The notes under the pieces: model-generated
Databases searched by the model: none
What the model was told of the DNA's origin: nothing
The model's input: only the letters and a program-made list of their open reading frames with translations
Program-made: the position numbers and the translations under genes
From: Clostridia bacterium
GTDB lineage: Bacteria; Bacillota; Clostridia; UMGS1883
Reading direction: 5' to 3'
Length of the DNA: 64,000 bases
Assembly (NCBI GenBank): GCA_051866635.1
Contig: JBJDXJ010000063.1
Coordinates: 1 to 64,000 of the forward strand
In this document: in pieces, positions 1-64,000 of the stretch
How the letters are laid out: each line of letters opens with the position of its first letter
Numbering within the stretch: position 1 is the stretch's first letter

Positions 1-1
1 T

Positions 2-262
2 TGTACCTGCAAGGCTTGTTTGTGTTGTAACTGTGCCGTCTGTGTCGGTAAAGCTTGTTGCCCCCTCCCAGCCCGCTGCACCGGTAGACACCAATATGTT
101 GTCACCGTCTGTTGATTTCCATTCTCTTTTTGTCTCATCTGAGTTTGAATTGAAATACGCTGTTCTAACTGCACTTATGGTAGTATCTGCCGCAAAGCTT
201 ACTGCCGGAAGCATACCTAACACCATGCAGATAGCAACAACTGTTGCCAAAACTTTTTTCAT
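2..262 (-). CDS. Secreted/cell-surface protein, N-terminal fragment (runs off window start)
   Basis: ATG at 262 preceded by AAAGAAAGGG; translates MKKVLATVVAICMVLGMLPAVSFA-ADTT..., a typical Sec signal peptide; open to the edge. Confidence 0.8.
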   Translation of the reverse strand, partial: MKKVLATVVAICMVLGMLPAVSFAADTTISAVRTAYFNSNSDETKREWKSTDGDNILVSTGAAGWEGATSFTDTDGTVTTQTSLAGT

Positions 263-367
263 AGTCTTCGCCCTTTCTTTTTTTACTTTTAAGATAATTT
301 AATTATACACCATAATTTTTTAATTTACAACTATAATTTTTTATGTTATAATATGTAGCCAACAGGG

Positions 368-1147
368 GTGAGAAAAATGTGTGATGTTATTTCCGAAAAA
401 GAAATATTAAAACATTTAAAAAATTCCCATGTACCCATTTACGTTTTTGATGAAATTGATTCCACAAACCGATTTGCAAAAGAGCTTGACTTAGATTTTG
501 CCCTTGTTGTTTCAGACAGTCAATACAGCGGTCGGGGCAGGTTGGGACGAAAGTTTTACTCCCCAAAAGGCACGGGGATTTACATGACCCTGCGGGTAAA
601 GGTTTCGGATTTATATAATCTGGTTCCTTTTATAACTACTATTTCCGCAACAGGCGTTCACAAGGCAATAAAAACCATATGCCATAAAGACCTTTGCATA
701 AAATGGGTAAACGATATTTATGCAAACGGTAAAAAAGTTTCGGGCATACTGTGTGAAATTGCAGACGACAGTCATGCCGTTATAGGCATAGGTATTAATT
801 TTCTTTCCTCTCCCATGCCTGAAGAATTATCTTGTATTGCCGCATCTCTTTTTGAACATGATGCACCCATAACACGTTGTGAGCTGATAGCTAAGGTGAC
901 AGACAACATCTTGACTCTTTTATCCCATCTACCCGACACTTCATTTATGGAGTATTACAAGGCTAATTCCATAGTTCTGGGCAAGGATGTTTTATGTATA
1001 CAAGGAAATAGTACCTTTGAGGCACACGTTTTGGATATTGACCCAAAGGGTGGTCTTGTTGTAAAAACGAAGGACAAAGTTGTAACTTTGTCCTCGGGAG
1101 AAATCACTGTAAGGTTTAAATCTCAAAATCCAATGGGTCAAACATAG
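368..1147 (+). CDS. birA: Biotin--[acetyl-CoA-carboxylase] ligase (no N-terminal HTH)
   Basis: IDSTN, QYSGRGRLGRKFYSP, IKWVND, KKVSGIL and GIGIN motifs of the BPL family. Confidence 0.93.
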   Translation: MRKMCDVISEKEILKHLKNSHVPIYVFDEIDSTNRFAKELDLDFALVVSDSQYSGRGRLGRKFYSPKGTGIYMTLRVKVSDLYNLVPFITTISATGVHKAIKTICHKDLCIKWVNDIYANGKKVSGILCEIADDSHAVIGIGINFLSSPMPEELSCIAASLFEHDAPITRCELIAKVTDNILTLLSHLPDTSFMEYYKANSIVLGKDVLCIQGNSTFEAHVLDIDPKGGLVVKTKDKVVTLSSGEITVRFKSQNPMGQT

Positions 1148-1322
1148 ATGTGTCAAAATGTCTTTGTCTGTGGGGACGCTTACTGAAAGGGTCAAACCGA
1201 TACTTTTTGCAAATATCCGATGGCTTTACCTTACCTTTTTTACTGCAATTGTAATAATCGCCGTTAAGCTCTCCTCGAAAGACACACATATTGCAGCAGC
1301 TGTTTTCATTAACCTGCTTCAT
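1116..1322 (-). CDS. Small Cys-rich hypothetical protein (68 aa)
   Basis: AAAGGA RBS before ATG 1322; CCxxC...C...CKKYRFDP pattern; overlaps the birA 3' end by 32 nt. Confidence 0.65.
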   Translation of the reverse strand: MKQVNENSCCNMCVFRGELNGDYYNCSKKGKVKPSDICKKYRFDPFSKRPHRQRHFDTSMFDPLDFEI

Positions 1323-1407
1323 ATTCTTCATTCCTTTAAATGTTATGTATTTATTATACATTATAACACAATTTATGACAAGTATTTTATTTTTGGAGGT
1401 TATCCGT

Positions 1408-3663
1408 ATGACAAAACTTATAAATAACGGGGTCTATCTTAAAAACGGACGGGAATTGGTTGAAAATAGCACCAACCTTCCTTCCCCCGCAGATGCACGT
1501 GAAAACACAATGGCATATCAGATTATGCGTGCACATTCTGTTTCAAATAATTCTGAAAAAATGAACATTAAGTTTGACTCACTTATCTCCCACGACATCA
1601 CATATGTTGGCATAATCCAGACTGCTCGTGGCAGTGGACTCACTAAGTTTCCCGTTCCTTACGCACTTACAAACTGCCACAACTCCCTTTGTGCCGTAGG
1701 CGGTACAATAAATGAAGATGACCATGTGTTCGGTCTTAGTGCGGCAAAAAAATACGGTGGTATTTACGTGCCTGCAAATGTGGCTGTTATTCATCAGTAC
1801 GCAAGGGAAATGATGGCAAAATGCGGCGGCATGATTCTTGGTTCCGATTCACACACACGCTATGGTGCATTAGGTACAATGGCAATCGGTGAAGGTGGAC
1901 CCGAGCTTGTAAAACAGCTTCTTTCTAACACATACGATGTTCCTTCTCCCGATGTTGTCCTTGTATATCTTACAGGCACACCCAAAAAGGGCGTAGGTCC
2001 TCACGACGTTGCACTCGAGCTTGTGCGTGCAACATTTAAAAACGGCTTTGTAAAGAATGCTGTTCTTGAATTCTGCGGTGACGGTATTGAAAATCTTCCT
2101 ATGGATTTCCGTATCGGTATCGACGTTATGACAACCGAAACAACTTGCCTCTCTTCCATATGGGAAACTGATGAAAAGGTTCAGTCTTTCTATGAAAACC
2201 ATGGAAGAAAGTCTGACTATAAGAAAATGGCACCCGGAAGCGTTGCTTATTATGACAGGGCTGTTGTTATTGACCTTTCGGAAATTGAATGTATGATAGC
2301 ACTTCCCTTCCATCCTTCCGAGGCTTATTCTATTAAGGAATTTAATCAGAACGCCGGCGATATTCTTCGTGATGTTGAATTAAGAGCCGAAGAACAGTTT
2401 GGCAAAAAAGCACAGCTTCATTTAACAGAGAAGCTTACAGATGGCAAATTCATGGTTGACCAGGGCGTTATTGCAGGTTGCTCAGGCGGCATGTTTGACA
2501 ACATAATGGAAGCGGCGGCAATCTTAGATAATGCAAGTGTTGGCAATTCCTACTTTTCACTTTCTGTTTACCCCTCCTCCGTTCCCATTAACCTTGCACT
2601 CATCAAAAACGGTGCACAGGCGAAATTACTTGAAGCAGGTGCACTCTTTAAGCCTTGCTTCTGCGGTCCTTGTTTTGGTGCAGGGGATGTTCCTTCAAAT
2701 AATGGCTTTTCAATTCGTCACACAACACGTAACTTCCCCAACCGTGAAGGAAGTAAGCCGGGTGAAGGTCAGCTTTCAGGCGTAGCACTTATGGATGCAC
2801 GCAGCATTGCCGCAACAGCTAAAAACGGTGGTATTCTTACAGCCGCAAGCGATATTGAATATAACTATACACCCGAAGAATATATCTTCGACAAGGGCGT
2901 TTACGAAAAAAGAGTATATCAGGGCTTTGGAAATCCCAACCCTAACGAAGAATTGAAACTTGGTCCCAATATTACCGACTGGCCTAAAATGAATTCTTTA
3001 ACCGACAATTTACTTGTTAAAATGGCGGCAGTTCTCCATGATAGTGTCACAACAACAGACGAGCTTATCCCCTCGGGTGAAACATCAAGCTACCGTTCTA
3101 ACCCCCTTCGTCTGGCTGAATTTGCACTTTCAAGACGTGAACCTGAATATGTAAGCCGTTCAAAGGCTATTCAGGCAACTGAAAATGACCGCCTTGCAGG
3201 CAAATTCTCACAAGAAATTATTGATACACTTTCACGTGTAACAGATAACGTAGAAGAAGCAATCAAAAATACACAATTCGGTAGTGCAATTTATGCAACA
3301 AAGCCCGGTGACGGTTCTGCCCGTGAACAGGCGGCAAGCTGTCAGAAGGTGTTGGGCGGTTTTGCAAACATATGTAAAGAATTTGCCACAAAGCGTTACA
3401 GAAGCAACTGTATCAACTGGGGTATTCTTCCCTTCACAATCGACGAAAGTACATCATTTGAATATAATGTAGGTGATTATGTTTTCGTTCCCAACATCCG
3501 AGAAAAGATTTTAAATGGTGACGAAGTGTTCCCTGCAAAGGTTATCACCAAGGATAGTGTAAACGATATCACACTTTTCGTGAAAGGTCTTACAGAGGAT
3601 GAAAAAGACATCATATTAAAAGGTTGCCTGATGAACTATTATGCATCAAAAATGGAGAAATAA
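1408..3663 (+). CDS. Aconitase-family hydratase (YbhJ-like)
   Basis: GGAGGT RBS and ATG 1408; SHDITY, GSDSHTR, Fe-S Cys motifs AGCSGG and CGPCFG, TTRNFPNREG; next to icd. Confidence 0.92.
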   Translation: MTKLINNGVYLKNGRELVENSTNLPSPADARENTMAYQIMRAHSVSNNSEKMNIKFDSLISHDITYVGIIQTARGSGLTKFPVPYALTNCHNSLCAVGGTINEDDHVFGLSAAKKYGGIYVPANVAVIHQYAREMMAKCGGMILGSDSHTRYGALGTMAIGEGGPELVKQLLSNTYDVPSPDVVLVYLTGTPKKGVGPHDVALELVRATFKNGFVKNAVLEFCGDGIENLPMDFRIGIDVMTTETTCLSSIWETDEKVQSFYENHGRKSDYKKMAPGSVAYYDRAVVIDLSEIECMIALPFHPSEAYSIKEFNQNAGDILRDVELRAEEQFGKKAQLHLTEKLTDGKFMVDQGVIAGCSGGMFDNIMEAAAILDNASVGNSYFSLSVYPSSVPINLALIKNGAQAKLLEAGALFKPCFCGPCFGAGDVPSNNGFSIRHTTRNFPNREGSKPGEGQLSGVALMDARSIAATAKNGGILTAASDIEYNYTPEEYIFDKGVYEKRVYQGFGNPNPNEELKLGPNITDWPKMNSLTDNLLVKMAAVLHDSVTTTDELIPSGETSSYRSNPLRLAEFALSRREPEYVSRSKAIQATENDRLAGKFSQEIIDTLSRVTDNVEEAIKNTQFGSAIYATKPGDGSAREQAASCQKVLGGFANICKEFATKRYRSNCINWGILPFTIDESTSFEYNVGDYVFVPNIREKILNGDEVFPAKVITKDSVNDITLFVKGLTEDEKDIILKGCLMNYYASKMEK

Positions 3664-3693
3664 ATTTCATTTTATAAAGAAAGGAAAACCACA

Positions 3694-4899
3694 ATGGACA
3701 AAATAATTATGAAAAACCCCATCGTTGAGATGGACGGCGATGAAATGACCAGAATTCTCTGGAAGATGATTAAGGAGGAGCTTTTAGAGCCTTTCGTTGA
3801 ATTAAATACGGAATATTATGACTTAGGTCTCCCCCATCGTGATGAAACAGGCGACATGGTTACATTTGAAGCCGGAGAAGCTATCAAAAAGCATCATGTG
3901 GGCGTAAAGTGTGCAACAATTACCCCCAATGCTCAGAGAATGGATGAATACAAACTTCATGAAATGTGGAAAAGCCCCAACGGCACAATCCGTGCAATAC
4001 TTGACGGCACAGTTTTCCGTGCTCCTATCCTCGTAAAGAATGTTTCTCCGGCAGTTAAGAACTGGAAAGCTCCCATCACAATCGCGAGACACGCATACGG
4101 TGATGTTTACAAGGGTACAGAATACCGTGTTCCCGAAAGCGGTAAGGCTGAATTGGTGTTTTCAACAGAAAAAGGCGAAATTTACAGAGAAACAATTTAC
4201 GATTTTGAGTGCCCGGGTGTCCTGCAGGGTCTTTATAACAAGGATTCCTCCATTATTTCATTTGCAAAATCTTGTTTCGAATACGCTCTTTCCACCAAGC
4301 AAGATTTGTGGTTTTCTACTAAGGACACTATAAGCAAAAAATATGACCAGACGTTTAAACTTATCTTCCAGGATATTTTTGACAAGGAATATGCTGAAAA
4401 ATTTAAGGAAGCAGGCATTGAATATTTCTATACACTTATCGATGATGCTGTTGCACGTGTTATAAGAAGTAACGGCGGCTTTATATGGGCATGTAAGAAC
4501 TATGACGGTGACGTTATGAGCGACATGGTATCAACTGCATTCGGTTCACTTGCCATGATGACAAGCGTTCTTGTTTCTCCCGACGGCAATTTTGAATACG
4601 AAGCAGCACACGGCACGGTAACAAGGCATTACTACCGCTATTTAAAGGGCGAAGAAACCTCCACAAACCCCATTGCAACAATCTTTGCATGGACAGGTGC
4701 ACTTCGTAAACGCGGTGAGCTGGATAATACAGAGGAGCTTATTACATTTGCCGACAAGCTGGAGAAAGCCTGTATTGATACAATTGAAAGTGGCATAGTT
4801 ACAAAGGACTTGGCACTCCTTGCCGAAGGCGAAACAACAAGTGTAAATTCCGCCGACTTTTTAAAGGCAATAAGAATCAATTTGGAAAAAGCATTGTAA
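3694..4899 (+). CDS. icd: NADP-dependent isocitrate dehydrogenase
   Basis: [45 protein letters not shown]. Confidence 0.97.
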
Positions 4900-4902
4900 A
4901 GG

Positions 4903-4970
4903 CAATAACTAATAAAACTCCTGGAAATCAAACTTAAAAGGTTGATTTCCAGGAGTTTTATTAGTTATTG
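4903..4970. terminator. Perfect 29-bp inverted repeat after icd (probable terminator)
   Basis: CAATAACTAATAAAACTCCTGGAAATCAA (4903-4931) and its exact reverse complement (4942-4970), just after the icd stop. Confidence 0.75.
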
Positions 4971-5161
4971 AAGGATTGTCGAATGCAATTTTTACTTGAA
5001 GATGATTTTGCATAGCTCTTTTTTATTTTTCTTTAGTCAACTGTTAAAAAATGAAAAACTCTTATTAAAATAAAGCGGATTTCCTTGAATTTGAGATAAA
5101 AAAAGACTTATGATGCTACATGTATATATTTTATAAGTCATTTTTATATATATGGAAATAC

Positions 5162-5191
5162 AAAGGGGCTACCAAAAATGACAGCCCCTTT
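5162..5191 (-). terminator. Putative intrinsic terminator after the 5220-10006 gene pair
   Basis: AAAGGGGCT...AGCCCCTTT hairpin about 30 nt past the stop at 5220. Confidence 0.55.
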
Positions 5192-5219
5192 AAAACCGTT
5201 TCTGATCTTTTAAACATTT

Positions 5220-5537
5220 TTATGTGAAAAAGCCTTTTCCAAAATCAATAGGAATCTTATTAAAAAAAATCAGAATTGCAATAGCCCACACGAATATGAT
5301 AAAAATGTTTATGTAGTTTGCAGGCATTGTAATCAACAATATCGCATATTTCTTTTTTGACAGCGATCTGCTCTTTATATAAATAATATTACAAATATAA
5401 TTCATAGTTATAGTTATTACTGAAATAATTAGTGCTATTATCCAATTCACATAGACTGCACTAAATATCGTACTTAACATACCTATAAAGGATACCATTA
5501 TTGTAAAAAAAAATATTTTTAAATATATTTTAATCAT
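5220..5537 (-). CDS. Small multi-pass membrane protein (105 aa), coupled to the upstream lipase gene
   Basis: About three hydrophobic segments; its ATG overlaps the upstream TAA (TAATG). Confidence 0.7.
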   Translation of the reverse strand: MIKIYLKIFFFTIMVSFIGMLSTIFSAVYVNWIIALIISVITITMNYICNIIYIKSRSLSKKKYAILLITMPANYINIFIIFVWAIAILIFFNKIPIDFGKGFFT

Positions 5538-8500
5538 TATTTGTAATATCTACCTAACAAGTAATATGTTTCAGGCCAATGTCCATGTCCCATTCCGCCT
5601 ATTCTAAAAAATGTTGTGATAGATCCTATAAAACCTTTTGCTTGATCTGCAGCAGTAGCGACAAATGCATTTTTAGCGGCTTTATATTTTTTGGCTACAT
5701 CATATCCCATTCCATCTCCCATATTACCAACAGCCATCTCTGCAATATTCATATTTAAAAAATCTGGTTTTTGGAAAATTACAGGCTTATAAACTGTTCG
5801 TTTATCAAATATGCCTTTTTCTTCTGTATATACACCTACCTCACAAGCCCTTTGAAGTCTGAAACTATAACTATTGTATTTATTTTCTGCAGCACTTAAT
5901 GCTTCATCATATGTTTCATATTCTTCATCAAGAATAAGTGCGTAATCTTTCAATTCTTCACTATTGTCCGGCAATGAGTAAAGTTCATTTCTACTGCTAA
6001 CAACTTTCCCAAATTGGGAGACGGTTGTGTTCACATGTCCATTTTTATTATAATCTAATTTGTCAGACGTTTTATTTGCATTTATGAGCCATTCCCATGT
6101 TCCTTCTTGTGCTCCAAAGAATCTATTCTCATAGTCATCACCAACACTGGCTTTTTTGTCTACACCGTATCTTATAAAGTTCCATGAGGTCAACGGCAGT
6201 TCAGTTACTATGTCGTCTGTATTAATAATATTGAAAATTGTATTGTAGTTTTTAGCATTTGCATCAGTAGTTACATTAGGTGAAGCAAAAGTATATGTGT
6301 ATGAATCAAATTCAGGATCGTCTTCAAATCTTGCACCTAATAAATTAGCTATAGCACCGCCTCGGCTATGACCACATATAAATATTGATTTTTCTGCCAG
6401 AGGATCAACATAAGTATCAATATAGCCGTTTAACAGTCCATATAGCCTATTCGTTGCAACATCAAAACCTTTATGATTCTCATGGTTTTGCCAATCATCA
6501 TTATCTCTGTCCCAATAATCCTCATGAGTTGAACCAACATCAAAATTACTTGACCATTCTTTAATACTTCCATTTGTACCACGGACTGCAACAATTATAA
6601 TTTCTTTATCGCTTCCATTATAGTTTATTTTCCTATGTCCAACTAACATTTCTGAAAGATCATCATCACCGTACGACTTACTTAAGCCATCATCGTCGGA
6701 CAATTCTGCTAAATCATAATCTCTTGTGTTAGACAATCCAAAGGTGTTAAACACTTCAAGTGTATTTACTGTTTTATTTATTCCTGATTTTATATCAAGA
6801 TCCTTATGATATGCAACTGTTGCAAACACTGCCCCCATAGAACTTAATTCTTTATTGAACGTTGTATTGGAATGTTCACTATTGATAAAATACCTGTAAT
6901 CCATCGTGTACTTAACATTTATACCTTCTTCAACCTGATCATATAAGATTGCCTCTATTGTGTTATCTTTTGGGTTTGGATCTTCAATATCATCTATGCC
7001 ATCAAAATCAGTATCTGGTTCGATAGGACTACTCTTATACTTATACATCTTAACGATACCATAATCTGTACCGGTTATTGCCCCACGGCTTACTGTTTTA
7101 ATTAATTCATCTAAATCAATTTCACCTGTAGGAGAAGCACTTTCTAGTTCCTCAATATCAGCAATTCCATCTTTATCAGTATCTACATCGCTACCTTCCT
7201 CAGGCATAGCATCGAGTCTTACCGGAACAGGAACAGGACCCTGCAAATAAATCCAATATCCTTCACCTACAATTTCTTCACCAATCTTATCAGCAAGTTT
7301 AGTTAACTCAGTATTAAAGTTTCCATATATATTTGCCCAGATACCATTTGTGTCATTATACAAATTATAATATGTACTCTTTTCACTTGAAGGGGAAACA
7401 ACCGAGCAACTAACACCGGCATTTTTCAGAAGTTCAATTTCCGCTGCCATAGAAGGAATTCCATATCTGTTATCAACCTTATAATTAGCATCGGTCACTA
7501 AAACAAATATTTTACCGGCAGATGCACGCATATCAAGCAATCTCGCAGTTTCCAACGCATCTACTGCACATTCCGGAGTATCTCCGCCATCATCAGCATA
7601 TAGTGTCGCAATTTTTTCCTTGTATGCATCCATGTCATAGAACCAATTTGATGAACCATTTTTGTGTACGCGTGTAGAATCATAACCATCGTGTGTTATA
7701 TCTTGATAATCTACTAATGCCAATGCCGCAGAAACGCCTTTAGATTTTAGTGCATCCACAAATGAGTTGACATTATTCTTGACGTTATTAATTTCATCTC
7801 CCATTGAACCTGTTGTATCTATGATAAATACAATATCAGCTTGAGCCATTGCACCGGAAGAAGCCATCAATATAACCTTTTCTGTTTCTTCACTTGCTGC
7901 TACAACATCCACATCTTTTACAATTTCATCTGCAGAGAAAAGTGAGATTTCTTCAGTTGATTCATTGGAATTATTATTTTGACTTTGTTTATTTTCTTCG
8001 ACTTCATCAAGAGACATCAATTCCATAGGGTCAGGATCTGTCAATGAAGCTAAATCAGCAATTGCAGGCATTACTAAACCTAACTCATCAAACAGATTTT
8101 TAACATTCATAACAAAGTATGTACCTTCACCGTCAATGCTTGCAGATAATGTATTGCTACTTATGTCGTAATCAGTATCAAGATAATCTGTTGAACTATC
8201 ATCATTATACTTGCATATTAAGTAGGGGTTAAATGTTTCATATGTATCTCCTACTGACAATAAAGAAATATCTTCATTTTGAAGCGTAAATGTTAATGTT
8301 CCTTTTGTAATAGTTTCACCAAAAACATCGATCGCCTCACCAACAATAGCACGACTATCACTAAAATCGTTTGAACATGTTGTTGATACAACAACACTAT
8401 TATTGATGTTTCCACTTGCTGTCAAAGTAAGCGATGGAACAGCGTCATTATCTTCTAAAAGTAATTCTTCAGCGATATTATTTTCACTTAATTCCTGTGT

Positions 8501-10006
8501 AAATGTTCTTTCAGAGTCTAGTGTCTTTCCATCAGTTTTCTTCATTAATGGATCTAAACCAAGAAGAATTTCGTCACCATCGCTTAATTTGTCCCCATCA
8601 GAATCATAATTACAAGGGTCAGTACCATACGTATTTACTTCATCAGAATCGTTTAAACCATCGTTATCTGTGTCTTTTTTTATAGGATCTGTACCTAAAT
8701 CAATTTCTTCTTTATTTGTTAATCCATCCTCATCTGCATCTTCATCTGCATCCGCTATACCATTTTCATCAGAATCTGCATTTGTAGGATCGGTACCTGT
8801 TAAATAAATTTCAGCATAGTTGCTTAACCCATCATTATCAGTATCATAGTCATTAGGATCAATTCCAAATGCTGCGGCGATCTCATCAGGAATTGCCTCT
8901 TGTTCTGCGAATACAGCAGTGATTACCACCTTTTTTGCTGGCATTTTAAATGTTGTTGTTTTACTATTAACATCTTCAAATGTTCCGCCATTATTAGATT
9001 CCCATCTTACAAAAACACAATTTTCATTAGGTGTTGCAGTTAAAGTAACAATACTGTTCTTTACGTAATTACCAGCAACACTCATATCTACTGAACCGTT
9101 CTCAACATCAGCAAACGAAAGAGAATACTGGGTGGATTTTGAGGATTCGCCACCACCGCCACCGGAAGAAGCCTTTTTAATAGTATATTCAACACTTGTA
9201 ACATCACTTACAAATACACCTTTTTTAACTGTAACAGCCTTTAAAGTAGCTGTGCTTGAAATGGAAATTTCCTTTTCGTACTTTGTACTCTTTACAGTAG
9301 GTTCTGTTCCGTCTGTTGTGTAATAGATTTCAGCACCTTCTGTAGTAGTTGTAAGTGTAACCTTCTGTGTGGAAGAATAAGTACCTGTCTGTACACTTGC
9401 TACAGGTGCAACAAGATCGCATTTCATTCCCTGTGCGACCATTACAGCAATATCACCACGTGTTGCAGATTTACCCTTTTCACCTTTAAGGTTAGATGTA
9501 ATACCGCTTTTAGTTGCCTTGTCGATGTATGCCTTTGACCAGTCTTCGGGGTCAACAGTTATATCCTTATCCAAGCCAAGTGCACATACCACCATCTTAA
9601 CTGCTTCTTCGTAGAGTACAGCTTCTTCAGGGCGGAAGCTACCGTCTAAATAGCCGTTAACAATGCCTTCGTTATTGGCAATATTAATATAACCGCACGC
9701 CCAGTGAGACTCGTCCACGTCAGCAAATTTTGTATCACCTTTTGCTTTTTCTGCATCGTCTGCTTTGTCGATTACTCTGCAGATAACAGTTGCCATTTCT
9801 GCTCTTGTAATTGACTTTTCCGCACCAAATGAGCCGTCCAAATATCCTGTCAAAACGCCAAGTTTGGACAGTACTTCTGCAGAAGATGCATAGTATTCTG
9901 TGCCTTTAACGTCAGTAAACACAGCTTCTTCTGCCATACCAGCTGCAGGCACAATGCTCATTATCATCATTATTGCCAGCAGTATACTTACAAATTTTCT
10001 CATCAC
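5537..10006 (-). CDS. Cell-surface protein: signal peptide, 3x SLH, Fn3-associated/CHB_HEX_C-like, InlB-B-like repeat, Ca-binding DxDxDG repeats, vWA, class-3 lipase
   Basis: ITRAEMA SLH motif; IYYTTDGTEPT; DTDNDGLxxxxEI..GTDP repeats; vWA MIDAS DIVFIIDTTGSM; VAVRGT, HKGF and GHSRGG lipase motifs. Confidence 0.88.
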   Translation of the reverse strand: MMRKFVSILLAIMMIMSIVPAAGMAEEAVFTDVKGTEYYASSAEVLSKLGVLTGYLDGSFGAEKSITRAEMATVICRVIDKADDAEKAKGDTKFADVDESHWACGYINIANNEGIVNGYLDGSFRPEEAVLYEEAVKMVVCALGLDKDITVDPEDWSKAYIDKATKSGITSNLKGEKGKSATRGDIAVMVAQGMKCDLVAPVASVQTGTYSSTQKVTLTTTTEGAEIYYTTDGTEPTVKSTKYEKEISISSTATLKAVTVKKGVFVSDVTSVEYTIKKASSGGGGGESSKSTQYSLSFADVENGSVDMSVAGNYVKNSIVTLTATPNENCVFVRWESNNGGTFEDVNSKTTTFKMPAKKVVITAVFAEQEAIPDEIAAAFGIDPNDYDTDNDGLSNYAEIYLTGTDPTNADSDENGIADADEDADEDGLTNKEEIDLGTDPIKKDTDNDGLNDSDEVNTYGTDPCNYDSDGDKLSDGDEILLGLDPLMKKTDGKTLDSERTFTQELSENNIAEELLLEDNDAVPSLTLTASGNINNSVVVSTTCSNDFSDSRAIVGEAIDVFGETITKGTLTFTLQNEDISLLSVGDTYETFNPYLICKYNDDSSTDYLDTDYDISSNTLSASIDGEGTYFVMNVKNLFDELGLVMPAIADLASLTDPDPMELMSLDEVEENKQSQNNNSNESTEEISLFSADEIVKDVDVVAASEETEKVILMASSGAMAQADIVFIIDTTGSMGDEINNVKNNVNSFVDALKSKGVSAALALVDYQDITHDGYDSTRVHKNGSSNWFYDMDAYKEKIATLYADDGGDTPECAVDALETARLLDMRASAGKIFVLVTDANYKVDNRYGIPSMAAEIELLKNAGVSCSVVSPSSEKSTYYNLYNDTNGIWANIYGNFNTELTKLADKIGEEIVGEGYWIYLQGPVPVPVRLDAMPEEGSDVDTDKDGIADIEELESASPTGEIDLDELIKTVSRGAITGTDYGIVKMYKYKSSPIEPDTDFDGIDDIEDPNPKDNTIEAILYDQVEEGINVKYTMDYRYFINSEHSNTTFNKELSSMGAVFATVAYHKDLDIKSGINKTVNTLEVFNTFGLSNTRDYDLAELSDDDGLSKSYGDDDLSEMLVGHRKINYNGSDKEIIIVAVRGTNGSIKEWSSNFDVGSTHEDYWDRDNDDWQNHENHKGFDVATNRLYGLLNGYIDTYVDPLAEKSIFICGHSRGGAIANLLGARFEDDPEFDSYTYTFASPNVTTDANAKNYNTIFNIINTDDIVTELPLTSWNFIRYGVDKKASVGDDYENRFFGAQEGTWEWLINANKTSDKLDYNKNGHVNTTVSQFGKVVSSRNELYSLPDNSEELKDYALILDEEYETYDEALSAAENKYNSYSFRLQRACEVGVYTEEKGIFDKRTVYKPVIFQKPDFLNMNIAEMAVGNMGDGMGYDVAKKYKAAKNAFVATAADQAKGFIGSITTFFRIGGMGHGHWPETYYLLGRYYK

Positions 10007-10088
10007 TTTTTCCTCCGTTCATTTAATAAATTACCTATACCAATTAAACTACAGCCCCCTTTTTAAATACAAGTTTCGTATAATACCA

Positions 10089-10117
10089 AGTATATGACTG
10101 TTTCCTTTTTTTGTCAA
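10089..10117 (-). promoter_or_regulatory. Sigma-A promoter of the SLH-vWA-lipase gene
   Basis: TTGACA (10117-10112), 17-nt spacer, TATACT (10094-10089). Confidence 0.7.
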
Positions 10118-10146
10118 CCCCCCTCTTTTTTGCAACAACCTGAAAA

Positions 10147-10193
10147 TTTTATCCCAAAATGGGATAAAACAATTATACCAAAATGGGATAATT
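10147..10193. promoter_or_regulatory. Two tandem palindromic operators, probable XRE binding sites
   Basis: TTTTATCCCA-aaa-TGGGATAAAA (10147-10169) and AATTATACCA-aaa-TGGGATAATT (10171-10193). Confidence 0.65.
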
Positions 10194-10211
10194 AAGTCAA
10201 GAGGTGATCTT

Positions 10212-10418
10212 ATGCGACTTAAAGAAATACGCAAAAAGAAAGGAATATCTCAGCTGAAATTAGCATTGGAACTGAACATGAGCCAGAACTCTATTTCCCG
10301 TTATGAAACAGGGGAACGACAAGCAGGTTATAAGGAACTTATCGCCATAGCCGATTACTTTAATGTATCAATAGACTATTTGCTTGAACGTACAGATAAC
10401 CCAAAAATTAACCGCTGA
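10212..10418 (+). CDS. XRE-family helix-turn-helix regulator
   Basis: RLKEIRKKKGISQLKLA...ISRYETG...IADYFNVSIDYLL; GAGGTG RBS. Confidence 0.92.
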   Translation: MRLKEIRKKKGISQLKLALELNMSQNSISRYETGERQAGYKELIAIADYFNVSIDYLLERTDNPKINR

Positions 10419-10480
10419 TTATTGATTCAGTAAACTTTTAGTGCTATTATAACAGTGCCAACTAAATTATCGGAGGAATA

Positions 10481-10966
10481 ATGATGAAAACAATATATCT
10501 TGCAGGAGGCTGCTTCTGGGGGCTTCAGAAATTTATGGACCAATTTGACGGAATAGTTTCCACCACCGTGGGTTATGCCAACGGAAAAACAGAAACAACC
10601 ACCTATGAACTTGTAAAAAGCCAGATAAGTGACCACAGTGAAACTGTTAAAGTAGTTTACGATTCTTCAGTAATTTCTCTTAAAGAGATTTTAGAAAAAT
10701 TCTACCTTGTTATTGACCCCACTTCAATCAATAAACAGGGCGAAGACGAAAGGAGAAGCTACCGCACAGGAATTTATTACGAAGATCAATCTGACACAAC
10801 AATTATAAATGAAGTAACCCAATTGGAGCAAATGCACCATGACAAAAAAATTGTGGTTGAAATTGAACCAATCCGTAATTTCTGTGAAGCGGAAGAATAT
10901 CATCAAAAATATTTAGAAAAAAACCCCGACGGTTACTGCCATATAGGCGGTTGCTTTTTCGGGTAA
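10481..10966 (+). CDS. msrA: Peptide-methionine (S)-S-oxide reductase
   Basis: YLAGGCFWG, YRTGIY, AEEYHQKYL..NP.GYC. Confidence 0.95.
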   Translation: MMKTIYLAGGCFWGLQKFMDQFDGIVSTTVGYANGKTETTTYELVKSQISDHSETVKVVYDSSVISLKEILEKFYLVIDPTSINKQGEDERRSYRTGIYYEDQSDTTIINEVTQLEQMHHDKKIVVEIEPIRNFCEAEEYHQKYLEKNPDGYCHIGGCFFG

Positions 10967-10978
10967 AATAAAACATAC

Positions 10979-11022
10979 AAATGCCGCATAACGTATCTCT
11001 TTGAATACGATATGCGGCATTT
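10979..11022. terminator. Bidirectional terminator hairpin
   Basis: AAATGCCGCATA...TATGCGGCATTT between convergent genes. Confidence 0.75.
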
Positions 11023-11034
11023 AGGTTTAAAAAT

Positions 11035-12705
11035 TTATTCAATTATAACCGTGCTGCTGTCGTCTATCCACTCCACATTAAGTTTCAAGCTTTCTGCGAC
11101 AAAACGTAGCGGTACCAGTGTTCTTCCGTTTCTTATGGTTGGAAGCGTATCAAGTTGCTGTTCAATGCCATTTACATAGGCTTTAGAATTTCCAATAGCC
11201 ATTTTAACAAATATATCACCCTTTGTAACGGTAATTTCTTCTGTGTCATTATACCACTCTACTTCTGCTTTGAGTGTTTCCGAAACGGCACGAATTGGCA
11301 CGAGAGTACGACCGTTTTCTATCACAGGGAATACATTGTCGTATTTTGAAAAGTCAACCTTGATACCGTTTACAAATACGCTGATAGCATAATTGCCTTG
11401 ACCGCAAGTTGCACTGACGCTGTTTTCCGGCGTCACATTATCGGCTATTTCAACATATGATATAGGCTGAACAATATAGCTGTGTGTACTGCCTTTTTTA
11501 AGGCCGCTTAATGTGGCAGTGGTTTCCTTTGTTGTATTAAGCATTTCTACTTTGTCAGTATCTTCAAAATATTCAAAAATCTGATATTCATTTGCACCTT
11601 CTACACTTTCCCAAGAAAGTGTTATACTGTCATCTGTCTGCGATGATATATATACAACAGGCGAATCAAGTGTGGCAAGCTGTACTTTCTGTTCCGGCTC
11701 ATATCCGTTTAACACTTTAATGACTCTAAATCCCACATCATCATAACAGGCATTTCCATCTCTGCCTTCCTTGCGGTATTCTGTTCTGCAATCTGTTCTG
11801 TCGCTTTTCCAAGAACCACCCTTTATACCATAGATGGGAGTGTCATCATTTTCATCTCTTACAGTGGAAGTCCACTCCCAAACATTACCCCAAAAATCAA
11901 TGGCACCGTGTGCACCTCGGGTAACAAGAGCATACTCGTCTACAGGTGTTCTTCCATCATTTATACCACAGTTGAAATCTGCATCTTTAGGCATATGCCC
12001 TGCTACAAGCTCCCATTCGCTTTCGTTCGGTAAACGGTATGTGCTTACTCCGTCCTTTTCTGTCAGCCAATCACAATATGCTTTTCCATCATCAATAGAA
12101 ACATAATTTACCGGATAGCTTTCTTGGCTCTTAGGGTATGTTCCGTCCTCCCAGTTTTCCGGGGCTGTTCTGCCGGTTTCTCTAATAAACTTTGAATACT
12201 CTGAATTTGTCACCTGTGTTCGTTTTATATATATGCTTTCTCCGGCACCCATAACTGGTATATAGTCATATTGTGCGGCGTCAGAAATTCTCCATTTGAG
12301 AAGTCTTGTGTCTGTAAATCGAAGCATACTGCTGTTAATTCTGTTCCAATATGTAATATACATATCCTGCACAATTTCTTCCATTTCTGCAACAATTTCA
12401 GCTCCACCCGGCTTACCGCTGGTTTCGTCTTTCAGCTCTGCAAGTTTTTCTTCTTTTCTGTCAAGGACTGCGTTGTAGTTTTCTATGACTATTGCCCTGA
12501 GGTTTATGTAATTTTCCTCTGTGGGATCTTTTTGATATAAAGAAATCAATTTTTTTGTTTCTTCGCTTAGCTCAGGCTGTTCCTTTTCGATAAAGTCGCT
12601 GTTTTCGTACATATTATCTGCGTTTGCAATAACTATTGTATTTGTTATAACCGTTGCCGCCATAATTAATGCTAAAAGAAATTTTGCAATTTGTCCCTCT
12701 TTCAT
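11035..12705 (-). CDS. Secreted FGE/SUMF1-sulfatase-domain + Fn3 + copper-amine-oxidase-N (stalk) domain protein
   Basis: Signal peptide; YRLPNESEWE, GNVWEW, GFRV; SITLSW Fn3; NGRTLVP(I/L)R twice. Confidence 0.85.
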   Translation of the reverse strand: MKEGQIAKFLLALIMAATVITNTIVIANADNMYENSDFIEKEQPELSEETKKLISLYQKDPTEENYINLRAIVIENYNAVLDRKEEKLAELKDETSGKPGGAEIVAEMEEIVQDMYITYWNRINSSMLRFTDTRLLKWRISDAAQYDYIPVMGAGESIYIKRTQVTNSEYSKFIRETGRTAPENWEDGTYPKSQESYPVNYVSIDDGKAYCDWLTEKDGVSTYRLPNESEWELVAGHMPKDADFNCGINDGRTPVDEYALVTRGAHGAIDFWGNVWEWTSTVRDENDDTPIYGIKGGSWKSDRTDCRTEYRKEGRDGNACYDDVGFRVIKVLNGYEPEQKVQLATLDSPVVYISSQTDDSITLSWESVEGANEYQIFEYFEDTDKVEMLNTTKETTATLSGLKKGSTHSYIVQPISYVEIADNVTPENSVSATCGQGNYAISVFVNGIKVDFSKYDNVFPVIENGRTLVPIRAVSETLKAEVEWYNDTEEITVTKGDIFVKMAIGNSKAYVNGIEQQLDTLPTIRNGRTLVPLRFVAESLKLNVEWIDDSSTVIIE

Positions 12706-14111
12706 AAAACTTCACTCGCTTTCATCTTTTTAATTAATTTGAAAGTAAATATACTTCCTTTCCCTAATTCACTTTGTGCATAAACTTCTCCACCGAGAGC
12801 ATTAGCTATCCATTTTACCATTGAAAGTCCAAGTCCTGAGGAGCCGTTTTCACAGTAGCTTCTTGCCCTGTCAACTTGGTAAAATCTCTCCCATATTTTC
12901 GGGAGGTCTTCTTCTGATATGCCTATACCAGTATCTTTTACGGAGAAAACAATGTCTTCATCAGTTTCTTTCAGTTTAACCGTAACACTTCCGATTTTCT
13001 TGTTATATTTGTACGCATTTGTAATTAAGTTTACAAACAATCTTGAAACGAGTGCTCGGTCAATGTTTGCATAGACTTTATCATCTATATCCCTTATCAG
13101 TTTTATTTTGCCGCTTTGTATTTTTTCCTGTTCATCACATATAAAGTTTAAAAGCTCGCTGATATCAGTTTTTTCAAACTGTGCTACAATCTTATTTTTA
13201 TCCATTCTTGAAAGTGTCAAAAGCTCTGTCACTAAAGTGGACATTTTCTTTGCTTGTCTTTCCACCATATTCAGTGAATTCTCAAAATCGGTGGAGCCCC
13301 TCTCACATTCCTTCATAAATTCACATTCGGAAAGCATAACCGTAATCGGAGTACGAAGCTCGTGAGATACATCTGATGTAAACTGCTTTTCTTTATCAAC
13401 AAGTTTTTCGATTTTATCTAGCATTTCATCAAAAGTATTAGCCAAATGACCTATTTCATCGTTTCTTTTGCCAATGTTAATTCGCTTGCTTATATCAGAA
13501 CTGCTCGCAATCTCATTGGCTGTATCAACAATTTTATTGATTGGATTTAACAACTTTCCAAGCATTAAATAACCGCCAATGCTTGCTAAAAGAATGAGAA
13601 TTACTGCAAGAATTATGTTATACTTCCTCGAAACATCAAAAGCATATTCTTCGTTTGTTGCCGGAAATACTCCCTTGAGCCAATACTCGCTTCCATCATC
13701 AAGGATAATTTTTCTGTCAAAAATATAATATTTGTCATTATCATAAACCTCATAACGAAAGCCCTCGTTTTCAAAAGAATTTGATAATACAACAGCAAAG
13801 GGCAATTCTGCTCCGATTAGTTCCTTATTATTGTTATACAAAAGATAATGCACGCCTTTTTCATAATATCTCATTTTCTGCGGAGCTTCTGTATGTCTTT
13901 GTGATATGTAACCTTTTGAAAGCATATCATTTAAGCGTATCTCAACCTTTTCTTCCATAGCGTTCATCGAAACTATCATTCTGTTTTCAACAACATCATT
14001 TACTGTCTGCCTTTGAAAATATAATAGTATGCCGGAGCAGGCAGAAACAATTAAAACTGTAAATACGGTAAATAATAAAACTATTTTAAATTTTACAGAT
14101 GATTTACTCAT
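12702..14111 (-). CDS. HAMP-domain sensor histidine kinase
   Basis: 2 TM segments, HAMP, SHELRTP, NLITNAYKY, DTGIG, GLGLS. Confidence 0.95.
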   Translation of the reverse strand: MSKSSVKFKIVLLFTVFTVLIVSACSGILLYFQRQTVNDVVENRMIVSMNAMEEKVEIRLNDMLSKGYISQRHTEAPQKMRYYEKGVHYLLYNNNKELIGAELPFAVVLSNSFENEGFRYEVYDNDKYYIFDRKIILDDGSEYWLKGVFPATNEEYAFDVSRKYNIILAVILILLASIGGYLMLGKLLNPINKIVDTANEIASSSDISKRINIGKRNDEIGHLANTFDEMLDKIEKLVDKEKQFTSDVSHELRTPITVMLSECEFMKECERGSTDFENSLNMVERQAKKMSTLVTELLTLSRMDKNKIVAQFEKTDISELLNFICDEQEKIQSGKIKLIRDIDDKVYANIDRALVSRLFVNLITNAYKYNKKIGSVTVKLKETDEDIVFSVKDTGIGISEEDLPKIWERFYQVDRARSYCENGSSGLGLSMVKWIANALGGEVYAQSELGKGSIFTFKLIKKMKASEVL

Positions 14112-14781
14112 TTTCTTCCCTCAACACATAGCCGTTTCCCCTAATTGTGTGAATTAGCTTTTTGGGGAAGGGATCGTCTATTTTCTTTCTAAGATACCAT
14201 ATATAAACATCAACAACATTTGTTCCTCCGGCATAATCAAAGCTCCAAACATTGTTTGCTATTCTTTCATGTGATAAAACCTTGCCTTTGTTTTTTATCA
14301 AATATTCAAGCAAATTAAACTTTCTTGCAGAAAGTTCTATTATTTTTTCTCCTCTTGTAACTGCATGGGTAGCAATATCAACCGACAAATCTCCAACAGT
14401 GTAAATGTTTGTGGGGCTGTTTGCAGTTTTTCGTGTAATAGCACGAAGCCTTGCTAAAAGCTCCTCGAATACAAAAGGCTTTACCATATAATCTTGTGCT
14501 CCGGTATCCAGTCCTTTTATAATATCTTCTGTTGTATCTTTTGCGGTAAGTAGCACCACAGGTGTAAGATTTCCCGATTTTCGTATTTCCAAAAGAACAT
14601 CAAGTCCGCTTTTCTTAGGCATCATTATGTCAAGTATTACCGCATCAAATTCTCCGGCTGAAATGTAATCTATGGCTTCCTCCCCATCAAAACACGAATC
14701 AACCGCATTTCCCGCTTTTTTAAGTCTCCTTGAAAGGCTTTCGTTCAAATCTCTGTCATCTTCAACAACAAGCAATCTCAT
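14104..14781 (-). CDS. OmpR/PhoB-family response regulator
   Basis: VEDD, LDIMMP, LTAK, KPF, IHTIRGNGY. Confidence 0.95.
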   Translation of the reverse strand: MRLLVVEDDRDLNESLSRRLKKAGNAVDSCFDGEEAIDYISAGEFDAVILDIMMPKKSGLDVLLEIRKSGNLTPVVLLTAKDTTEDIIKGLDTGAQDYMVKPFVFEELLARLRAITRKTANSPTNIYTVGDLSVDIATHAVTRGEKIIELSARKFNLLEYLIKNKGKVLSHERIANNVWSFDYAGGTNVVDVYIWYLRKKIDDPFPKKLIHTIRGNGYVLREENE

Positions 14782-14837
14782 AGATAAATCACCTTCTTTT
14801 TTAGTTACTTATAATTTTATCATAGATTTATGTCAAG

Positions 14838-16703
14838 TCAATTATTGTTTCTTTTTGCATCGGCACTTGTAACCATGGTAAATTTTTTCGATTGCTTAAA
14901 AACATATTCCTTACTGCCTATTGTCAAAGTATATTTATTTCCGATTTGAATTTGCGGGGAAGTAATTGTAACTGCCTCAAACTTATTGATTGGGCAGAAT
15001 GAAATGATTTCATTGTTGTTTTCATCTGCAAGTTTTATATATGTATTCGCTTCTTGCACACTTCCCGTAAAAACAACGGTATTTTGAACATTGTCCGGAT
15101 TGTCTGTTGCATATTTAATTTGTGAAGTGTATATCATATTTACCCCATTTGTTATTGTAACAGGGGCTGCTCCCGTGTCAATTACTTCACCCCTATTACG
15201 GGAGGCTTTTATATTACCGCCGTTAAAAATCGCTGCTGCATTTGAGTCAATACAGTCATCCTGTGCGTAAATCTCTATATTTCCTCCGTTAATTACAAGT
15301 GTATTAGGTCTTTTGCTTGCCGCCATTTTAACGGGGTTTTCAGTATAAATCACATCAGCACCTGAGTTAATTCCGTCATCTGTTGCATTGATATAAATAT
15401 CTCCGTCGTTAATTGTTACCGTTTGTTTGCTTTCAATACCCTCTGTGGCGTTTTCAATTCGTATATTACCGCCGTCTATCGTAACATCTCCAAGTCCTGA
15501 AATTCCTTTGCGTGAGGAATTAATAACGATTTTACCGTCTGAAATTATTATTGCGTTTTCACTGTCAATACCGTCACCTGTTGCATTTATCGTGATATTT
15601 CCGCCTGACAGGGTACAGGTATCGTTTATATGAATTCCGTCAGAAAATGCTTTAATAAAAATATTTCCGTTTTCTATGTCCAAATCATCCGATGCTTTTA
15701 TTCCGTGTCCCGTTTTAGAAATTACATTAAGCGTTCCCTTACCTTTAATTTCCAAATCGTCTTTTGAATATATGGCTCCGTCCTCGCTGTTTTCGGCACC
15801 TATTGTATTGTTTGTGCCTTCTTCAACAGTAATGAACATTTTATCAGCTGCTTCTGTAAATATTGCCGGACCTTTTGATGATGTGATATTTGCATTTTTT
15901 AGTCTAAGTTTTACTCTGTCAGCCGTATTTATATGTATCATCCCGTCATTTAAGTTGCCGCTTACAGTATAATCTCCGCCCTCTGTGATGACAATATCGC
16001 TATCTTCAAATAGGACAGTATTACTTGTAGATGCCTTTTCATCTAAATCAATACTCTGTATGTTCAGTTTCCATAGGTCTTTTTCATCTGTTATTTTTAG
16101 CCTGAACATATTGTAAATTATCGTAGCGACCTCTGCATTGGAAAGTATCTTTTGCGGCTCTATTCTGTTTTCGTTCGTTCCGTGGATAATTTCCATATTC
16201 ACAAGTGTGTTTATGCTCATCTTTGCCCATTCCGATATACTGTCATAATCATTGAAAGATACTAATAAATCTTCATTGGGCACTTCGGGGACAATATCAA
16301 GCTTCAATAACGCACGATATAAAAAGGTCATTGCCATTTCTCTTGTCAAACCGTCATTTGGTGCAAAAAGATTGTTTCCTACACCGCTTGTAATGTTGTT
16401 TTCTTCTGCCCAACCTATTGCCGAAAAGAAGTTGTCGCCTTCCTGTACATCGGAAAAATTAGAAAGATACACCTTTTCACTTTCCCGGGAAGATTTGTAC
16501 AAGGCGTAAACATACTCTGCCCGTGAAGTCTGTCCATTGGGGTTAAATAAGCTACCGTTATCAGGCATTATTCCTCTTTCCGAAACGAAGTCAACCGCTT
16601 CTTTGTACCACGCATCCTTTGGAACATCTACATACATTTTTGCCGATACCGTCAAGGACGACAGCATAGCTAAAATTATAATAAAGCTTAATAACTTTTT
16701 CAT
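14838..16703 (-). CDS. SLH + Cthe_2159-like carbohydrate-binding beta-helix protein
   Basis: Signal peptide, SLH repeats (LTREMA); GAIYSKDDL, GHGIKASDDL and repeated I.GGNI.I.A.DDGI. Confidence 0.85.
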   Translation of the reverse strand: MKKLLSFIIILAMLSSLTVSAKMYVDVPKDAWYKEAVDFVSERGIMPDNGSLFNPNGQTSRAEYVYALYKSSRESEKVYLSNFSDVQEGDNFFSAIGWAEENNITSGVGNNLFAPNDGLTREMAMTFLYRALLKLDIVPEVPNEDLLVSFNDYDSISEWAKMSINTLVNMEIIHGTNENRIEPQKILSNAEVATIIYNMFRLKITDEKDLWKLNIQSIDLDEKASTSNTVLFEDSDIVITEGGDYTVSGNLNDGMIHINTADRVKLRLKNANITSSKGPAIFTEAADKMFITVEEGTNNTIGAENSEDGAIYSKDDLEIKGKGTLNVISKTGHGIKASDDLDIENGNIFIKAFSDGIHINDTCTLSGGNITINATGDGIDSENAIIISDGKIVINSSRKGISGLGDVTIDGGNIRIENATEGIESKQTVTINDGDIYINATDDGINSGADVIYTENPVKMAASKRPNTLVINGGNIEIYAQDDCIDSNAAAIFNGGNIKASRNRGEVIDTGAAPVTITNGVNMIYTSQIKYATDNPDNVQNTVVFTGSVQEANTYIKLADENNNEIISFCPINKFEAVTITSPQIQIGNKYTLTIGSKEYVFKQSKKFTMVTSADAKRNNN

Positions 16704-16893
16704 GCATAATTCTCCTCGCTTTCATAGTTTTATTATACACTGAAAAAATTAGACTATTATTAGAAAACCGTGTAAAATTTAATTTTTTATAATATAACAT
16801 AAAATCCCCTTATAACAGTCTTGAATAACTTTTTGTTTTTCAAGTGTCTGCTCTAAAGGGATTATATCAATCATTTCGCTATAGCTATTTATT

Positions 16894-17742
16894 TCATTTA
16901 AGTATATCTTTTATTAATTCCTTATCAATTTCAAATTCCGGGCATCCCTGTGCACCTGCCGCCACTTCATACTTATCATAACAGATTACAATATTGCCCT
17001 TGTCATTTATTAAGAATTTCACATCCTCTGTTATTCCTTGGTAGCCGTCGGTATATTCGTCCTTTTCCACCCAGAACAAACCTTCTTCTTCGTTATTTCG
17101 GCGTATCATTTCATCCTTGACTATTGTGCTGATGGGTGTTATATAGTCGGCGTTTTCTTTAAAAAGCCCTTTTAGTGTTACTATTTCCCCTGTTTTCTTA
17201 TTTACTGTATAGAATTTATGCGTTGTTGAGGAAGAACCCACCACGTTGAAATAGTAAATGTCTATTGCATAATAATCATCGGTGTCTGTCCTGACAATAT
17301 AGTCGCTTTCAAATCCCATATGCACATCTTCACCATATTCTTCCATAAGTGCATTTGCTTCTTTTTCAAATTCTTCAATCAGCTTCTGTGCATTTTCTCC
17401 AAGCTCACTGTTTATCTCCTCCATCAGCTTTTCATCCTTTAGCCCTTCTATTTGTGGCGTTACAATAGTTGCCTCACTGCCGCCTATTTTATTTTCGTAA
17501 CGATTAAGTGTAACAACCCTCACAATGCTCCCTAAAAGCGGAACTTCGTTCATAGCATATGCAAAGGAAGGTGAAATGTTTGCACTTACAGTTACCATAA
17601 CAAGCATCACAGCCACGGTACCGCCTAAAACTTTTCCTACGTTTGATATTTTATTTCTCATAATTTTCCCCCTCACTTTTTTTCTGAGTCTGTCACTTGC
17701 CACATGTTCTTCATTGCCTCTTAAAAAGTCGTACATAATCAC
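16894..17742 (-). CDS. RsiV-like anti-sigma factor (DUF4179/DUF3298-type)
   Basis: One TM, NISPSFAYAM..VPLLGSIVRVVT, YDKYEVAAGAQGCPEF; follows an ECF sigma gene. Confidence 0.85.
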   Translation of the reverse strand: MIMYDFLRGNEEHVASDRLRKKVRGKIMRNKISNVGKVLGGTVAVMLVMVTVSANISPSFAYAMNEVPLLGSIVRVVTLNRYENKIGGSEATIVTPQIEGLKDEKLMEEINSELGENAQKLIEEFEKEANALMEEYGEDVHMGFESDYIVRTDTDDYYAIDIYYFNVVGSSSTTHKFYTVNKKTGEIVTLKGLFKENADYITPISTIVKDEMIRRNNEEEGLFWVEKDEYTDGYQGITEDVKFLINDKGNIVICYDKYEVAAGAQGCPEFEIDKELIKDILK

Positions 17743-18206
17743 ACAATCTCCCCTCTGAGCTTTTTTATTGCGGAATAAAATCTGGTTTTTGCAGTATTTT
17801 CATTAATATTAAGGACCTTGCCTATCTCCTCGAAAGTTAAATCGTCACAGCATTTTAAAACCACAACGGCTTTTGAATTTTCATCCAAAAGGTTTATCAT
17901 ACTTTCAAAGTTAATATGTGAATAGTCATCCTCTGTGAAATTAAATTCCATTTTATCAGGCTCTAAACTTATGTATCTCCCATTTTTCTTCAAAGCTGTA
18001 AGGGCAGTATTTGCAACAATAGAGTATACATAGCATTTTATGTTTTTCTCATCTTTTATTCTATTCGCTGATTTCAACGCTTTAACAACACTGTCGCTTA
18101 CCACATCTTCTGCATCTTCACGGTTACGCATATATGTATAGGCAAACCTGTATATATTATCTAAATTTTCTTCAAGAAATTTTTCCAGCTGTTTTCGCTT
18201 CCGCAT
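17739..18206 (-). CDS. ECF RNA polymerase sigma factor (SigV-like)
   Basis: YRFAYTY...DAEDVV; LTFEEIG..L..NENTAKTR. Confidence 0.9.
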   Translation of the reverse strand: MRKRKQLEKFLEENLDNIYRFAYTYMRNREDAEDVVSDSVVKALKSANRIKDEKNIKCYVYSIVANTALTALKKNGRYISLEPDKMEFNFTEDDYSHINFESMINLLDENSKAVVVLKCCDDLTFEEIGKVLNINENTAKTRFYSAIKKLRGEIV

Positions 18207-18244
18207 TTTATCAACTCCTCTTCTATTTTTAATCCTTTCACATA

Positions 18245-18274
18245 TTAGACTTTTTTACAGGCAAAATAGTTTTA
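18245..18274 (-). promoter_or_regulatory. Putative ECF-type autoregulatory promoter
   Basis: TAAAAC...GTCTAA on the minus strand about 40 nt upstream of the sigma gene, similar to AAAC/GTC ECF promoters. Confidence 0.45.
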
Positions 18275-18288
18275 ATTTTTTTTAAAAA

Positions 18289-18333
18289 ATTAAGGTTGCA
18301 GCAATAATTTAAATAAATTTGCCGCAACCTAAT
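18289..18333 (-). terminator. Putative terminator after uppP
   Basis: AGGTTGCAGCAA...TTGCCGCAACCT imperfect hairpin with a T-run on the minus strand. Confidence 0.55.
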
Positions 18334-18334
18334 T

Positions 18335-19183
18335 TTAAAGGACGAAATATAATAATACAATAACGCCAAGTACAATTCTGTACCAACCAAAAACTTTAAA
18401 GTCGTGCTTTTTAATATAACCTATAAGGAATTTAATTGCAAGTATCGAAACCACAAAGGCAACTACCATACCTACAATCAAAACTGCCAATTCTGTAGAA
18501 GTAAAAGCAAAGCCAAATTTTAAAAGCTTCAACGCACTGGCACCGAACATTACGGGAATTGCTAAGAAGAACGTGAATTCAGCAGCAAGCTCCCTGCTTG
18601 TTCCAATCAAAATACCTCCGATAATTGTTGAACCTGACCTACTTGTACCGGGTATTAAGGAAAGCACCTGGAAAATTCCGATTAATAATGCATCTTTAAA
18701 GCTAAGGTCTTTTAGACTTGTTACACGAGGTGTACGTTTTTTGTTGTAGTTTTCAATGAGGATAAATACAACACCGTAAAAAATAAGTGCTATTGCTACA
18801 ACAAAACCGTTATGTAAATGTTCATCCATCCAGTCATCCAATGGAAGTCCCACTATCATAGCCGGCAGACATGCCACAACAATCTTAAGCCAAAGGATAA
18901 TTTTGTCCATGTAGCAGTAATTGTCTAAAAATTTACCTGTTTTTTCCACAGCGTTTTTCTTTGTGTGGAAAGGCCACAGCTTGCTCCAGTACAGCACTAC
19001 AACAGCCAGTATGGCACCAAGCTGAATTACAACATTGAACATTTCCATAAATGCTTCGCTCTGATTTAGCTTTACAAATTCGTCAACTAAAATCAAATGA
19101 CCTGTACTGCTTATGGGCAGCCACTCAGTAATACCTTCAATAACCCCCAAAAGTAAAACCTTAAGCCATTCTACAAGGTTCAT
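18335..19183 (-). CDS. uppP: Undecaprenyl-diphosphate phosphatase
   Basis: [31 protein letters not shown]; start MNLVEW after AAGGAAG. Confidence 0.96.
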
Positions 19184-19293
19184 ATCATTTCCTTCTTTCC
19201 GATTATTAATACTGTTATACCTTATACATAATACCATAAATTTAAAAAAATGCAAGCCGTCCATACAAAAATAGTGTATCATATTTCAATTTA

Positions 19294-19338
19294 AAAGCCA
19301 CGGCAAAATAGTTTCCGATACTATTTTGCCGCGGCTTT
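19294..19338 (-). terminator. Intrinsic terminator
   Basis: AAAGCCACGGCAAAATAGT...ACTATTTTGCCGCGGCTTT. Confidence 0.7.
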
Positions 19339-19343
19339 GACAT

Positions 19344-20282
19344 TTACAAAAACAATTCGTTTTTATAATCAAACACAGGTTTATCATTTTCATCGTATGT
19401 AACCTTCATAATCATTGCATGACGGTTAATGTCGTCAAGGGGGTCGCCTTCAATCTTTTCAAAATCCCTGGCGTGGTACACGCAAATGTCACTGCCATCT
19501 TCATCCTTGACAAAGCTGTTGTGACCGGGTCCGAACACCTCAAATGAAGCGTCTGTCTTTAAAACAGGATAACGCTCCTTTTTCCATGCGGCAGGGTCTA
19601 AGATTTCAGCATTTTCGTCAATTGAAAGCATACCCATACAGTAGCATGCACCTGTTGCTGAAGCAGAATATGTAACATATATTTTGCCATTGTGCTTTAA
19701 TACTGCCGGCCCTTCTTCTACCCATTCGTCAACCCTTTCCCAATCGTATGTGGGAGTAGAAAGGATAACCAGCTTTGTTTTAAGCTTTGTGGGTGTTTCC
19801 ATTTCGGCAATACAAAGATTACTCATACCTTTCCATATGCGGACTTTTTCTGCCCATATCATATACCATTTACCATGGTTTTCAAATACAGTGTTATCAA
19901 GAGAGAATGATTTGAAGCTGAAACCGTCCCCTTTTGCCGCTTTCATCTGACCTAATTCTTCCCATTTATCTTTCATGGGATTACCTTCACACTTTAACAC
20001 ATAAGGGCGTATTTTCCATATGTTATCGGCTTTGCTTGCCGCAACATATATATAGAAGGCTCCGTCTATATAGTGAAGCTCCGGTGCCCAGATATAACCT
20101 GACATTTCGCCCTCATCGTGCTTTTTCCAGATTATTTTTTCTTCAGCTTGGGACAAGCCTGACAGGGTATCACTTTCACGAAGGGCAATGTAATCATACC
20201 TTGGTGCTGTTGCTATAAAGTAATACTTACCATTAATTTTTGTTGCAAAAGGGTCTGCATTGTGTTTTATCCACGCTTTCAT
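19344..20282 (-). CDS. GH43 glycoside hydrolase (alpha-L-arabinofuranosidase-like), cytoplasmic
   Basis: ADP, IWAPE, VEEGP, GPGHNSF and YHAR motifs. Confidence 0.9.
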   Translation of the reverse strand: MKAWIKHNADPFATKINGKYYFIATAPRYDYIALRESDTLSGLSQAEEKIIWKKHDEGEMSGYIWAPELHYIDGAFYIYVAASKADNIWKIRPYVLKCEGNPMKDKWEELGQMKAAKGDGFSFKSFSLDNTVFENHGKWYMIWAEKVRIWKGMSNLCIAEMETPTKLKTKLVILSTPTYDWERVDEWVEEGPAVLKHNGKIYVTYSASATGACYCMGMLSIDENAEILDPAAWKKERYPVLKTDASFEVFGPGHNSFVKDEDGSDICVYHARDFEKIEGDPLDDINRHAMIMKVTYDENDKPVFDYKNELFL

Positions 20283-20306
20283 ATGTAATTCCTCCACTTA
20301 TAATTT

Positions 20307-22310
20307 TTATCTTGCCAAATATCTATACACCATAACAGCTACTTCACCGCGGGTAATATAATCTTTGGGTCTTGCCCTATCTCCGGAAAGTACCCCCATT
20401 GCCTTCAAGATTTCCCCACTGCCTATTTTTTCAAAATCTGCCCCGTCGGTGTATGTTGATTTATAAATATCATATCCTGCCACTTCCTTGTAGCCTATAA
20501 TATTTATAAGTGTATTAAATGCTTCTTCACGTGTTACATTTCTGTCAGGCTCTGCCAAATCAATATAGCCTTCCTTAACACAGTATTCACTGATTTTGTC
20601 CTTTGCCCAATAGATGGGGATAACGCCACTGTCTTTGCAGGCTAAGAAAAGTTTTACCATATCGGACTGTGTTATATATTCATCAGGCTTAAAAGTATTT
20701 TCAGGCAAGTATATATCATGCTCAAAAAGAGCCTTTATTTCTTTTTCCGCCCAATGGTCTTCGATATCGGTATACGGAACCTTTTCTTCACTTGCCTTAT
20801 ATCGCATTTCACCTGTCAAAGCGTCAATTACAACGCTATTTTTAATAGTTACGCCACCAACGTAGCCGTCAGCAGTATTTACATATGTATTATATAATGG
20901 TGCAATGTCAAAAATAATCTTTTTTGCATCTTCTTCACTTATTACATTCTTAGGGTCGGGGAATGTGGAAACATCCTTATCCCATGAGATATAATAGCTT
21001 GTAACCATATCTTCATTTAAATCGTATGTGACAGATATACTGTTTGAATCGTAGGGAATGGAATTTACCAGTCTTTCGCAATTCATAACAGCACGATTAC
21101 CGCTTTCTTCAAATGTAATTAAGGTGTCCTCTGTTTTATTGTCTGAAAGGGAAGCTGCAAAAGCCTTCAATGCCTCCTCGGGTATGGTATTTTTAGTCTC
21201 TTCCTCTTTTACTTCCATGGTGTATTTTGTTTTGTAAGAATAGATACCTGTAACAACTCCCGTTTCACCTTCATATGTTACACTTACAGTCCTGTCTTCA
21301 TTTGACAAGTCAAAGCTTACATAATATTCTTCATCCATTTTGTAGGAATATATATCATCTACTACCATGCTGTCGTCAAGCTTTAAAAGTTCAAATTTTC
21401 TAAGAAGATTTGCCACATCTTGGGCTTTTACGAGACTTGCCATTTTATCAATCTCGCCTTTTTCCTTATCTGTAAGCACGGCAGAATTTTTGTTTGCTCC
21501 CATTGATATAGAATACTCTTCCACAGCTGAATCTTCCTCGCTTGTTGCATACCTTGAGGCAAATTTTTCTTCAATCTTCTCGCCGTTTTCTCTTGAAACA
21601 TAGCCCTTTTCCAAAGTGTAGTAAAGCTTAACTTCTTTACCGTCATCTTTATATTCAGGTGAATAATGGAGCTTTATGGGGAAATTTTTCAAATAGTCCT
21701 CTTGGTCCAATTCTTTTAAATTGCCATTTGAAAATACAACCTCCTGGTCTAAGAAAGCCGCCGCAGATTGAACAAAGATTTTTTCCTTTGTTGCTCTTAC
21801 CCGTACAATTACATAGTTTGAGTTAACTTTTTCATTTTTATAGTAACGCTGATATGTAAAACTAAAGGTCTTATACCTTCCCGAATATGAGCTTTTTGCC
21901 AAATCTTCCTCATACTTTAAAACATCATCACCCAAAATGTATTCAGGGTATGCTTTTTCAATAAAGCTGTCGGATAAAATTTTTGCATCATCAATCGTAT
22001 AACCGATAAGTGTTCTTTCCCCGTTATACATACCACTTTCGTAATAATTGTATTCAACAATTCTGCCCTTACTGTCGGAGGAAATATAAACTTCCTTATC
22101 ATAGCTTTCATCGTTCCAGTTAAAATCATACCTTAATATACCGTCGTACTTATTTTGTGAATATGAAAATTCTTCTAATTCTTCGGGAATATCAATTTTC
22201 ATCTTCACCTTAGTTAAAACTTCTTCGGCACTTGAATTTTCGCTTGCCAATACAGGAACACAAGTTACTACAATACATAACGCCAACAATAATGATAACA
22301 ATTTTTTCAT
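20307..22310 (-). CDS. SLH-domain cell-surface protein (YcdB/YcdC-like repeats)
   Basis: Signal peptide; VIDALTGE; C-terminal SLH (YTDIEDHWA, ITRGEVA). Confidence 0.8.
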   Translation of the reverse strand: MKKLLSLLLALCIVVTCVPVLASENSSAEEVLTKVKMKIDIPEELEEFSYSQNKYDGILRYDFNWNDESYDKEVYISSDSKGRIVEYNYYESGMYNGERTLIGYTIDDAKILSDSFIEKAYPEYILGDDVLKYEEDLAKSSYSGRYKTFSFTYQRYYKNEKVNSNYVIVRVRATKEKIFVQSAAAFLDQEVVFSNGNLKELDQEDYLKNFPIKLHYSPEYKDDGKEVKLYYTLEKGYVSRENGEKIEEKFASRYATSEEDSAVEEYSISMGANKNSAVLTDKEKGEIDKMASLVKAQDVANLLRKFELLKLDDSMVVDDIYSYKMDEEYYVSFDLSNEDRTVSVTYEGETGVVTGIYSYKTKYTMEVKEEETKNTIPEEALKAFAASLSDNKTEDTLITFEESGNRAVMNCERLVNSIPYDSNSISVTYDLNEDMVTSYYISWDKDVSTFPDPKNVISEEDAKKIIFDIAPLYNTYVNTADGYVGGVTIKNSVVIDALTGEMRYKASEEKVPYTDIEDHWAEKEIKALFEHDIYLPENTFKPDEYITQSDMVKLFLACKDSGVIPIYWAKDKISEYCVKEGYIDLAEPDRNVTREEAFNTLINIIGYKEVAGYDIYKSTYTDGADFEKIGSGEILKAMGVLSGDRARPKDYITRGEVAVMVYRYLAR

Positions 22311-22321
22311 AAATATCACTC

Positions 22322-22969
22322 CTATAAATTTTCAGAAATTCCATTAAAATCTTTTATATAAAAATCTGCTACACTTTCCATTTCCTTTTTAAATGCATCC
22401 CAGCGTTTATCCCATACGCAAACGACCTTTGCACCTGTGCTTTTAGCTGTTTTTACCGCCTCGGGCACATCTTCAAAAATAACACATTCCTTTATATTAA
22501 CCCCAAGCCTTTCCGCCGCTAAGTTATACACATGTGGGTCACGCTTACTTATACCCGTTTCATCAGTTGATATAAATACGTCAAATAAGTCATATACACC
22601 AGTGTTTTTCATTGCCGCTTCGTAAAGGGTTTTACTTGAACTTGTTGCCAGTGCAATTTTCACACCTTGCCCTTTCAGCTTTTCCATGTACTCTTTTGCA
22701 CCGCTTCTTAATTTAATGTTATTTGCATATTCAAAAAGTGCTCTTTCGTCCCATTCACGCATTAAATCTTCTACTGTATCTTTAAGATTAAACCGCTTTA
22801 TGGAATACTTTGCACATTCTTCACCTGTCATAGAGCTTATTATGTGTGCATAATCATCGGGAACACCGATGCCCCTTGCCTGAAGAAAGTCCACATCAAT
22901 TTTATCCCACACGGAAATGGAATCAAGTATTGTTCCGTCCATATCAAATATGGCACCTTTAAATCTCAT
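22322..22969 (-). CDS. HAD-family phosphatase
   Basis: IFDMDGT, LATSS, K.DP, VIFED. Confidence 0.92.
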   Translation of the reverse strand: MRFKGAIFDMDGTILDSISVWDKIDVDFLQARGIGVPDDYAHIISSMTGEECAKYSIKRFNLKDTVEDLMREWDERALFEYANNIKLRSGAKEYMEKLKGQGVKIALATSSSKTLYEAAMKNTGVYDLFDVFISTDETGISKRDPHVYNLAAERLGVNIKECVIFEDVPEAVKTAKSTGAKVVCVWDKRWDAFKKEMESVADFYIKDFNGISENL

Positions 22970-24396
22970 TCTGTTATCATCTCCAATGCTTTCACAATGA
23001 AATCAACTGTTTCACCAAGGCTTGACACTTCCCATCTTTCCTTTGGTGAATGTACATCATAAAGCTGAGGCCCTGCACTGACCATCTGCATATTAGGTTT
23101 AACCGATGCGAAGAATGCACATTCCAATCCCGCATGTACACCGCCTACCTTCAATTCATTACCCGTTACTTCGTAATAGGCCTTTTTCATAATTCTTATT
23201 AAATCATTTTCTCCCTTTTCTTCCCATATGGGATTTTCGGAGGGAATGGACAATTTGTATCCGTATACCCTTGCCAAAGCCTTTGCCACCCTTTTTCTTT
23301 CTTGGGAATGGAATTTTGAGCTGCTTCGTGCAAGCACTTCAATATGAAGATTATCATTTGTTTTTAAAACACCGATGTTCTGACTTGTCTCCACAAAATC
23401 CGGGGTGTATTTACTCATGTAAAATACGCCTGAATGTAAGCTTACAAGGAAGTTAATAAGTTTTTCTTTATCTTCATCACTTATTTTATCAGCGGAACAT
23501 ACATTTTCAAATGCAAATTTAACATTTACTTCGTTAGGGTATTCTTCTTTGATTGCATTTTCAAATTTCTCTGCAATCAATTTCACCTTATCTTTTTCAT
23601 TTGTTACAATCACGCATTCCGCTTCGGCACAGATTGCGTTCTTAACCCGTCCCCCTTCAAATAAGCTAAGGTCAAATTCTACACCATTTTCACCAAGCTC
23701 ATCCAAAAATTCAGCCATAAGTTTTATTGCATTGCCACGGGGCAAATTAATATCACAACCGCTATGACCGCCTAAAAGATGCATTATTTTAACACTTAAA
23801 GCGTCCTTTTCTTCTTCGTATTTAACTCTTTTCAAATCAGAGTTAAAAATAATTTCCACAGTGTTGGAGCAAGATGAAGAAATGCTGTCCTTTTCTTCCC
23901 AGTCAAGATTTAACAGGTACTTTCCGTCAAGGTACTTAATATCTAAGTTTTCCGCACCCTTCATGCTTGTTTCTTCCTCAACTGTAAATATTCCTCGGAT
24001 TTTGGGGTGCTTTAAGGTGTTGTCCGATAAAATATAAAGCATCATTGCAACGCCTGCACCGTCATCAGCACCAAGGCTTGTGCCTTTAGCCTTTAAAAAG
24101 TCACCGTCACGGTAAATTTCCACGCTGTCTGTTATGGGGTCATATTCCTTGTCACTTTCTGCAACACATACCATATCCATATGACTTTGAAGTATTACAC
24201 AAGGTGCGTTTTCATATCCCCGCCTTGCCTCTTTTTCCATAATAACATTGCCGTAGGAATCCATTTCGCACTTTAAATTATGTTCCTTTGCCCAATTTAC
24301 AAGGTATTCACCAATAGCTTTTTCATTGCCCGAGCCGTGCGGGATAACCGAAAACCTTAAAAACTCGTCTATTACTTTTTTTGCCTTTGAATCCAT
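22966..24396 (-). CDS. pepD: Aminoacyl-histidine (beta-Ala-His) dipeptidase, M20
   Basis: PHGSGNE, QSHMDMV, LGADDG, TVEEE, GGHSG, HAGLEC. Confidence 0.92.
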   Translation of the reverse strand: MDSKAKKVIDEFLRFSVIPHGSGNEKAIGEYLVNWAKEHNLKCEMDSYGNVIMEKEARRGYENAPCVILQSHMDMVCVAESDKEYDPITDSVEIYRDGDFLKAKGTSLGADDGAGVAMMLYILSDNTLKHPKIRGIFTVEEETSMKGAENLDIKYLDGKYLLNLDWEEKDSISSSCSNTVEIIFNSDLKRVKYEEEKDALSVKIMHLLGGHSGCDINLPRGNAIKLMAEFLDELGENGVEFDLSLFEGGRVKNAICAEAECVIVTNEKDKVKLIAEKFENAIKEEYPNEVNVKFAFENVCSADKISDEDKEKLINFLVSLHSGVFYMSKYTPDFVETSQNIGVLKTNDNLHIEVLARSSSKFHSQERKRVAKALARVYGYKLSIPSENPIWEEKGENDLIRIMKKAYYEVTGNELKVGGVHAGLECAFFASVKPNMQMVSAGPQLYDVHSPKERWEVSSLGETVDFIVKALEMITE

Positions 24397-24458
24397 ATTT
24401 ACACACCTCTGTATATAATACTTTTTACACTCCCAAAAAGTTGCAACCATTTTAAAAA

Positions 24459-24617
24459 GGGTCTGCAAAAAAAGTCAGCACTTATAACAAAAAGACCATT
24501 TCGGGACTGTCCCAACAAAACCTCGCAAGGTTTCTTTGGCAAATTGTCTCCCAATTTGCCATAAGGGGGACTGTCCCAAATGTTCTTAACTTATTTATTA
24601 GACTTTTTTGCAGCCCC
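24459..24617. mobile_element. About 160-bp MITE-like structured repeat, copy 1
   Basis: Terminal IRs GGGTCTGCAAAAAAAGTC / GACTTTTTTGCAGCCCC; 99-bp core (24484-24582) identical to copy 3. Confidence 0.8.
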
Positions 24618-24623
24618 TTTTAA

Positions 24624-25652
24624 TTAGTAGGGTAAATTAAAGCTTTCAGATATTCCGTTATCTATTCCTACATCAGCCATATCAATTTTCCAATAAGCAC
24701 CCAAATTCCACACTGTTCCCTTTGTTACAAGGTTAAGTGATGTTAAATTGTACTTTGAAAAATACAGTTTATTATATTCCTCGCTCATATCCCAGATAAA
24801 TGTTTTATCGTTATTTGAGAAATTATCCGTCATGTCATTTTTGTTATATATACCAACAGTAACAGTGGCTAACGGGTTATCACCGCTCAAATGGCAAACC
24901 ATTGCTTCTGTATTGCCCTGTCTTTCTCCATTTGTTTCACCCTTAGGGGTTGTTCTTACATACAAATCATCATCAAAGTTGCAATAACGTGAAAAATCCT
25001 TATTTACAGAAGCCATTGCCGTATATGACAGTGCCATCTTAACATCACGCACAAATTCTACCTTAGTATCAAGGTTTACGGTATCACCAACCATTGTGTA
25101 AACCCTTTCAACATTGGCATAGGGCAAGTGTTCCTCATTTGCAAGAAGTATTGTGGTATTTTCCACAATTACAAGTCTGTTGACATACTTTGACTGACCA
25201 ACCTCAAGAGAAAAAACTTCACCTGTTACGGCATCCATCATACTGAGTGAAACAAGTCTTTCACTGCCGTGATTGCCGCCTGTAAATTCCAGGTTTTGAG
25301 TAACCGGGTTAAACACCCTGAAAACATACTCCCAGTCTGTTCCGCCGCCGATAACAACATTTTCAGTATATCTGTTGCCTATCTTCATGTCACCTAAGTT
25401 CCAAGTTCCCCATTCGGTGCGACAAAACTGTACAACAATATGTTTTCCCTTATTATCGGTATAATACATTTCATACATATTCTGTTTCGGTCTTAATACA
25501 GTCATATCACAGTGTGCTATATTTGTATTATAGTATCTGTGAGTTTCCAGCACCAACTCCGCAATGCCGTCGCTTACAACCTTCGACGCATAAACATTCA
25601 CAGATGAAAATGCCATAATAAGTATCAATATAATTGCCGTTATTTTTTTCAC
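24624..25652 (-). CDS. Secreted hypothetical protein
   Basis: GTG start after GGAGG; signal peptide ending VYA; no recognised domain. Confidence 0.75.
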   Translation of the reverse strand: MKKITAIILILIMAFSSVNVYASKVVSDGIAELVLETHRYYNTNIAHCDMTVLRPKQNMYEMYYTDNKGKHIVVQFCRTEWGTWNLGDMKIGNRYTENVVIGGGTDWEYVFRVFNPVTQNLEFTGGNHGSERLVSLSMMDAVTGEVFSLEVGQSKYVNRLVIVENTTILLANEEHLPYANVERVYTMVGDTVNLDTKVEFVRDVKMALSYTAMASVNKDFSRYCNFDDDLYVRTTPKGETNGERQGNTEAMVCHLSGDNPLATVTVGIYNKNDMTDNFSNNDKTFIWDMSEEYNKLYFSKYNLTSLNLVTKGTVWNLGAYWKIDMADVGIDNGISESFNLPY

Positions 25653-25670
25653 AACACATTCCTCCGAATA

Positions 25671-26471
25671 TTATTCAGCATCCAAATGGCTTCTTTTTAC
25701 AATATCTTTTATATTGCTCATATCCATTTTGCCGCCGTGTACCTTTTTTAAATACATAAGATATTCAATATTCCCTTCAGGTCCCCTGACAGGGGAAAAA
25801 TCAACCCCGACCACAGAAAATCCCATTTCCTCTGCAAAAAGAATAACATTCTTTATAACAGACTCATGAATATTTTTATCCTTTACAACACCCTTTTTAC
25901 CAACGTTGCCCCGTCCTGCTTCAAACTGGGGCTTAATAAGTGCCATAAGCTCCCCGCCATCATTCAAAAGATTATATGCAACAGGTAAAACAAGCTTCAG
26001 CGAAATAAACGCCACATCTATAGATATAAAGTCAATATCTTCACCAATGTCTTTCTTGGTTACACTCCGTATGTTTGTTTTTTCCATATTGACAACACGT
26101 TCATCTTCCCTGAGCTTTTCCGCCAACTGACCGCTTCCCACATCCACCGCAAAAACCTTTTTTGCTCCGTTTTGAAGCATGCAATCAGTAAAACCGCCTG
26201 TGGATGCACCTATGTCCATGCACACCTTATCTTTAAGTAATATGTTAAAAGCCTTTATTGCTTTTTCAATTTTTAAGCCTCCACGGCTTACGTATTTTAA
26301 CGTATCACCCACAATGCGGATTTCATCGCCTTCGCTTAAGGTATAGCTTGCCTTGTCCCTTGGCTCATTATTTACAAAAACCTTGCCTTCTTTTATAAGG
26401 TTTTTTGCCGCCTCACGGCTTTGACAAAGCCCCAGTTCCACAAGGTGCACATCAAGTCTCTTCTTTGTCAT
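25671..26471 (-). CDS. tlyA: TlyA-family rRNA 2'-O-methyltransferase
   Basis: S4 domain RLDV, YVSRGGLK, DIGASTGGFTD, LIKPQFE, GPEGNIEY. Confidence 0.96.
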   Translation of the reverse strand: MTKKRLDVHLVELGLCQSREAAKNLIKEGKVFVNNEPRDKASYTLSEGDEIRIVGDTLKYVSRGGLKIEKAIKAFNILLKDKVCMDIGASTGGFTDCMLQNGAKKVFAVDVGSGQLAEKLREDERVVNMEKTNIRSVTKKDIGEDIDFISIDVAFISLKLVLPVAYNLLNDGGELMALIKPQFEAGRGNVGKKGVVKDKNIHESVIKNVILFAEEMGFSVVGVDFSPVRGPEGNIEYLMYLKKVHGGKMDMSNIKDIVKRSHLDAE

Positions 26472-28332
26472 GTATCATTTCCTTTTCTATTCTTTCAGCT
26501 ATGCTTCTGCCGTCAAGGGCATATTTTTTGAGAATATCATCATAAGATCCGTGTTCAACAAAGCTGTCAAGACCTATGGCAACATACTTTGCCGCTACAC
26601 CCATTTCGGATAATTTTGCAATAATATTCTCGCCCATTCCACCACGGAGTACGCCTTGCTCCACAGTAACAAGAAATCCTGTTTTCATAACGCTTTCTTT
26701 TACTGTATCAACATCCATCGGAACTATTGTACGCGGGTTAATCACATCGGCTTCTATGCCCTTATCTGAAAGGTACTGTGCAGCTTTCATGGCATGAGGA
26801 AGGCTTACACCTTCACTTAAAATTGTCACACCGTTGCCATGGCGTACATATTGGCACTCTGCAGGTTTAAACTCACCTGAATTATATTTATATTCACAGT
26901 TTCCTCTGGGATAGCGTACAACTACAGGTCCGTCACACTCATTCACTGCATACCTTAACATTTTCCTCAGTTCGTCAAATGAACAGGGTGACAGAATTGT
27001 TATATTTGGCACAGAGGAGAAAAACGCAATGTCATGTATTCCCTGGTGCGTTTTACCGTCACAAGGTACAAGCCCTGCACGGTCTATTGCAAAAACCACA
27101 TGCATATTTCCCACCGCAACATCATGTATGATAGAATCATAAGCACGCTGGGCAAAGGAGGAATACAAGCTTACAACCGGTATAACCCCGGCACCTGCAA
27201 GTCCGCCTGCAAAAGTAACAGCATGGGCTTCCGCTATACCTACATCGTAAAACTTATGAGGAAATTCTTTTTCAAAGCCTGCCAATCCGCTTCCCAAAGT
27301 CATTGCAGGCGTAATAATTGCAACATTGTCCTTTTCCCTTGCAATGGCACACATTTCCTCACCGAAAACAGACGAATAAGTTTCCCCGGAGCTTTCTGTA
27401 ACGCCAACCATTTTATTGAAAGGTGACACACCGTGATACTTTGAAGGTTCCTTTTCCGCAAAGCTGTAGCCTTTACCCTTCTTTGTTATAACATGAACCA
27501 TAACAGGCTCATTCAATTTCAAAGCACGCCTGAAGGTTTCTTCCATTTTACGTATATCATGACCGTCTATGGGTCCCAGATATGTTACACCCAATTCTTC
27601 AAAAAGCACACCGGGAGTTACAAGATACTTCACATGTTCCTTAGTCCGTCTTATAACATTTGCTATACTTTGTCCGTACTTAGGAAGCCTTTCCAAAGCC
27701 GAATCAACATCCTTTTTTGACTGAACATATTTCATATTTGTTCTTGCCTTTGTAAGATACTCGTTTAATGCACCTACATTTTCTGAAATTGACATTTCGT
27801 TATCGTTTAATACAATAAGCATACTTCTTCCTGTATGACCTATATTATTCAATCCCTCTATTGCCAGACCGCCCGACAATGCACCGTCACCTATAACTGC
27901 GGCAACATTATACTTTTCACCTAACAAATCCCTTGCACATGCGGCACCTAACGCCAAGGAAAGAGATGTTGACGTATGACCTGAAACATAAGGGTCGTAC
28001 CGGCTCTCTCTCGGGTCACAAAAACCGCACTCACCGTCCAAACTACGAAGAGTTTTGAAATTTTCCCGTCTTCCGGATAATATTTTATGAGTATAACTCT
28101 GGTGTCCCACATCCCATATAAGCTTGTCTGTAGGCAATCTTAAAACCCTATGTAAAGCAATTGTCAATTCAACCGCACCTAAATTAGAGGCAAGATGGCC
28201 CCCTTGCTTTGCTGTAATATCTATAATAATTTCTCTGATTTCTTGTGCCAATAAATTCAGCTGTGCTGTATTTAGTTTCATAAGACTTTCACGGTCATTA
28301 ATTTTATCAATTAATCTGTCCACAAAATGCAA
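26452..28332 (-). CDS. dxs: 1-deoxy-D-xylulose-5-phosphate synthase
   Basis: GGHLASNLG, WDVGHQSY, GDGAL, LNDNEMSI, DRAGLV, RYPRG. Confidence 0.97.
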   Translation of the reverse strand: MHFVDRLIDKINDRESLMKLNTAQLNLLAQEIREIIIDITAKQGGHLASNLGAVELTIALHRVLRLPTDKLIWDVGHQSYTHKILSGRRENFKTLRSLDGECGFCDPRESRYDPYVSGHTSTSLSLALGAACARDLLGEKYNVAAVIGDGALSGGLAIEGLNNIGHTGRSMLIVLNDNEMSISENVGALNEYLTKARTNMKYVQSKKDVDSALERLPKYGQSIANVIRRTKEHVKYLVTPGVLFEELGVTYLGPIDGHDIRKMEETFRRALKLNEPVMVHVITKKGKGYSFAEKEPSKYHGVSPFNKMVGVTESSGETYSSVFGEEMCAIAREKDNVAIITPAMTLGSGLAGFEKEFPHKFYDVGIAEAHAVTFAGGLAGAGVIPVVSLYSSFAQRAYDSIIHDVAVGNMHVVFAIDRAGLVPCDGKTHQGIHDIAFFSSVPNITILSPCSFDELRKMLRYAVNECDGPVVVRYPRGNCEYKYNSGEFKPAECQYVRHGNGVTILSEGVSLPHAMKAAQYLSDKGIEADVINPRTIVPMDVDTVKESVMKTGFLVTVEQGVLRGGMGENIIAKLSEMGVAAKYVAIGLDSFVEHGSYDDILKKYALDGRSIAERIEKEMIHDKEET

Positions 28333-28465
28333 CCTCCTTTTTCAGGATATGACAAAAATATCTATTAAACATTATAGCACAATCATTTTGTATTGTAAAG
28401 TTTTGATGTTTGGAATAGTTGCACAATTTTTGCTAATTATGAAGTTTACTTAAAAGAAAAAATAA

Positions 28466-28620
28466 GGGGCTGTGAAAAGCAATTAGATAACAAAAAGACC
28501 ATTTCGGGACTGTCCCAACAAAACCTCGCAAGGTTTCTTTGGCAAATTGTCTCCCAATTTGCCATAAGGGGGACTGAACCGAATGGTCTTAACTTATTTA
28601 TTAGACTTTTTTACAGCCTC
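28466..28620. mobile_element. MITE-like structured repeat, copy 2
   Basis: GGGGCTGTGAAAAG ... GACTTTTTTACAGCCTC ends; 90-bp core (28487-28576) identical to the other copies. Confidence 0.8.
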
Positions 28621-28678
28621 TTAAAATCACAAGTATTTTAATGAAAAGTTAAGAGGTGATAGTGAATAGTGAATAAGT

Positions 28679-28716
28679 AAAAATCGACAAGCCTTTTGCA
28701 AGCCTTGTCGATTTTT
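28679..28716 (-). terminator. Terminator after tRNA-Leu
   Basis: AAAAATCGACAAG...CTTGTCGATTTTT directly after the CCA end. Confidence 0.75.
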
Positions 28717-28798
28717 GGTGCGAGAGGCGGGACTTGAACCCGCATGGTCTCCCACACGCACCTTAAACGTGCGCGTCTGCCGATTCCGCCACTCTCGC
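28716..28798 (-). tRNA. tRNA-Leu, anticodon AAG (83 nt, encoded CCA)
   Basis: GCGAGAG/CTCTCGC acceptor stem, GGCAGACGC D-arm, CACGT-TTAAGGT-GCGTG anticodon arm, long variable arm, GGTTCAAGT T-loop, ACCA. Confidence 0.93.
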
Positions 28799-28828
28799 AT
28801 ATCTATTCGTTTTTCAACGACAGGATTT

Positions 28829-28857
28829 ATTATAACAGCACTGAAGCGATTTGTCAA
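28829..28857 (-). promoter_or_regulatory. Consensus sigma-A promoter of tRNA-Leu
   Basis: TTGACA, 17-nt spacer, TATAAT with extended TG. Confidence 0.85.
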
Positions 28858-28900
28858 CACAAAATCAAGAAATTTTTGAATTTTTTTGCAAAAATCACTT

Positions 28901-29365
28901 TTACATAATTTTAAGTACCGCATCAGGTACAAACATGGATACATCCTTGCCGAAACTTTTCAGTTCTTTAACCATAGAAGAAGACACAGCTACATTATCT
29001 GCCCTGAAATATACGTATTCTAAATTGGGGTTAATAAGCTTATTAATTTCCGCTATGTTTTCCTCGTAGTTGTAATCCATATTGTTCCTGAGGCCCCTAA
29101 TCATGTATTTTATATTGTTATCAGATGCATATTCCGCAACAAGACCCTCATGGATAACCACGATACAATTTGTAATTGAGTTTTCTTTCAATGCATTTTC
29201 TATGGCGGTTTTCATTTTTTCGCTTTCGTAATCACGCTTTTTATTTGCATTAATTCCGATTAATATATGTACTGTGTTAAAAAGTTTCGATGCTTTCCTC
29301 ACCACATCAAGATGACCCTTTGTAAATGGGTCAAAGCTACCGGGATAAATTGCACTGTTGTTCAT
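28901..29365 (-). CDS. coaD: Pantetheine-phosphate adenylyltransferase
   Basis: IYPGSFDPFTKGH, IRGLR, VSSSMVKE. Confidence 0.96.
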   Translation of the reverse strand: MNNSAIYPGSFDPFTKGHLDVVRKASKLFNTVHILIGINANKKRDYESEKMKTAIENALKENSITNCIVVIHEGLVAEYASDNNIKYMIRGLRNNMDYNYEENIAEINKLINPNLEYVYFRADNVAVSSSMVKELKSFGKDVSMFVPDAVLKIM

Positions 29366-29439
29366 TTTCTCTCACTCACATTTCCGTGTATTTTAAATTA
29401 TTGTTACTCCATTAATTCTACTATTTTAAAAGAATTCTG

Positions 29440-29500
29440 TCAACCAAAATAAAAAAGAAAGGATTTTGAAAAGCCAAAATCCTTTCTTTTATTTTGGTTG
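29440..29500 (-). terminator. groEL terminator
   Basis: CAACCAAAATAAAAAAGAAAGGATTTTG...CAAAATCCTTTCTTTTATTTTGGTTG. Confidence 0.75.
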
Positions 29501-29509
29501 TGTATTTAA

Positions 29510-31162
<1,653 letters not shown>

Positions 31163-31189
31163 TCATTCCTTTCAAACTTTAATCAATCT

Positions 31190-31477
31190 TTAATCAATTT
31201 TAGCCAAAATGTCTGATTGACGAACAATCTTATATTCAACGCCGTCAAGCTTAACTTCAGTACCGGCATACTGCGAAAGAATAACCTTATCGCCTACTTC
31301 TACTTCCATTTTTACTTCTTTGCCGTCAATTACACCGCCGGGACCTACAGCCAATACGTTTGCATAAACGGGCTTTTCCTTAGCTGTACCCGTAAGAACG
31401 ATACCGCTTTTTGTCTGGCTTTCTTCAACTTCTGCCATTTTTACAACTACTCTGTCTCCTAAAGGTTTAATTGTCAT
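31190..31477 (-). CDS. groS: Co-chaperonin GroES
   Basis: IKPLGDRV, TKSGIVL, AVGPG, QYAGTEVK. Confidence 0.98.
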   Translation of the reverse strand: MTIKPLGDRVVVKMAEVEESQTKSGIVLTGTAKEKPVYANVLAVGPGGVIDGKEVKMEVEVGDKVILSQYAGTEVKLDGVEYKIVRQSDILAKID

Positions 31478-31501
31478 TATAATTACCTCCCAATTATTTT
31501 G

Positions 31502-31528
31502 TTAGCACTCACTAAAGGTGACTGCTAA
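31502..31528. promoter_or_regulatory. CIRCE element (HrcA operator)
   Basis: TTAGCACTC-N9-GACTGCTAA, one mismatch to consensus, upstream of groES; promoter TTGCAA-17-TATTAT at 31569-31541. Confidence 0.92.
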
Positions 31529-31651
31529 TACTTTATTAGAATAATAGCACACAGATTTAATTATTGCAAGTGTTAATTGTTTTATTTTTGTTTTATTGGA
31601 AATAAATTCATCATTTGTTCATATATATTATATACCGGGAGAGTGATAATA

Positions 31652-32251
31652 ATGATAAGAAATCGAGTAGACCTTAAATCCCTTAATTCATTCGGGATAT
31701 GCAAAGCATACGTTGATGAAAATTCCGTAAGTATTAAAGTATATGGTGTGTCAGGCTGTTTAAAGGTATGGCTTACAGGTGATAAAACAGTGGAGCTTGG
31801 CAATGTTGTGGACGGAAGCCTAAAAAAAGAAATTGACACCTCGCCCTTTGAAGGAATTTTGATAACTCAAAGCGGAAGACAAATGTTCTACGGAAAATTT
31901 CGGGAAGACGATAAAACTGAAGTACAACAGCAACCCTCATCATCACCGAAGGCTGAAATTTTTAATTTCAAAGACGGCTACAACTGGCGTGAAATCACCA
32001 CAAAGGAATTTCCCTCTGAAAATCTTTCCGTAAGATACATATTAAGCCATAAATGCTTTTACAGTGCCTTTTTGCTTCACGGCAGATATTTTTACGGCAC
32101 AAAGGAAAACCGCTGTGCAGTTGCCATTGAATGTAATATAAAAAGTGAACCTCATCCCTTTTTACACCTTTCTGCCTATTCAACATACAAGGACGGCTAC
32201 ATGATAGTATGTGTAAATACAGAAAATAAAACCTTTTGCAGTTATGAATAA
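31652..32251 (+). CDS. Hypothetical protein
   Basis: GGGAGAGTG RBS; ATG 31652; FLLHGRYFYG segment; upstream of coat-like genes. Confidence 0.7.
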   Translation: MIRNRVDLKSLNSFGICKAYVDENSVSIKVYGVSGCLKVWLTGDKTVELGNVVDGSLKKEIDTSPFEGILITQSGRQMFYGKFREDDKTEVQQQPSSSPKAEIFNFKDGYNWREITTKEFPSENLSVRYILSHKCFYSAFLLHGRYFYGTKENRCAVAIECNIKSEPHPFLHLSAYSTYKDGYMIVCVNTENKTFCSYE

Positions 32252-32294
32252 TATAAACTAACAGGGAAAGAATAGAAACAGAAAGGATGATTTT

Positions 32295-32480
32295 ATGATT
32301 AATGTATCCGTAAAAGAGTTTCACGCCATAGAAACTCAACTTGAAGCAGAAAAAATACTGATAAATAAATATCGGGATTTTGCCAAATCCGCTACAGAAA
32401 ACAATCTTCGTGACAAATGCTTAAACATTGCATCGGTCCACGAAAAGCACTATAATACATTATTGGGATACCTTAAATAA
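32295..32480 (+). CDS. Small spore-coat-like (ferritin-like helical) protein
   Basis: GAAAGGA RBS; KE..IE.QL..E....KY...A.....L...C..IA..H..HYNTLLGYL pattern. Confidence 0.7.
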   Translation: MINVSVKEFHAIETQLEAEKILINKYRDFAKSATENNLRDKCLNIASVHEKHYNTLLGYLK

Positions 32481-32491
32481 AAGGAGCAGTT

Positions 32492-32734
32492 ATGGATAAA
32501 AATCAATCAATCAAAGAATTTCAGAACAATCAGAAGCACATAGGTTCAAACTACTATTCCTTTGCCAATGAATGTGAAAACCCTAATTTAAGAATTGACT
32601 TTCTCGCTTTCGCACGTGAAGAAAGTGACATTATCACTTGGCTTAATTATGAGCTTGACGAGGGCGAAGTTCCGCCTAAAAATTATGCCCCCGAATTACA
32701 GGTAAAAGAGGCTTATACGAAATATTCACAGTGA
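32492..32734 (+). CDS. Coat F-like spore coat protein
   Basis: AAGGAG RBS; Y..FANECENPNLR..F pattern. Confidence 0.65.
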   Translation: MDKNQSIKEFQNNQKHIGSNYYSFANECENPNLRIDFLAFAREESDIITWLNYELDEGEVPPKNYAPELQVKEAYTKYSQ

Positions 32735-32777
32735 AAACAGCTTGGACGGCATTACCATATGCCATCCAAGCTGTTTT
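32734..32777. terminator. Bidirectional terminator
   Basis: AAAACAGCTTGGACGGCAT...ATGCCATCCAAGCTGTTTT. Confidence 0.8.
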
Positions 32778-32798
32778 TATGTTTTCATGTTTGTATGA

Positions 32799-33998
32799 TT
32801 ATTCCCCAAGGCTGAATTTGAATATAGCCGATTCGTCCTCCCAGTTTTCGTTGGATACCCAGTAAACTGTTTTATCTGTTAAATTATAAACAACAGAATG
32901 TACAGTACAAGTATTTTTATCGTCATTATTCCAGCCTCGCCTGCCAACTGTGGAAAGAAGGGTCATTGCCTCTTTTTCATCCTTTACAACGCCATCTGTT
33001 TCGTTAAGGACTTCATAGAGCCTTTCGTAACGGTCAAGACCTTTCATGTCATCTTCATTTGTGTAATAGTGGGGTTCTAACACAAAATTTGTAATCCACT
33101 GATAATCAGCTTCTTTTTCCCTTTCGCCTATATATCCGTCATTGTCGTTATAATGCACCTTAAGCTCACGCTTTTCTCCGTCGTTATCTGTCTCGTCAGT
33201 GCCTGCTACCCATTCAAGTATGGCACTTTTCCCTGTTGCATCTGCCACCATATAGTGATAAGAAGTATTAGCACTGTCATGAAGGTCATATTCACGAACA
33301 AGACTTACAGCTTCTTCAACGCTGTCTGCATAGTCAAGTATTAATCTTAACATAGTTGTTGATGTTATATCGGGCTTATCCGTGTTCTGATTTGTGGCAA
33401 CAGTTTCCTTACCCTGATATGTCATATAAATACCGCAACTTACGCCTGCATCGTTAATGCCGTCAATGGGTGCGTAAGGTGCTGCAAGGCATGTAATTTT
33501 ATCCATAAGTCCGCCTAAATCACTATTTACATCAATGCCTAAAAACTGTAAATCCACCGTGGAGATTGTGGCGTGTCTGTCACCTTGAGCTTTAGTAAAT
33601 ACAAGACAAGTATTTGTCTTTGAAAAGTCGTAATTTCTGCCGAAAAGTCTCTTTCCGTCAGTTGTCTGTACAGTAAAGGAGGAACAGCCGATTTCGGGGC
33701 TTTCCATGCCCATATCAATAAGACCTTTTGTAATCTTACCTGTTACAAAGTTTATAAGCTCACCGTCGCTTTTCGCACCGCCCTCTGCCAAAAATTCATC
33801 AAAGTAAAATCCGCCCTTAACGTCCATTGTATAAACCGCACCGTCCATATGCTCGTCGTTACGGTCACGCACTTTTTTTATGCTCATAAGTGTTGAAATT
33901 TCTTTTCCCCAAACAGCATAAACTGCTATGCCAAGAATAAGCACAATTGCAATTATTACTATTACTGTGCCGAGTAAAATTTTTTGCCATTTCTGCAT
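32799..33998 (-). CDS. Membrane-anchored linear amide C-N hydrolase (Ntn; choloylglycine hydrolase/NAAA-like)
   Basis: N-terminal TM; GCSSF nucleophile, FGRNYD, DGINDAG, YHYMVADATG, TNF. Confidence 0.88.
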   Translation of the reverse strand: MQKWQKILLGTVIVIIAIVLILGIAVYAVWGKEISTLMSIKKVRDRNDEHMDGAVYTMDVKGGFYFDEFLAEGGAKSDGELINFVTGKITKGLIDMGMESPEIGCSSFTVQTTDGKRLFGRNYDFSKTNTCLVFTKAQGDRHATISTVDLQFLGIDVNSDLGGLMDKITCLAAPYAPIDGINDAGVSCGIYMTYQGKETVATNQNTDKPDITSTTMLRLILDYADSVEEAVSLVREYDLHDSANTSYHYMVADATGKSAILEWVAGTDETDNDGEKRELKVHYNDNDGYIGEREKEADYQWITNFVLEPHYYTNEDDMKGLDRYERLYEVLNETDGVVKDEKEAMTLLSTVGRRGWNNDDKNTCTVHSVVYNLTDKTVYWVSNENWEDESAIFKFSLGE

Positions 33999-34013
33999 AG
34001 AATAAAACCTTTC

Positions 34014-35390
34014 TTATCTTAAAAACATATGAATTAAAAATTCGTTTACTTTTTTAAAGGGCTGATACCTCATAGGTAAATCAATCCATGTTTTTTTGTC
34101 AACAATGCTCTTTTCGTGGCTGAATGTATCAAAACCGTACTTTCCGTGGTATGAACCCATACCGCTCTCACCCATGCCGCCAAATCCCATACGGCTTGTT
34201 GCAAGGTGTATAACAACGTCGTTCACACATCCGCCTCCGAAGGGGCATCGGTTTGTAACTTTTTTAATAACCTTTTTATCCTCAGAGAATATATACAATG
34301 CCAAAGGTGAAGGATGATTATTTACGGTTTCTATCACATCATCTGTATCACTATAGGTCAATATGGGAAGTATGGGTCCGAAAATTTCTTCACCCATAAC
34401 ACTGTCGTCCCAAGTTACATTATCCATAACCGTAGGTTCAATTTTAAGCTTTTCCCTATCACTTTTACCGCCTTTTACAACCTTATCAAAGTCGATAAGA
34501 CTGCAAATTCTGTCAAAATGCTTATTATTTATTATCTTTCCGTAATCGGGGTTTTCAAGGGCATTTCCAAATTGCTTATCAATTTCCTTCTTTAAATTTT
34601 CCAAAAGATTGTCTTTCACATCCTTATGGCAAAGGATATAGTCAGGTGCAACACAGGTCTGCCCCAAGTTTAAATATTTCCCCCACACAATACGCTTTGC
34701 ACTAAGCTTTATATTGGCACTTTTATCCACAATACAAGGGCTTTTGCCACCTAATTCCAGCGTTACGGGCGTAAGATTTTTTGATGCCTTTTCCATAACA
34801 AGTCTGCCTACAGTTTTGCCACCTGTGAAAAATATGTAGTCAAATTTTTGTTCCAAAAGGCTTTTATTTTCTTCTCTGCCTCCATCTACAAATGCAACGT
34901 ATTTTTCATCAAAGGTTCCCTTTATAATTTCGCCTAAAACTTTTGTTGTATAAGGTGAATATGCACTTGGTTTAACAACAGCCGTGTTGCCGGCGGCAAG
35001 TGCATCAACAAGCGGTTCAACAGTTAAAAGGAAAGGGTAATTCCATGGACTCATAATAAGGCATACACCGTAGGGTGACTTTTTAACATAACTTCTTGCG
35101 TGAAACTGTGCAAGAGGTGTCAGTTTTGTTTTGTCCTTAGCAAATTTTTTTATATGGCTTAACATAAAGCTGATTTCGCTAAGCACAAGCCCTGTTTCGC
35201 ACATGTAACCCTCAAAGGCACTTTTTCCCAAGTCCTTTTTTATGGCTTCGTTAATTTTATCGGTATTGTCTTCAATAGCCTTTTTAAGTTTTTTAAGTGC
35301 TTCTATACGGAATTTAACATCCAGCGTTTCGCCCGTTTTAAAATAGGAACGCTGTTTTTCAACGATATTTTTAATTTCTTCCTGGGTCAT
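34014..35390 (-). CDS. Aldehyde dehydrogenase (ALDH3/fatty aldehyde-like)
   Basis: SPWNYP, FFTGG, LELGGKSP, GQTCVAPDY, EEIFGP. Confidence 0.95.
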   Translation of the reverse strand: MTQEEIKNIVEKQRSYFKTGETLDVKFRIEALKKLKKAIEDNTDKINEAIKKDLGKSAFEGYMCETGLVLSEISFMLSHIKKFAKDKTKLTPLAQFHARSYVKKSPYGVCLIMSPWNYPFLLTVEPLVDALAAGNTAVVKPSAYSPYTTKVLGEIIKGTFDEKYVAFVDGGREENKSLLEQKFDYIFFTGGKTVGRLVMEKASKNLTPVTLELGGKSPCIVDKSANIKLSAKRIVWGKYLNLGQTCVAPDYILCHKDVKDNLLENLKKEIDKQFGNALENPDYGKIINNKHFDRICSLIDFDKVVKGGKSDREKLKIEPTVMDNVTWDDSVMGEEIFGPILPILTYSDTDDVIETVNNHPSPLALYIFSEDKKVIKKVTNRCPFGGGCVNDVVIHLATSRMGFGGMGESGMGSYHGKYGFDTFSHEKSIVDKKTWIDLPMRYQPFKKVNEFLIHMFLR

Positions 35391-35392
35391 TA

Positions 35393-36595
35393 TTACACCG
35401 CCTTAACATCAAAATAGAACTTTTCCAAATCCTTTGCATCCATCAGCTTAGGCACAGGGTACAAGGGGTTTGCTTCCTTTGCCGCAAGGTGGGCAAGACG
35501 AGGTATATCCTCTTCTTTAATCCCTTCTATTTTATCGGGAATATTCATGGTTTTGTTCATTTCTTCAATTTTCTTAATGAAAGCCTCTGCACCGTCTTTA
35601 TCGGATGCATTTTTATCAACAATTTTTATAGCTCTTGCAAGCTCTCCAAGCTTTTTATATACACTTTCGCCGTATCCCTTTAATACATAAGGAAGCAGTA
35701 CCGCATTTGCCAAGCCGTGAGGTACACCGTACTCACCACCCAAAGTGTGTGCAACTGCATGGCAGTAACCAACATATGAAGTTGAAAAGGCTCTTCCTGC
35801 CAAAAAGGAGGCATAGAGCATATTTACCCTTGCACTTTTATTTTCAGGATTGTTATACGCTTCAAACAGATTTTCGCATATAAGCTGAAGTGCAAAAATT
35901 GCATCACGTCTTGTTGATTTCGTTGTTGAATTTCCTATATACGCCTCAACCGCATGAGTTAAAGCATCCATACCTGTTGTTGCCACAATATGGGGCGGCA
36001 GAGTAGCCGTAGTTTCAGGGTCATGAACTGCCACACGTGGAATAAGCGGAAAGTCATTAATGGGAACTTTATGATGTGTTTTTTCATCTGTTATAACACT
36101 TGCAAGTGTTACTTCACTGCCTGTACCTGCTGTTGTAGGCACCGCAATAAGAAATGGTATACTTTTTCTTATTTTCAATATACCGCCCATTTTTTGAACA
36201 GGCTGCTTCTTTTTTGCAATGCGGGCACCTACAGCCTTTGCACAGTCAATACTTGAACCTCCGCCTAAACCAATCAATGCCTGACAACCGCTTTTAATAT
36301 AAAGTGCCCTTGCATCTTCCACATTTTCAATTGTGGGATTGGGAACAGTCTTATCAAAAATAACATAGCTTATCTGGTTGGCTTTAAGTGCATTTTCAAG
36401 CTTTTTAAAAGCATCAATACGCCTTACGGTCTTATCGGTGACAATAAGCACATTATTAAAATCCTTTTCACGGAGTATAATAGGTATTTTTTCAATTGTT
36501 TCCGTAATGCGGGGGCTTCTGTAAGGCATAAATGGAATTGCAATTTTAAAAATGTTCTGAAAAGCTCTGTAATATATCTTTTGTAATACGTTCAT
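35393..36595 (-). CDS. Iron-containing alcohol dehydrogenase
   Basis: GGGSSID, PTTAGTGSE, GMDALTHAVEAY, HAVAH, HGLAN. Confidence 0.95.
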   Translation of the reverse strand: MNVLQKIYYRAFQNIFKIAIPFMPYRSPRITETIEKIPIILREKDFNNVLIVTDKTVRRIDAFKKLENALKANQISYVIFDKTVPNPTIENVEDARALYIKSGCQALIGLGGGSSIDCAKAVGARIAKKKQPVQKMGGILKIRKSIPFLIAVPTTAGTGSEVTLASVITDEKTHHKVPINDFPLIPRVAVHDPETTATLPPHIVATTGMDALTHAVEAYIGNSTTKSTRRDAIFALQLICENLFEAYNNPENKSARVNMLYASFLAGRAFSTSYVGYCHAVAHTLGGEYGVPHGLANAVLLPYVLKGYGESVYKKLGELARAIKIVDKNASDKDGAEAFIKKIEEMNKTMNIPDKIEGIKEEDIPRLAHLAAKEANPLYPVPKLMDAKDLEKFYFDVKAV

Positions 36596-36609
36596 ATTCT
36601 TTTCCTTTC

Positions 36610-37038
36610 TCAGCACATTTGTGCCAAATTACTTACTATCTTTTCAAAAGCAGTGTAAAAAATGGCTCTTTCCTGATTTGAAAGCCCTTCCCCTGCTTTT
36701 TGTACAACACGGTTTATCTTGTCATTTATGTCACTTACTACCTTTTTGCCGGCATCTGTCACAAAATAACGTGCCTTATACTTTTTTCCGTCCTCCTGAC
36801 TGACGTAGCCTTTTTCCTTCAAAACAGCAAGAGACTTTGAAACACCTGCCTTGTCCTCCATGCATTTATCACAAAGTTCCACTGCCGTAAGTCCGTCTGA
36901 ATTTTTCCCCAAAAATAAAAGGCACGCCACATTGGACCCTTTTAACCCGTATTCTATCATTTCCTGGGCTTTAATTTTCAAAATATACTTGTATGCCAAT
37001 GTAACCTGACTTGTAAATTCTTCAAACCTATGTATCAT
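36610..37038 (-). CDS. MarR-family transcriptional regulator
   Basis: GGAGG RBS, start MIHRFEEF; winged-helix DKAGVSKSL..L.EKGYV...T..GK. Confidence 0.88.
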   Translation of the reverse strand: MIHRFEEFTSQVTLAYKYILKIKAQEMIEYGLKGSNVACLLFLGKNSDGLTAVELCDKCMEDKAGVSKSLAVLKEKGYVSQEDGKKYKARYFVTDAGKKVVSDINDKINRVVQKAGEGLSNQERAIFYTAFEKIVSNLAQMC

Positions 37039-37054
37039 ACAAAACCTCCTGTCG

Positions 37055-37110
37055 AATTTTGTTGACATCTCAACAAAATTTATTATACCATATTTTTCTC
37101 GATGTGTCAA
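37055..37110 (-). promoter_or_regulatory. Sigma-A promoter with downstream palindromic operator of the MarR operon
   Basis: TTGACA (37110-37105), 17-nt spacer, TATAAT (37087-37082); AATTTTGTTGA-catc-TCAACAAAATT (37055-37080). Confidence 0.8.
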
Positions 37111-37682
37111 TAAAAAAGGTGTAGGCTCATTTGAGAACATTATACTGTGCAAAATCAGGCATGTCCCGGATACAAAATATTTTTTCGTTAAATCTCTTTT
37201 TCAATTTATTTATGCTTATTATAATCAAGACGACAAAAAACAGCTTGGAAAGCGAAAAAGCTCTCCAAGCTATCAGTTAGTTTGATTTATTTAGGATGAT
37301 TTACAATAGATTATCAGGTTTTTTAAGACAATATCTTCAGCCCCTTGTGCTTGCTTTTAGTCAAGGATTATTCGACAGTACGACGTTCCCAAATGGCTTC
37401 CCGTCCCCAAATGAATCCCTCTGTGTTTTAATTATTCAGTTCTTAAAGTAGAGACTTAAGTGAATTGTTCCAATAAGGGATTAACCAAAACCATAGTCGT
37501 CTTGTTTATACCGGCCACAAACGCATCTAAAACGAGCTGTATCACATTTTGTGACTTTTAATGCTAAATTACCTTCCAAAGATTAATGTTTGTCACAAAA
37601 GGTAAAATTTACTCAATTGCAAAACTTTAGTTTTCATACCAAATTTGTCATCAGTTAAGAAAAAGTAGCTGGCAAATCATAA

Positions 37683-37721
37683 AATATGCGGTATAGGGCA
37701 AAAAACTCCATACCGCATATT
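37683..37721 (-). terminator. Terminator of the SLH-protein cluster
   Basis: AATATGCGGTAT...ATACCGCATATT just past the stop at 37725. Confidence 0.75.
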
Positions 37722-37724
37722 TGC

Positions 37725-40700
37725 TTATTCAAATTTGCTTTTACTTTCATAAATACGATTAATCAACAAAATTGCTTGCTCACAAGTCGTATTTCCTAAC
37801 GGTAAAATTTCGTTTGCACCCACGCCTTTCATTATATCGTTATCATAAGCAAATTGAACGGATGGCATTGCCCAACTAGAAATCTTATCATTATCGCTGA
37901 AACTATGATATTGATAATCATTAATATCTACATTTGGATACATAGCATCAACAGCTCTTACAAGCATTGCACAAATTTCCTGCCTTGTAACAAGATTGTA
38001 TGGAGCAAATTTCGTCTTAGAAACACCATTCACAATTCCAAGATTATACGCTTTTAAAATCTCCGGATTGTTGGTATCGTTGAATCTGTTATCTTCTTTT
38101 GAAACGGTTTTACCTGTAGTCCTTTCATACAATTTAACTACTAATTCACAGAACTGTTCTCTTGTGATATTTCTTTGGTAATTTACTTTTACACTATCCG
38201 TTACAAGTCCTGAATTTATGGCTCTTGCTACTTCTGCCTCAGCCCATGTACTCGGAGTAGAGGTCGGGAAATTGGGGAAGTATTTCACAAGTTTTGTCTG
38301 TAAGTCAATAGCAGAAACATATAGTTTACCTCCATATTCGTACACAACCTTATCTAATTCCAATATTCCCGTATCACCCAAAACAGTTTTGTATGAAACT
38401 ACCTTATTGTTATCTTGAAATGCCAAAATATATGATGCACTTCTGATATTTGCAGATTTCTTTTCAGGATAATCAAAATACTCATATCCGTTTGAAACTG
38501 CAACATCCTTTAAAACATAGTAGTCTTTTCCGCTTGGCTTAAATGAAACAGATGACGAAGAAATTGATACCTTTACTGTAACAGAATCGGTATATCCACC
38601 ATCTTCTGTAACAACAGTAACCTTCGTTGTGCCTTCTTTGATTCCAAGAATATCACAGCTTAGACCAACTACCGATACAGTTGCTACGCTACTGTCATCA
38701 ACATACCATTTAACATTTTTGTTCGTTGCATCTGACGGGTTGAGTTTTGCAGTAACTACCGATGAACCACCAGGAGAAAGGCTTATGCTTGAATCCGAAA
38801 GACTTACTGATTTTACAGCGGTTTTACTTGTTTTTCTCGGGTCATTCGGGTCTGTCGGATCACTGCCTCCTTTGTATTCTTCAAGGTTTGTTAATCCATC
38901 CTTATCATCATCGCTGTTTGCAATATCTTTTTCCTCACCTGATTCAGGCCACAAAGAATATTTGTCACAATACCAGTCAGGAATACCATCACCATCGCGG
39001 TCGGCTTCGCTGGTGGTAATTCTTATGACTTCACTGAGTTCAGATTTTGCACCATTTTCTGCAATTGCAACTACCGCAGCATAACCTGTTGCGTTTCTTT
39101 CGCCCAAATCGATGGAATATGAATCACTTCCGGCATAGCGTTTTTCCATAACAACATCTTTATCATTTATTGAACTGAATTTTTTGTCGCTGTAATAGAT
39201 GTTATAATATACAGTATCAGCATTCAGGTCATCAAATGTAAGCTCTACTATACTGTCTCTGTCTTTTGGATTGGTATAATCAAGATTTGTTACAGCCTGC
39301 AGTTCTTCATCAGATGCAAGTTTAGCCATAAGAACATATGTACCATCGCCATCGTAATCACAATAGGCTCTAATATTCATACTTTCTTCTTTTTCTAAAG
39401 TCGTATCCAGTTTTGCCCACACATCATCAACAATTTTAAACCAGGAAATTGTTGAATAATCAATATCTGAACCAATGCTTGCTGTTGATAATAACTCTCC
39501 TTGTGTATTTACTTCATTTGAAGACGAGATTACAAAAGGTAAATTTACACCGAAATACTCATCAAACAATAATTGTTTGTCATATGATGAAATTGTGTAT
39601 GTAGTTTCTTTGTCTGGAATAAAATATGCATGTAATTCATCATATGGCGACTTATATACAACACCATTTGTTGTTGCTGTAATTGAATTTTTAAACAATA
39701 TATTCTCTGCTGATATTGAGTTCGTGGACGTTTCGGCGATAGTCGAACTCACAATATTTGAAGTGTTTCCACTTTCATACCAAATATAATCATCATCAGA
39801 TAACGAAGCAAATCCATAATCAGCTAGTCTATCAGCTTTGGAAATACTATACTTAGACTTATATGAAATATTAAATACATTTTTATACAAATAATCCTCT
39901 GTATCATTTGTATAGGCAACACCTTTTTCTAAAAAATCAGCAAAAACTCTTTCGGCAGATTTTTTATGATTAAAAGAATGCGCTGTATTTATTTCTCTGT
40001 TGTCGTAATCGTTATTTAAATACAAATAATCTCTGTCGCTAGAAATCTCAATATCATTACTTCCGTTTAAAAGATTATTATCCATTAATCCGTAGTCAGA
40101 ATTTGGAGCATCTCGATATGTCAGAGTTTGTCCATTTGAATCAGAATATGTATTTCCCCACATCACTTCGTTACCTTCACCATCTAAGAAAGCACTTAAA
40201 TAGTCATCAAATAGCCCTATTATATAATGTCCTGCTTCATGCGTTGCAACTTTTGACCATTTTTCTGTATCTTCGTCAATATTGTATTCGTTACCGCTGT
40301 AATTAACATACGCAGAGAGTTGAATTCGTTCAAACTCACTATAGTTATTTTCTAAACGTTCTGCAACCTCTTTGCCGAGATTTTTAAATGAACTTAAACT
40401 AGCGTCTATCAGTAAATCGGTATAAAAACCGCCTGTATATGCATTTTGTGTAATATTTAACGGTTTGAACCAATATGTCTTTCCATCGGAATCTACATAC
40501 GACCACTCTCGGGCAGAACCCTTTCTGTCACCGACTATTTTAATATCTGACATATTAGCATAACTTGATGATGAAGTACTACTTGTGAAAAAGCTTTCTA
40601 TTCTATCTGTTTTTCCCAACAAAACTTTATTAACCATTAGGTGTCCATCAGTTGCCTGTGCAAGGTTTTTAGATAAATTACTTGCAAAATTTCTAACACT

Positions 40701-41888
40701 GTTATAATACGTGTTGCTTTCTTTTTCGTTATATTCATCTGATTCATGATAACATATCGCCAAATTCACCAACAATCTTGGTTCGGATAAATGCAATTCC
40801 AGCTCTTTATTTGTCTCACCGATTATTCCATCAGCTAATTTTATCAGTTCAGCACAAAAATCTGCGGAATTAATATTCACGAATTGTCCCTTAGTTGTTT
40901 TAATTAAAGCCTCATAGCCGCTTAAATATCTGCTATTTCCGATTACAGATGTCATTATATTTTCTTCATATAATAAATCGGCAATTTCTTGCATGGAAGA
41001 GTATCCTCTTGTATTATTAACCTTACAACCGGCATCAGTCAAAATAAAAGCAAACTTGTTTGCTGTAGACCGCCAATTCATGCCATCTTGGTAAAGCAAT
41101 GAGTCAAGTGCATCAATCGGAGTTTCATCAAGATCACCACCACCTGCAACTGTAACATTACCTAATGTTTCGATTAATTCATCGGTTGTATTGTGCCATG
41201 GCGAATAATGAATATAGTGACCTTTAGTCGAATTAACCCCATCAACATCTATATCTCTATATTCCACTACGCTCATACGAAGATCTAACCCTTGCTTTTC
41301 AAGATGTTTAGCAAACTCTGTGATGTTATTCTTTACATTATTTATACTTCCGCTCATAGAACTTGTTGTGTCAATTACAAATGCCAAATCTACATCTTTG
41401 CTATTTCCGACAGGAAGTTTTCTACCTAGCCAATTGCCATTGGAATCTATAGTCTCAGAATGCAATTCTAATTGCATTCTCGGTTCATTGTACAAGGAAA
41501 AAAGTGCATCTCTATTACCACCATCTATACCATCGCCAATACCACTTCCACTTGCAACTACTTTTTGAGCTGAAAATGTAAGTTTTGACCGTTCTTCCTC
41601 GCTGTATCCCGACAAATCAAATTCGGCATATCCTTCGCTATCTGTGGTATCAGAGGTTACCCAACTAACATCATCACCTTTCAGACCTTGACCTTTATAC
41701 ATATTTACTGTTGCACCTTTTATCGGCACTCTGTATTTTTCATCATCCGAAGGTGCATCTTTTGGAGTAGCAGTAACCTTAATTTTAACAATGTCATCAT
41801 CACTTTTTGCCGATGCCGTAAAAGTAAAAGCAGAAGTCAATGACAAAATCATACATATTGTTAAAAATAGACTTATAAACTTCTTCAT
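37725..41888 (-). CDS. Cell-surface protein: signal peptide, vWA, CLCA-like zinc metalloprotease, DxDxDG repeats, Big_2, SLH
   Basis: DLAFVIDTTSSM MIDAS; HEAGHYIIGLFDDY; DRDGDGIPD and DDDKDGLTNLEEY..GSDP; PSDATNKNVKW; ITREQF and VTRQEI SLH. Confidence 0.85.
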   Translation of the reverse strand: MKKFISLFLTICMILSLTSAFTFTASAKSDDDIVKIKVTATPKDAPSDDEKYRVPIKGATVNMYKGQGLKGDDVSWVTSDTTDSEGYAEFDLSGYSEEERSKLTFSAQKVVASGSGIGDGIDGGNRDALFSLYNEPRMQLELHSETIDSNGNWLGRKLPVGNSKDVDLAFVIDTTSSMSGSINNVKNNITEFAKHLEKQGLDLRMSVVEYRDIDVDGVNSTKGHYIHYSPWHNTTDELIETLGNVTVAGGGDLDETPIDALDSLLYQDGMNWRSTANKFAFILTDAGCKVNNTRGYSSMQEIADLLYEENIMTSVIGNSRYLSGYEALIKTTKGQFVNINSADFCAELIKLADGIIGETNKELELHLSEPRLLVNLAICYHESDEYNEKESNTYYNSVRNFASNLSKNLAQATDGHLMVNKVLLGKTDRIESFFTSSTSSSSYANMSDIKIVGDRKGSAREWSYVDSDGKTYWFKPLNITQNAYTGGFYTDLLIDASLSSFKNLGKEVAERLENNYSEFERIQLSAYVNYSGNEYNIDEDTEKWSKVATHEAGHYIIGLFDDYLSAFLDGEGNEVMWGNTYSDSNGQTLTYRDAPNSDYGLMDNNLLNGSNDIEISSDRDYLYLNNDYDNREINTAHSFNHKKSAERVFADFLEKGVAYTNDTEDYLYKNVFNISYKSKYSISKADRLADYGFASLSDDDYIWYESGNTSNIVSSTIAETSTNSISAENILFKNSITATTNGVVYKSPYDELHAYFIPDKETTYTISSYDKQLLFDEYFGVNLPFVISSSNEVNTQGELLSTASIGSDIDYSTISWFKIVDDVWAKLDTTLEKEESMNIRAYCDYDGDGTYVLMAKLASDEELQAVTNLDYTNPKDRDSIVELTFDDLNADTVYYNIYYSDKKFSSINDKDVVMEKRYAGSDSYSIDLGERNATGYAAVVAIAENGAKSELSEVIRITTSEADRDGDGIPDWYCDKYSLWPESGEEKDIANSDDDKDGLTNLEEYKGGSDPTDPNDPRKTSKTAVKSVSLSDSSISLSPGGSSVVTAKLNPSDATNKNVKWYVDDSSVATVSVVGLSCDILGIKEGTTKVTVVTEDGGYTDSVTVKVSISSSSVSFKPSGKDYYVLKDVAVSNGYEYFDYPEKKSANIRSASYILAFQDNNKVVSYKTVLGDTGILELDKVVYEYGGKLYVSAIDLQTKLVKYFPNFPTSTPSTWAEAEVARAINSGLVTDSVKVNYQRNITREQFCELVVKLYERTTGKTVSKEDNRFNDTNNPEILKAYNLGIVNGVSKTKFAPYNLVTRQEICAMLVRAVDAMYPNVDINDYQYHSFSDNDKISSWAMPSVQFAYDNDIMKGVGANEILPLGNTTCEQAILLINRIYESKSKFE

Positions 41889-41930
41889 ATATGTCCTCCT
41901 TTTCTTTTAGAATTTTCATTATGCGAAAAC

Positions 41931-43985
41931 TTAATTTCCAAACAAATCCGATTGTGTAAATATTCTCTGTGCCAAAATAATAGCCTGTTCTCTTGTTGCA
42001 CTTGCATAACCTGATGCTTCTTGTTGAGAAGTTGTGTTTTTAGGTGCAAAATGAGTATCGCTTACACCTTTAATAATACCATATTTAGACATGAAGTAAA
42101 CAGATGGTTTTGCCCAAGTGGATATTTCATTATCATCAGCAAAAAGCTTAACGCCATCGGTCTGCATATAGTATTCATTATCCGTAGCCATTGTCCAATT
42201 CGGAAAACTGTATTTTTTTATAACTCTGCAAAGCATTGTTGCAAGCTGCTCTCTATTTATAAAACTCAAAGGCTCATAAGTAGTGGTTGATGTACCCTGT
42301 GCCACTTCAATCTGATATGCTTTCTTAATTGCTTTTTCGTTATCATCGTATTGTATGTCAGTAAATGTACAAGAAGGTGATTCCTCAACGCTTCTTTTTG
42401 CCAAAACTTCATAAAGTTGAACTGCAATAGCAGCGAACTCACCTCTGTTAACCTTTTTAGTCAAGTCAAAACCAATCATCACTTCCGGAATAAGATCATT
42501 TTCAAAAGCTTCTTCAATTTCAGGAGCTGCCCATGTTGATGTGGTAGAACCAAATGATGTAACAACCGTCTGTTTATTATTTCCGCTATCATCAATTTTT
42601 GCAAATTTCCAACCGCTATTTTCCTCTAAAACTGCAAGCACAGTCGCACCAGGAATTATTGCTTCGTATTCTATTGGAATTATCTCATTCCCATTTTTGT
42701 CAACAATTCCTTCGTATCCATCTTTTGATACTACGAAATAATCTTTGTTAAACAATTCTATTGAATTATACTGCATGGGTAAAATAATTTTTCCGTTTGA
42801 ATTAATTAATCCAACAGTGTAAACATCATCTTTGTACTTATTTAATTTGTATAAATCATCTGTTATCCAATCATTATTCAATAAGTCTTTTCCGCGTATT
42901 TCTCTCGGTTGCTCGATTGGCAAAACAACATTTCCAGTCATGTCAATCAAACCATAAAGCCCATCTTTTTGCACTGCAAATAAATTTTCAGAAAAAACTT
43001 CTATGCTATCATAAACTAATGGAACAATAATTTCATTATTACTGTTCATTGCACCGTGTTTATCATTATCCTCAATAAAAATCAAATTTTTATCTGAAGA
43101 ATTAATTTCTGAAATATAGTATTTACTTTCACTGATGCAATTTCCATTTAAGTCATATAAATAATCTTTTTTGTCAAATGTATAGCAATTAACTATATTG
43201 TTAGCAACAGAACCTACCCACTTATACTCAAATGGAATAATGGTATTGTTATTTGTATCAATAAGCCCCCATTGTCCAGACTTTTCTGCAGAAAATATGT
43301 TATCTTTAATGAAATTAATGCTTTCATATTCTGTTGGAATAATCACATTAGCATTATAATCGGCTATGCCGCACAATCCGTTTTGAGTTATACGAATATA
43401 TTTATCAGTATTGTACAAGGAATCTATTTCTTCGTAGTTTTCTAAAATAATGTTTCCATTGTTATCAAGAATGCGATACATACCATTTTTTCTTGCAACA
43501 ATATAATTATTACTTGTACCTAACTTATCCATCCACTCATAACCTAAAGGAATAATCCAGTTTCCATTTAAGTCCATAAGACCTTCTGCATCATTTTTTA
43601 TCACTCTAATTCTACTTCCGTTAAGAATAGCCATGTTGTCTCCCCAACTAGCATCATATTCTATCGGAATAATCACATTTCCAGAAGTATCAAGAACACC
43701 TGTAAAATCGCCATCTATTACGCATACTAAATTCTCATTCATAGTCCAAAGCCTGTCATAAATGGCAGGAATCACAATTTTACCATATTGATTAACAAGT
43801 CCAGTTTTGTCACCATCCTCAAACGAAAAAAAGTCGCTGTTTGTACTCGAAGATGAAGATACTAATGTGTAATCATATTGAGATTCGTTTGTCCAATCAA
43901 AAGTTGCTGCACTTACATTAATAGATGTAGTTGTAAGTAAAGTTACGCATATAAAGATTAATACTGTATTTAGGGTTTTTTTCAT
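41931..43985 (-). CDS. WG-repeat (beta-propeller) + SLH surface protein
   Basis: Many G(L/I)(I/V)D..GN.IIP.EY repeats; C-terminal SLH (NREQLA, TREQA). Confidence 0.88.
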   Translation of the reverse strand: MKKTLNTVLIFICVTLLTTTSINVSAATFDWTNESQYDYTLVSSSSSTNSDFFSFEDGDKTGLVNQYGKIVIPAIYDRLWTMNENLVCVIDGDFTGVLDTSGNVIIPIEYDASWGDNMAILNGSRIRVIKNDAEGLMDLNGNWIIPLGYEWMDKLGTSNNYIVARKNGMYRILDNNGNIILENYEEIDSLYNTDKYIRITQNGLCGIADYNANVIIPTEYESINFIKDNIFSAEKSGQWGLIDTNNNTIIPFEYKWVGSVANNIVNCYTFDKKDYLYDLNGNCISESKYYISEINSSDKNLIFIEDNDKHGAMNSNNEIIVPLVYDSIEVFSENLFAVQKDGLYGLIDMTGNVVLPIEQPREIRGKDLLNNDWITDDLYKLNKYKDDVYTVGLINSNGKIILPMQYNSIELFNKDYFVVSKDGYEGIVDKNGNEIIPIEYEAIIPGATVLAVLEENSGWKFAKIDDSGNNKQTVVTSFGSTTSTWAAPEIEEAFENDLIPEVMIGFDLTKKVNRGEFAAIAVQLYEVLAKRSVEESPSCTFTDIQYDDNEKAIKKAYQIEVAQGTSTTTYEPLSFINREQLATMLCRVIKKYSFPNWTMATDNEYYMQTDGVKLFADDNEISTWAKPSVYFMSKYGIIKGVSDTHFAPKNTTSQQEASGYASATREQAIILAQRIFTQSDLFGN

Positions 43986-44660
43986 ATAAAATTCCTCTCG
44001 CTCTATTGTTGTATACTCAATTAGTTCCCAAACATATTGCCTTTTTCAAATATTCTTTTTGCAAGAATAATCGCCTGTTCTCTTGTTGCACTTGCATAAC
44101 CCGATGCTTCTTGTTGAGAAGTTGTATTTTTAGGTGCAAAATGAGTATCGCTTACACCTTTAATGATACCATTCTTTGACATGAAGTATACAGACGGTTT
44201 TGCCCAATCAGAGATTTCATTGTCGTCAGCAAATAATGTAGCATCATCAATATTCAAATCATATTGCGAATCTGTTGCCATTGTCCAATTAGGATAACTA
44301 TATTTTTTGATAACTCTGCAAAGCATTGTTGCAAGCTGTTCTCTATTAATATTGCTAAGCGGTTCATATGTTGTTGAAGATGTGCCTTGAGCTACTTCTA
44401 TTTGATATGCTTTCTTAATTGCTTTTTCATTGTCATCATAATGAATATCAGCAAAAGTGCAGTTCTTTGATTCTTCAACACTTCTTTTTGCCAATGTTTC
44501 ATACAACTGAACAGCAATTGCTGCAAATTCGCCTCTGTTGACTTTTTTTGTTAAGTCAAAATCGAGCATAACTTCGGGTATAAGATCGTTTTCAAAAGCC
44601 TCTTCAATTTCAGGGGCTGCCCATGTTGATACTTGAGCACCAAAAGATGTAGTTACAACT
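41950..44660 (-). repeat. Duplicated ~600-bp SLH-encoding module (about 41950-42560 and 44040-44650)
   Basis: Long identical DNA tracts (e.g. TAGGTGCAAAATGAGTATCGCTTACACCTTTAAT) and near-identical C-terminal protein sequences. Confidence 0.88.
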
Positions 44661-45457
44661 TCATTACTATTTTTATTGTCAGTTGCAAATACTATTTTAG
44701 AATTTAACACGCCATCATAAAATGGTACCGGATATAAGTGTACATAATATGTACCAGGTCCCATATGAGCAGTAATTGTGCATTTTGATGCTTCAACGCT
44801 GATACAGTCACTAAATGATGATTTATTCCCTCCTGCAATTAAGTCTTCTTCTGTATATAGCTCAGATATAAAACATCCAATATTTGATGTACGCATAGTG
44901 TATGTGTATTTAAACTGTTCATCAGGAACTACTAACTTATACCATTTGTTATCATTCATTGAACTAAACTTTACTGTGTGTTCTTCGTTCAAGCCAATTT
45001 TAGTTGCATTCTCCCAGCCGGAAATGTTATTCGCAACTGTTCTTAATCTTATCTTTAATGTTTTATTTCTTAAGCTTGCATTTTCAGAATTATTATAATC
45101 GAATTTTATATAACTCGAATCTATATTATCAATGTGAGGAACACTTATGTAGCCTGGTATAGAACTTACATTGTTTTGTGTCAGATGAACATAATTTCCT
45201 TTAGTGAATACATAATACTGCATAGCACCGCTATAATTGTCTGCTGAAACTTCAAATACGGTTGTTGTGTCTTTTTTTGAAACATCAATCTTAAAAAACA
45301 GATTTGAATCAAAATCGAATTCTGTCCATACATTTTCTGTAAGTAAAACTGCATTATTGTATTCGTTATCATTAAAACTTGATCCATTTGCCGATACAAT
45401 TAATGTCCCTAAAAGCATAATCATCATAACTATTAATGCACTTGTAATTTTTTTCAT
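44021..45457 (-). CDS. SLH surface protein with PPC/beta-sandwich-like N-terminus
   Basis: Signal peptide; NKWYK...PGTYYVHL; SLH module shared with the neighbouring gene. Confidence 0.8.
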   Translation of the reverse strand: MKKITSALIVMMIMLLGTLIVSANGSSFNDNEYNNAVLLTENVWTEFDFDSNLFFKIDVSKKDTTTVFEVSADNYSGAMQYYVFTKGNYVHLTQNNVSSIPGYISVPHIDNIDSSYIKFDYNNSENASLRNKTLKIRLRTVANNISGWENATKIGLNEEHTVKFSSMNDNKWYKLVVPDEQFKYTYTMRTSNIGCFISELYTEEDLIAGGNKSSFSDCISVEASKCTITAHMGPGTYYVHLYPVPFYDGVLNSKIVFATDNKNSNEVVTTSFGAQVSTWAAPEIEEAFENDLIPEVMLDFDLTKKVNRGEFAAIAVQLYETLAKRSVEESKNCTFADIHYDDNEKAIKKAYQIEVAQGTSSTTYEPLSNINREQLATMLCRVIKKYSYPNWTMATDSQYDLNIDDATLFADDNEISDWAKPSVYFMSKNGIIKGVSDTHFAPKNTTSQQEASGYASATREQAIILAKRIFEKGNMFGN

Positions 45458-45597
45458 TTTATTTTTCTTCCTTTCGTTTTAGATGTTTTTATTTGTCATA
45501 TTATTGTGCCATTTGAGACGTACATTTTGTGGTCCTATTTTATCTTTTAAACCGCCGCACCAGAAATTCCCCTTAAATTCCGCTAAAACTCTTTCCT

Positions 45598-47106
45598 TTA
45601 ATATGTAAGTTTGACTATTTCTGTTTTGTCATCTGCGAAGAAATTCAAATAATGACCTCGCATCCTCTCAGGTGCTTCAATTTTAAGTTCAACGGTTTTT
45701 GTGGAAAAATGACCCACGCACACATTCTTAGTTACTGTTGCAACTAAGTTTGACTGATAATCGTAAAGCTCCATAGTAACATCAACTTCTGTTTCACATT
45801 CGCCTGACTGAACTTCAACTTTGCCGATTATTTCATCGCCTTCGTCTATGCCGTCCAAATCGGTATGGCTGACAATTTTTGCAAGGTAATTAAACTCCTC
45901 ACCTTCTGTAACACCTTCCAGTGTGGGCTTGGTTTTAATAATTCTTCCGTTGTTGTCAAACTTGAATTCATCTATGCAAAGCTCACGGTGAACACCGTAA
46001 TAATCGCTTTCATCCCCTTCAAAGTGTGCCGGGAAATTAAATCTGTGATACATAACATACCACTTATCAGTATTTGGAACATTTATAATTGTATGGTGAC
46101 CTGTCCCGTAAATGCCCTTTGCCTCATCTTTTTCAATAAGGATTTCGTTACCGATAATAGGTCCTAACGGATTGTCGGAATAACCCCATCTTACATGGTA
46201 GTTTTTATTTCTTGTATCATCCTCTGCCCATGTAAAATAATATACGCCCTTACGGTAGAAAATGTGGGCACCTTCACGGAAGTTGGGAGGTGTAATACAC
46301 AAAGGTTCGCCCTTTAAACTTATCATATCGCTTCCAAGCTCACAAACCCACATGCTTCCGTTACCCCAATAAAGGTAACTTCTGCCCGTTTCAGGGTCGG
46401 TAAACACTGCCGGGTCAATAACCTGACCGGGGTAGTGCATTTCCTTTTCCTCTCCGTCCTCCAATGTAATTTTCATTGTATCATATACAATGGGGTGACC
46501 CAAGGGGTCAACATATTTTCCTGTAGGTGTATCACATACACTAACGCCCACAGCCTTTCCCACATTGCGTTCAAACTTGTCTGTATTTGCACTGTAATAG
46601 TAATAATATTTTCCGTTTTTCTTAATAATACAAGGTGCCCATGCGTTGCCATCAGACCATGAAACGTCCTTTTTAAGGTCTAAAATAACACCTTCGTCTG
46701 TCCAATTGACCAAATCGGGGGAAGAAAATGCCTTGAAATAGTATCCGCCCCAGCCGTCAAAGCCGTCACTTGTGGGGTACACATAATATTTTCCGTCAAA
46801 AACATCAGCCTCGGCATCGGCAAAATAGCCGTACTCACCTACGATGGAATTTCCCCATTCCAACATGGCAACTGTCCATTCTTCGCTTTCACCGTTTTTT
46901 GTAAAAAGGTACTTTACAGTATTATCCTTTTCCACATGGCCTTTCTTTTCCCAGTTCACGCCCTCTTCCGCATCGAAAAAGAGCTCCACATTGTCCAATG
47001 CTGTACCTGGCACAACAGGCACAACAATATAGTTCTGGCTTGAATCTATAATTGCGTTATACTTCTTTACCTTATCGCCGTAAACGGAATTAATTTTTAT
47101 AGCCAT
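45598..47106 (-). CDS. GH43 glycoside hydrolase with extra flanking domains
   Basis: YVYPTSDG, SSPDLVNW, AWAP, IDPAVF, FREG, GTGHH. Confidence 0.88.
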   Translation of the reverse strand: MAIKINSVYGDKVKKYNAIIDSSQNYIVVPVVPGTALDNVELFFDAEEGVNWEKKGHVEKDNTVKYLFTKNGESEEWTVAMLEWGNSIVGEYGYFADAEADVFDGKYYVYPTSDGFDGWGGYYFKAFSSPDLVNWTDEGVILDLKKDVSWSDGNAWAPCIIKKNGKYYYYYSANTDKFERNVGKAVGVSVCDTPTGKYVDPLGHPIVYDTMKITLEDGEEKEMHYPGQVIDPAVFTDPETGRSYLYWGNGSMWVCELGSDMISLKGEPLCITPPNFREGAHIFYRKGVYYFTWAEDDTRNKNYHVRWGYSDNPLGPIIGNEILIEKDEAKGIYGTGHHTIINVPNTDKWYVMYHRFNFPAHFEGDESDYYGVHRELCIDEFKFDNNGRIIKTKPTLEGVTEGEEFNYLAKIVSHTDLDGIDEGDEIIGKVEVQSGECETEVDVTMELYDYQSNLVATVTKNVCVGHFSTKTVELKIEAPERMRGHYLNFFADDKTEIVKLTY

Positions 47107-47116
47107 AGCTTACTCC

Positions 47117-47554
47117 TTATTTACACAAATCGGCAACCACCTGATTTATAACACTGCCGTCAGCCTTGCCCTTAAGGGTACCCATAACATTTTTCATAAT
47201 CATACCCTTGTTCTTTGTGGCAACAACCTCACTAAAATCCTTAAGAAGGATTTCTTTTACCTCCTCTGCACTAAGAAGCTTAGGTGCATACTTGGCTATA
47301 ACATCATATGTTGCCTGATACTGTTCTTTTAAGTCGCTTCTTGATTCGGGGCATGTGTCAATCTGTTCCTTTATTGTTTTAAGTTCCTTCAAAATAACCT
47401 TATCGCAAAGTTCAGGTGTAATATTGTCCCTTACGCCTTCATCTATCGCAACCTTTTTAATTGCGGCAATAAGGCTTGAAATTGCGTCTTTCGTTGTCTT
47501 ATCGTGGGCTTTCATTGCCAAAATCATATCCTGCTGAAGTGCTTTAAATTCCAT
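47117..47554 (-). CDS. GatB/YqeY domain protein
   Basis: DMILAMKAHDK...P..LS.EEV...GMIMK.VM..LKGKADG..IN..V. Confidence 0.9.
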   Translation of the reverse strand: MEFKALQQDMILAMKAHDKTTKDAISSLIAAIKKVAIDEGVRDNITPELCDKVILKELKTIKEQIDTCPESRSDLKEQYQATYDVIAKYAPKLLSAEEVKEILLKDFSEVVATKNKGMIMKNVMGTLKGKADGSVINQVVADLCK

Positions 47555-47661
47555 TTTTATACTCCCTTTCAAAATATTATTATTGGTATTATATCACTTT
47601 CCCATTCTACAGTCAACGAATTTTGCATATGTATAAATCGTAAAAAAAATCCCCTAAAGTA

Positions 47662-47690
47662 TTGACATATACATACAGATGGGTTATAAT
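47662..47690 (+). promoter_or_regulatory. Sigma-A promoter of mntP
   Basis: TTGACA, 17-nt spacer, TATAAT. Confidence 0.85.
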
Positions 47691-47697
47691 TTCCCTC

Positions 47698-47783
47698 TGT
47701 GAGGGAGTAGCAAGCGTACTTTTACGTAGCAAGTCAACATACTGGGCTGACGCTCTGGCTTGTTTTAAATTGCGAGACTCATG
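47698..47783 (+). ncRNA. yybP-ykoY manganese riboswitch
   Basis: GAGGGAGTAGC...GTCAACAT...GCGAGACTC signature between the promoter and mntP. Confidence 0.85.
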
Positions 47784-47827
47784 TGTAACTGTGAAGCTAT
47801 GCATGGAGTCTGTCCTTTTGTAAGTCA

Positions 47828-47860
47828 CCAAGCATGGTTTTCACCGTGCTTGTTTTTTTT
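47828..47860 (+). terminator. Riboswitch-controlled leader terminator
   Basis: CAAGCATGG-ttttca-CCGTGCTTG followed by a T8 run before the mntP RBS. Confidence 0.8.
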
Positions 47861-47885
47861 CATTTAGATACTGGAGGAAATAGAG

Positions 47886-48467
47886 ATGAATTTTGGATTT
47901 GCATTAATTATCAACAGCGTACTTTTAGGCATAGGACTTGCAATGGATGCCTTTTCGGTATCTCTCGCAAACGGACTTAACGAACCTATGATGCGTAAGC
48001 GTAAAATGTGTGCCATTGCGGGCACCTTCGGTTTTTTTCAGGCGTTGATGCCTATGATAGGTTGGTTCTGTATCCATACCATAGTCCAATATTTTCAGAC
48101 CTTTGAAAAGTTTATTCCATGGATTGCACTTATACTTTTAGGTTATATAGGCACAAGTATGCTTTATGAGGGCATAAAGGGCGATGAAGCGTGCGAAAAG
48201 CCAAGAGTAGGCATCTTAGCCCTTCTTGTACAGGGCATCGCAACAAGCATTGACGCTCTTTCCGTAGGCTTTACAATTGCCGATTATGATTTGTTTTCTG
48301 CACTTTTTGCATCACTTATTATTGCCCTTGTCACCTTCATAATATGTATGGTAGGTCTCTTAATAGGAAGAAAAATGGGTACCTGTCTTGCAAATAAGGC
48401 AAGCATTTTAGGCGGTGTAATTCTAATCTTTATAGGTATTGAAATATTCATATCGAATATATTCTGA
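47886..48467 (+). CDS. mntP: Manganese efflux pump
   Basis: GLAMDAFSVS, FQALMP, ATSIDAL; Mn riboswitch upstream. Confidence 0.95.
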   Translation: MNFGFALIINSVLLGIGLAMDAFSVSLANGLNEPMMRKRKMCAIAGTFGFFQALMPMIGWFCIHTIVQYFQTFEKFIPWIALILLGYIGTSMLYEGIKGDEACEKPRVGILALLVQGIATSIDALSVGFTIADYDLFSALFASLIIALVTFIICMVGLLIGRKMGTCLANKASILGGVILIFIGIEIFISNIF

Positions 48468-48480
48468 TAACGAGAAAAAT

Positions 48481-48643
48481 GGGCTGTAAAAAAGTCAACA
48501 CTGAGATAACAAAAAGACCATTTCGGGACTGTCCCAACAAAACCTCGCAAGGTTTCTTTGGCAAATTGTCTCCCAATTTGCCATAAGGGGGACTGTCCCA
48601 AATGGTCTTAATTTATTTCTTTAGAGACTTTTTTTACAGCCTC
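48481..48643. mobile_element. MITE-like structured repeat, copy 3
   Basis: GGGCTGTAAAAAAGTC ... GACTTTTTTTACAGCCTC; core 48506-48604 identical to copy 1. Confidence 0.8.
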
Positions 48644-48687
48644 TTTTTGTGTAAAGTATTTACGAGACAGATGATATATTAGAAATT

Positions 48688-48723
48688 AAAAAGGTTACGG
48701 TTTTGATTTTCCGTAACCTTTTT
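48688..48723 (-). terminator. Terminator closing the TIR/SPFH block
   Basis: AAAAAGGTTACGG...CCGTAACCTTTTT. Confidence 0.8.
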
Positions 48724-48726
48724 AAA

Positions 48727-48900
48727 TTACTGTGCAGGTTTTACTGCATTTGCTCCACATGAAGGGCAAAGATTATCTGCTCTATACACCTTATCAGGAT
48801 ATTTCTTTGCTCTTAAACAATGAATGCACCATGTAGAACCACACTTACTACAGCGGAACATATTTGCTCCCGAAGTTTTACATAAAGGACAATATGCCAT
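48727..48900 (-). CDS. Small zinc-finger protein (57 aa, 4 CxxC pairs)
   Basis: GAGGTG RBS; CPLC, CSKC, CIHC, CPSC; terminator follows immediately. Confidence 0.75.
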   Translation of the reverse strand: MAYCPLCKTSGANMFRCSKCGSTWCIHCLRAKKYPDKVYRADNLCPSCGANAVKPAQ

Positions 48901-49024
48901 AAAAATCACCTCTTGCATTTTATTATTATAACGCTGATAACAGTAATTATTTTAACATTGGCATTTTTTCTGCAACAATATCACTAAAATATTTCGCTAC
49001 AACATCTTTCTGTTATTATTTTTA

Positions 49025-49582
49025 TTATCTCGTTTCTACAATTTCTAACGAAAATTCACACAGTGCAGCATTGAGCTGCGTTTCTAATTATTCTGCTTCG
49101 GCTTGTGTAAAATCACCATTTATCGTGCATGAATCAGTATTTATTTCTTGCGTAATATGCGGAGCAAAAATGACGTTATCATCTATCGTAATCTGAATAT
49201 AATTATTGGGGATTGATATTTGCGAAACTTCGTATGTGGCTTGTTTGAATTTGTCTTGTCCTTGTTTTGTGAAATTCAATTTGATGTAATAACTATCGCT
49301 TTCATCTTGTCCTGCACTTACCGCACTTATATCATTTCCTGTTAGCAGAATATTATTTTTATAATCCGTAAATTTAAGAGCCTTATCGGAAAAATTCAAC
49401 ATTTCCGCCATCTGTGTAATATTGTCCTGCATGGGTAATGTAACTTCAATTTTATCATCACCTTTTATTTCTGTCTTCGCATTGACAAATCCTAAGTTTT
49501 TCAGATAATCCATATGTTTTTCTTTCGCTGTTTGTATATCATTTTGGGGATTGTCGGAATGCAACTTATAAACAATAGTAGT
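49025..49582 (-). pseudogene. SecD P1-head-like domain, in frame with the upstream lipoprotein but bounded/interrupted by TGA (49585) and TAA (49090)
   Basis: KIEVTLP, LKFTD...LLTGNDI, IKLNF...G..KF..AT, IDD....P.I...I....TING.FT..EAE*LETQLNAALCEFSLEIVE; no convincing start or RBS of its own. Confidence 0.7.
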
Positions 49583-50398
49583 TCATGGTTTAGTTTTCGT
49601 ATTTTGTAACAATTCCTTTTTGACATCTTCCAAACTATTATAAGTTCCAACCTCTTTTAAATCACTATCAACGACAGCCCAAACCGTTTTTGATACATAA
49701 GGCGGTCCATATATTGCCGCTATTCTTGATAATGTATTTTGGTCTAAACTTGACCTTACAATATCATAGTGACTCTCTGCCCATAACGAACTCCAATTAT
49801 AAACCATTTCAGAAGATTGCGTTGTATAATATATAGGTACTGCATTGTTTTCTTCAAAAAGAACAGTAACATCATTATTGGATTCTATGTTGGGAAAAAT
49901 TTTCATAGTTGAATTGCTTATAATATTTTTGGCTTTTTCAGTTGATATAATTCCGTTTGTTCCTGTTATTTCACGCAAATATTCTTCTGCATATTCTTTG
50001 TTTTCAAGGGCATTTACACCATATTGTTCTATGTATTTTTTAAATATAGCAATACTTTTAATGTTTGTATCTTTGTCACTATTCCATATTTCCTGCTGGA
50101 CAACATTAAGGGGTGTATATCCAAATATCGGAACGACAAGTTTTTTTGTTTCTGAATTTACAATAACAAAACCATAACAATCATCGATGTTTACTAAAAC
50201 TAATTTATTGTTATCGCTTCTATCTAAGCCTTGTGTATCATTTTTCAAATCAAGAATTGTCTCAATTTTACTTGATTCAAACTCATAACCATTCTCGTTG
50301 AGTATTTCTCTCAATCTTCTGTCAGACAGGTTATTTCCGCAAGCAGATAAACAAATAACTGTTAAAATTGCCGTCAGATACATTACAATTTTTTTCAT
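49583..50398 (-). CDS. Lipoprotein of unknown function
   Basis: GGAGGG RBS; MKKIVMYLTAILTVICLSA-C lipobox. Confidence 0.8.
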   Translation of the reverse strand: MKKIVMYLTAILTVICLSACGNNLSDRRLREILNENGYEFESSKIETILDLKNDTQGLDRSDNNKLVLVNIDDCYGFVIVNSETKKLVVPIFGYTPLNVVQQEIWNSDKDTNIKSIAIFKKYIEQYGVNALENKEYAEEYLREITGTNGIISTEKAKNIISNSTMKIFPNIESNNDVTVLFEENNAVPIYYTTQSSEMVYNWSSLWAESHYDIVRSSLDQNTLSRIAAIYGPPYVSKTVWAVVDSDLKEVGTYNSLEDVKKELLQNTKTKP

Positions 50399-50474
50399 TT
50401 CATTTTCCCTCCAATTTTCATACTTTGAAAAATATATCTGTGTGTATAACCGATTATTATCTTTATAAATCAAA

Positions 50475-52259
50475 TTACTTCTTAGGCTTATACCTGTTAA
50501 TTAAATCGGAAATATAACTTAGTGACTGCATATTCAAGGATAAATCTATAGATTTACAAACTTTTTTTACGTCCAATTCAGTTAATGCCATATTCGTAAG
50601 GTTCAATGTTGTATCTTTCGTAATAGCATTTAGAATTAGTTTGGTATTTTTATCCAATTCTCTATTTCCGCTTTCCTCTTCAGCCAATATCATTTTTGCT
50701 TTTTGCTTTGCTATAATTGTATTATACTCTGAATACAATAATATTACAGGCATAAGAAATTCTGCAACTATGGCAAGAAAAAATAATAACAAAACAAACT
50801 GCGGTGTCCCATTACGCCTATTTGCTATAATATTCCAAGAAACAAACAAAACGGGAATACATATAGCTTCGGTAATTACAAATTTTTTTAGCATAGCTTT
50901 TTTTGCCATATCTTTCAAGGCAAAATAATCGTTTTCAAGTTTTGTAAATTTTTGATGTAATGCTAATTCGGACTGTTCTTTTTTAGCCTTTTCCTCTTGC
51001 TCTTTTGCCAATTTTTCTTCGGCAATTTTTTTATATTTAGCCTGTGCCGTTTCGCAATAGTTAATCAAAACCGGCTTAAAATTATCATCAGCAAATCGTA
51101 ACGCATTTTGATAACTCATTGATTTACTATAATCAACTGCTCTGTTTGCAAGGTTTTCCTCTTTGTTAACTTTAATTTCAATCATTAGTTTTCCAAGATA
51201 TGCACGAGCATTTTCCGGCTCGTGGTTTAACACTTGCTCTAAAAGCTCATCGGCTTTTTGCCATTCCGCAGCTTCAATAAGTATAAATGCTCTTTTCAAT
51301 AGAGGCTCGGATTGAAAAACTTCCGTTTTATTGACAACATTAACATTTGGTTGTGCCGTTTCCTTTTGCAGTACCTTTTTTATTCCTCTTATCAAATCCT
51401 GAACAAATCCGATTTTGCTCATATCCTGACTTTGAAACATTGAAATCTCGTCCGGTAAATCATATGCGTCCATATCACGATAGCAAGGAATAATCATTTT
51501 TGACTTGTCACGTTTTGCCAAATCCAAAAATCTTGCCCATTCATTTTTAACCCAAATTGCATTAAAATATTCTTTGCTTGTACCGACAACGAGCATTACC
51601 TTTGCGGAATTTAGGGCAGAAAATATGTACGGCTCATATTCCGTTCCGAGTTTGTCCTCCAAGGTTATTCTGCTGAAAAATACCTTGTAACCCTCGTTAG
51701 TAAGCTGATAGTAAATATCTTGTGCAAGAGTTGAGTCGATTGTTCGTTTACCGCTGTTATCCGTTTCTTTATAGCATATGAAAATGTCATAGGGAGCTTC
51801 TTTAGAGGCTATCGACAATATATTTTTTTGTATTGCGGAAATTGCTTCGGCTTCCTGCTTATATAAGCTTTGAGCCTGATAATCGTCCGAATATTCAACA
51901 GCGGCTTTATAGTCCAGATCAGACAATATAGATTCATTCTGCACTCTGTGGCAGGTAGGCACTCGTTTATGCGTTTTCGGGTCCTCAACATATTCGATAC
52001 CATACCTTGAAAGAACACATCCCCAGTATGCTTCTGCATTCCTATTATCCTCTGTTAAAATGCTTTCATAAGCCGAAAGAGCCTTATCAAACTCGTTTTG
52101 CAGTCTGAAATGGTTTGCTCTGTCAAACAAATTCAGTATTCGTTCATCATTAACATTCGGCAGCGTCATTGTACTTCCGCAACTGTCGCATACACCGACT
52201 TTCTGATTTTCGGTAATCTCAATATTACCTCCGCACATTTTACATTTTAATATTGCCAT
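50475..52259 (-). CDS. Zn-ribbon-TPR-TIR-TPR-coiled-coil-2TM protein
   Basis: CKMC/CDSC; TPR; TIR motifs YDIFICYK, GYKVFFS, ALNSAKVMLVV, WVKNEW, IIPCY; second TPR; two TM helices. Confidence 0.88.
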   Translation of the reverse strand: MAILKCKMCGGNIEITENQKVGVCDSCGSTMTLPNVNDERILNLFDRANHFRLQNEFDKALSAYESILTEDNRNAEAYWGCVLSRYGIEYVEDPKTHKRVPTCHRVQNESILSDLDYKAAVEYSDDYQAQSLYKQEAEAISAIQKNILSIASKEAPYDIFICYKETDNSGKRTIDSTLAQDIYYQLTNEGYKVFFSRITLEDKLGTEYEPYIFSALNSAKVMLVVGTSKEYFNAIWVKNEWARFLDLAKRDKSKMIIPCYRDMDAYDLPDEISMFQSQDMSKIGFVQDLIRGIKKVLQKETAQPNVNVVNKTEVFQSEPLLKRAFILIEAAEWQKADELLEQVLNHEPENARAYLGKLMIEIKVNKEENLANRAVDYSKSMSYQNALRFADDNFKPVLINYCETAQAKYKKIAEEKLAKEQEEKAKKEQSELALHQKFTKLENDYFALKDMAKKAMLKKFVITEAICIPVLFVSWNIIANRRNGTPQFVLLLFFLAIVAEFLMPVILLYSEYNTIIAKQKAKMILAEEESGNRELDKNTKLILNAITKDTTLNLTNMALTELDVKKVCKSIDLSLNMQSLSYISDLINRYKPKK

Positions 52260-52261
52260 CT

Positions 52262-53305
52262 TTACCACATCCGGTCCTCATACGATGTATTTTCAATTCC
52301 TTGTTCTCTTAATTTTTTCACCATTTTATCAAGTTTTCCACGCCAGAATTTTTTAAACCAAATGGTATTACCAAACCATTTTACAATTGTTGGGCTTATT
52401 GCATAATATGTTCTGATAAACGCTCTGCCATACCAAGTTTCAGCTAATATATAGTCACGATAACGGCGAAGCGTCCAAACCTCAGGACAGTCATAAGAGC
52501 CATATACACAGGTAGCAACATAACAGCCACCGCTACTGAACGTCAATCCTTGATATGACGGGTTGTATTTCTTTATTTTGTCCACATATGAAAGAATTTC
52601 CTTCTTTGATTCTTCACTGGTAAATTTGTAATTAATGCGTATATCAATTCCTTTTTCCCACGCTTTTGCACACATTGTACCGACTTCGGGGTGTTCAATA
52701 TATCGTTTTTCAAGTTGATCTCCCAACTCAAATAATAATAAATATAAAGCCTTGCAGTTTTCTACAAAATCAGACTCAACACCACGTGTATCTTTAAATC
52801 TTTGGTAGTGATTTTGAGCATTGATGTATAATAATTGGGCAAAGTCTTCTGTTTTTGTGTATACCTGCACAAATGCGTTTGATTCCTCTTCGGATGTCGT
52901 ATAATTGTCTATAAGATCAAAAACACTATTCAAGCAATTGGATAATTTATATGCCGCAGATGATATTTCTCCTATTTTACATTGAGCAACATGAAAGTAA
53001 GTTGTATAATATGCTGCTTCCCAGCTGTTTGGATCCTCAACCAAAATCATATCATAATATTTTTCAGCTTGTGCATCATCATTGTTATCTTTTGCACGTC
53101 TTGCTACAGTGTATAAATTATTTAATCTTTCTAATTTATCTGCCGAAAAATTTGTATCAAATTTTTTTGCTTTTGATTTAACACTAACATTTCCGTGTGA
53201 TACGGCATGCTCGTCTTTAAAAACCTCGCCACATTGCCGGCATATATATACATTGCCGTCTTTATCCAACTCGCCACCACAGGATTTGCATTCTAAATAT
53301 GACAT
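52262..53305 (-). CDS. Zn-ribbon-TPR protein with C-terminal CFI-box-CTERM domain
   Basis: CKSC/CRQC; TPR-like helix pair; GCYVATCVYGSYDCPEVWTLRRYRD..L.....GRAFIRTYYAISP. Confidence 0.85.
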   Translation of the reverse strand: MSYLECKSCGGELDKDGNVYICRQCGEVFKDEHAVSHGNVSVKSKAKKFDTNFSADKLERLNNLYTVARRAKDNNDDAQAEKYYDMILVEDPNSWEAAYYTTYFHVAQCKIGEISSAAYKLSNCLNSVFDLIDNYTTSEEESNAFVQVYTKTEDFAQLLYINAQNHYQRFKDTRGVESDFVENCKALYLLLFELGDQLEKRYIEHPEVGTMCAKAWEKGIDIRINYKFTSEESKKEILSYVDKIKKYNPSYQGLTFSSGGCYVATCVYGSYDCPEVWTLRRYRDYILAETWYGRAFIRTYYAISPTIVKWFGNTIWFKKFWRGKLDKMVKKLREQGIENTSYEDRMW

Positions 53306-53369
53306 TTCAAAAATACTCTCCTTCTATGTATGATTTTTACTTAGTTTACTATTCCATAGATTTCCTAAC

Positions 53370-53810
53370 TTAATTTGAATATGTTGTCTTTAATTCAACC
53401 TTTTTGGTTTCTTCACAATTTGGGCAGTAAAAACCACCAGTAAAGCTACCGGGGGTGGTTACAGTAGTACTTGGTTCTGTATATCCGCAACTATCACATT
53501 TCTTTTTATAAACTACTTTGTTTTCATGATTATCTTCAATAATTATTGCATTAGAAATTGCAACTGTAGTACTGGATTGTTTATTTTCTTGTACTTGATT
53601 GTAATTTCCGTAATAATTATTTGTAGATGTTGAATTTGTACTTTTTTTATCAGTAGACTCATTCGGTGTTTCTACATAATTATCAACTGATTCGCTATAT
53701 TGCTGATTTGAATCATCTGTGTTTTGATATGTTGAATCGCCTTGTGGTGTGCAAGCTGTTACACAAATCATCGTAAAAATCACTAAAATGTAAGATATAT
53801 GTTTTTGCAT
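53370..53810 (-). CDS. Lipoprotein with low-complexity linker and C-terminal zinc ribbon
   Basis: VTA-C lipobox; S/T/N-rich linker; CDSC...CPNC. Confidence 0.75.
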   Translation of the reverse strand: MQKHISYILVIFTMICVTACTPQGDSTYQNTDDSNQQYSESVDNYVETPNESTDKKSTNSTSTNNYYGNYNQVQENKQSSTTVAISNAIIIEDNHENKVVYKKKCDSCGYTEPSTTVTTPGSFTGGFYCPNCEETKKVELKTTYSN

Positions 53811-53814
53811 TTAA

Positions 53815-54243
53815 TTACCTCCAATAATTTTCCTTTTCTTTTATAAATTCTTTATGTTTTTGTTCCGCCTTGCTGTCAACTTCATTGATATATTCACTGC
53901 CTGCCGTTATAGCGATTATTCTTATTATAAATACCGCTAAAACTGCAATATGTATTACAAGCGTCCATAATACATACAAAGAAATCAAGCAAGCAATTAC
54001 CGAAAAAAACACACTGATTATTGAATATATTACAGCTGTATAAACAAACGCATGACCTTGGGGGGTTTTTGTAGTTTCTCTCTTACCGAACACACAGAGG
54101 CTCAATGCTATACCTATTATTGCAATCAAGGTAAATATATACGAAACAATAAATGTGTCCGTAATTGGAACAACTATAAACAATAGAGATACAACTACCG
54201 CCATAATAATGGCTGATATAATAATTTTTGTGTTATTATTCAT
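53815..54243 (-). CDS. Four-TM membrane protein
   Basis: Four hydrophobic segments; start overlaps the SPFH gene end. Confidence 0.8.
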   Translation of the reverse strand: MNNNTKIIISAIIMAVVVSLLFIVVPITDTFIVSYIFTLIAIIGIALSLCVFGKRETTKTPQGHAFVYTAVIYSIISVFFSVIACLISLYVLWTLVIHIAVLAVFIIRIIAITAGSEYINEVDSKAEQKHKEFIKEKENYWR

Positions 54244-55489
54244 TTGTACCACCTTCTATTCTATACCCACATTCTAAGCAGAATTTAGCACCATTAGGTA
54301 CTTCCTTTCCGCAGTTGGAACAAATAAGTTGTAATTTACCGCCACACTCCATACAGAATTTACCTTTTGGTGTTTTGCTTCCGCATTGAGGACATATCAT
54401 TTCATTGTCTGAAAGCTGTTCAATCTTCGTTCCGCACTCGAGACAGAATTTTGCATTTTCGGGTAAGGTATTACCGCACTTCGGACATATTGAAGTTGAT
54501 TTTGATGTATTCATATTTACTGCATTTCCTATGCTGTCATTTACAACTCCGCCGACAGCACTGCCAACGCTTGTCATGACTCCAAGCCCTATACCCAAGC
54601 CAGCCATATTTCCTCCGCCTTCATTTTTAGCAAAGCCTTCGGCAACATCAAAACCTCGTTCCTGTTGATATGTATAGCCTTCAATCTGACGTTTTGCAGC
54701 CATGCCTTCCGCTTCTAAAATCATTTTCTGCTTTTCGGTTTCTTGCTTAATAATATCAACATTTTGTTGCAATTTTGCTTCTGCAATATCTGCGTACTGT
54801 CTGAAATGCAAACTCTTAAATCGCTTATATGTACTGTCATCTTCGGGTTTTACAATGGTCGTTACAAAGAAATGCACCAACGAAACACCGTATTCCTCAA
54901 AATCAGGAATAAGTAATTTATGTAAGCTTTCCGAAATTTCATTAAGTTTTTCATCAATTTGAAAAATGTTTATTCCGTTATTCCGGATATATGTTGACAA
55001 ATACGTTTTGAACCTTATCATAAGAAAAGCTCTAAACTTTTGTGTCAAGCCTGCTTGTGTAAGTACATTTTCCGTGCCGACTATTTTTACCAAGAGTTTT
55101 TTTGCATCGGAAACTCTCAAACTCATTTCGCCGCTTGCACCTATTTGAAGCGGAAAATTGTATGTGGGTTCCATATATTCAATTTTACTGTCCGTCCCCC
55201 ACCGAATGTTCATTTGCTCGGTTTTATTTATAAAGTATACCTCGCAATGAAATGGTGTTTTATCATTAAAAGGCTTATTAAAAAACTTTCTGATAAGCGG
55301 AATATTTTGAGTTTCTAATGTATGTCTGCCTGCTTCAAAACTATCAAGAAGTTGTCCGTTCATGTAGAAAACCGCTTCTTGCGATTCGTGAACGATAAGT
55401 TGTGTTGTTGTATTAAAGTCTTCACAAGGGTGTTTCCATACAAAGGTTGAGTTATCACCCTCATACTTAATTACATCTGCTATTTGCAC
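54236..55489 (-). CDS. SPFH/Band-7-like protein with three C-terminal double zinc ribbons
   Basis: FVWKHP, QLIVHESQEAVF, GRHTLET.NIP, PFHCEVYFIN, WGT; GLGIGLG; three CxxC...KFCxxCG units. Confidence 0.9.
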   Translation of the reverse strand: MQIADVIKYEGDNSTFVWKHPCEDFNTTTQLIVHESQEAVFYMNGQLLDSFEAGRHTLETQNIPLIRKFFNKPFNDKTPFHCEVYFINKTEQMNIRWGTDSKIEYMEPTYNFPLQIGASGEMSLRVSDAKKLLVKIVGTENVLTQAGLTQKFRAFLMIRFKTYLSTYIRNNGINIFQIDEKLNEISESLHKLLIPDFEEYGVSLVHFFVTTIVKPEDDSTYKRFKSLHFRQYADIAEAKLQQNVDIIKQETEKQKMILEAEGMAAKRQIEGYTYQQERGFDVAEGFAKNEGGGNMAGLGIGLGVMTSVGSAVGGVVNDSIGNAVNMNTSKSTSICPKCGNTLPENAKFCLECGTKIEQLSDNEMICPQCGSKTPKGKFCMECGGKLQLICSNCGKEVPNGAKFCLECGYRIEGGTNE

Positions 55490-55626
55490 GCTATACTCAT
55501 ATCCTTTCCAGATCGTTTACTAAAAGTGTACTGTAAGAGAGCTCTTTATATTTGCAGTCTTGATATATTTTGCAATTGCTTTTGCTATTTTATTGAGTTA
55601 ACATTTGGCTCATACGCATCTTCTTT

Positions 55627-55670
55627 AAATAGCTCATTTCACCTAAACAAATAGCTCATTTCACCTAAAC
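55627..55670. repeat. Perfect 22-bp tandem duplication
   Basis: AAATAGCTCATTTCACCTAAAC twice. Confidence 0.95.
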
Positions 55671-56685
55671 CGCTTTGCAATTTTATTCCCAATATACCTT
55701 CATCTTCATACATGTAAAAATAACTACCATTGTAGTAGAGTGAATAAGCATAAATACCATCTATTTCATCTATGTACTCCCATGTTCCGCCCCGAACAAT
55801 TCTACCAAAATCATCAATCTCATCTAATAAATCTTTAACTTCCAAACTGTCCCGAAATGTACCATTATAAGCATTATAAGACGGCATGCTGACAGACATA
55901 TGTCCATCACCTTCAAATGTGTATTGAACACCGGTAGCTTTTTTCCATGTGCCGATAATTGCCACTTTGCTTTCAATACTTTTTGCGAGTTTTTTCGCTT
56001 CACTTTTTGTTTTTTCATCAGCATTAACATTCTTCTCTATGTCTTTAAGACATTCGTCCGCAAAAATATATCCACCATCTTCTATAAATTTTTTTGCCGA
56101 ATTAAGATTTTTTATTGCCATCTCTCGTTGAGCTTCTACAAAATCATCAACGTACTTACCATTCGGGTAGTAGTCCATGTACACATCATAAAATCTATTA
56201 ATTTCATATTCATCATCATTACAATTCAACAATTCCGTATAGAGGTCTTCTTCTACATCTTCTTTTAATGCATTAATCTTTTTTATATATCGTTTTTTAT
56301 TGGAATAGGTTTCACTAAATTCTTCAATATCTTCCAATGTATTACGGTAATCGTCATGTTCTTTTTTTACCGGATATTGATATTCATTGACAATTTCCTT
56401 ATACAATTTAGCTTCAGGATTAGGAATTAAAATCATGAGAATTACAAAGGCTACCGAAATAACAGCTATAATAGGCAGGATTTTTTTCTTAAGCGGTTTG
56501 ACATTTCTGGAATAATCTAATTCATAGGAACTTTCCTCTTGTTCTGTTACTTCTGCATTTACAGTTATGGTTTCTTCCTTTTTTATGTTCTTCTCTTGCA
56601 TTTTGTCATCCGATTCATCAGCCTGACATTTTTCACAAAAGCCATTCTCCATAAATTTTCCGCACTTAGGACAAATACTTGACAT
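55639..56685 (-). CDS. Zn-ribbon + single TM + extracellular domain protein
   Basis: GAGGGAG RBS; CPKC/CEKC; KKK-preceded TM; IIGTWK lipocalin-like motif. Confidence 0.8.
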   Translation of the reverse strand: MSSICPKCGKFMENGFCEKCQADESDDKMQEKNIKKEETITVNAEVTEQEESSYELDYSRNVKPLKKKILPIIAVISVAFVILMILIPNPEAKLYKEIVNEYQYPVKKEHDDYRNTLEDIEEFSETYSNKKRYIKKINALKEDVEEDLYTELLNCNDDEYEINRFYDVYMDYYPNGKYVDDFVEAQREMAIKNLNSAKKFIEDGGYIFADECLKDIEKNVNADEKTKSEAKKLAKSIESKVAIIGTWKKATGVQYTFEGDGHMSVSMPSYNAYNGTFRDSLEVKDLLDEIDDFGRIVRGGTWEYIDEIDGIYAYSLYYNGSYFYMYEDEGILGIKLQSGLGEMSYLFR

Positions 56686-56969
56686 ATTAACATCTCCCTC
56701 TGATTATTTATTCTTTATTTATTTTTGCATCCGTCCGTTTTCATAAGAATTGTGCTTACAAGGACACATGCGAAGCACCAAAGAAATACCGGCACATATC
56801 ACCAAAACAGCAGTAATACTATCACACAAATTTGTCTTGGCAGTTTATTACATATTATCACACAACCTAACAAATTGCAACTATTTTTTGATATAATTTT
56901 TAACTATATTTTTGAATGTTTATTTAATTGGCAAAATGGGATAGAATTATAGCAATAGGGGGTTATGCT

Positions 56970-57143
56970 ATGGATTTTATTATAAAAAAGACTACAAGTT
57001 CCAACCGCACGGTCAGAATGCCTGACGAATTAATCGAAACTATCAGCACCATTGCCAACGAAAAGGGCATTTCCTTCAATCAGCTTGTTATTCAGTGCTG
57101 TGAATATGCGTTGGACCACCTTAAGGACGAGAAAACAGAATAA
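56970..57143 (+). CDS. Ribbon-helix-helix (Arc/CopG-like) DNA-binding protein
   Basis: AGGGGG RBS; NRTVRMPDEL...I...ANEKGISFNQLVIQCCEYAL. Confidence 0.85.
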   Translation: MDFIIKKTTSSNRTVRMPDELIETISTIANEKGISFNQLVIQCCEYALDHLKDEKTE

Positions 57144-57169
57144 AACGTCTTTTTTGTTTTATTATAGTC

Positions 57170-57221
57170 AAAAGCACAGAAAAAGTCCCGGACAAATTGT
57201 CCAAGACTTTTCTGTGCTTTT
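57170..57221. terminator. Bidirectional terminator
   Basis: AAAAGCACAGAAAAAGTC...GACTTTTCTGTGCTTTT between convergent genes. Confidence 0.75.
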
Positions 57222-57225
57222 TATT

Positions 57226-58698
57226 TTAATATACAGGTACTAATCTATTCTCCTCCAATGCATAGCCTGTTATATCGCCCAAATCATACCATTCAACGTT
57301 AAACTTTTTTGTATATGCAGTCATATAGAAGGAATACTCTTTTGAAAACATATCTCCTTCGCAGAGATAAAAGCCTGTTTCCTCATCGTATTTTATACAC
57401 CATGCAATACAATAATTAAAATTATTGTAAAACTGATGCTCGATAACCCCGATGCATCCTTCGTTAAGCCCTATCAACAGCTCGGGCACATCGTCATAGT
57501 CCATATCACAACAGATTATATCGGCGTTTTTTCTGTCTGGCGGATTAAAAAGGCTGTAATCGTACTGCCCATTGTAGGCAAATTCACCTGTGAAATCGTG
57601 TCCGTAGTCATCATTAAGATAAACCTTAAGTTTGCCGTCTGAAAGGGTTATGTCGGCATTGACCAAAGTATTGTTTTCTCCCAGCTTTATTTTGCCTTTT
57701 TTATTTCCGTCCTCTAAAAACAGCAGATGGTCCCAGGGCTTGTACATTGAAAAAATCGCCACATGATTATATGTAGGGTATTTGCTGTACTCCTCCATTT
57801 TGCTGTCAGATGCAAATCCGGTAAAATATGTATCTTCATCTAATGTGATTTCCGCTTCTGTATCTTTTTCATCTATTTCGGCAGTTATGCTATTGGAAGG
57901 TTTCTCCATATAGAGGGCATTATCCGTTGGGTTTGTGGGCTGTTTTTTGTCAAAGGCGGCGTTACTTTTTCCATTTATCAGACAAATGCAGGCAACAAGT
58001 GCCAAAAGGGCAGATGCGGCACATATTGCAGGAGGTATTATACGGCAAAATATTATTGCACGATGTAAGGCTTTAACGTTTTTATACCGCTGGGACGGGT
58101 CAAGCCGCTTGCATTTTTCCGATATTTTGTGCAAACAACCCTTTATACCTAAGTAATCCAATACAGCCTGTATTGTTGCACCAAAGGCATATATATCTGT
58201 TTTAAAATCTGTGGGCATCATGCCGTACTGTTCAATAGGGGCATAACCGAAGGTGCCCATTTTTTCGGTATCTTGCCGTATTTCAGACCTGTAAATGCGG
58301 GCAATATCGTAATCAATCAACCATATGTGATTTGACGCATCAACAAGTATATTGTCGGGCTTAATATCTCTGTGGATAATATTTTGACTGTGTAGGACTG
58401 CTAATGCATCTGTCAATTGTAGCATAATGGAGCGTATTTCTTTTTTTGTGAACTTACGACCTTCCTCCATAAGTGTTGATAAGGACTTGCCTTCAATATA
58501 TTCCTCAACAACAACTGTTTTATCGCCAAATTCCACAGAGAAAATCTTTGGTATGTTGGGGCTTGAAATTTTTTGAAGGTTTTTGTAAATTTCACGCTTG
58601 TCCCCTTCTATTTCCCTTTTGAGATATTTTTTGCCGTTATCTGTACAGAGAACAATTTTCTGCCTGTCATTTTGTTTTAAAATCTCACATTCTTTCAA
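57226..58698 (-). CDS. Membrane-anchored Hanks-type Ser/Thr protein kinase
   Basis: TTG start after GGAGGG; EEYIEG, IIHRDIKPDNI, LIDYDIAR, GTFGYAP, DIYAFG; TM then extracellular domain. Confidence 0.9.
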   Translation of the reverse strand: MKECEILKQNDRQKIVLCTDNGKKYLKREIEGDKREIYKNLQKISSPNIPKIFSVEFGDKTVVVEEYIEGKSLSTLMEEGRKFTKKEIRSIMLQLTDALAVLHSQNIIHRDIKPDNILVDASNHIWLIDYDIARIYRSEIRQDTEKMGTFGYAPIEQYGMMPTDFKTDIYAFGATIQAVLDYLGIKGCLHKISEKCKRLDPSQRYKNVKALHRAIIFCRIIPPAICAASALLALVACICLINGKSNAAFDKKQPTNPTDNALYMEKPSNSITAEIDEKDTEAEITLDEDTYFTGFASDSKMEEYSKYPTYNHVAIFSMYKPWDHLLFLEDGNKKGKIKLGENNTLVNADITLSDGKLKVYLNDDYGHDFTGEFAYNGQYDYSLFNPPDRKNADIICCDMDYDDVPELLIGLNEGCIGVIEHQFYNNFNYCIAWCIKYDEETGFYLCEGDMFSKEYSFYMTAYTKKFNVEWYDLGDITGYALEENRLVPVY

Positions 58699-58769
58699 TC
58701 AAATCCCTCCTTGCAAAATGTTACAATTTGTATTATCATAATTATATTAAATTTAAGGAGTGTTTGTCA

Positions 58770-59192
58770 ATGGCTTCAATTACGGAAGAACTGTTAACCG
58801 AATTAAAAAACGCCTCTGATTTACAAAGCTTTTTTAAAAAGCACGAAAATGACTTTATCGAAAAGAGCCTTGATGTTTATTTAAACGAGTTTTTAGCCGC
58901 AAAAGGGATAAGCATTTCGGACATTATAAAATCATCCGGTGCAGGGGAATATGCTTACAAAATATTTAAAGGGGAAAGAAAGCCCTCGAGAGATATTCTC
59001 ATATCAATAGCATTCGGTATGGGGCTTTCTTTGCAGGAAACACAACTTATGCTACGCATTGCAAAATTTGCTGTTTTAGACCCCAGGGATAAACGTGACG
59101 GAGTTATAATATATGCATTAACCCACAATATGACAGTATTTGAGGCTGACGATGTTTTAGACGAAAACAATTTCACCACAATTAACAGTTAA
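58770..59192 (+). CDS. XRE-like HTH protein, divergent from the kinase
   Basis: AAGGAG RBS; YAYKIFKGERKPSRDILISIAFGM.L...ETQ..L......L.PR.KRD. Confidence 0.8.
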   Translation: MASITEELLTELKNASDLQSFFKKHENDFIEKSLDVYLNEFLAAKGISISDIIKSSGAGEYAYKIFKGERKPSRDILISIAFGMGLSLQETQLMLRIAKFAVLDPRDKRDGVIIYALTHNMTVFEADDVLDENNFTTINS

Positions 59193-59262
59193 CTTAAGAA
59201 GGGGTTGGATTTAATAAAACTTTCCTTATCTAAGTGCATTTCTTAATGCTCAACTTTTTTTA

Positions 59263-59301
59263 TAATAATGGGGTCAGGCTTGTCACCTGACCCCATTATT
59301 A
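59263..59301. terminator. Perfect 16-bp hairpin between convergent genes
   Basis: TAATAATGGGGTCAGG...CCTGACCCCATTATTA. Confidence 0.7.
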
Positions 59302-59332
59302 CAGAACGGTTTTTCTTCGTATAAATACACTT

Positions 59333-60673
59333 TTAATTTTTCAAACTCTGCAAAGGTGCCGGAATTCTGCCGCCACGGGCAATAAATTCACTGCAGGACT
59401 TATTGTTAACACTCATAACGGGACCTGAACCTAAAAGTCCTCCGAATTCAACCACATCCCCAACCTTCTTACCCTTGGCAGGGATAACTCTTACGGCTGT
59501 TGTTTTACTGTTAACCATACCGATTGCGGCTTCATCTGCAATAATACCGGAAATTGTTTCTGCCGTTGTGTCCCCCGGCACTGCAATCATATCAAGACCT
59601 ACAGAACACACACAAGTCATTGCTTCAAGTTTTTCAAGAGTTAAGCACCCTGACTTTACAGCGGAAATCATACCTGCATCTTCGCTTACGGGAATAAATG
59701 CACCCGACAAACCGCCAACGTAACTGGATGCCATAACACCGCCCTTTTTAACGGCATCGTTAAGCAGAGCAAGTGCGGCAGTAGTGCCGTGTGTACCGCA
59801 CTGTTCCAAGCCCATTTCCTCAAGAATGTATGCAACAGAGTCACCTACCGCAGGGGTGGGAGCCAATGAAAGGTCCACAATACCGAAGGGGACATTCAAT
59901 CTCTTTGATGCTTCTACAGCCACCATCTGACCCATTCTTGTTATTTTGAAGGCCGTTTTTTTCACAGTGTCAGCCACAACGCCGAAGGGCTGACCCTTTA
60001 CCTTTTCCAAAGCACATTTTACAACGCCGGGACCTGATACGCCCACATTGATTACACATTCCCCTTCACCTGTGCCGTGGAAAGCACCTGCCATAAAGGG
60101 ATTATCTTCAACTGCATTTGCAAACACAACAAGCTTTGCACAAGCCATATCATCCAATTCTGAGGCTTTTTTTATAACCTGACCCATCTGTCTTACAGCA
60201 TCCATATTGATGCCTGCTTTTGTGCTTGCCACATTAACAGATGAACACATTTTACTTGTTTCTGCCAAGGCTTCGGGAATAGAGTCCACAAACAAGCGGT
60301 CAGAATCAGTATAGCCCTTTGCCACCAGTGCGGAGTAGCCGCCTATAAAGTTTACGCCTGTAGTTTCTGCCGCACGGTCAAGTGCCTTTGCAAACTCCAC
60401 ATAATGACCACAGCTTGATGCCACATGTGATATGGGAGTTACGGAAATACGCTTATTAATAATGGGAATACCGAATTCCTTTTCAATATCCACACCTGTT
60501 TTTACAAGATTTTCTGCGTATTTTGTTATTTTATCATACACTTTCACCGTTGCTTTTTTGTAGTCCTCACAGGCACAATCCAAAAGTGATATACCCATGG
60601 TGATGGTGCGGACATCAAGATGCTCGGCATTTATCATGTTCAGTGTTTCATAAATTTCAAGATTATTTATCAT
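59333..60673 (-). CDS. PFL-like DUF711/UPF0210 family protein
   Basis: [40 protein letters not shown]. Confidence 0.93.
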
Positions 60674-60684
60674 AGGGGTACCTC

Positions 60685-60954
60685 TTATATTCTGTGCATA
60701 GATTCAAAGGTCTGCTTTCTCTGAATGGTAATCTGTACGCCGATTTCCTCACCGAGAGAAGTAAGCTCCTGACGTAATAAGTCAAAGTCTACATTACATT
60801 CCTTTGTGTCCACCATGGCTGTCATAACGAAAATATCTTCCATAATTGTCTGGGATATATCGATAATATTTACATCTCTTTCGTATAAAACGGTACTTAC
60901 CTTAGAAATAATACCTTTTTTGTCCTTGCCTATTACTGCAACAACTGCTTTCAT
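60685..60954 (-). CDS. ACT-domain protein (UPF0237)
   Basis: [10 protein letters not shown]...NIIDISQT...F..MHRI; usual partner of DUF711. Confidence 0.92.
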
Positions 60955-60968
60955 AACTTCAATCCTTT

Positions 60969-61700
60969 CTAACGCTGCTTCATAGCTTCATAAATCATTA
61001 ATGCACCTGCTACGGAAGCATTAAGACTGTTAACATTTCCCTTCATTGGTATGCTCACCAAAAAGTCACATTTTGAGGCGGTAAGTCTGCTTATTCCCTT
61101 ATCCTCGCCGCCTATAACAAGTGCAACTGCACCTTTGAAGTCCGCTTCGTAAATGCTTCTGTCACCTTTGGCATCAGCACCTGTAACCCACACGCCCTGT
61201 TCCTTTAAATAATCAATGGTCTGAGCTATATTAGAAACCCTTGCCACGGGGGTAAAACTTGCCGCACCTGCGGAGGCCTTAACGGCAGAAGCGGTTAAGG
61301 TTACACCGTCGTGCTTTGAAATAATCAAGCCGTGAACACCGGCACAGTTGGCTGTACGTATAATTGAGCCTAAGTTGTGGGGGTCCTCCAAGTGATCCAG
61401 AATTACGATAAATGGAGCTTCACCCTTTTCTTTGGCAATGTTTAAAATATCGTCAACCGTTTTGTATTCATAAGGCGGTATTCGTGCAATAACGCCCTGA
61501 TGCACACCTGTTTCACTCATGGAATCAAGTTTTTTATTATCCACTTCAACTACCTGTATTCCCTTATCCCTTGCCATTGCGATAATCTGCGTAAGGCTTC
61601 CTTTGTTTTCGCCACGCTTAACGTATATCTTATCTATCTGCCGTCCGCTTCTTATAGCCGCAGACACGGCATTTCTTCCTTCAATTACATCTTCATACAT
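60969..61700 (-). CDS. rlmB: 23S rRNA (G2251-2'-O)-methyltransferase
   Basis: GRNAV, HQGV, DPHNLGSIIRT, VIGGE.KG, IPM.G..NSLNAS. Confidence 0.93.
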   Translation of the reverse strand: MYEDVIEGRNAVSAAIRSGRQIDKIYVKRGENKGSLTQIIAMARDKGIQVVEVDNKKLDSMSETGVHQGVIARIPPYEYKTVDDILNIAKEKGEAPFIVILDHLEDPHNLGSIIRTANCAGVHGLIISKHDGVTLTASAVKASAGAASFTPVARVSNIAQTIDYLKEQGVWVTGADAKGDRSIYEADFKGAVALVIGGEDKGISRLTASKCDFLVSIPMKGNVNSLNASVAGALMIYEAMKQR

Positions 61701-64000
61701 CAACTAACCCTGCCTTTCGTCTTAATGTATTCACAAAATCCGTTTATTACACAAGATAGAATGGCTAACAGTATTGCCATAAGTATATTGTCATTTGTGA
61801 ACACACCGAAAAGTCCTAAGAATGATACAAAGTATACTAAAACTGCAACTATGCCCAGGATAATAACACCTATCAAACCGCTTTTTCCCTTTTCTAAATT
61901 TCCGTTCCATGCACATCTTCTTATTGCTTCAAAAATTGCATAGTAAACAAAGAACATCATGGCAGTTCCCACGCTTCCTGCACTTAGGGCAATAAGGCAC
62001 AAAAGTGCACCGATAAAGCCAAAAAGCATACATTCATATGCGGTATTTTTCTGACTATGTGGTTTAATACAACCGCCTGCAAAAAGTGACACCACCAAAC
62101 AGGGAACAAATGCCACAAACAGGTTTAATAAAAGTGTTGCGATTGTGGGTATATTGAAATAAATCCCCGTAAAGAGCATATACAACATAACGAGAACTTC
62201 ACAAAGCCCAACGCCCACTGCAATAAAAGATGAACAAGTCATATTGGACCTTATTGTTCTTACGAAGGAAATAACATTGCCAACGGAAGTAATATCCTTA
62301 TTTTCGGTAACTACATCCCCATCTTCACCGAAAGTAACAGATGAATAAATAGAAACACCGCCATCGGACATTTCGTCACCGGCAACCGCAACAGTTTTTG
62401 AGTTTGCCCCAAGAACACGGACCAGTTTTTCTCTGTCTTCCTTGGAAGCTGAGGAAAATACACTGTATTTATCGCACGCTGACAAAAGTTCTCTGTCAGT
62501 AGCATCGCTAAGCTCTCTGAAGCTTATACATTCATCTTCGCTTTTTATAATGCCCGCCTGTCTTGCCAGTGTTGCGGCAGTTATGGTAAGGTCACCCGTC
62601 ACCATAATAGGCTTTACATGGACCTTTTTTAATTTTGACACAGTTTCCCTTGCCTTTGATACAACCATTTCCCTGTATCCCATAAGACCTACGAAAATCA
62701 AATCCTTAATCTCACTTTCAATATCATCAGGCAATTGGGTAAGGTCCTTATATGCAACAGCACGCACCTTAAGACCTTTTTCAGCCATTGAAGATGATGC
62801 ATGTTCAATACGGTGCAATACTTCACCGTTCATATCCATTGTATTTTCACCGTCTGTCAATTTAGTGCAAAGGGTGGGAACTACCTCAATAGACCCTTTT
62901 ACAATAAGTCTGTAGCCATCGTCCCACTTGACAATAACAGCCATAAGTTTTCTTGCCTCGTCAAAGGGCACATAATGGATTTTAGGATTGTCCTCAATAA
63001 GCTTTTTAACATCGCGACCTTTATTTATAAGATAATCGGCAGTTGCCGTATCTATACTGTTGCCTTTTACAACGCCTGATGAAAATTCACAGTCACTGCA
63101 TATAACAGCCATATCCAATGCTTCAATATTTGGTATAAGGGTTTCCTCAAGGTCCATCTTTTCGTCTGTGAGCATACCGCCCTTGTCAAAAAGGAAATAC
63201 TCAACTTCGCCCAAGGAGGAAAGGATATTTTCATCGGTAACTTTTACATTTTCTTTGCGTAGCTTATTTGAGGCATACTTCATTGCAAGATGCCTTACAA
63301 AAGAAACTGCCGCAGGGATTAGACACAAGGATATTGTACAAGCAGTTATCATAGCCCGTTTAACGTCTTTAGTTTTCAAAGATACAAAAATTATAACTGC
63401 TATGGCACAAAGCATAGATACCAACAAAAGAAGCTTTTCACTGTAGTCATTTTTTGCAAACTTGTTATGCATATCAAGCTTATGTGCTTCCTTTGATGCA
63501 GTTTTTGCAAGCAAAGTGTCCTTTCCTGTTGCAATTACTGTTGCTCTGGCACTGCCTCGTGCAATGCTTGTGCCGCAATAAAGTATGTTATCACATTCAA
63601 AGCCTTCGGCTTCGTAATCCATTTTTTCGCTTTTCTTTTCTACAGGCACACTTCTGTTCCGAAGAAAAGATTCGTCAGCCTTTAAGTTTTCGCACCAAAG
63701 AACACGAAGGTCACAGGGCACAAAGTCCCCTTCTTCAAGTACAACCACATCGCCACGGACCAAAAGAGTGGGGTCACTTTCCATAAGATTTCCGTCACGG
63801 ATAATCTTTACATTTTCACGCCTTTTTCTGTCAAAAACCTCTGCAATTTTTCTTTCCCTATTATCACGCAAAAAGCCGCTTACCATATTAGATAGGGCAA
63901 CGGCAAAAAACAGAATCCACGCACCCATGCCACTTTTAAAGTCGCACAGTAAAGTGATAATTCCCATAGCAATAAATGCTAACGTATATAAATTTTTAAA
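61700..64000 (-). CDS. Cation-transporting P-type ATPase homologue with degenerate motifs (5' end beyond the window)
   Basis: LVRGDVV, VPCDLR, FDKGGMLT, PFDEARK, VKGSIE, MVTGD; frame open to 64000. Confidence 0.82.
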   Translation of the reverse strand, partial: FKNLYTLAFIAMGIITLLCDFKSGMGAWILFFAVALSNMVSGFLRDNRERKIAEVFDRKRRENVKIIRDGNLMESDPTLLVRGDVVVLEEGDFVPCDLRVLWCENLKADESFLRNRSVPVEKKSEKMDYEAEGFECDNILYCGTSIARGSARATVIATGKDTLLAKTASKEAHKLDMHNKFAKNDYSEKLLLLVSMLCAIAVIIFVSLKTKDVKRAMITACTISLCLIPAAVSFVRHLAMKYASNKLRKENVKVTDENILSSLGEVEYFLFDKGGMLTDEKMDLEETLIPNIEALDMAVICSDCEFSSGVVKGNSIDTATADYLINKGRDVKKLIEDNPKIHYVPFDEARKLMAVIVKWDDGYRLIVKGSIEVVPTLCTKLTDGENTMDMNGEVLHRIEHASSSMAEKGLKVRAVAYKDLTQLPDDIESEIKDLIFVGLMGYREMVVSKARETVSKLKKVHVKPIMVTGDLTITAATLARQAGIIKSEDECISFRELSDATDRELLSACDKYSVFSSASKEDREKLVRVLGANSKTVAVAGDEMSDGGVSIYSSVTFGEDGDVVTENKDITSVGNVISFVRTIRSNMTCSSFIAVGVGLCEVLVMLYMLFTGIYFNIPTIATLLLNLFVAFVPCLVVSLFAGGCIKPHSQKNTAYECMLFGFIGALLCLIALSAGSVGTAMMFFVYYAIFEAIRRCAWNGNLEKGKSGLIGVIILGIVAVLVYFVSFLGLFGVFTNDNILMAILLAILSCVINGFCEYIKTKGRVS

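Follow-up and report, generated by a model that had tools for sequence, protein, structure and literature searches.

A candidate membrane-organised TIR module with an SPFH scaffold in a genomic island of a Clostridia bacterium

The window analysed here is a 64,000-nt stretch of a Clostridia bacterium (assembly GCA_051866635.1, contig JBJDXJ010000063.1). Between positions 48727 and 56685 it carries nine co-oriented open reading frames, all on the minus strand, which we call G1 to G8, with G7b following G7. The intergenic gaps, in order from G1 to G8, are 149, -17, 4, 64, -7, 1, 18 and 169 nt. An intrinsic-terminator-like hairpin lies on the same strand at the operon end, 3' of G8 (48690-48726). 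Its 15-bp stem is followed by a U-rich tail and folds at -18.8 kcal/mol (z -6.0), and none of 200 shuffled sequences folded equally well. A sequence-only reading of this DNA had described co-oriented genes with largely the domains given below and a single terminator, and the nine minus-strand ORFs and the strong hairpin bear this out. The same reading called the genes AT-rich; GC content is indeed lower in the operon than in the rest of the window (33.8% versus 37.5%), so the AT-richness is real but mild. Its count of six products with CxxC motifs was also correct (G1, G2, G4, G5, G6 and G8).

G2 (54236-55489, minus strand) encodes a soluble SPFH protein of the scaffold type, with a Band_7_1 match over residues 25-217 (PF13421, E = 2.8e-38) and matches to Zn_Ribbon_1 and DZR. 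Its six CxxC motifs at residues 335-407 make three C-terminal zinc ribbons, rather than the three double ribbons first proposed, and CxxC pairs are absent from 8 of 26 related SPFH genes. The protein has no TM anchor and contains a single Gly-rich hydrophobic stretch at 298-316. YdjI-like SPFH proteins of Clostridia share only 28-30% identity with G2. G3 (53815-54252, minus strand) and G2 overlap by 17 nt at the G2 stop. G3 has four hydrophobic segments and is the 4-TM partner of the SPFH protein; a Pfam search assigned it to no family, and its homologues form one family with three size classes in which the SPFH gene always comes immediately before.

G6 (50475-52268, minus strand), the third core gene, encodes in order a zinc ribbon, TPR, TIR domain (TIR_2, E = 8.5e-12), further TPR, a coiled coil and a two-TM hairpin. 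All 31 aligned proteins share the catalytic Glu, E243, and the WVKNEW motif without variation, and E243 aligns with the motif Glu of the flax L6/L7 TIR; the residue is missing from six short paralogues and from the TIRs of two related loci, L066 and L067 (L numbers denote related loci throughout). In an AF2 model of G6 (pLDDT 83.7), the best Foldseek matches of the TIR domain were the SARM1 TIR (TM-score 0.66-0.72 on target) and AbTir (7uxu, 0.72), at only about 20% sequence identity, and SPARTA and plant TIR domains were also matched. No signal peptide precedes the zinc ribbon/TPR/TIR part of G6-type proteins, and this part is probably cytoplasmic.

The other genes of the operon are lineage-specific or recur, in the case of G4, G5 and G8, among close relatives only. 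G1 (55639-56685, minus strand) combines a zinc ribbon with two CxxC motifs, one TM segment (residues 64-82) and an outer domain of about 265 aa; it has no family match in Pfam, NCBIfam or PADLOC, and its matches in the ESM Atlas are hypothetical Bacillota zinc-ribbon clusters. G4 (53370-53810, minus strand), a lipoprotein with the lipobox VTAC and two C-terminal CxxC motifs, has a homologue in L058 alone (51% identity). G5 (52262-53305, minus strand) fuses a homologue of the TIR-family N-terminal module (residues 1-129; hhalign 96.3%) to a CFI-box-CTERM domain (residues 261-329; NF041770, E = 4.6e-20, 71.2 bits, cut-off 40), with homologues in L045, L057, L058, L103 and L115. The zinc ribbon and CFI-box previously attributed to G5 stand, but Pfam does not detect the TPR attributed to it; our literature search did not find the term CFI-box-CTERM. 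G8 (48727-48918, minus strand), a 63-aa protein with four CxxC motifs, has a 64% identical homologue immediately 3' of the TIR gene in L059. G7 (49583-50473), a lipoprotein with the lipobox LSAC, and G7b (49088-49564), a SecD-P1-head fragment (SecDF_P1_head, E = 4.8e-15), share one frame (49088-50473, minus strand) broken by a TGA, and a TAA truncates the last helix of G7b. Matches to G7b are limited to housekeeping SecD (25-40% identity), and an intact paralogue with a signal peptide is encoded elsewhere in the same genome. G7/G7b is probably a decayed insertion. Across all fetched related loci, no homologue of G1, G7 or G7b was found.

The operon lies within a 10.9-kb insertion (48464-59329) relative to a genome of the same genus, G001. 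There, the flanking mntP-like gene and 446-aa gene are only 100 nt apart, and blastn against the window yields alignments at 47698-48463 and 59330-60998 only. Three further genes lie upstream within the island. At its edge, a 154-aa gene (58728-59192, plus strand) gave no Pfam, NCBIfam or PADLOC match, and next to it lies a Ser/Thr protein kinase gene (57226-58698, minus strand; Pkinase, E = 3.3e-28) with its own terminator-like hairpin (57180-57212, 15 pairs). Both have homologues in the corresponding positions of L058, at 62% and 50% identity, respectively. Divergent from the operon is a small ribbon-helix-helix-like (RHH) regulator gene (56928-57143, plus strand), with HicB, CopG and Arc matches (E 5e-4 to 1.5e-3) that fall short of the curated cut-offs; homologues adjoin SPFH genes in L058 (67%), L071 (73%) and L059 (40%). 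The region 56816-56884 contains a putative operon promoter on the minus strand (TTGCAA, 17 nt, TGTGATAAT) and two 14-nt direct repeats (56816-56829 and 56852-56865). This promoter layout recurs immediately upstream of SPFH in L058 and L071, and the repeats are a candidate RHH operator.

Comparison across genomes reduces the eight-or-nine-gene system first envisaged to a smaller one: within the nine ORFs, the conserved unit is G2, G3 and G6 only. The co-conservation check proposed with the sequence-only reading thus succeeds for the SPFH, 4-TM and TIR genes, which travel together across families, but fails for G1, G7 and G7b. The usual order is SPFH, 4-TM, an optional slot gene and TIR; it recurs across many Clostridia families, with genes overlapping or nearly abutting and the modules in differing genomic contexts. 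Genes in the slot may have inserted independently and need not belong to the system. Counting TIR and SPFH genes as linked when they lie on the same strand within 5 kb, we found linkage in 8 of the 9 TIR-positive genomes among 61 relatives examined, in 24 of the 30 genomes whose match covered the TIR, out of 399 scored genomes of the class (assigned manually from the coordinates) and at 49 of 77 loci in a scan of species-representative genomes, all of these counts including related genomes and hence non-independent samples. At five further loci of that scan the 4-TM gene sits on a contig edge, and at 23 of the 77 the available stretch has a TIR gene but no SPFH or 4-TM gene, some of these loci being cut by contig ends. 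Because some unlinked TIR genes (L048, L051) lie among housekeeping genes, the TIR protein can stand alone. Occurrence of the module is patchy (9/61 relatives, 38/399 class genomes), homologues of one tyrosine recombinase are present in 15 of 110 fetched loci, and Phage_integrase accounts for 8 of the 22 genes immediately upstream of the module. The species-representative scan returned at least 676 relatives, and 5415 protein clusters, mostly from uncultured gut and rumen Clostridia, match the N-terminal module. We regard the core as a three-part, horizontally mobile membrane module.

In relatives, the TIR proteins carry DUF6273 or RCC1 at the C-terminus, behind membrane segments. Eleven of 12 such proteins have one or three hydrophobic segments, and the variable C-terminal domain is likely to face outward in most relatives. 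G6 in the window lacks this domain; its operon instead includes zinc-ribbon, lipoprotein and CFI-box products encoded by genes of their own (G1, G4, G5 and G8). At two loci the C-terminal domain is the target of a diversity-generating retroelement (DGR): template/variable repeats overlie the 3' end of the TIR gene, mismatches fall at template A in 16 of 17 (L061) and 17 of 21 (L105) cases, and RT and Avd genes are present. No DGR was found within the window. Relatives' operons also often contain known or candidate defence genes (PDC-S31, Aga_REase-like, HNH, PDC-S66, PDC-S15, DRT UG26 and PDC-S48), and Cas9 adjoins L066. The distant variants L065-L067 suggest membrane remodelling: next to SPFH and TIR they encode a Vps4-like ATPase with AAA and Vps4_C domains, along with two coiled-coil proteins that weakly resemble ESCRT-III.

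As the sequence-only reading had anticipated, the module matches no named system, and no ThsA, CD-NTase or cyclase partner occurs among G1-G8 (Pfam, NCBIfam, PADLOC). PADLOC v2.0.0 at E <= 0.01 matched none of G1-G8, its ThsB models did not match G6, and the SPFH, 4-TM and TIR proteins of L041 and the TIR of L058 were likewise without a match; one weak PDC-S66 match was to a TIR of L069. Thoeris and the module both have, in a defence-like setting, a bacterial TIR protein that carries a catalytic Glu, but the window operon has no ThsA (SIR2/SLOG or Macro; Pfam, PADLOC), and G6, a membrane protein, also contains a zinc ribbon and TPR. CBASS and Pycsar differ by their CD-NTase or nucleotide cyclase families, neither of which is found in G1-G8. 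The TIR fold and retained Glu of G6 recall SARM1 and AbTir, although other domains surround its TIR and its enzyme activity is predicted only. Rst_2TM_1TM_TIR consists of two small TM proteins and a TIR protein and is not known to include an SPFH gene.

On the scaffold side, PspA-YdjGHI (SamGHI) of B. subtilis likewise encodes, beside membrane proteins, a soluble SPFH protein of the Band_7_1 type whose zinc ribbon is C-terminal. The YdjI family is described as band-7 plus C-terminal zinc ribbon (PMC11237479, PMC8581546). YdjI is soluble; YdjG and YdjH, both membrane proteins, bring it in, and it then recruits PspA (PMC8581546). YdjG bears N-terminal zinc ribbons and recruits the SPFH protein to the membrane (PMC8581546, PMC11237479, PMC13713150). 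However, G1-G8 contain no match to the PspA, TPM-domain YdjH or NTF2-like YdjG families (Pfam, NCBIfam), the partner here has four TM segments and comes from a different family, the client is presumed to be a TIR protein, and the module is mobile and patchily distributed. SPFH proteins can build large rings enclosing a membrane patch and a client protein (PMC10936438); G2 differs from such HflK/C-type cages in lacking a TM segment and in belonging to Band_7_1. Likeness to Toll-like receptors is one of analogy, not of family: membrane segments stand between a variable ligand-binding domain and a TIR, which by predicted topology would lie on opposite sides of the membrane in relatives. The order is reversed, with the module's TIR N-terminal and of enzymatic type, and there is no homology beyond the TIR domain. 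DGR targets have been linked to TIR effectors in bacterial conflict systems, and the L061 and L105 DGRs similarly rewrite the C-terminal domain of a TIR-carrying protein; the systems described in PMC10907252 use STAND or MoxR NTPases in multicellular bacteria, whereas the module has an SPFH scaffold in place of an NTPase and occurs in gut Clostridia.

We lean modestly towards the view that the locus encodes a membrane-organised TIR immune module, partly like the YdjI/PspA scaffold and partly like a Toll-like receptor. The SPFH/4-TM/TIR trio has the appearance of a bacterial innate-immune receptor system of a new kind. In such a module, G2 would be the scaffold, the dedicated 4-TM protein G3 would tether it to the membrane, and at least one G6-type protein, with its N-terminal zinc ribbon/TPR/TIR part followed by membrane segments, would be the receptor-enzyme; the small RHH gene often attached would be the regulator. 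The SPFH/4-TM assembly may keep TIR receptors within a membrane patch, where an envelope event (for example phage attachment or injection) or binding of an outside ligand would allow the TIR domains to oligomerise. Active TIR would then cleave NAD+ or produce an NAD-derived signal, and the infected cell would arrest growth. We propose only tentatively a fuller counterpart of Toll-like signalling, in which a variable, in some cases DGR-hypermutated, outer domain and a cytoplasmic enzymatic TIR, corralled by SPFH, sense surface attack by phage or another agent and cause an NAD+-based shutdown, the scaffold being evolutionarily tied to ESCRT-III/Vps4-type machinery.

Both TIR enzymes and SPFH scaffolds have been studied well in their own right; their combination has no PADLOC v2.0.0 model, and our literature searches found no paper joining the two. 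The trio is widely conserved yet, by these searches and PADLOC, undescribed, and its hosts are mostly uncultured Clostridia of gut and rumen, about whose phage defences little is known. Should the immune reading be true, the trio would be a defence system whose sensing takes place at the membrane instead of the cytoplasm, would give a bacterial SPFH scaffold a testable role, would wire hypermutated receptors to a TIR effector and would offer a prokaryotic parallel to animal receptor-TIR signalling. Some observations run against that reading: the sole studied member of the SPFH family acts in envelope stress, not immunity; G6 in the window has no outer domain; and the relatives include TIR genes without SPFH/4-TM, the remodelling genes of L065-L067 and the Glu-less TIRs of L066 and L067.

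An envelope-stress or membrane-repair module, in which SPFH and its membrane partner detect damage as PspA-YdjGHI does and TIR acts as a stress signal generator or adaptor, is in our estimate unlikely. It would fit the Pfam family that G2 shares with YdjI as described in PMC11237479 and PMC8581546, the pairing of other Clostridia SPFH subfamilies with zinc-ribbon membrane proteins, and the Vps4-like and weakly ESCRT-III-like neighbours in L065-L067. However, vertical inheritance would be expected of a housekeeping stress system, whereas this module is patchy, inserted as an island and associated with recombinases, DGR targeting and embedded defence genes, and Pfam finds no PspA in the window operon. 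Sensing of surface ligands outside immunity (kin or other cells, host or dietary polymers, cell-wall fragments), with the outer domain as ligand binder and TIR making a nucleotide signal, is quite unlikely. DGRs also diversify ligand-binding proteins outside immunity, the C-terminal domains are of binding type (DUF6273, RCC1 propeller, BspA-type LRR and PASTA), and gut and rumen Clostridia hold a very large number of family members. Against this, no downstream signal receptor is seen in the operons, embedded nuclease-, HEPN-, SIR2-, RES- and TIR-type genes are typical of conflict systems, and the retained catalytic Glu and SARM1/AbTir likeness fit NAD+ destruction.

A chance neighbourhood of unrelated genes forming no system is extremely improbable. 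G1, G7 and G7b occur in this genome alone, with G7/G7b broken, and for such unique accessory genes chance does hold. We rejected it for the three core genes, whose compact order recurs in many families and contexts and whose linkage in both the class sample and the species-representative scan contradicts it.

Our results support the existence of a gene unit, made up of an SPFH protein, a four-transmembrane (4-TM) protein and a TIR protein, that is real, widespread and mobile. In the window, these genes belong to nine minus-strand ORFs (G1 to G8, with G7b) that run head to tail from 56685 down to 48727 with gaps of -17 to 169 nt. The last ORF, G8, is followed on its 3' side by a hairpin (15-bp stem, -18.8 kcal/mol, z -6.0), and the operon has a GC content of 33.8%, compared with 37.5% in the remaining window. 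The domain assignments that the sequence-only reading had made for G1 to G8 were borne out. The core consists of G2 (54236-55489; SPFH, Band_7_1, E 2.8e-38), whose six CxxC motifs form three zinc ribbons, G3 (53815-54252), with four TM segments, and G6 (50475-52268), which carries a zinc ribbon, TPR, TIR_2 (E 8.5e-12), TPR and two TM segments. The accessory genes are G1 (55639-56685; zinc ribbon, one TM segment and an outer domain of ~265 aa), G4 (53370-53810; lipoprotein with two CxxC motifs), G5 (52262-53305; zinc ribbon and CFI_box_CTERM, E 4.6e-20), G7 (49583-50473; lipoprotein), G7b (49088-49564; SecDF_P1_head fragment) and G8 (48727-48918; four CxxC motifs). PADLOC v2.0.0 gave no match for any of the nine ORFs, and no Rfam family or tRNA was found in window 47-60 kb or 44-64 kb.

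The association of SPFH, 4-TM and TIR genes that had been put forward from the sequence was found again across Clostridia. When 61 related genomes were searched with G2 and G6, SPFH matches appeared in 15 and TIR matches in 9; the two genes adjoin on one strand in 8 of these 9 and lie on separate short contigs in the ninth. The TIR query matched 38 genomes of a 399-genome class sample, and the SPFH query 95. Setting aside six genomes with a TPR-only match and two with fragments leaves 30 in which the TIR is covered, and shared linkage (SPFH within ≤5 kb of the TIR gene on the same strand, coordinates read by hand) holds in 24; the other six comprise two at contig edges, one in which the two genes are separated by 270 kb and three where SPFH was not found. 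A scan with a single genome for each species yielded at least 676 relatives, and among the 77 loci kept a same-strand SPFH gene is present in 49 and a 4-TM gene in 50; five further scan loci open with a 4-TM gene lying at the edge of the contig. In L104, which the scan assigns to an Anaerotignum isolate, SPFH and TIR genes were found but a 4-TM gene was not. The genes are usually arranged as SPFH, 4-TM, an optional soluble gene and then one to four TIR genes. The 4-TM proteins form a single family with three size classes (~140, 233 and 502 aa), for which no Pfam model matched. Literature searches found no published description of the unit, and neither did searches with PADLOC.

The accessory genes are less conserved than this core. 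Among the fetched loci, G4 has a homologue in L058 only, G5 has homologues in L057, L058, L045, L103 and L115, and G8 has one in L059, immediately 3' of the TIR gene; G1, G7 and G7b have none in any fetched locus. G7 and G7b occupy one frame (49088-50473) split by TGA, and the last helix of G7b is cut by TAA. Because of these breaks, and because the genome has on another contig (L160:1447-1935) an intact paralogue of 162 aa, in which a signal peptide accompanies the SecD-P1-head domain, the pair is probably a decayed lipoprotein-P1-head fusion. A translocase role for G7b was ruled out, as it is a P1-head fragment only, without a signal peptide. The promoter 5' of G1 is laid out like that immediately upstream of SPFH in L058 and L071, so that G1 separates SPFH from the ancestral promoter. 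A 22-nt tandem duplication (55622-55665) at the G1 3' end causes a frame shift that swaps the final 14 codons for 3, the present stop codon arising from the duplication itself.

The cluster is flanked by an mntP-like gene and a 446-aa gene. In a genome of the same genus (G001) 100 nt separate these two, against 10,866 nt in the window, where a 10.9-kb island (48464..59329) contains the genes for a 154-aa protein, a Ser/Thr kinase and a small ribbon-helix-helix-like (RHH) regulator as well as G1 to G8. Kinase, 154-aa and RHH genes like these also flank the module in L058. Homologues of a single tyrosine recombinase occur in 15 of 110 fetched loci, the gene directly upstream of the module is a Phage_integrase in 8 of 22, and a resolvase and a MobL relaxase are also among the surrounding genes. 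Occurrence of the module is patchy, and its genomic contexts differ between loci. The TIR query had no matches in phage and plasmid collections and found only 3 loci in IMG/VR, and a phage-borne origin was set aside on these grounds. The island's left edge carries a palindrome-rich 61-nt repeat (48513-48573), which recurs at 92% identity in G001, near the mntP-like gene but on its other side, and may be a dispersed REP-like element. The island's kinase (57226-58698), which accompanies the module in L058, has PADLOC matches to mad6 and PD-T4-6 that cover the kinase domain only; a hydrophobic stretch is seen in the sequence behind that domain, and the long C-terminal part may be extracellular.

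Alignment of 31 members of the TIR family identified invariant positions comprising the four zinc-ribbon cysteines, D161, F163, Y211, E212, P213, W239, V240, E243, W244 and R246, of which E243 corresponds in alignment to the motif Glu in flax L6/L7 TIR domains. The AF2 model of G6 (pLDDT 83.7) best matches the SARM1 TIR domain and AbTir, followed by SPARTA and plant TIR domains. The most conserved part of the family is the N-terminal 150 residues, which match 5415 protein clusters; TIR_2 is present in all 120 of the listed matching clusters, and the names given by the sources are those of TIR or TPR proteins only. Since G5 shares this module with the TIR family (hhalign 96.3%, E 1.9e-9), the module may be a shared docking element to which differing C-termini are fused. 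Relatives end in DUF6273, an RCC1 propeller or PASTA, and BspA-type LRRs are encoded by related zinc-ribbon genes or by neighbours. In 11 of 12 DUF6273- or RCC1-bearing proteins, one or three hydrophobic segments separate the TIR from the C-terminal domain, so that this domain would lie outside the cell; G6 has two such segments and then just a short tail. At loci with the 502-aa 4-TM protein (L042, L069, L075 and L076), TIR genes alternate: a long paralogue that keeps the catalytic Glu precedes a short one in which the TPR module is missing and a deletion covers the Glu motif, an arrangement that suggests active/inactive TIR pairs. A shufflon was ruled out for the tandem paralogues, as all lie on one strand.

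Domains typical of conflict systems (DUF4365, DUF2971, HNH, stand-alone TIR, SIR2_2, RES and FRG) occur in the 4-TM/TIR slot and neighbouring genes, together with weak HEPN matches. PADLOC matches among these genes include PDC-S31 (6e-27 and 1e-20), PDC-S66 (8e-40), PDC-S15 (2e-19), PDC-S48 (1e-36), Aga_REase (~1e-9) in three loci and a DRT UG26-type defence reverse transcriptase (E 1e-139, L068:6783-8030); Cas9 adjoins L066. In L068, the UG26, RES-domain and FRG-domain genes are interspersed among four TIR paralogues. In L061 and L105, diversity-generating retroelements act on TIR receptor proteins, their target being the DUF6273 domain at the C-terminus. In both, a bAvd gene lies 3' of the TIR gene and a template repeat matches the last 127-156 nt of the latter, with mismatches at template adenine in 16 of 17 cases in L061 (repeats 2779-2905 and 3472-3598) and 17 of 21 in L105 (9164-9319 and 9857-10012). 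L061 further has an adjacent reverse transcriptase; none was found in L105.

We lean slightly towards a model in which the unit is a membrane-organised TIR immune module, whose protein contacts, trigger and enzyme activity we infer. The patchy distribution, the recombinase genes, the conflict-type and defence-gene matches and the retroelements described above are hallmarks that point towards a conflict system. Membership in Thoeris, CBASS or Pycsar was ruled out because their partner genes are absent. The unit could instead be an envelope-stress module, which we consider unlikely. G2 belongs to the same family as B. subtilis YdjI, a soluble protein which, according to PMC8581546, PMC11237479 and PMC13713150, the membrane proteins YdjG and YdjH recruit and which itself recruits PspA. 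Non-immune surface sensing, a reading to set beside the predicted outward-facing C-terminal domains, seems less probable still. Complex prediction for SPFH (A1) with the 4-TM protein (A2) scored 0.00 against a mark of 0.32, which argues neither for nor against a contact. Further Clostridia Band_7_1 SPFH subfamilies (L054-L056, L161-L166) are each followed by a membrane-protein gene, often with an N-terminal zinc ribbon, and having such a partner seems to be the rule in this SPFH family. Like the kinship with YdjI and the distant variant described next, this hints at a link with membrane stress.

A distant variant of the module (L065:4100-12120; L066:4270-12030; L067:3820-11570) encodes, in order, SPFH, a 1-TM protein, two ~200-aa helical proteins, an AAA ATPase that matches Vps4_C and TIR proteins at the end of the series; L066 and L067 alone have an extra 115-119-aa gene between the 1-TM and helical-protein genes, and their TIR lacks the catalytic Glu. 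Profile comparison of the ~200-aa proteins with PDB sequences returned only SNAP-25 coiled-coil noise, and the low-confidence AF2 model obtained for them (pLDDT 62.9) had no Foldseek match at E ≤ 0.001; the ESCRT-III rows (CdvB, CHMP1B, CHMP4-7, Vipp1) show a weak likeness and serve as leads only. The SPFH of these loci bears a double zinc ribbon, their TIR proteins are membrane proteins, and the final gene of L065 encodes a trypsin-like protease with a zinc ribbon.
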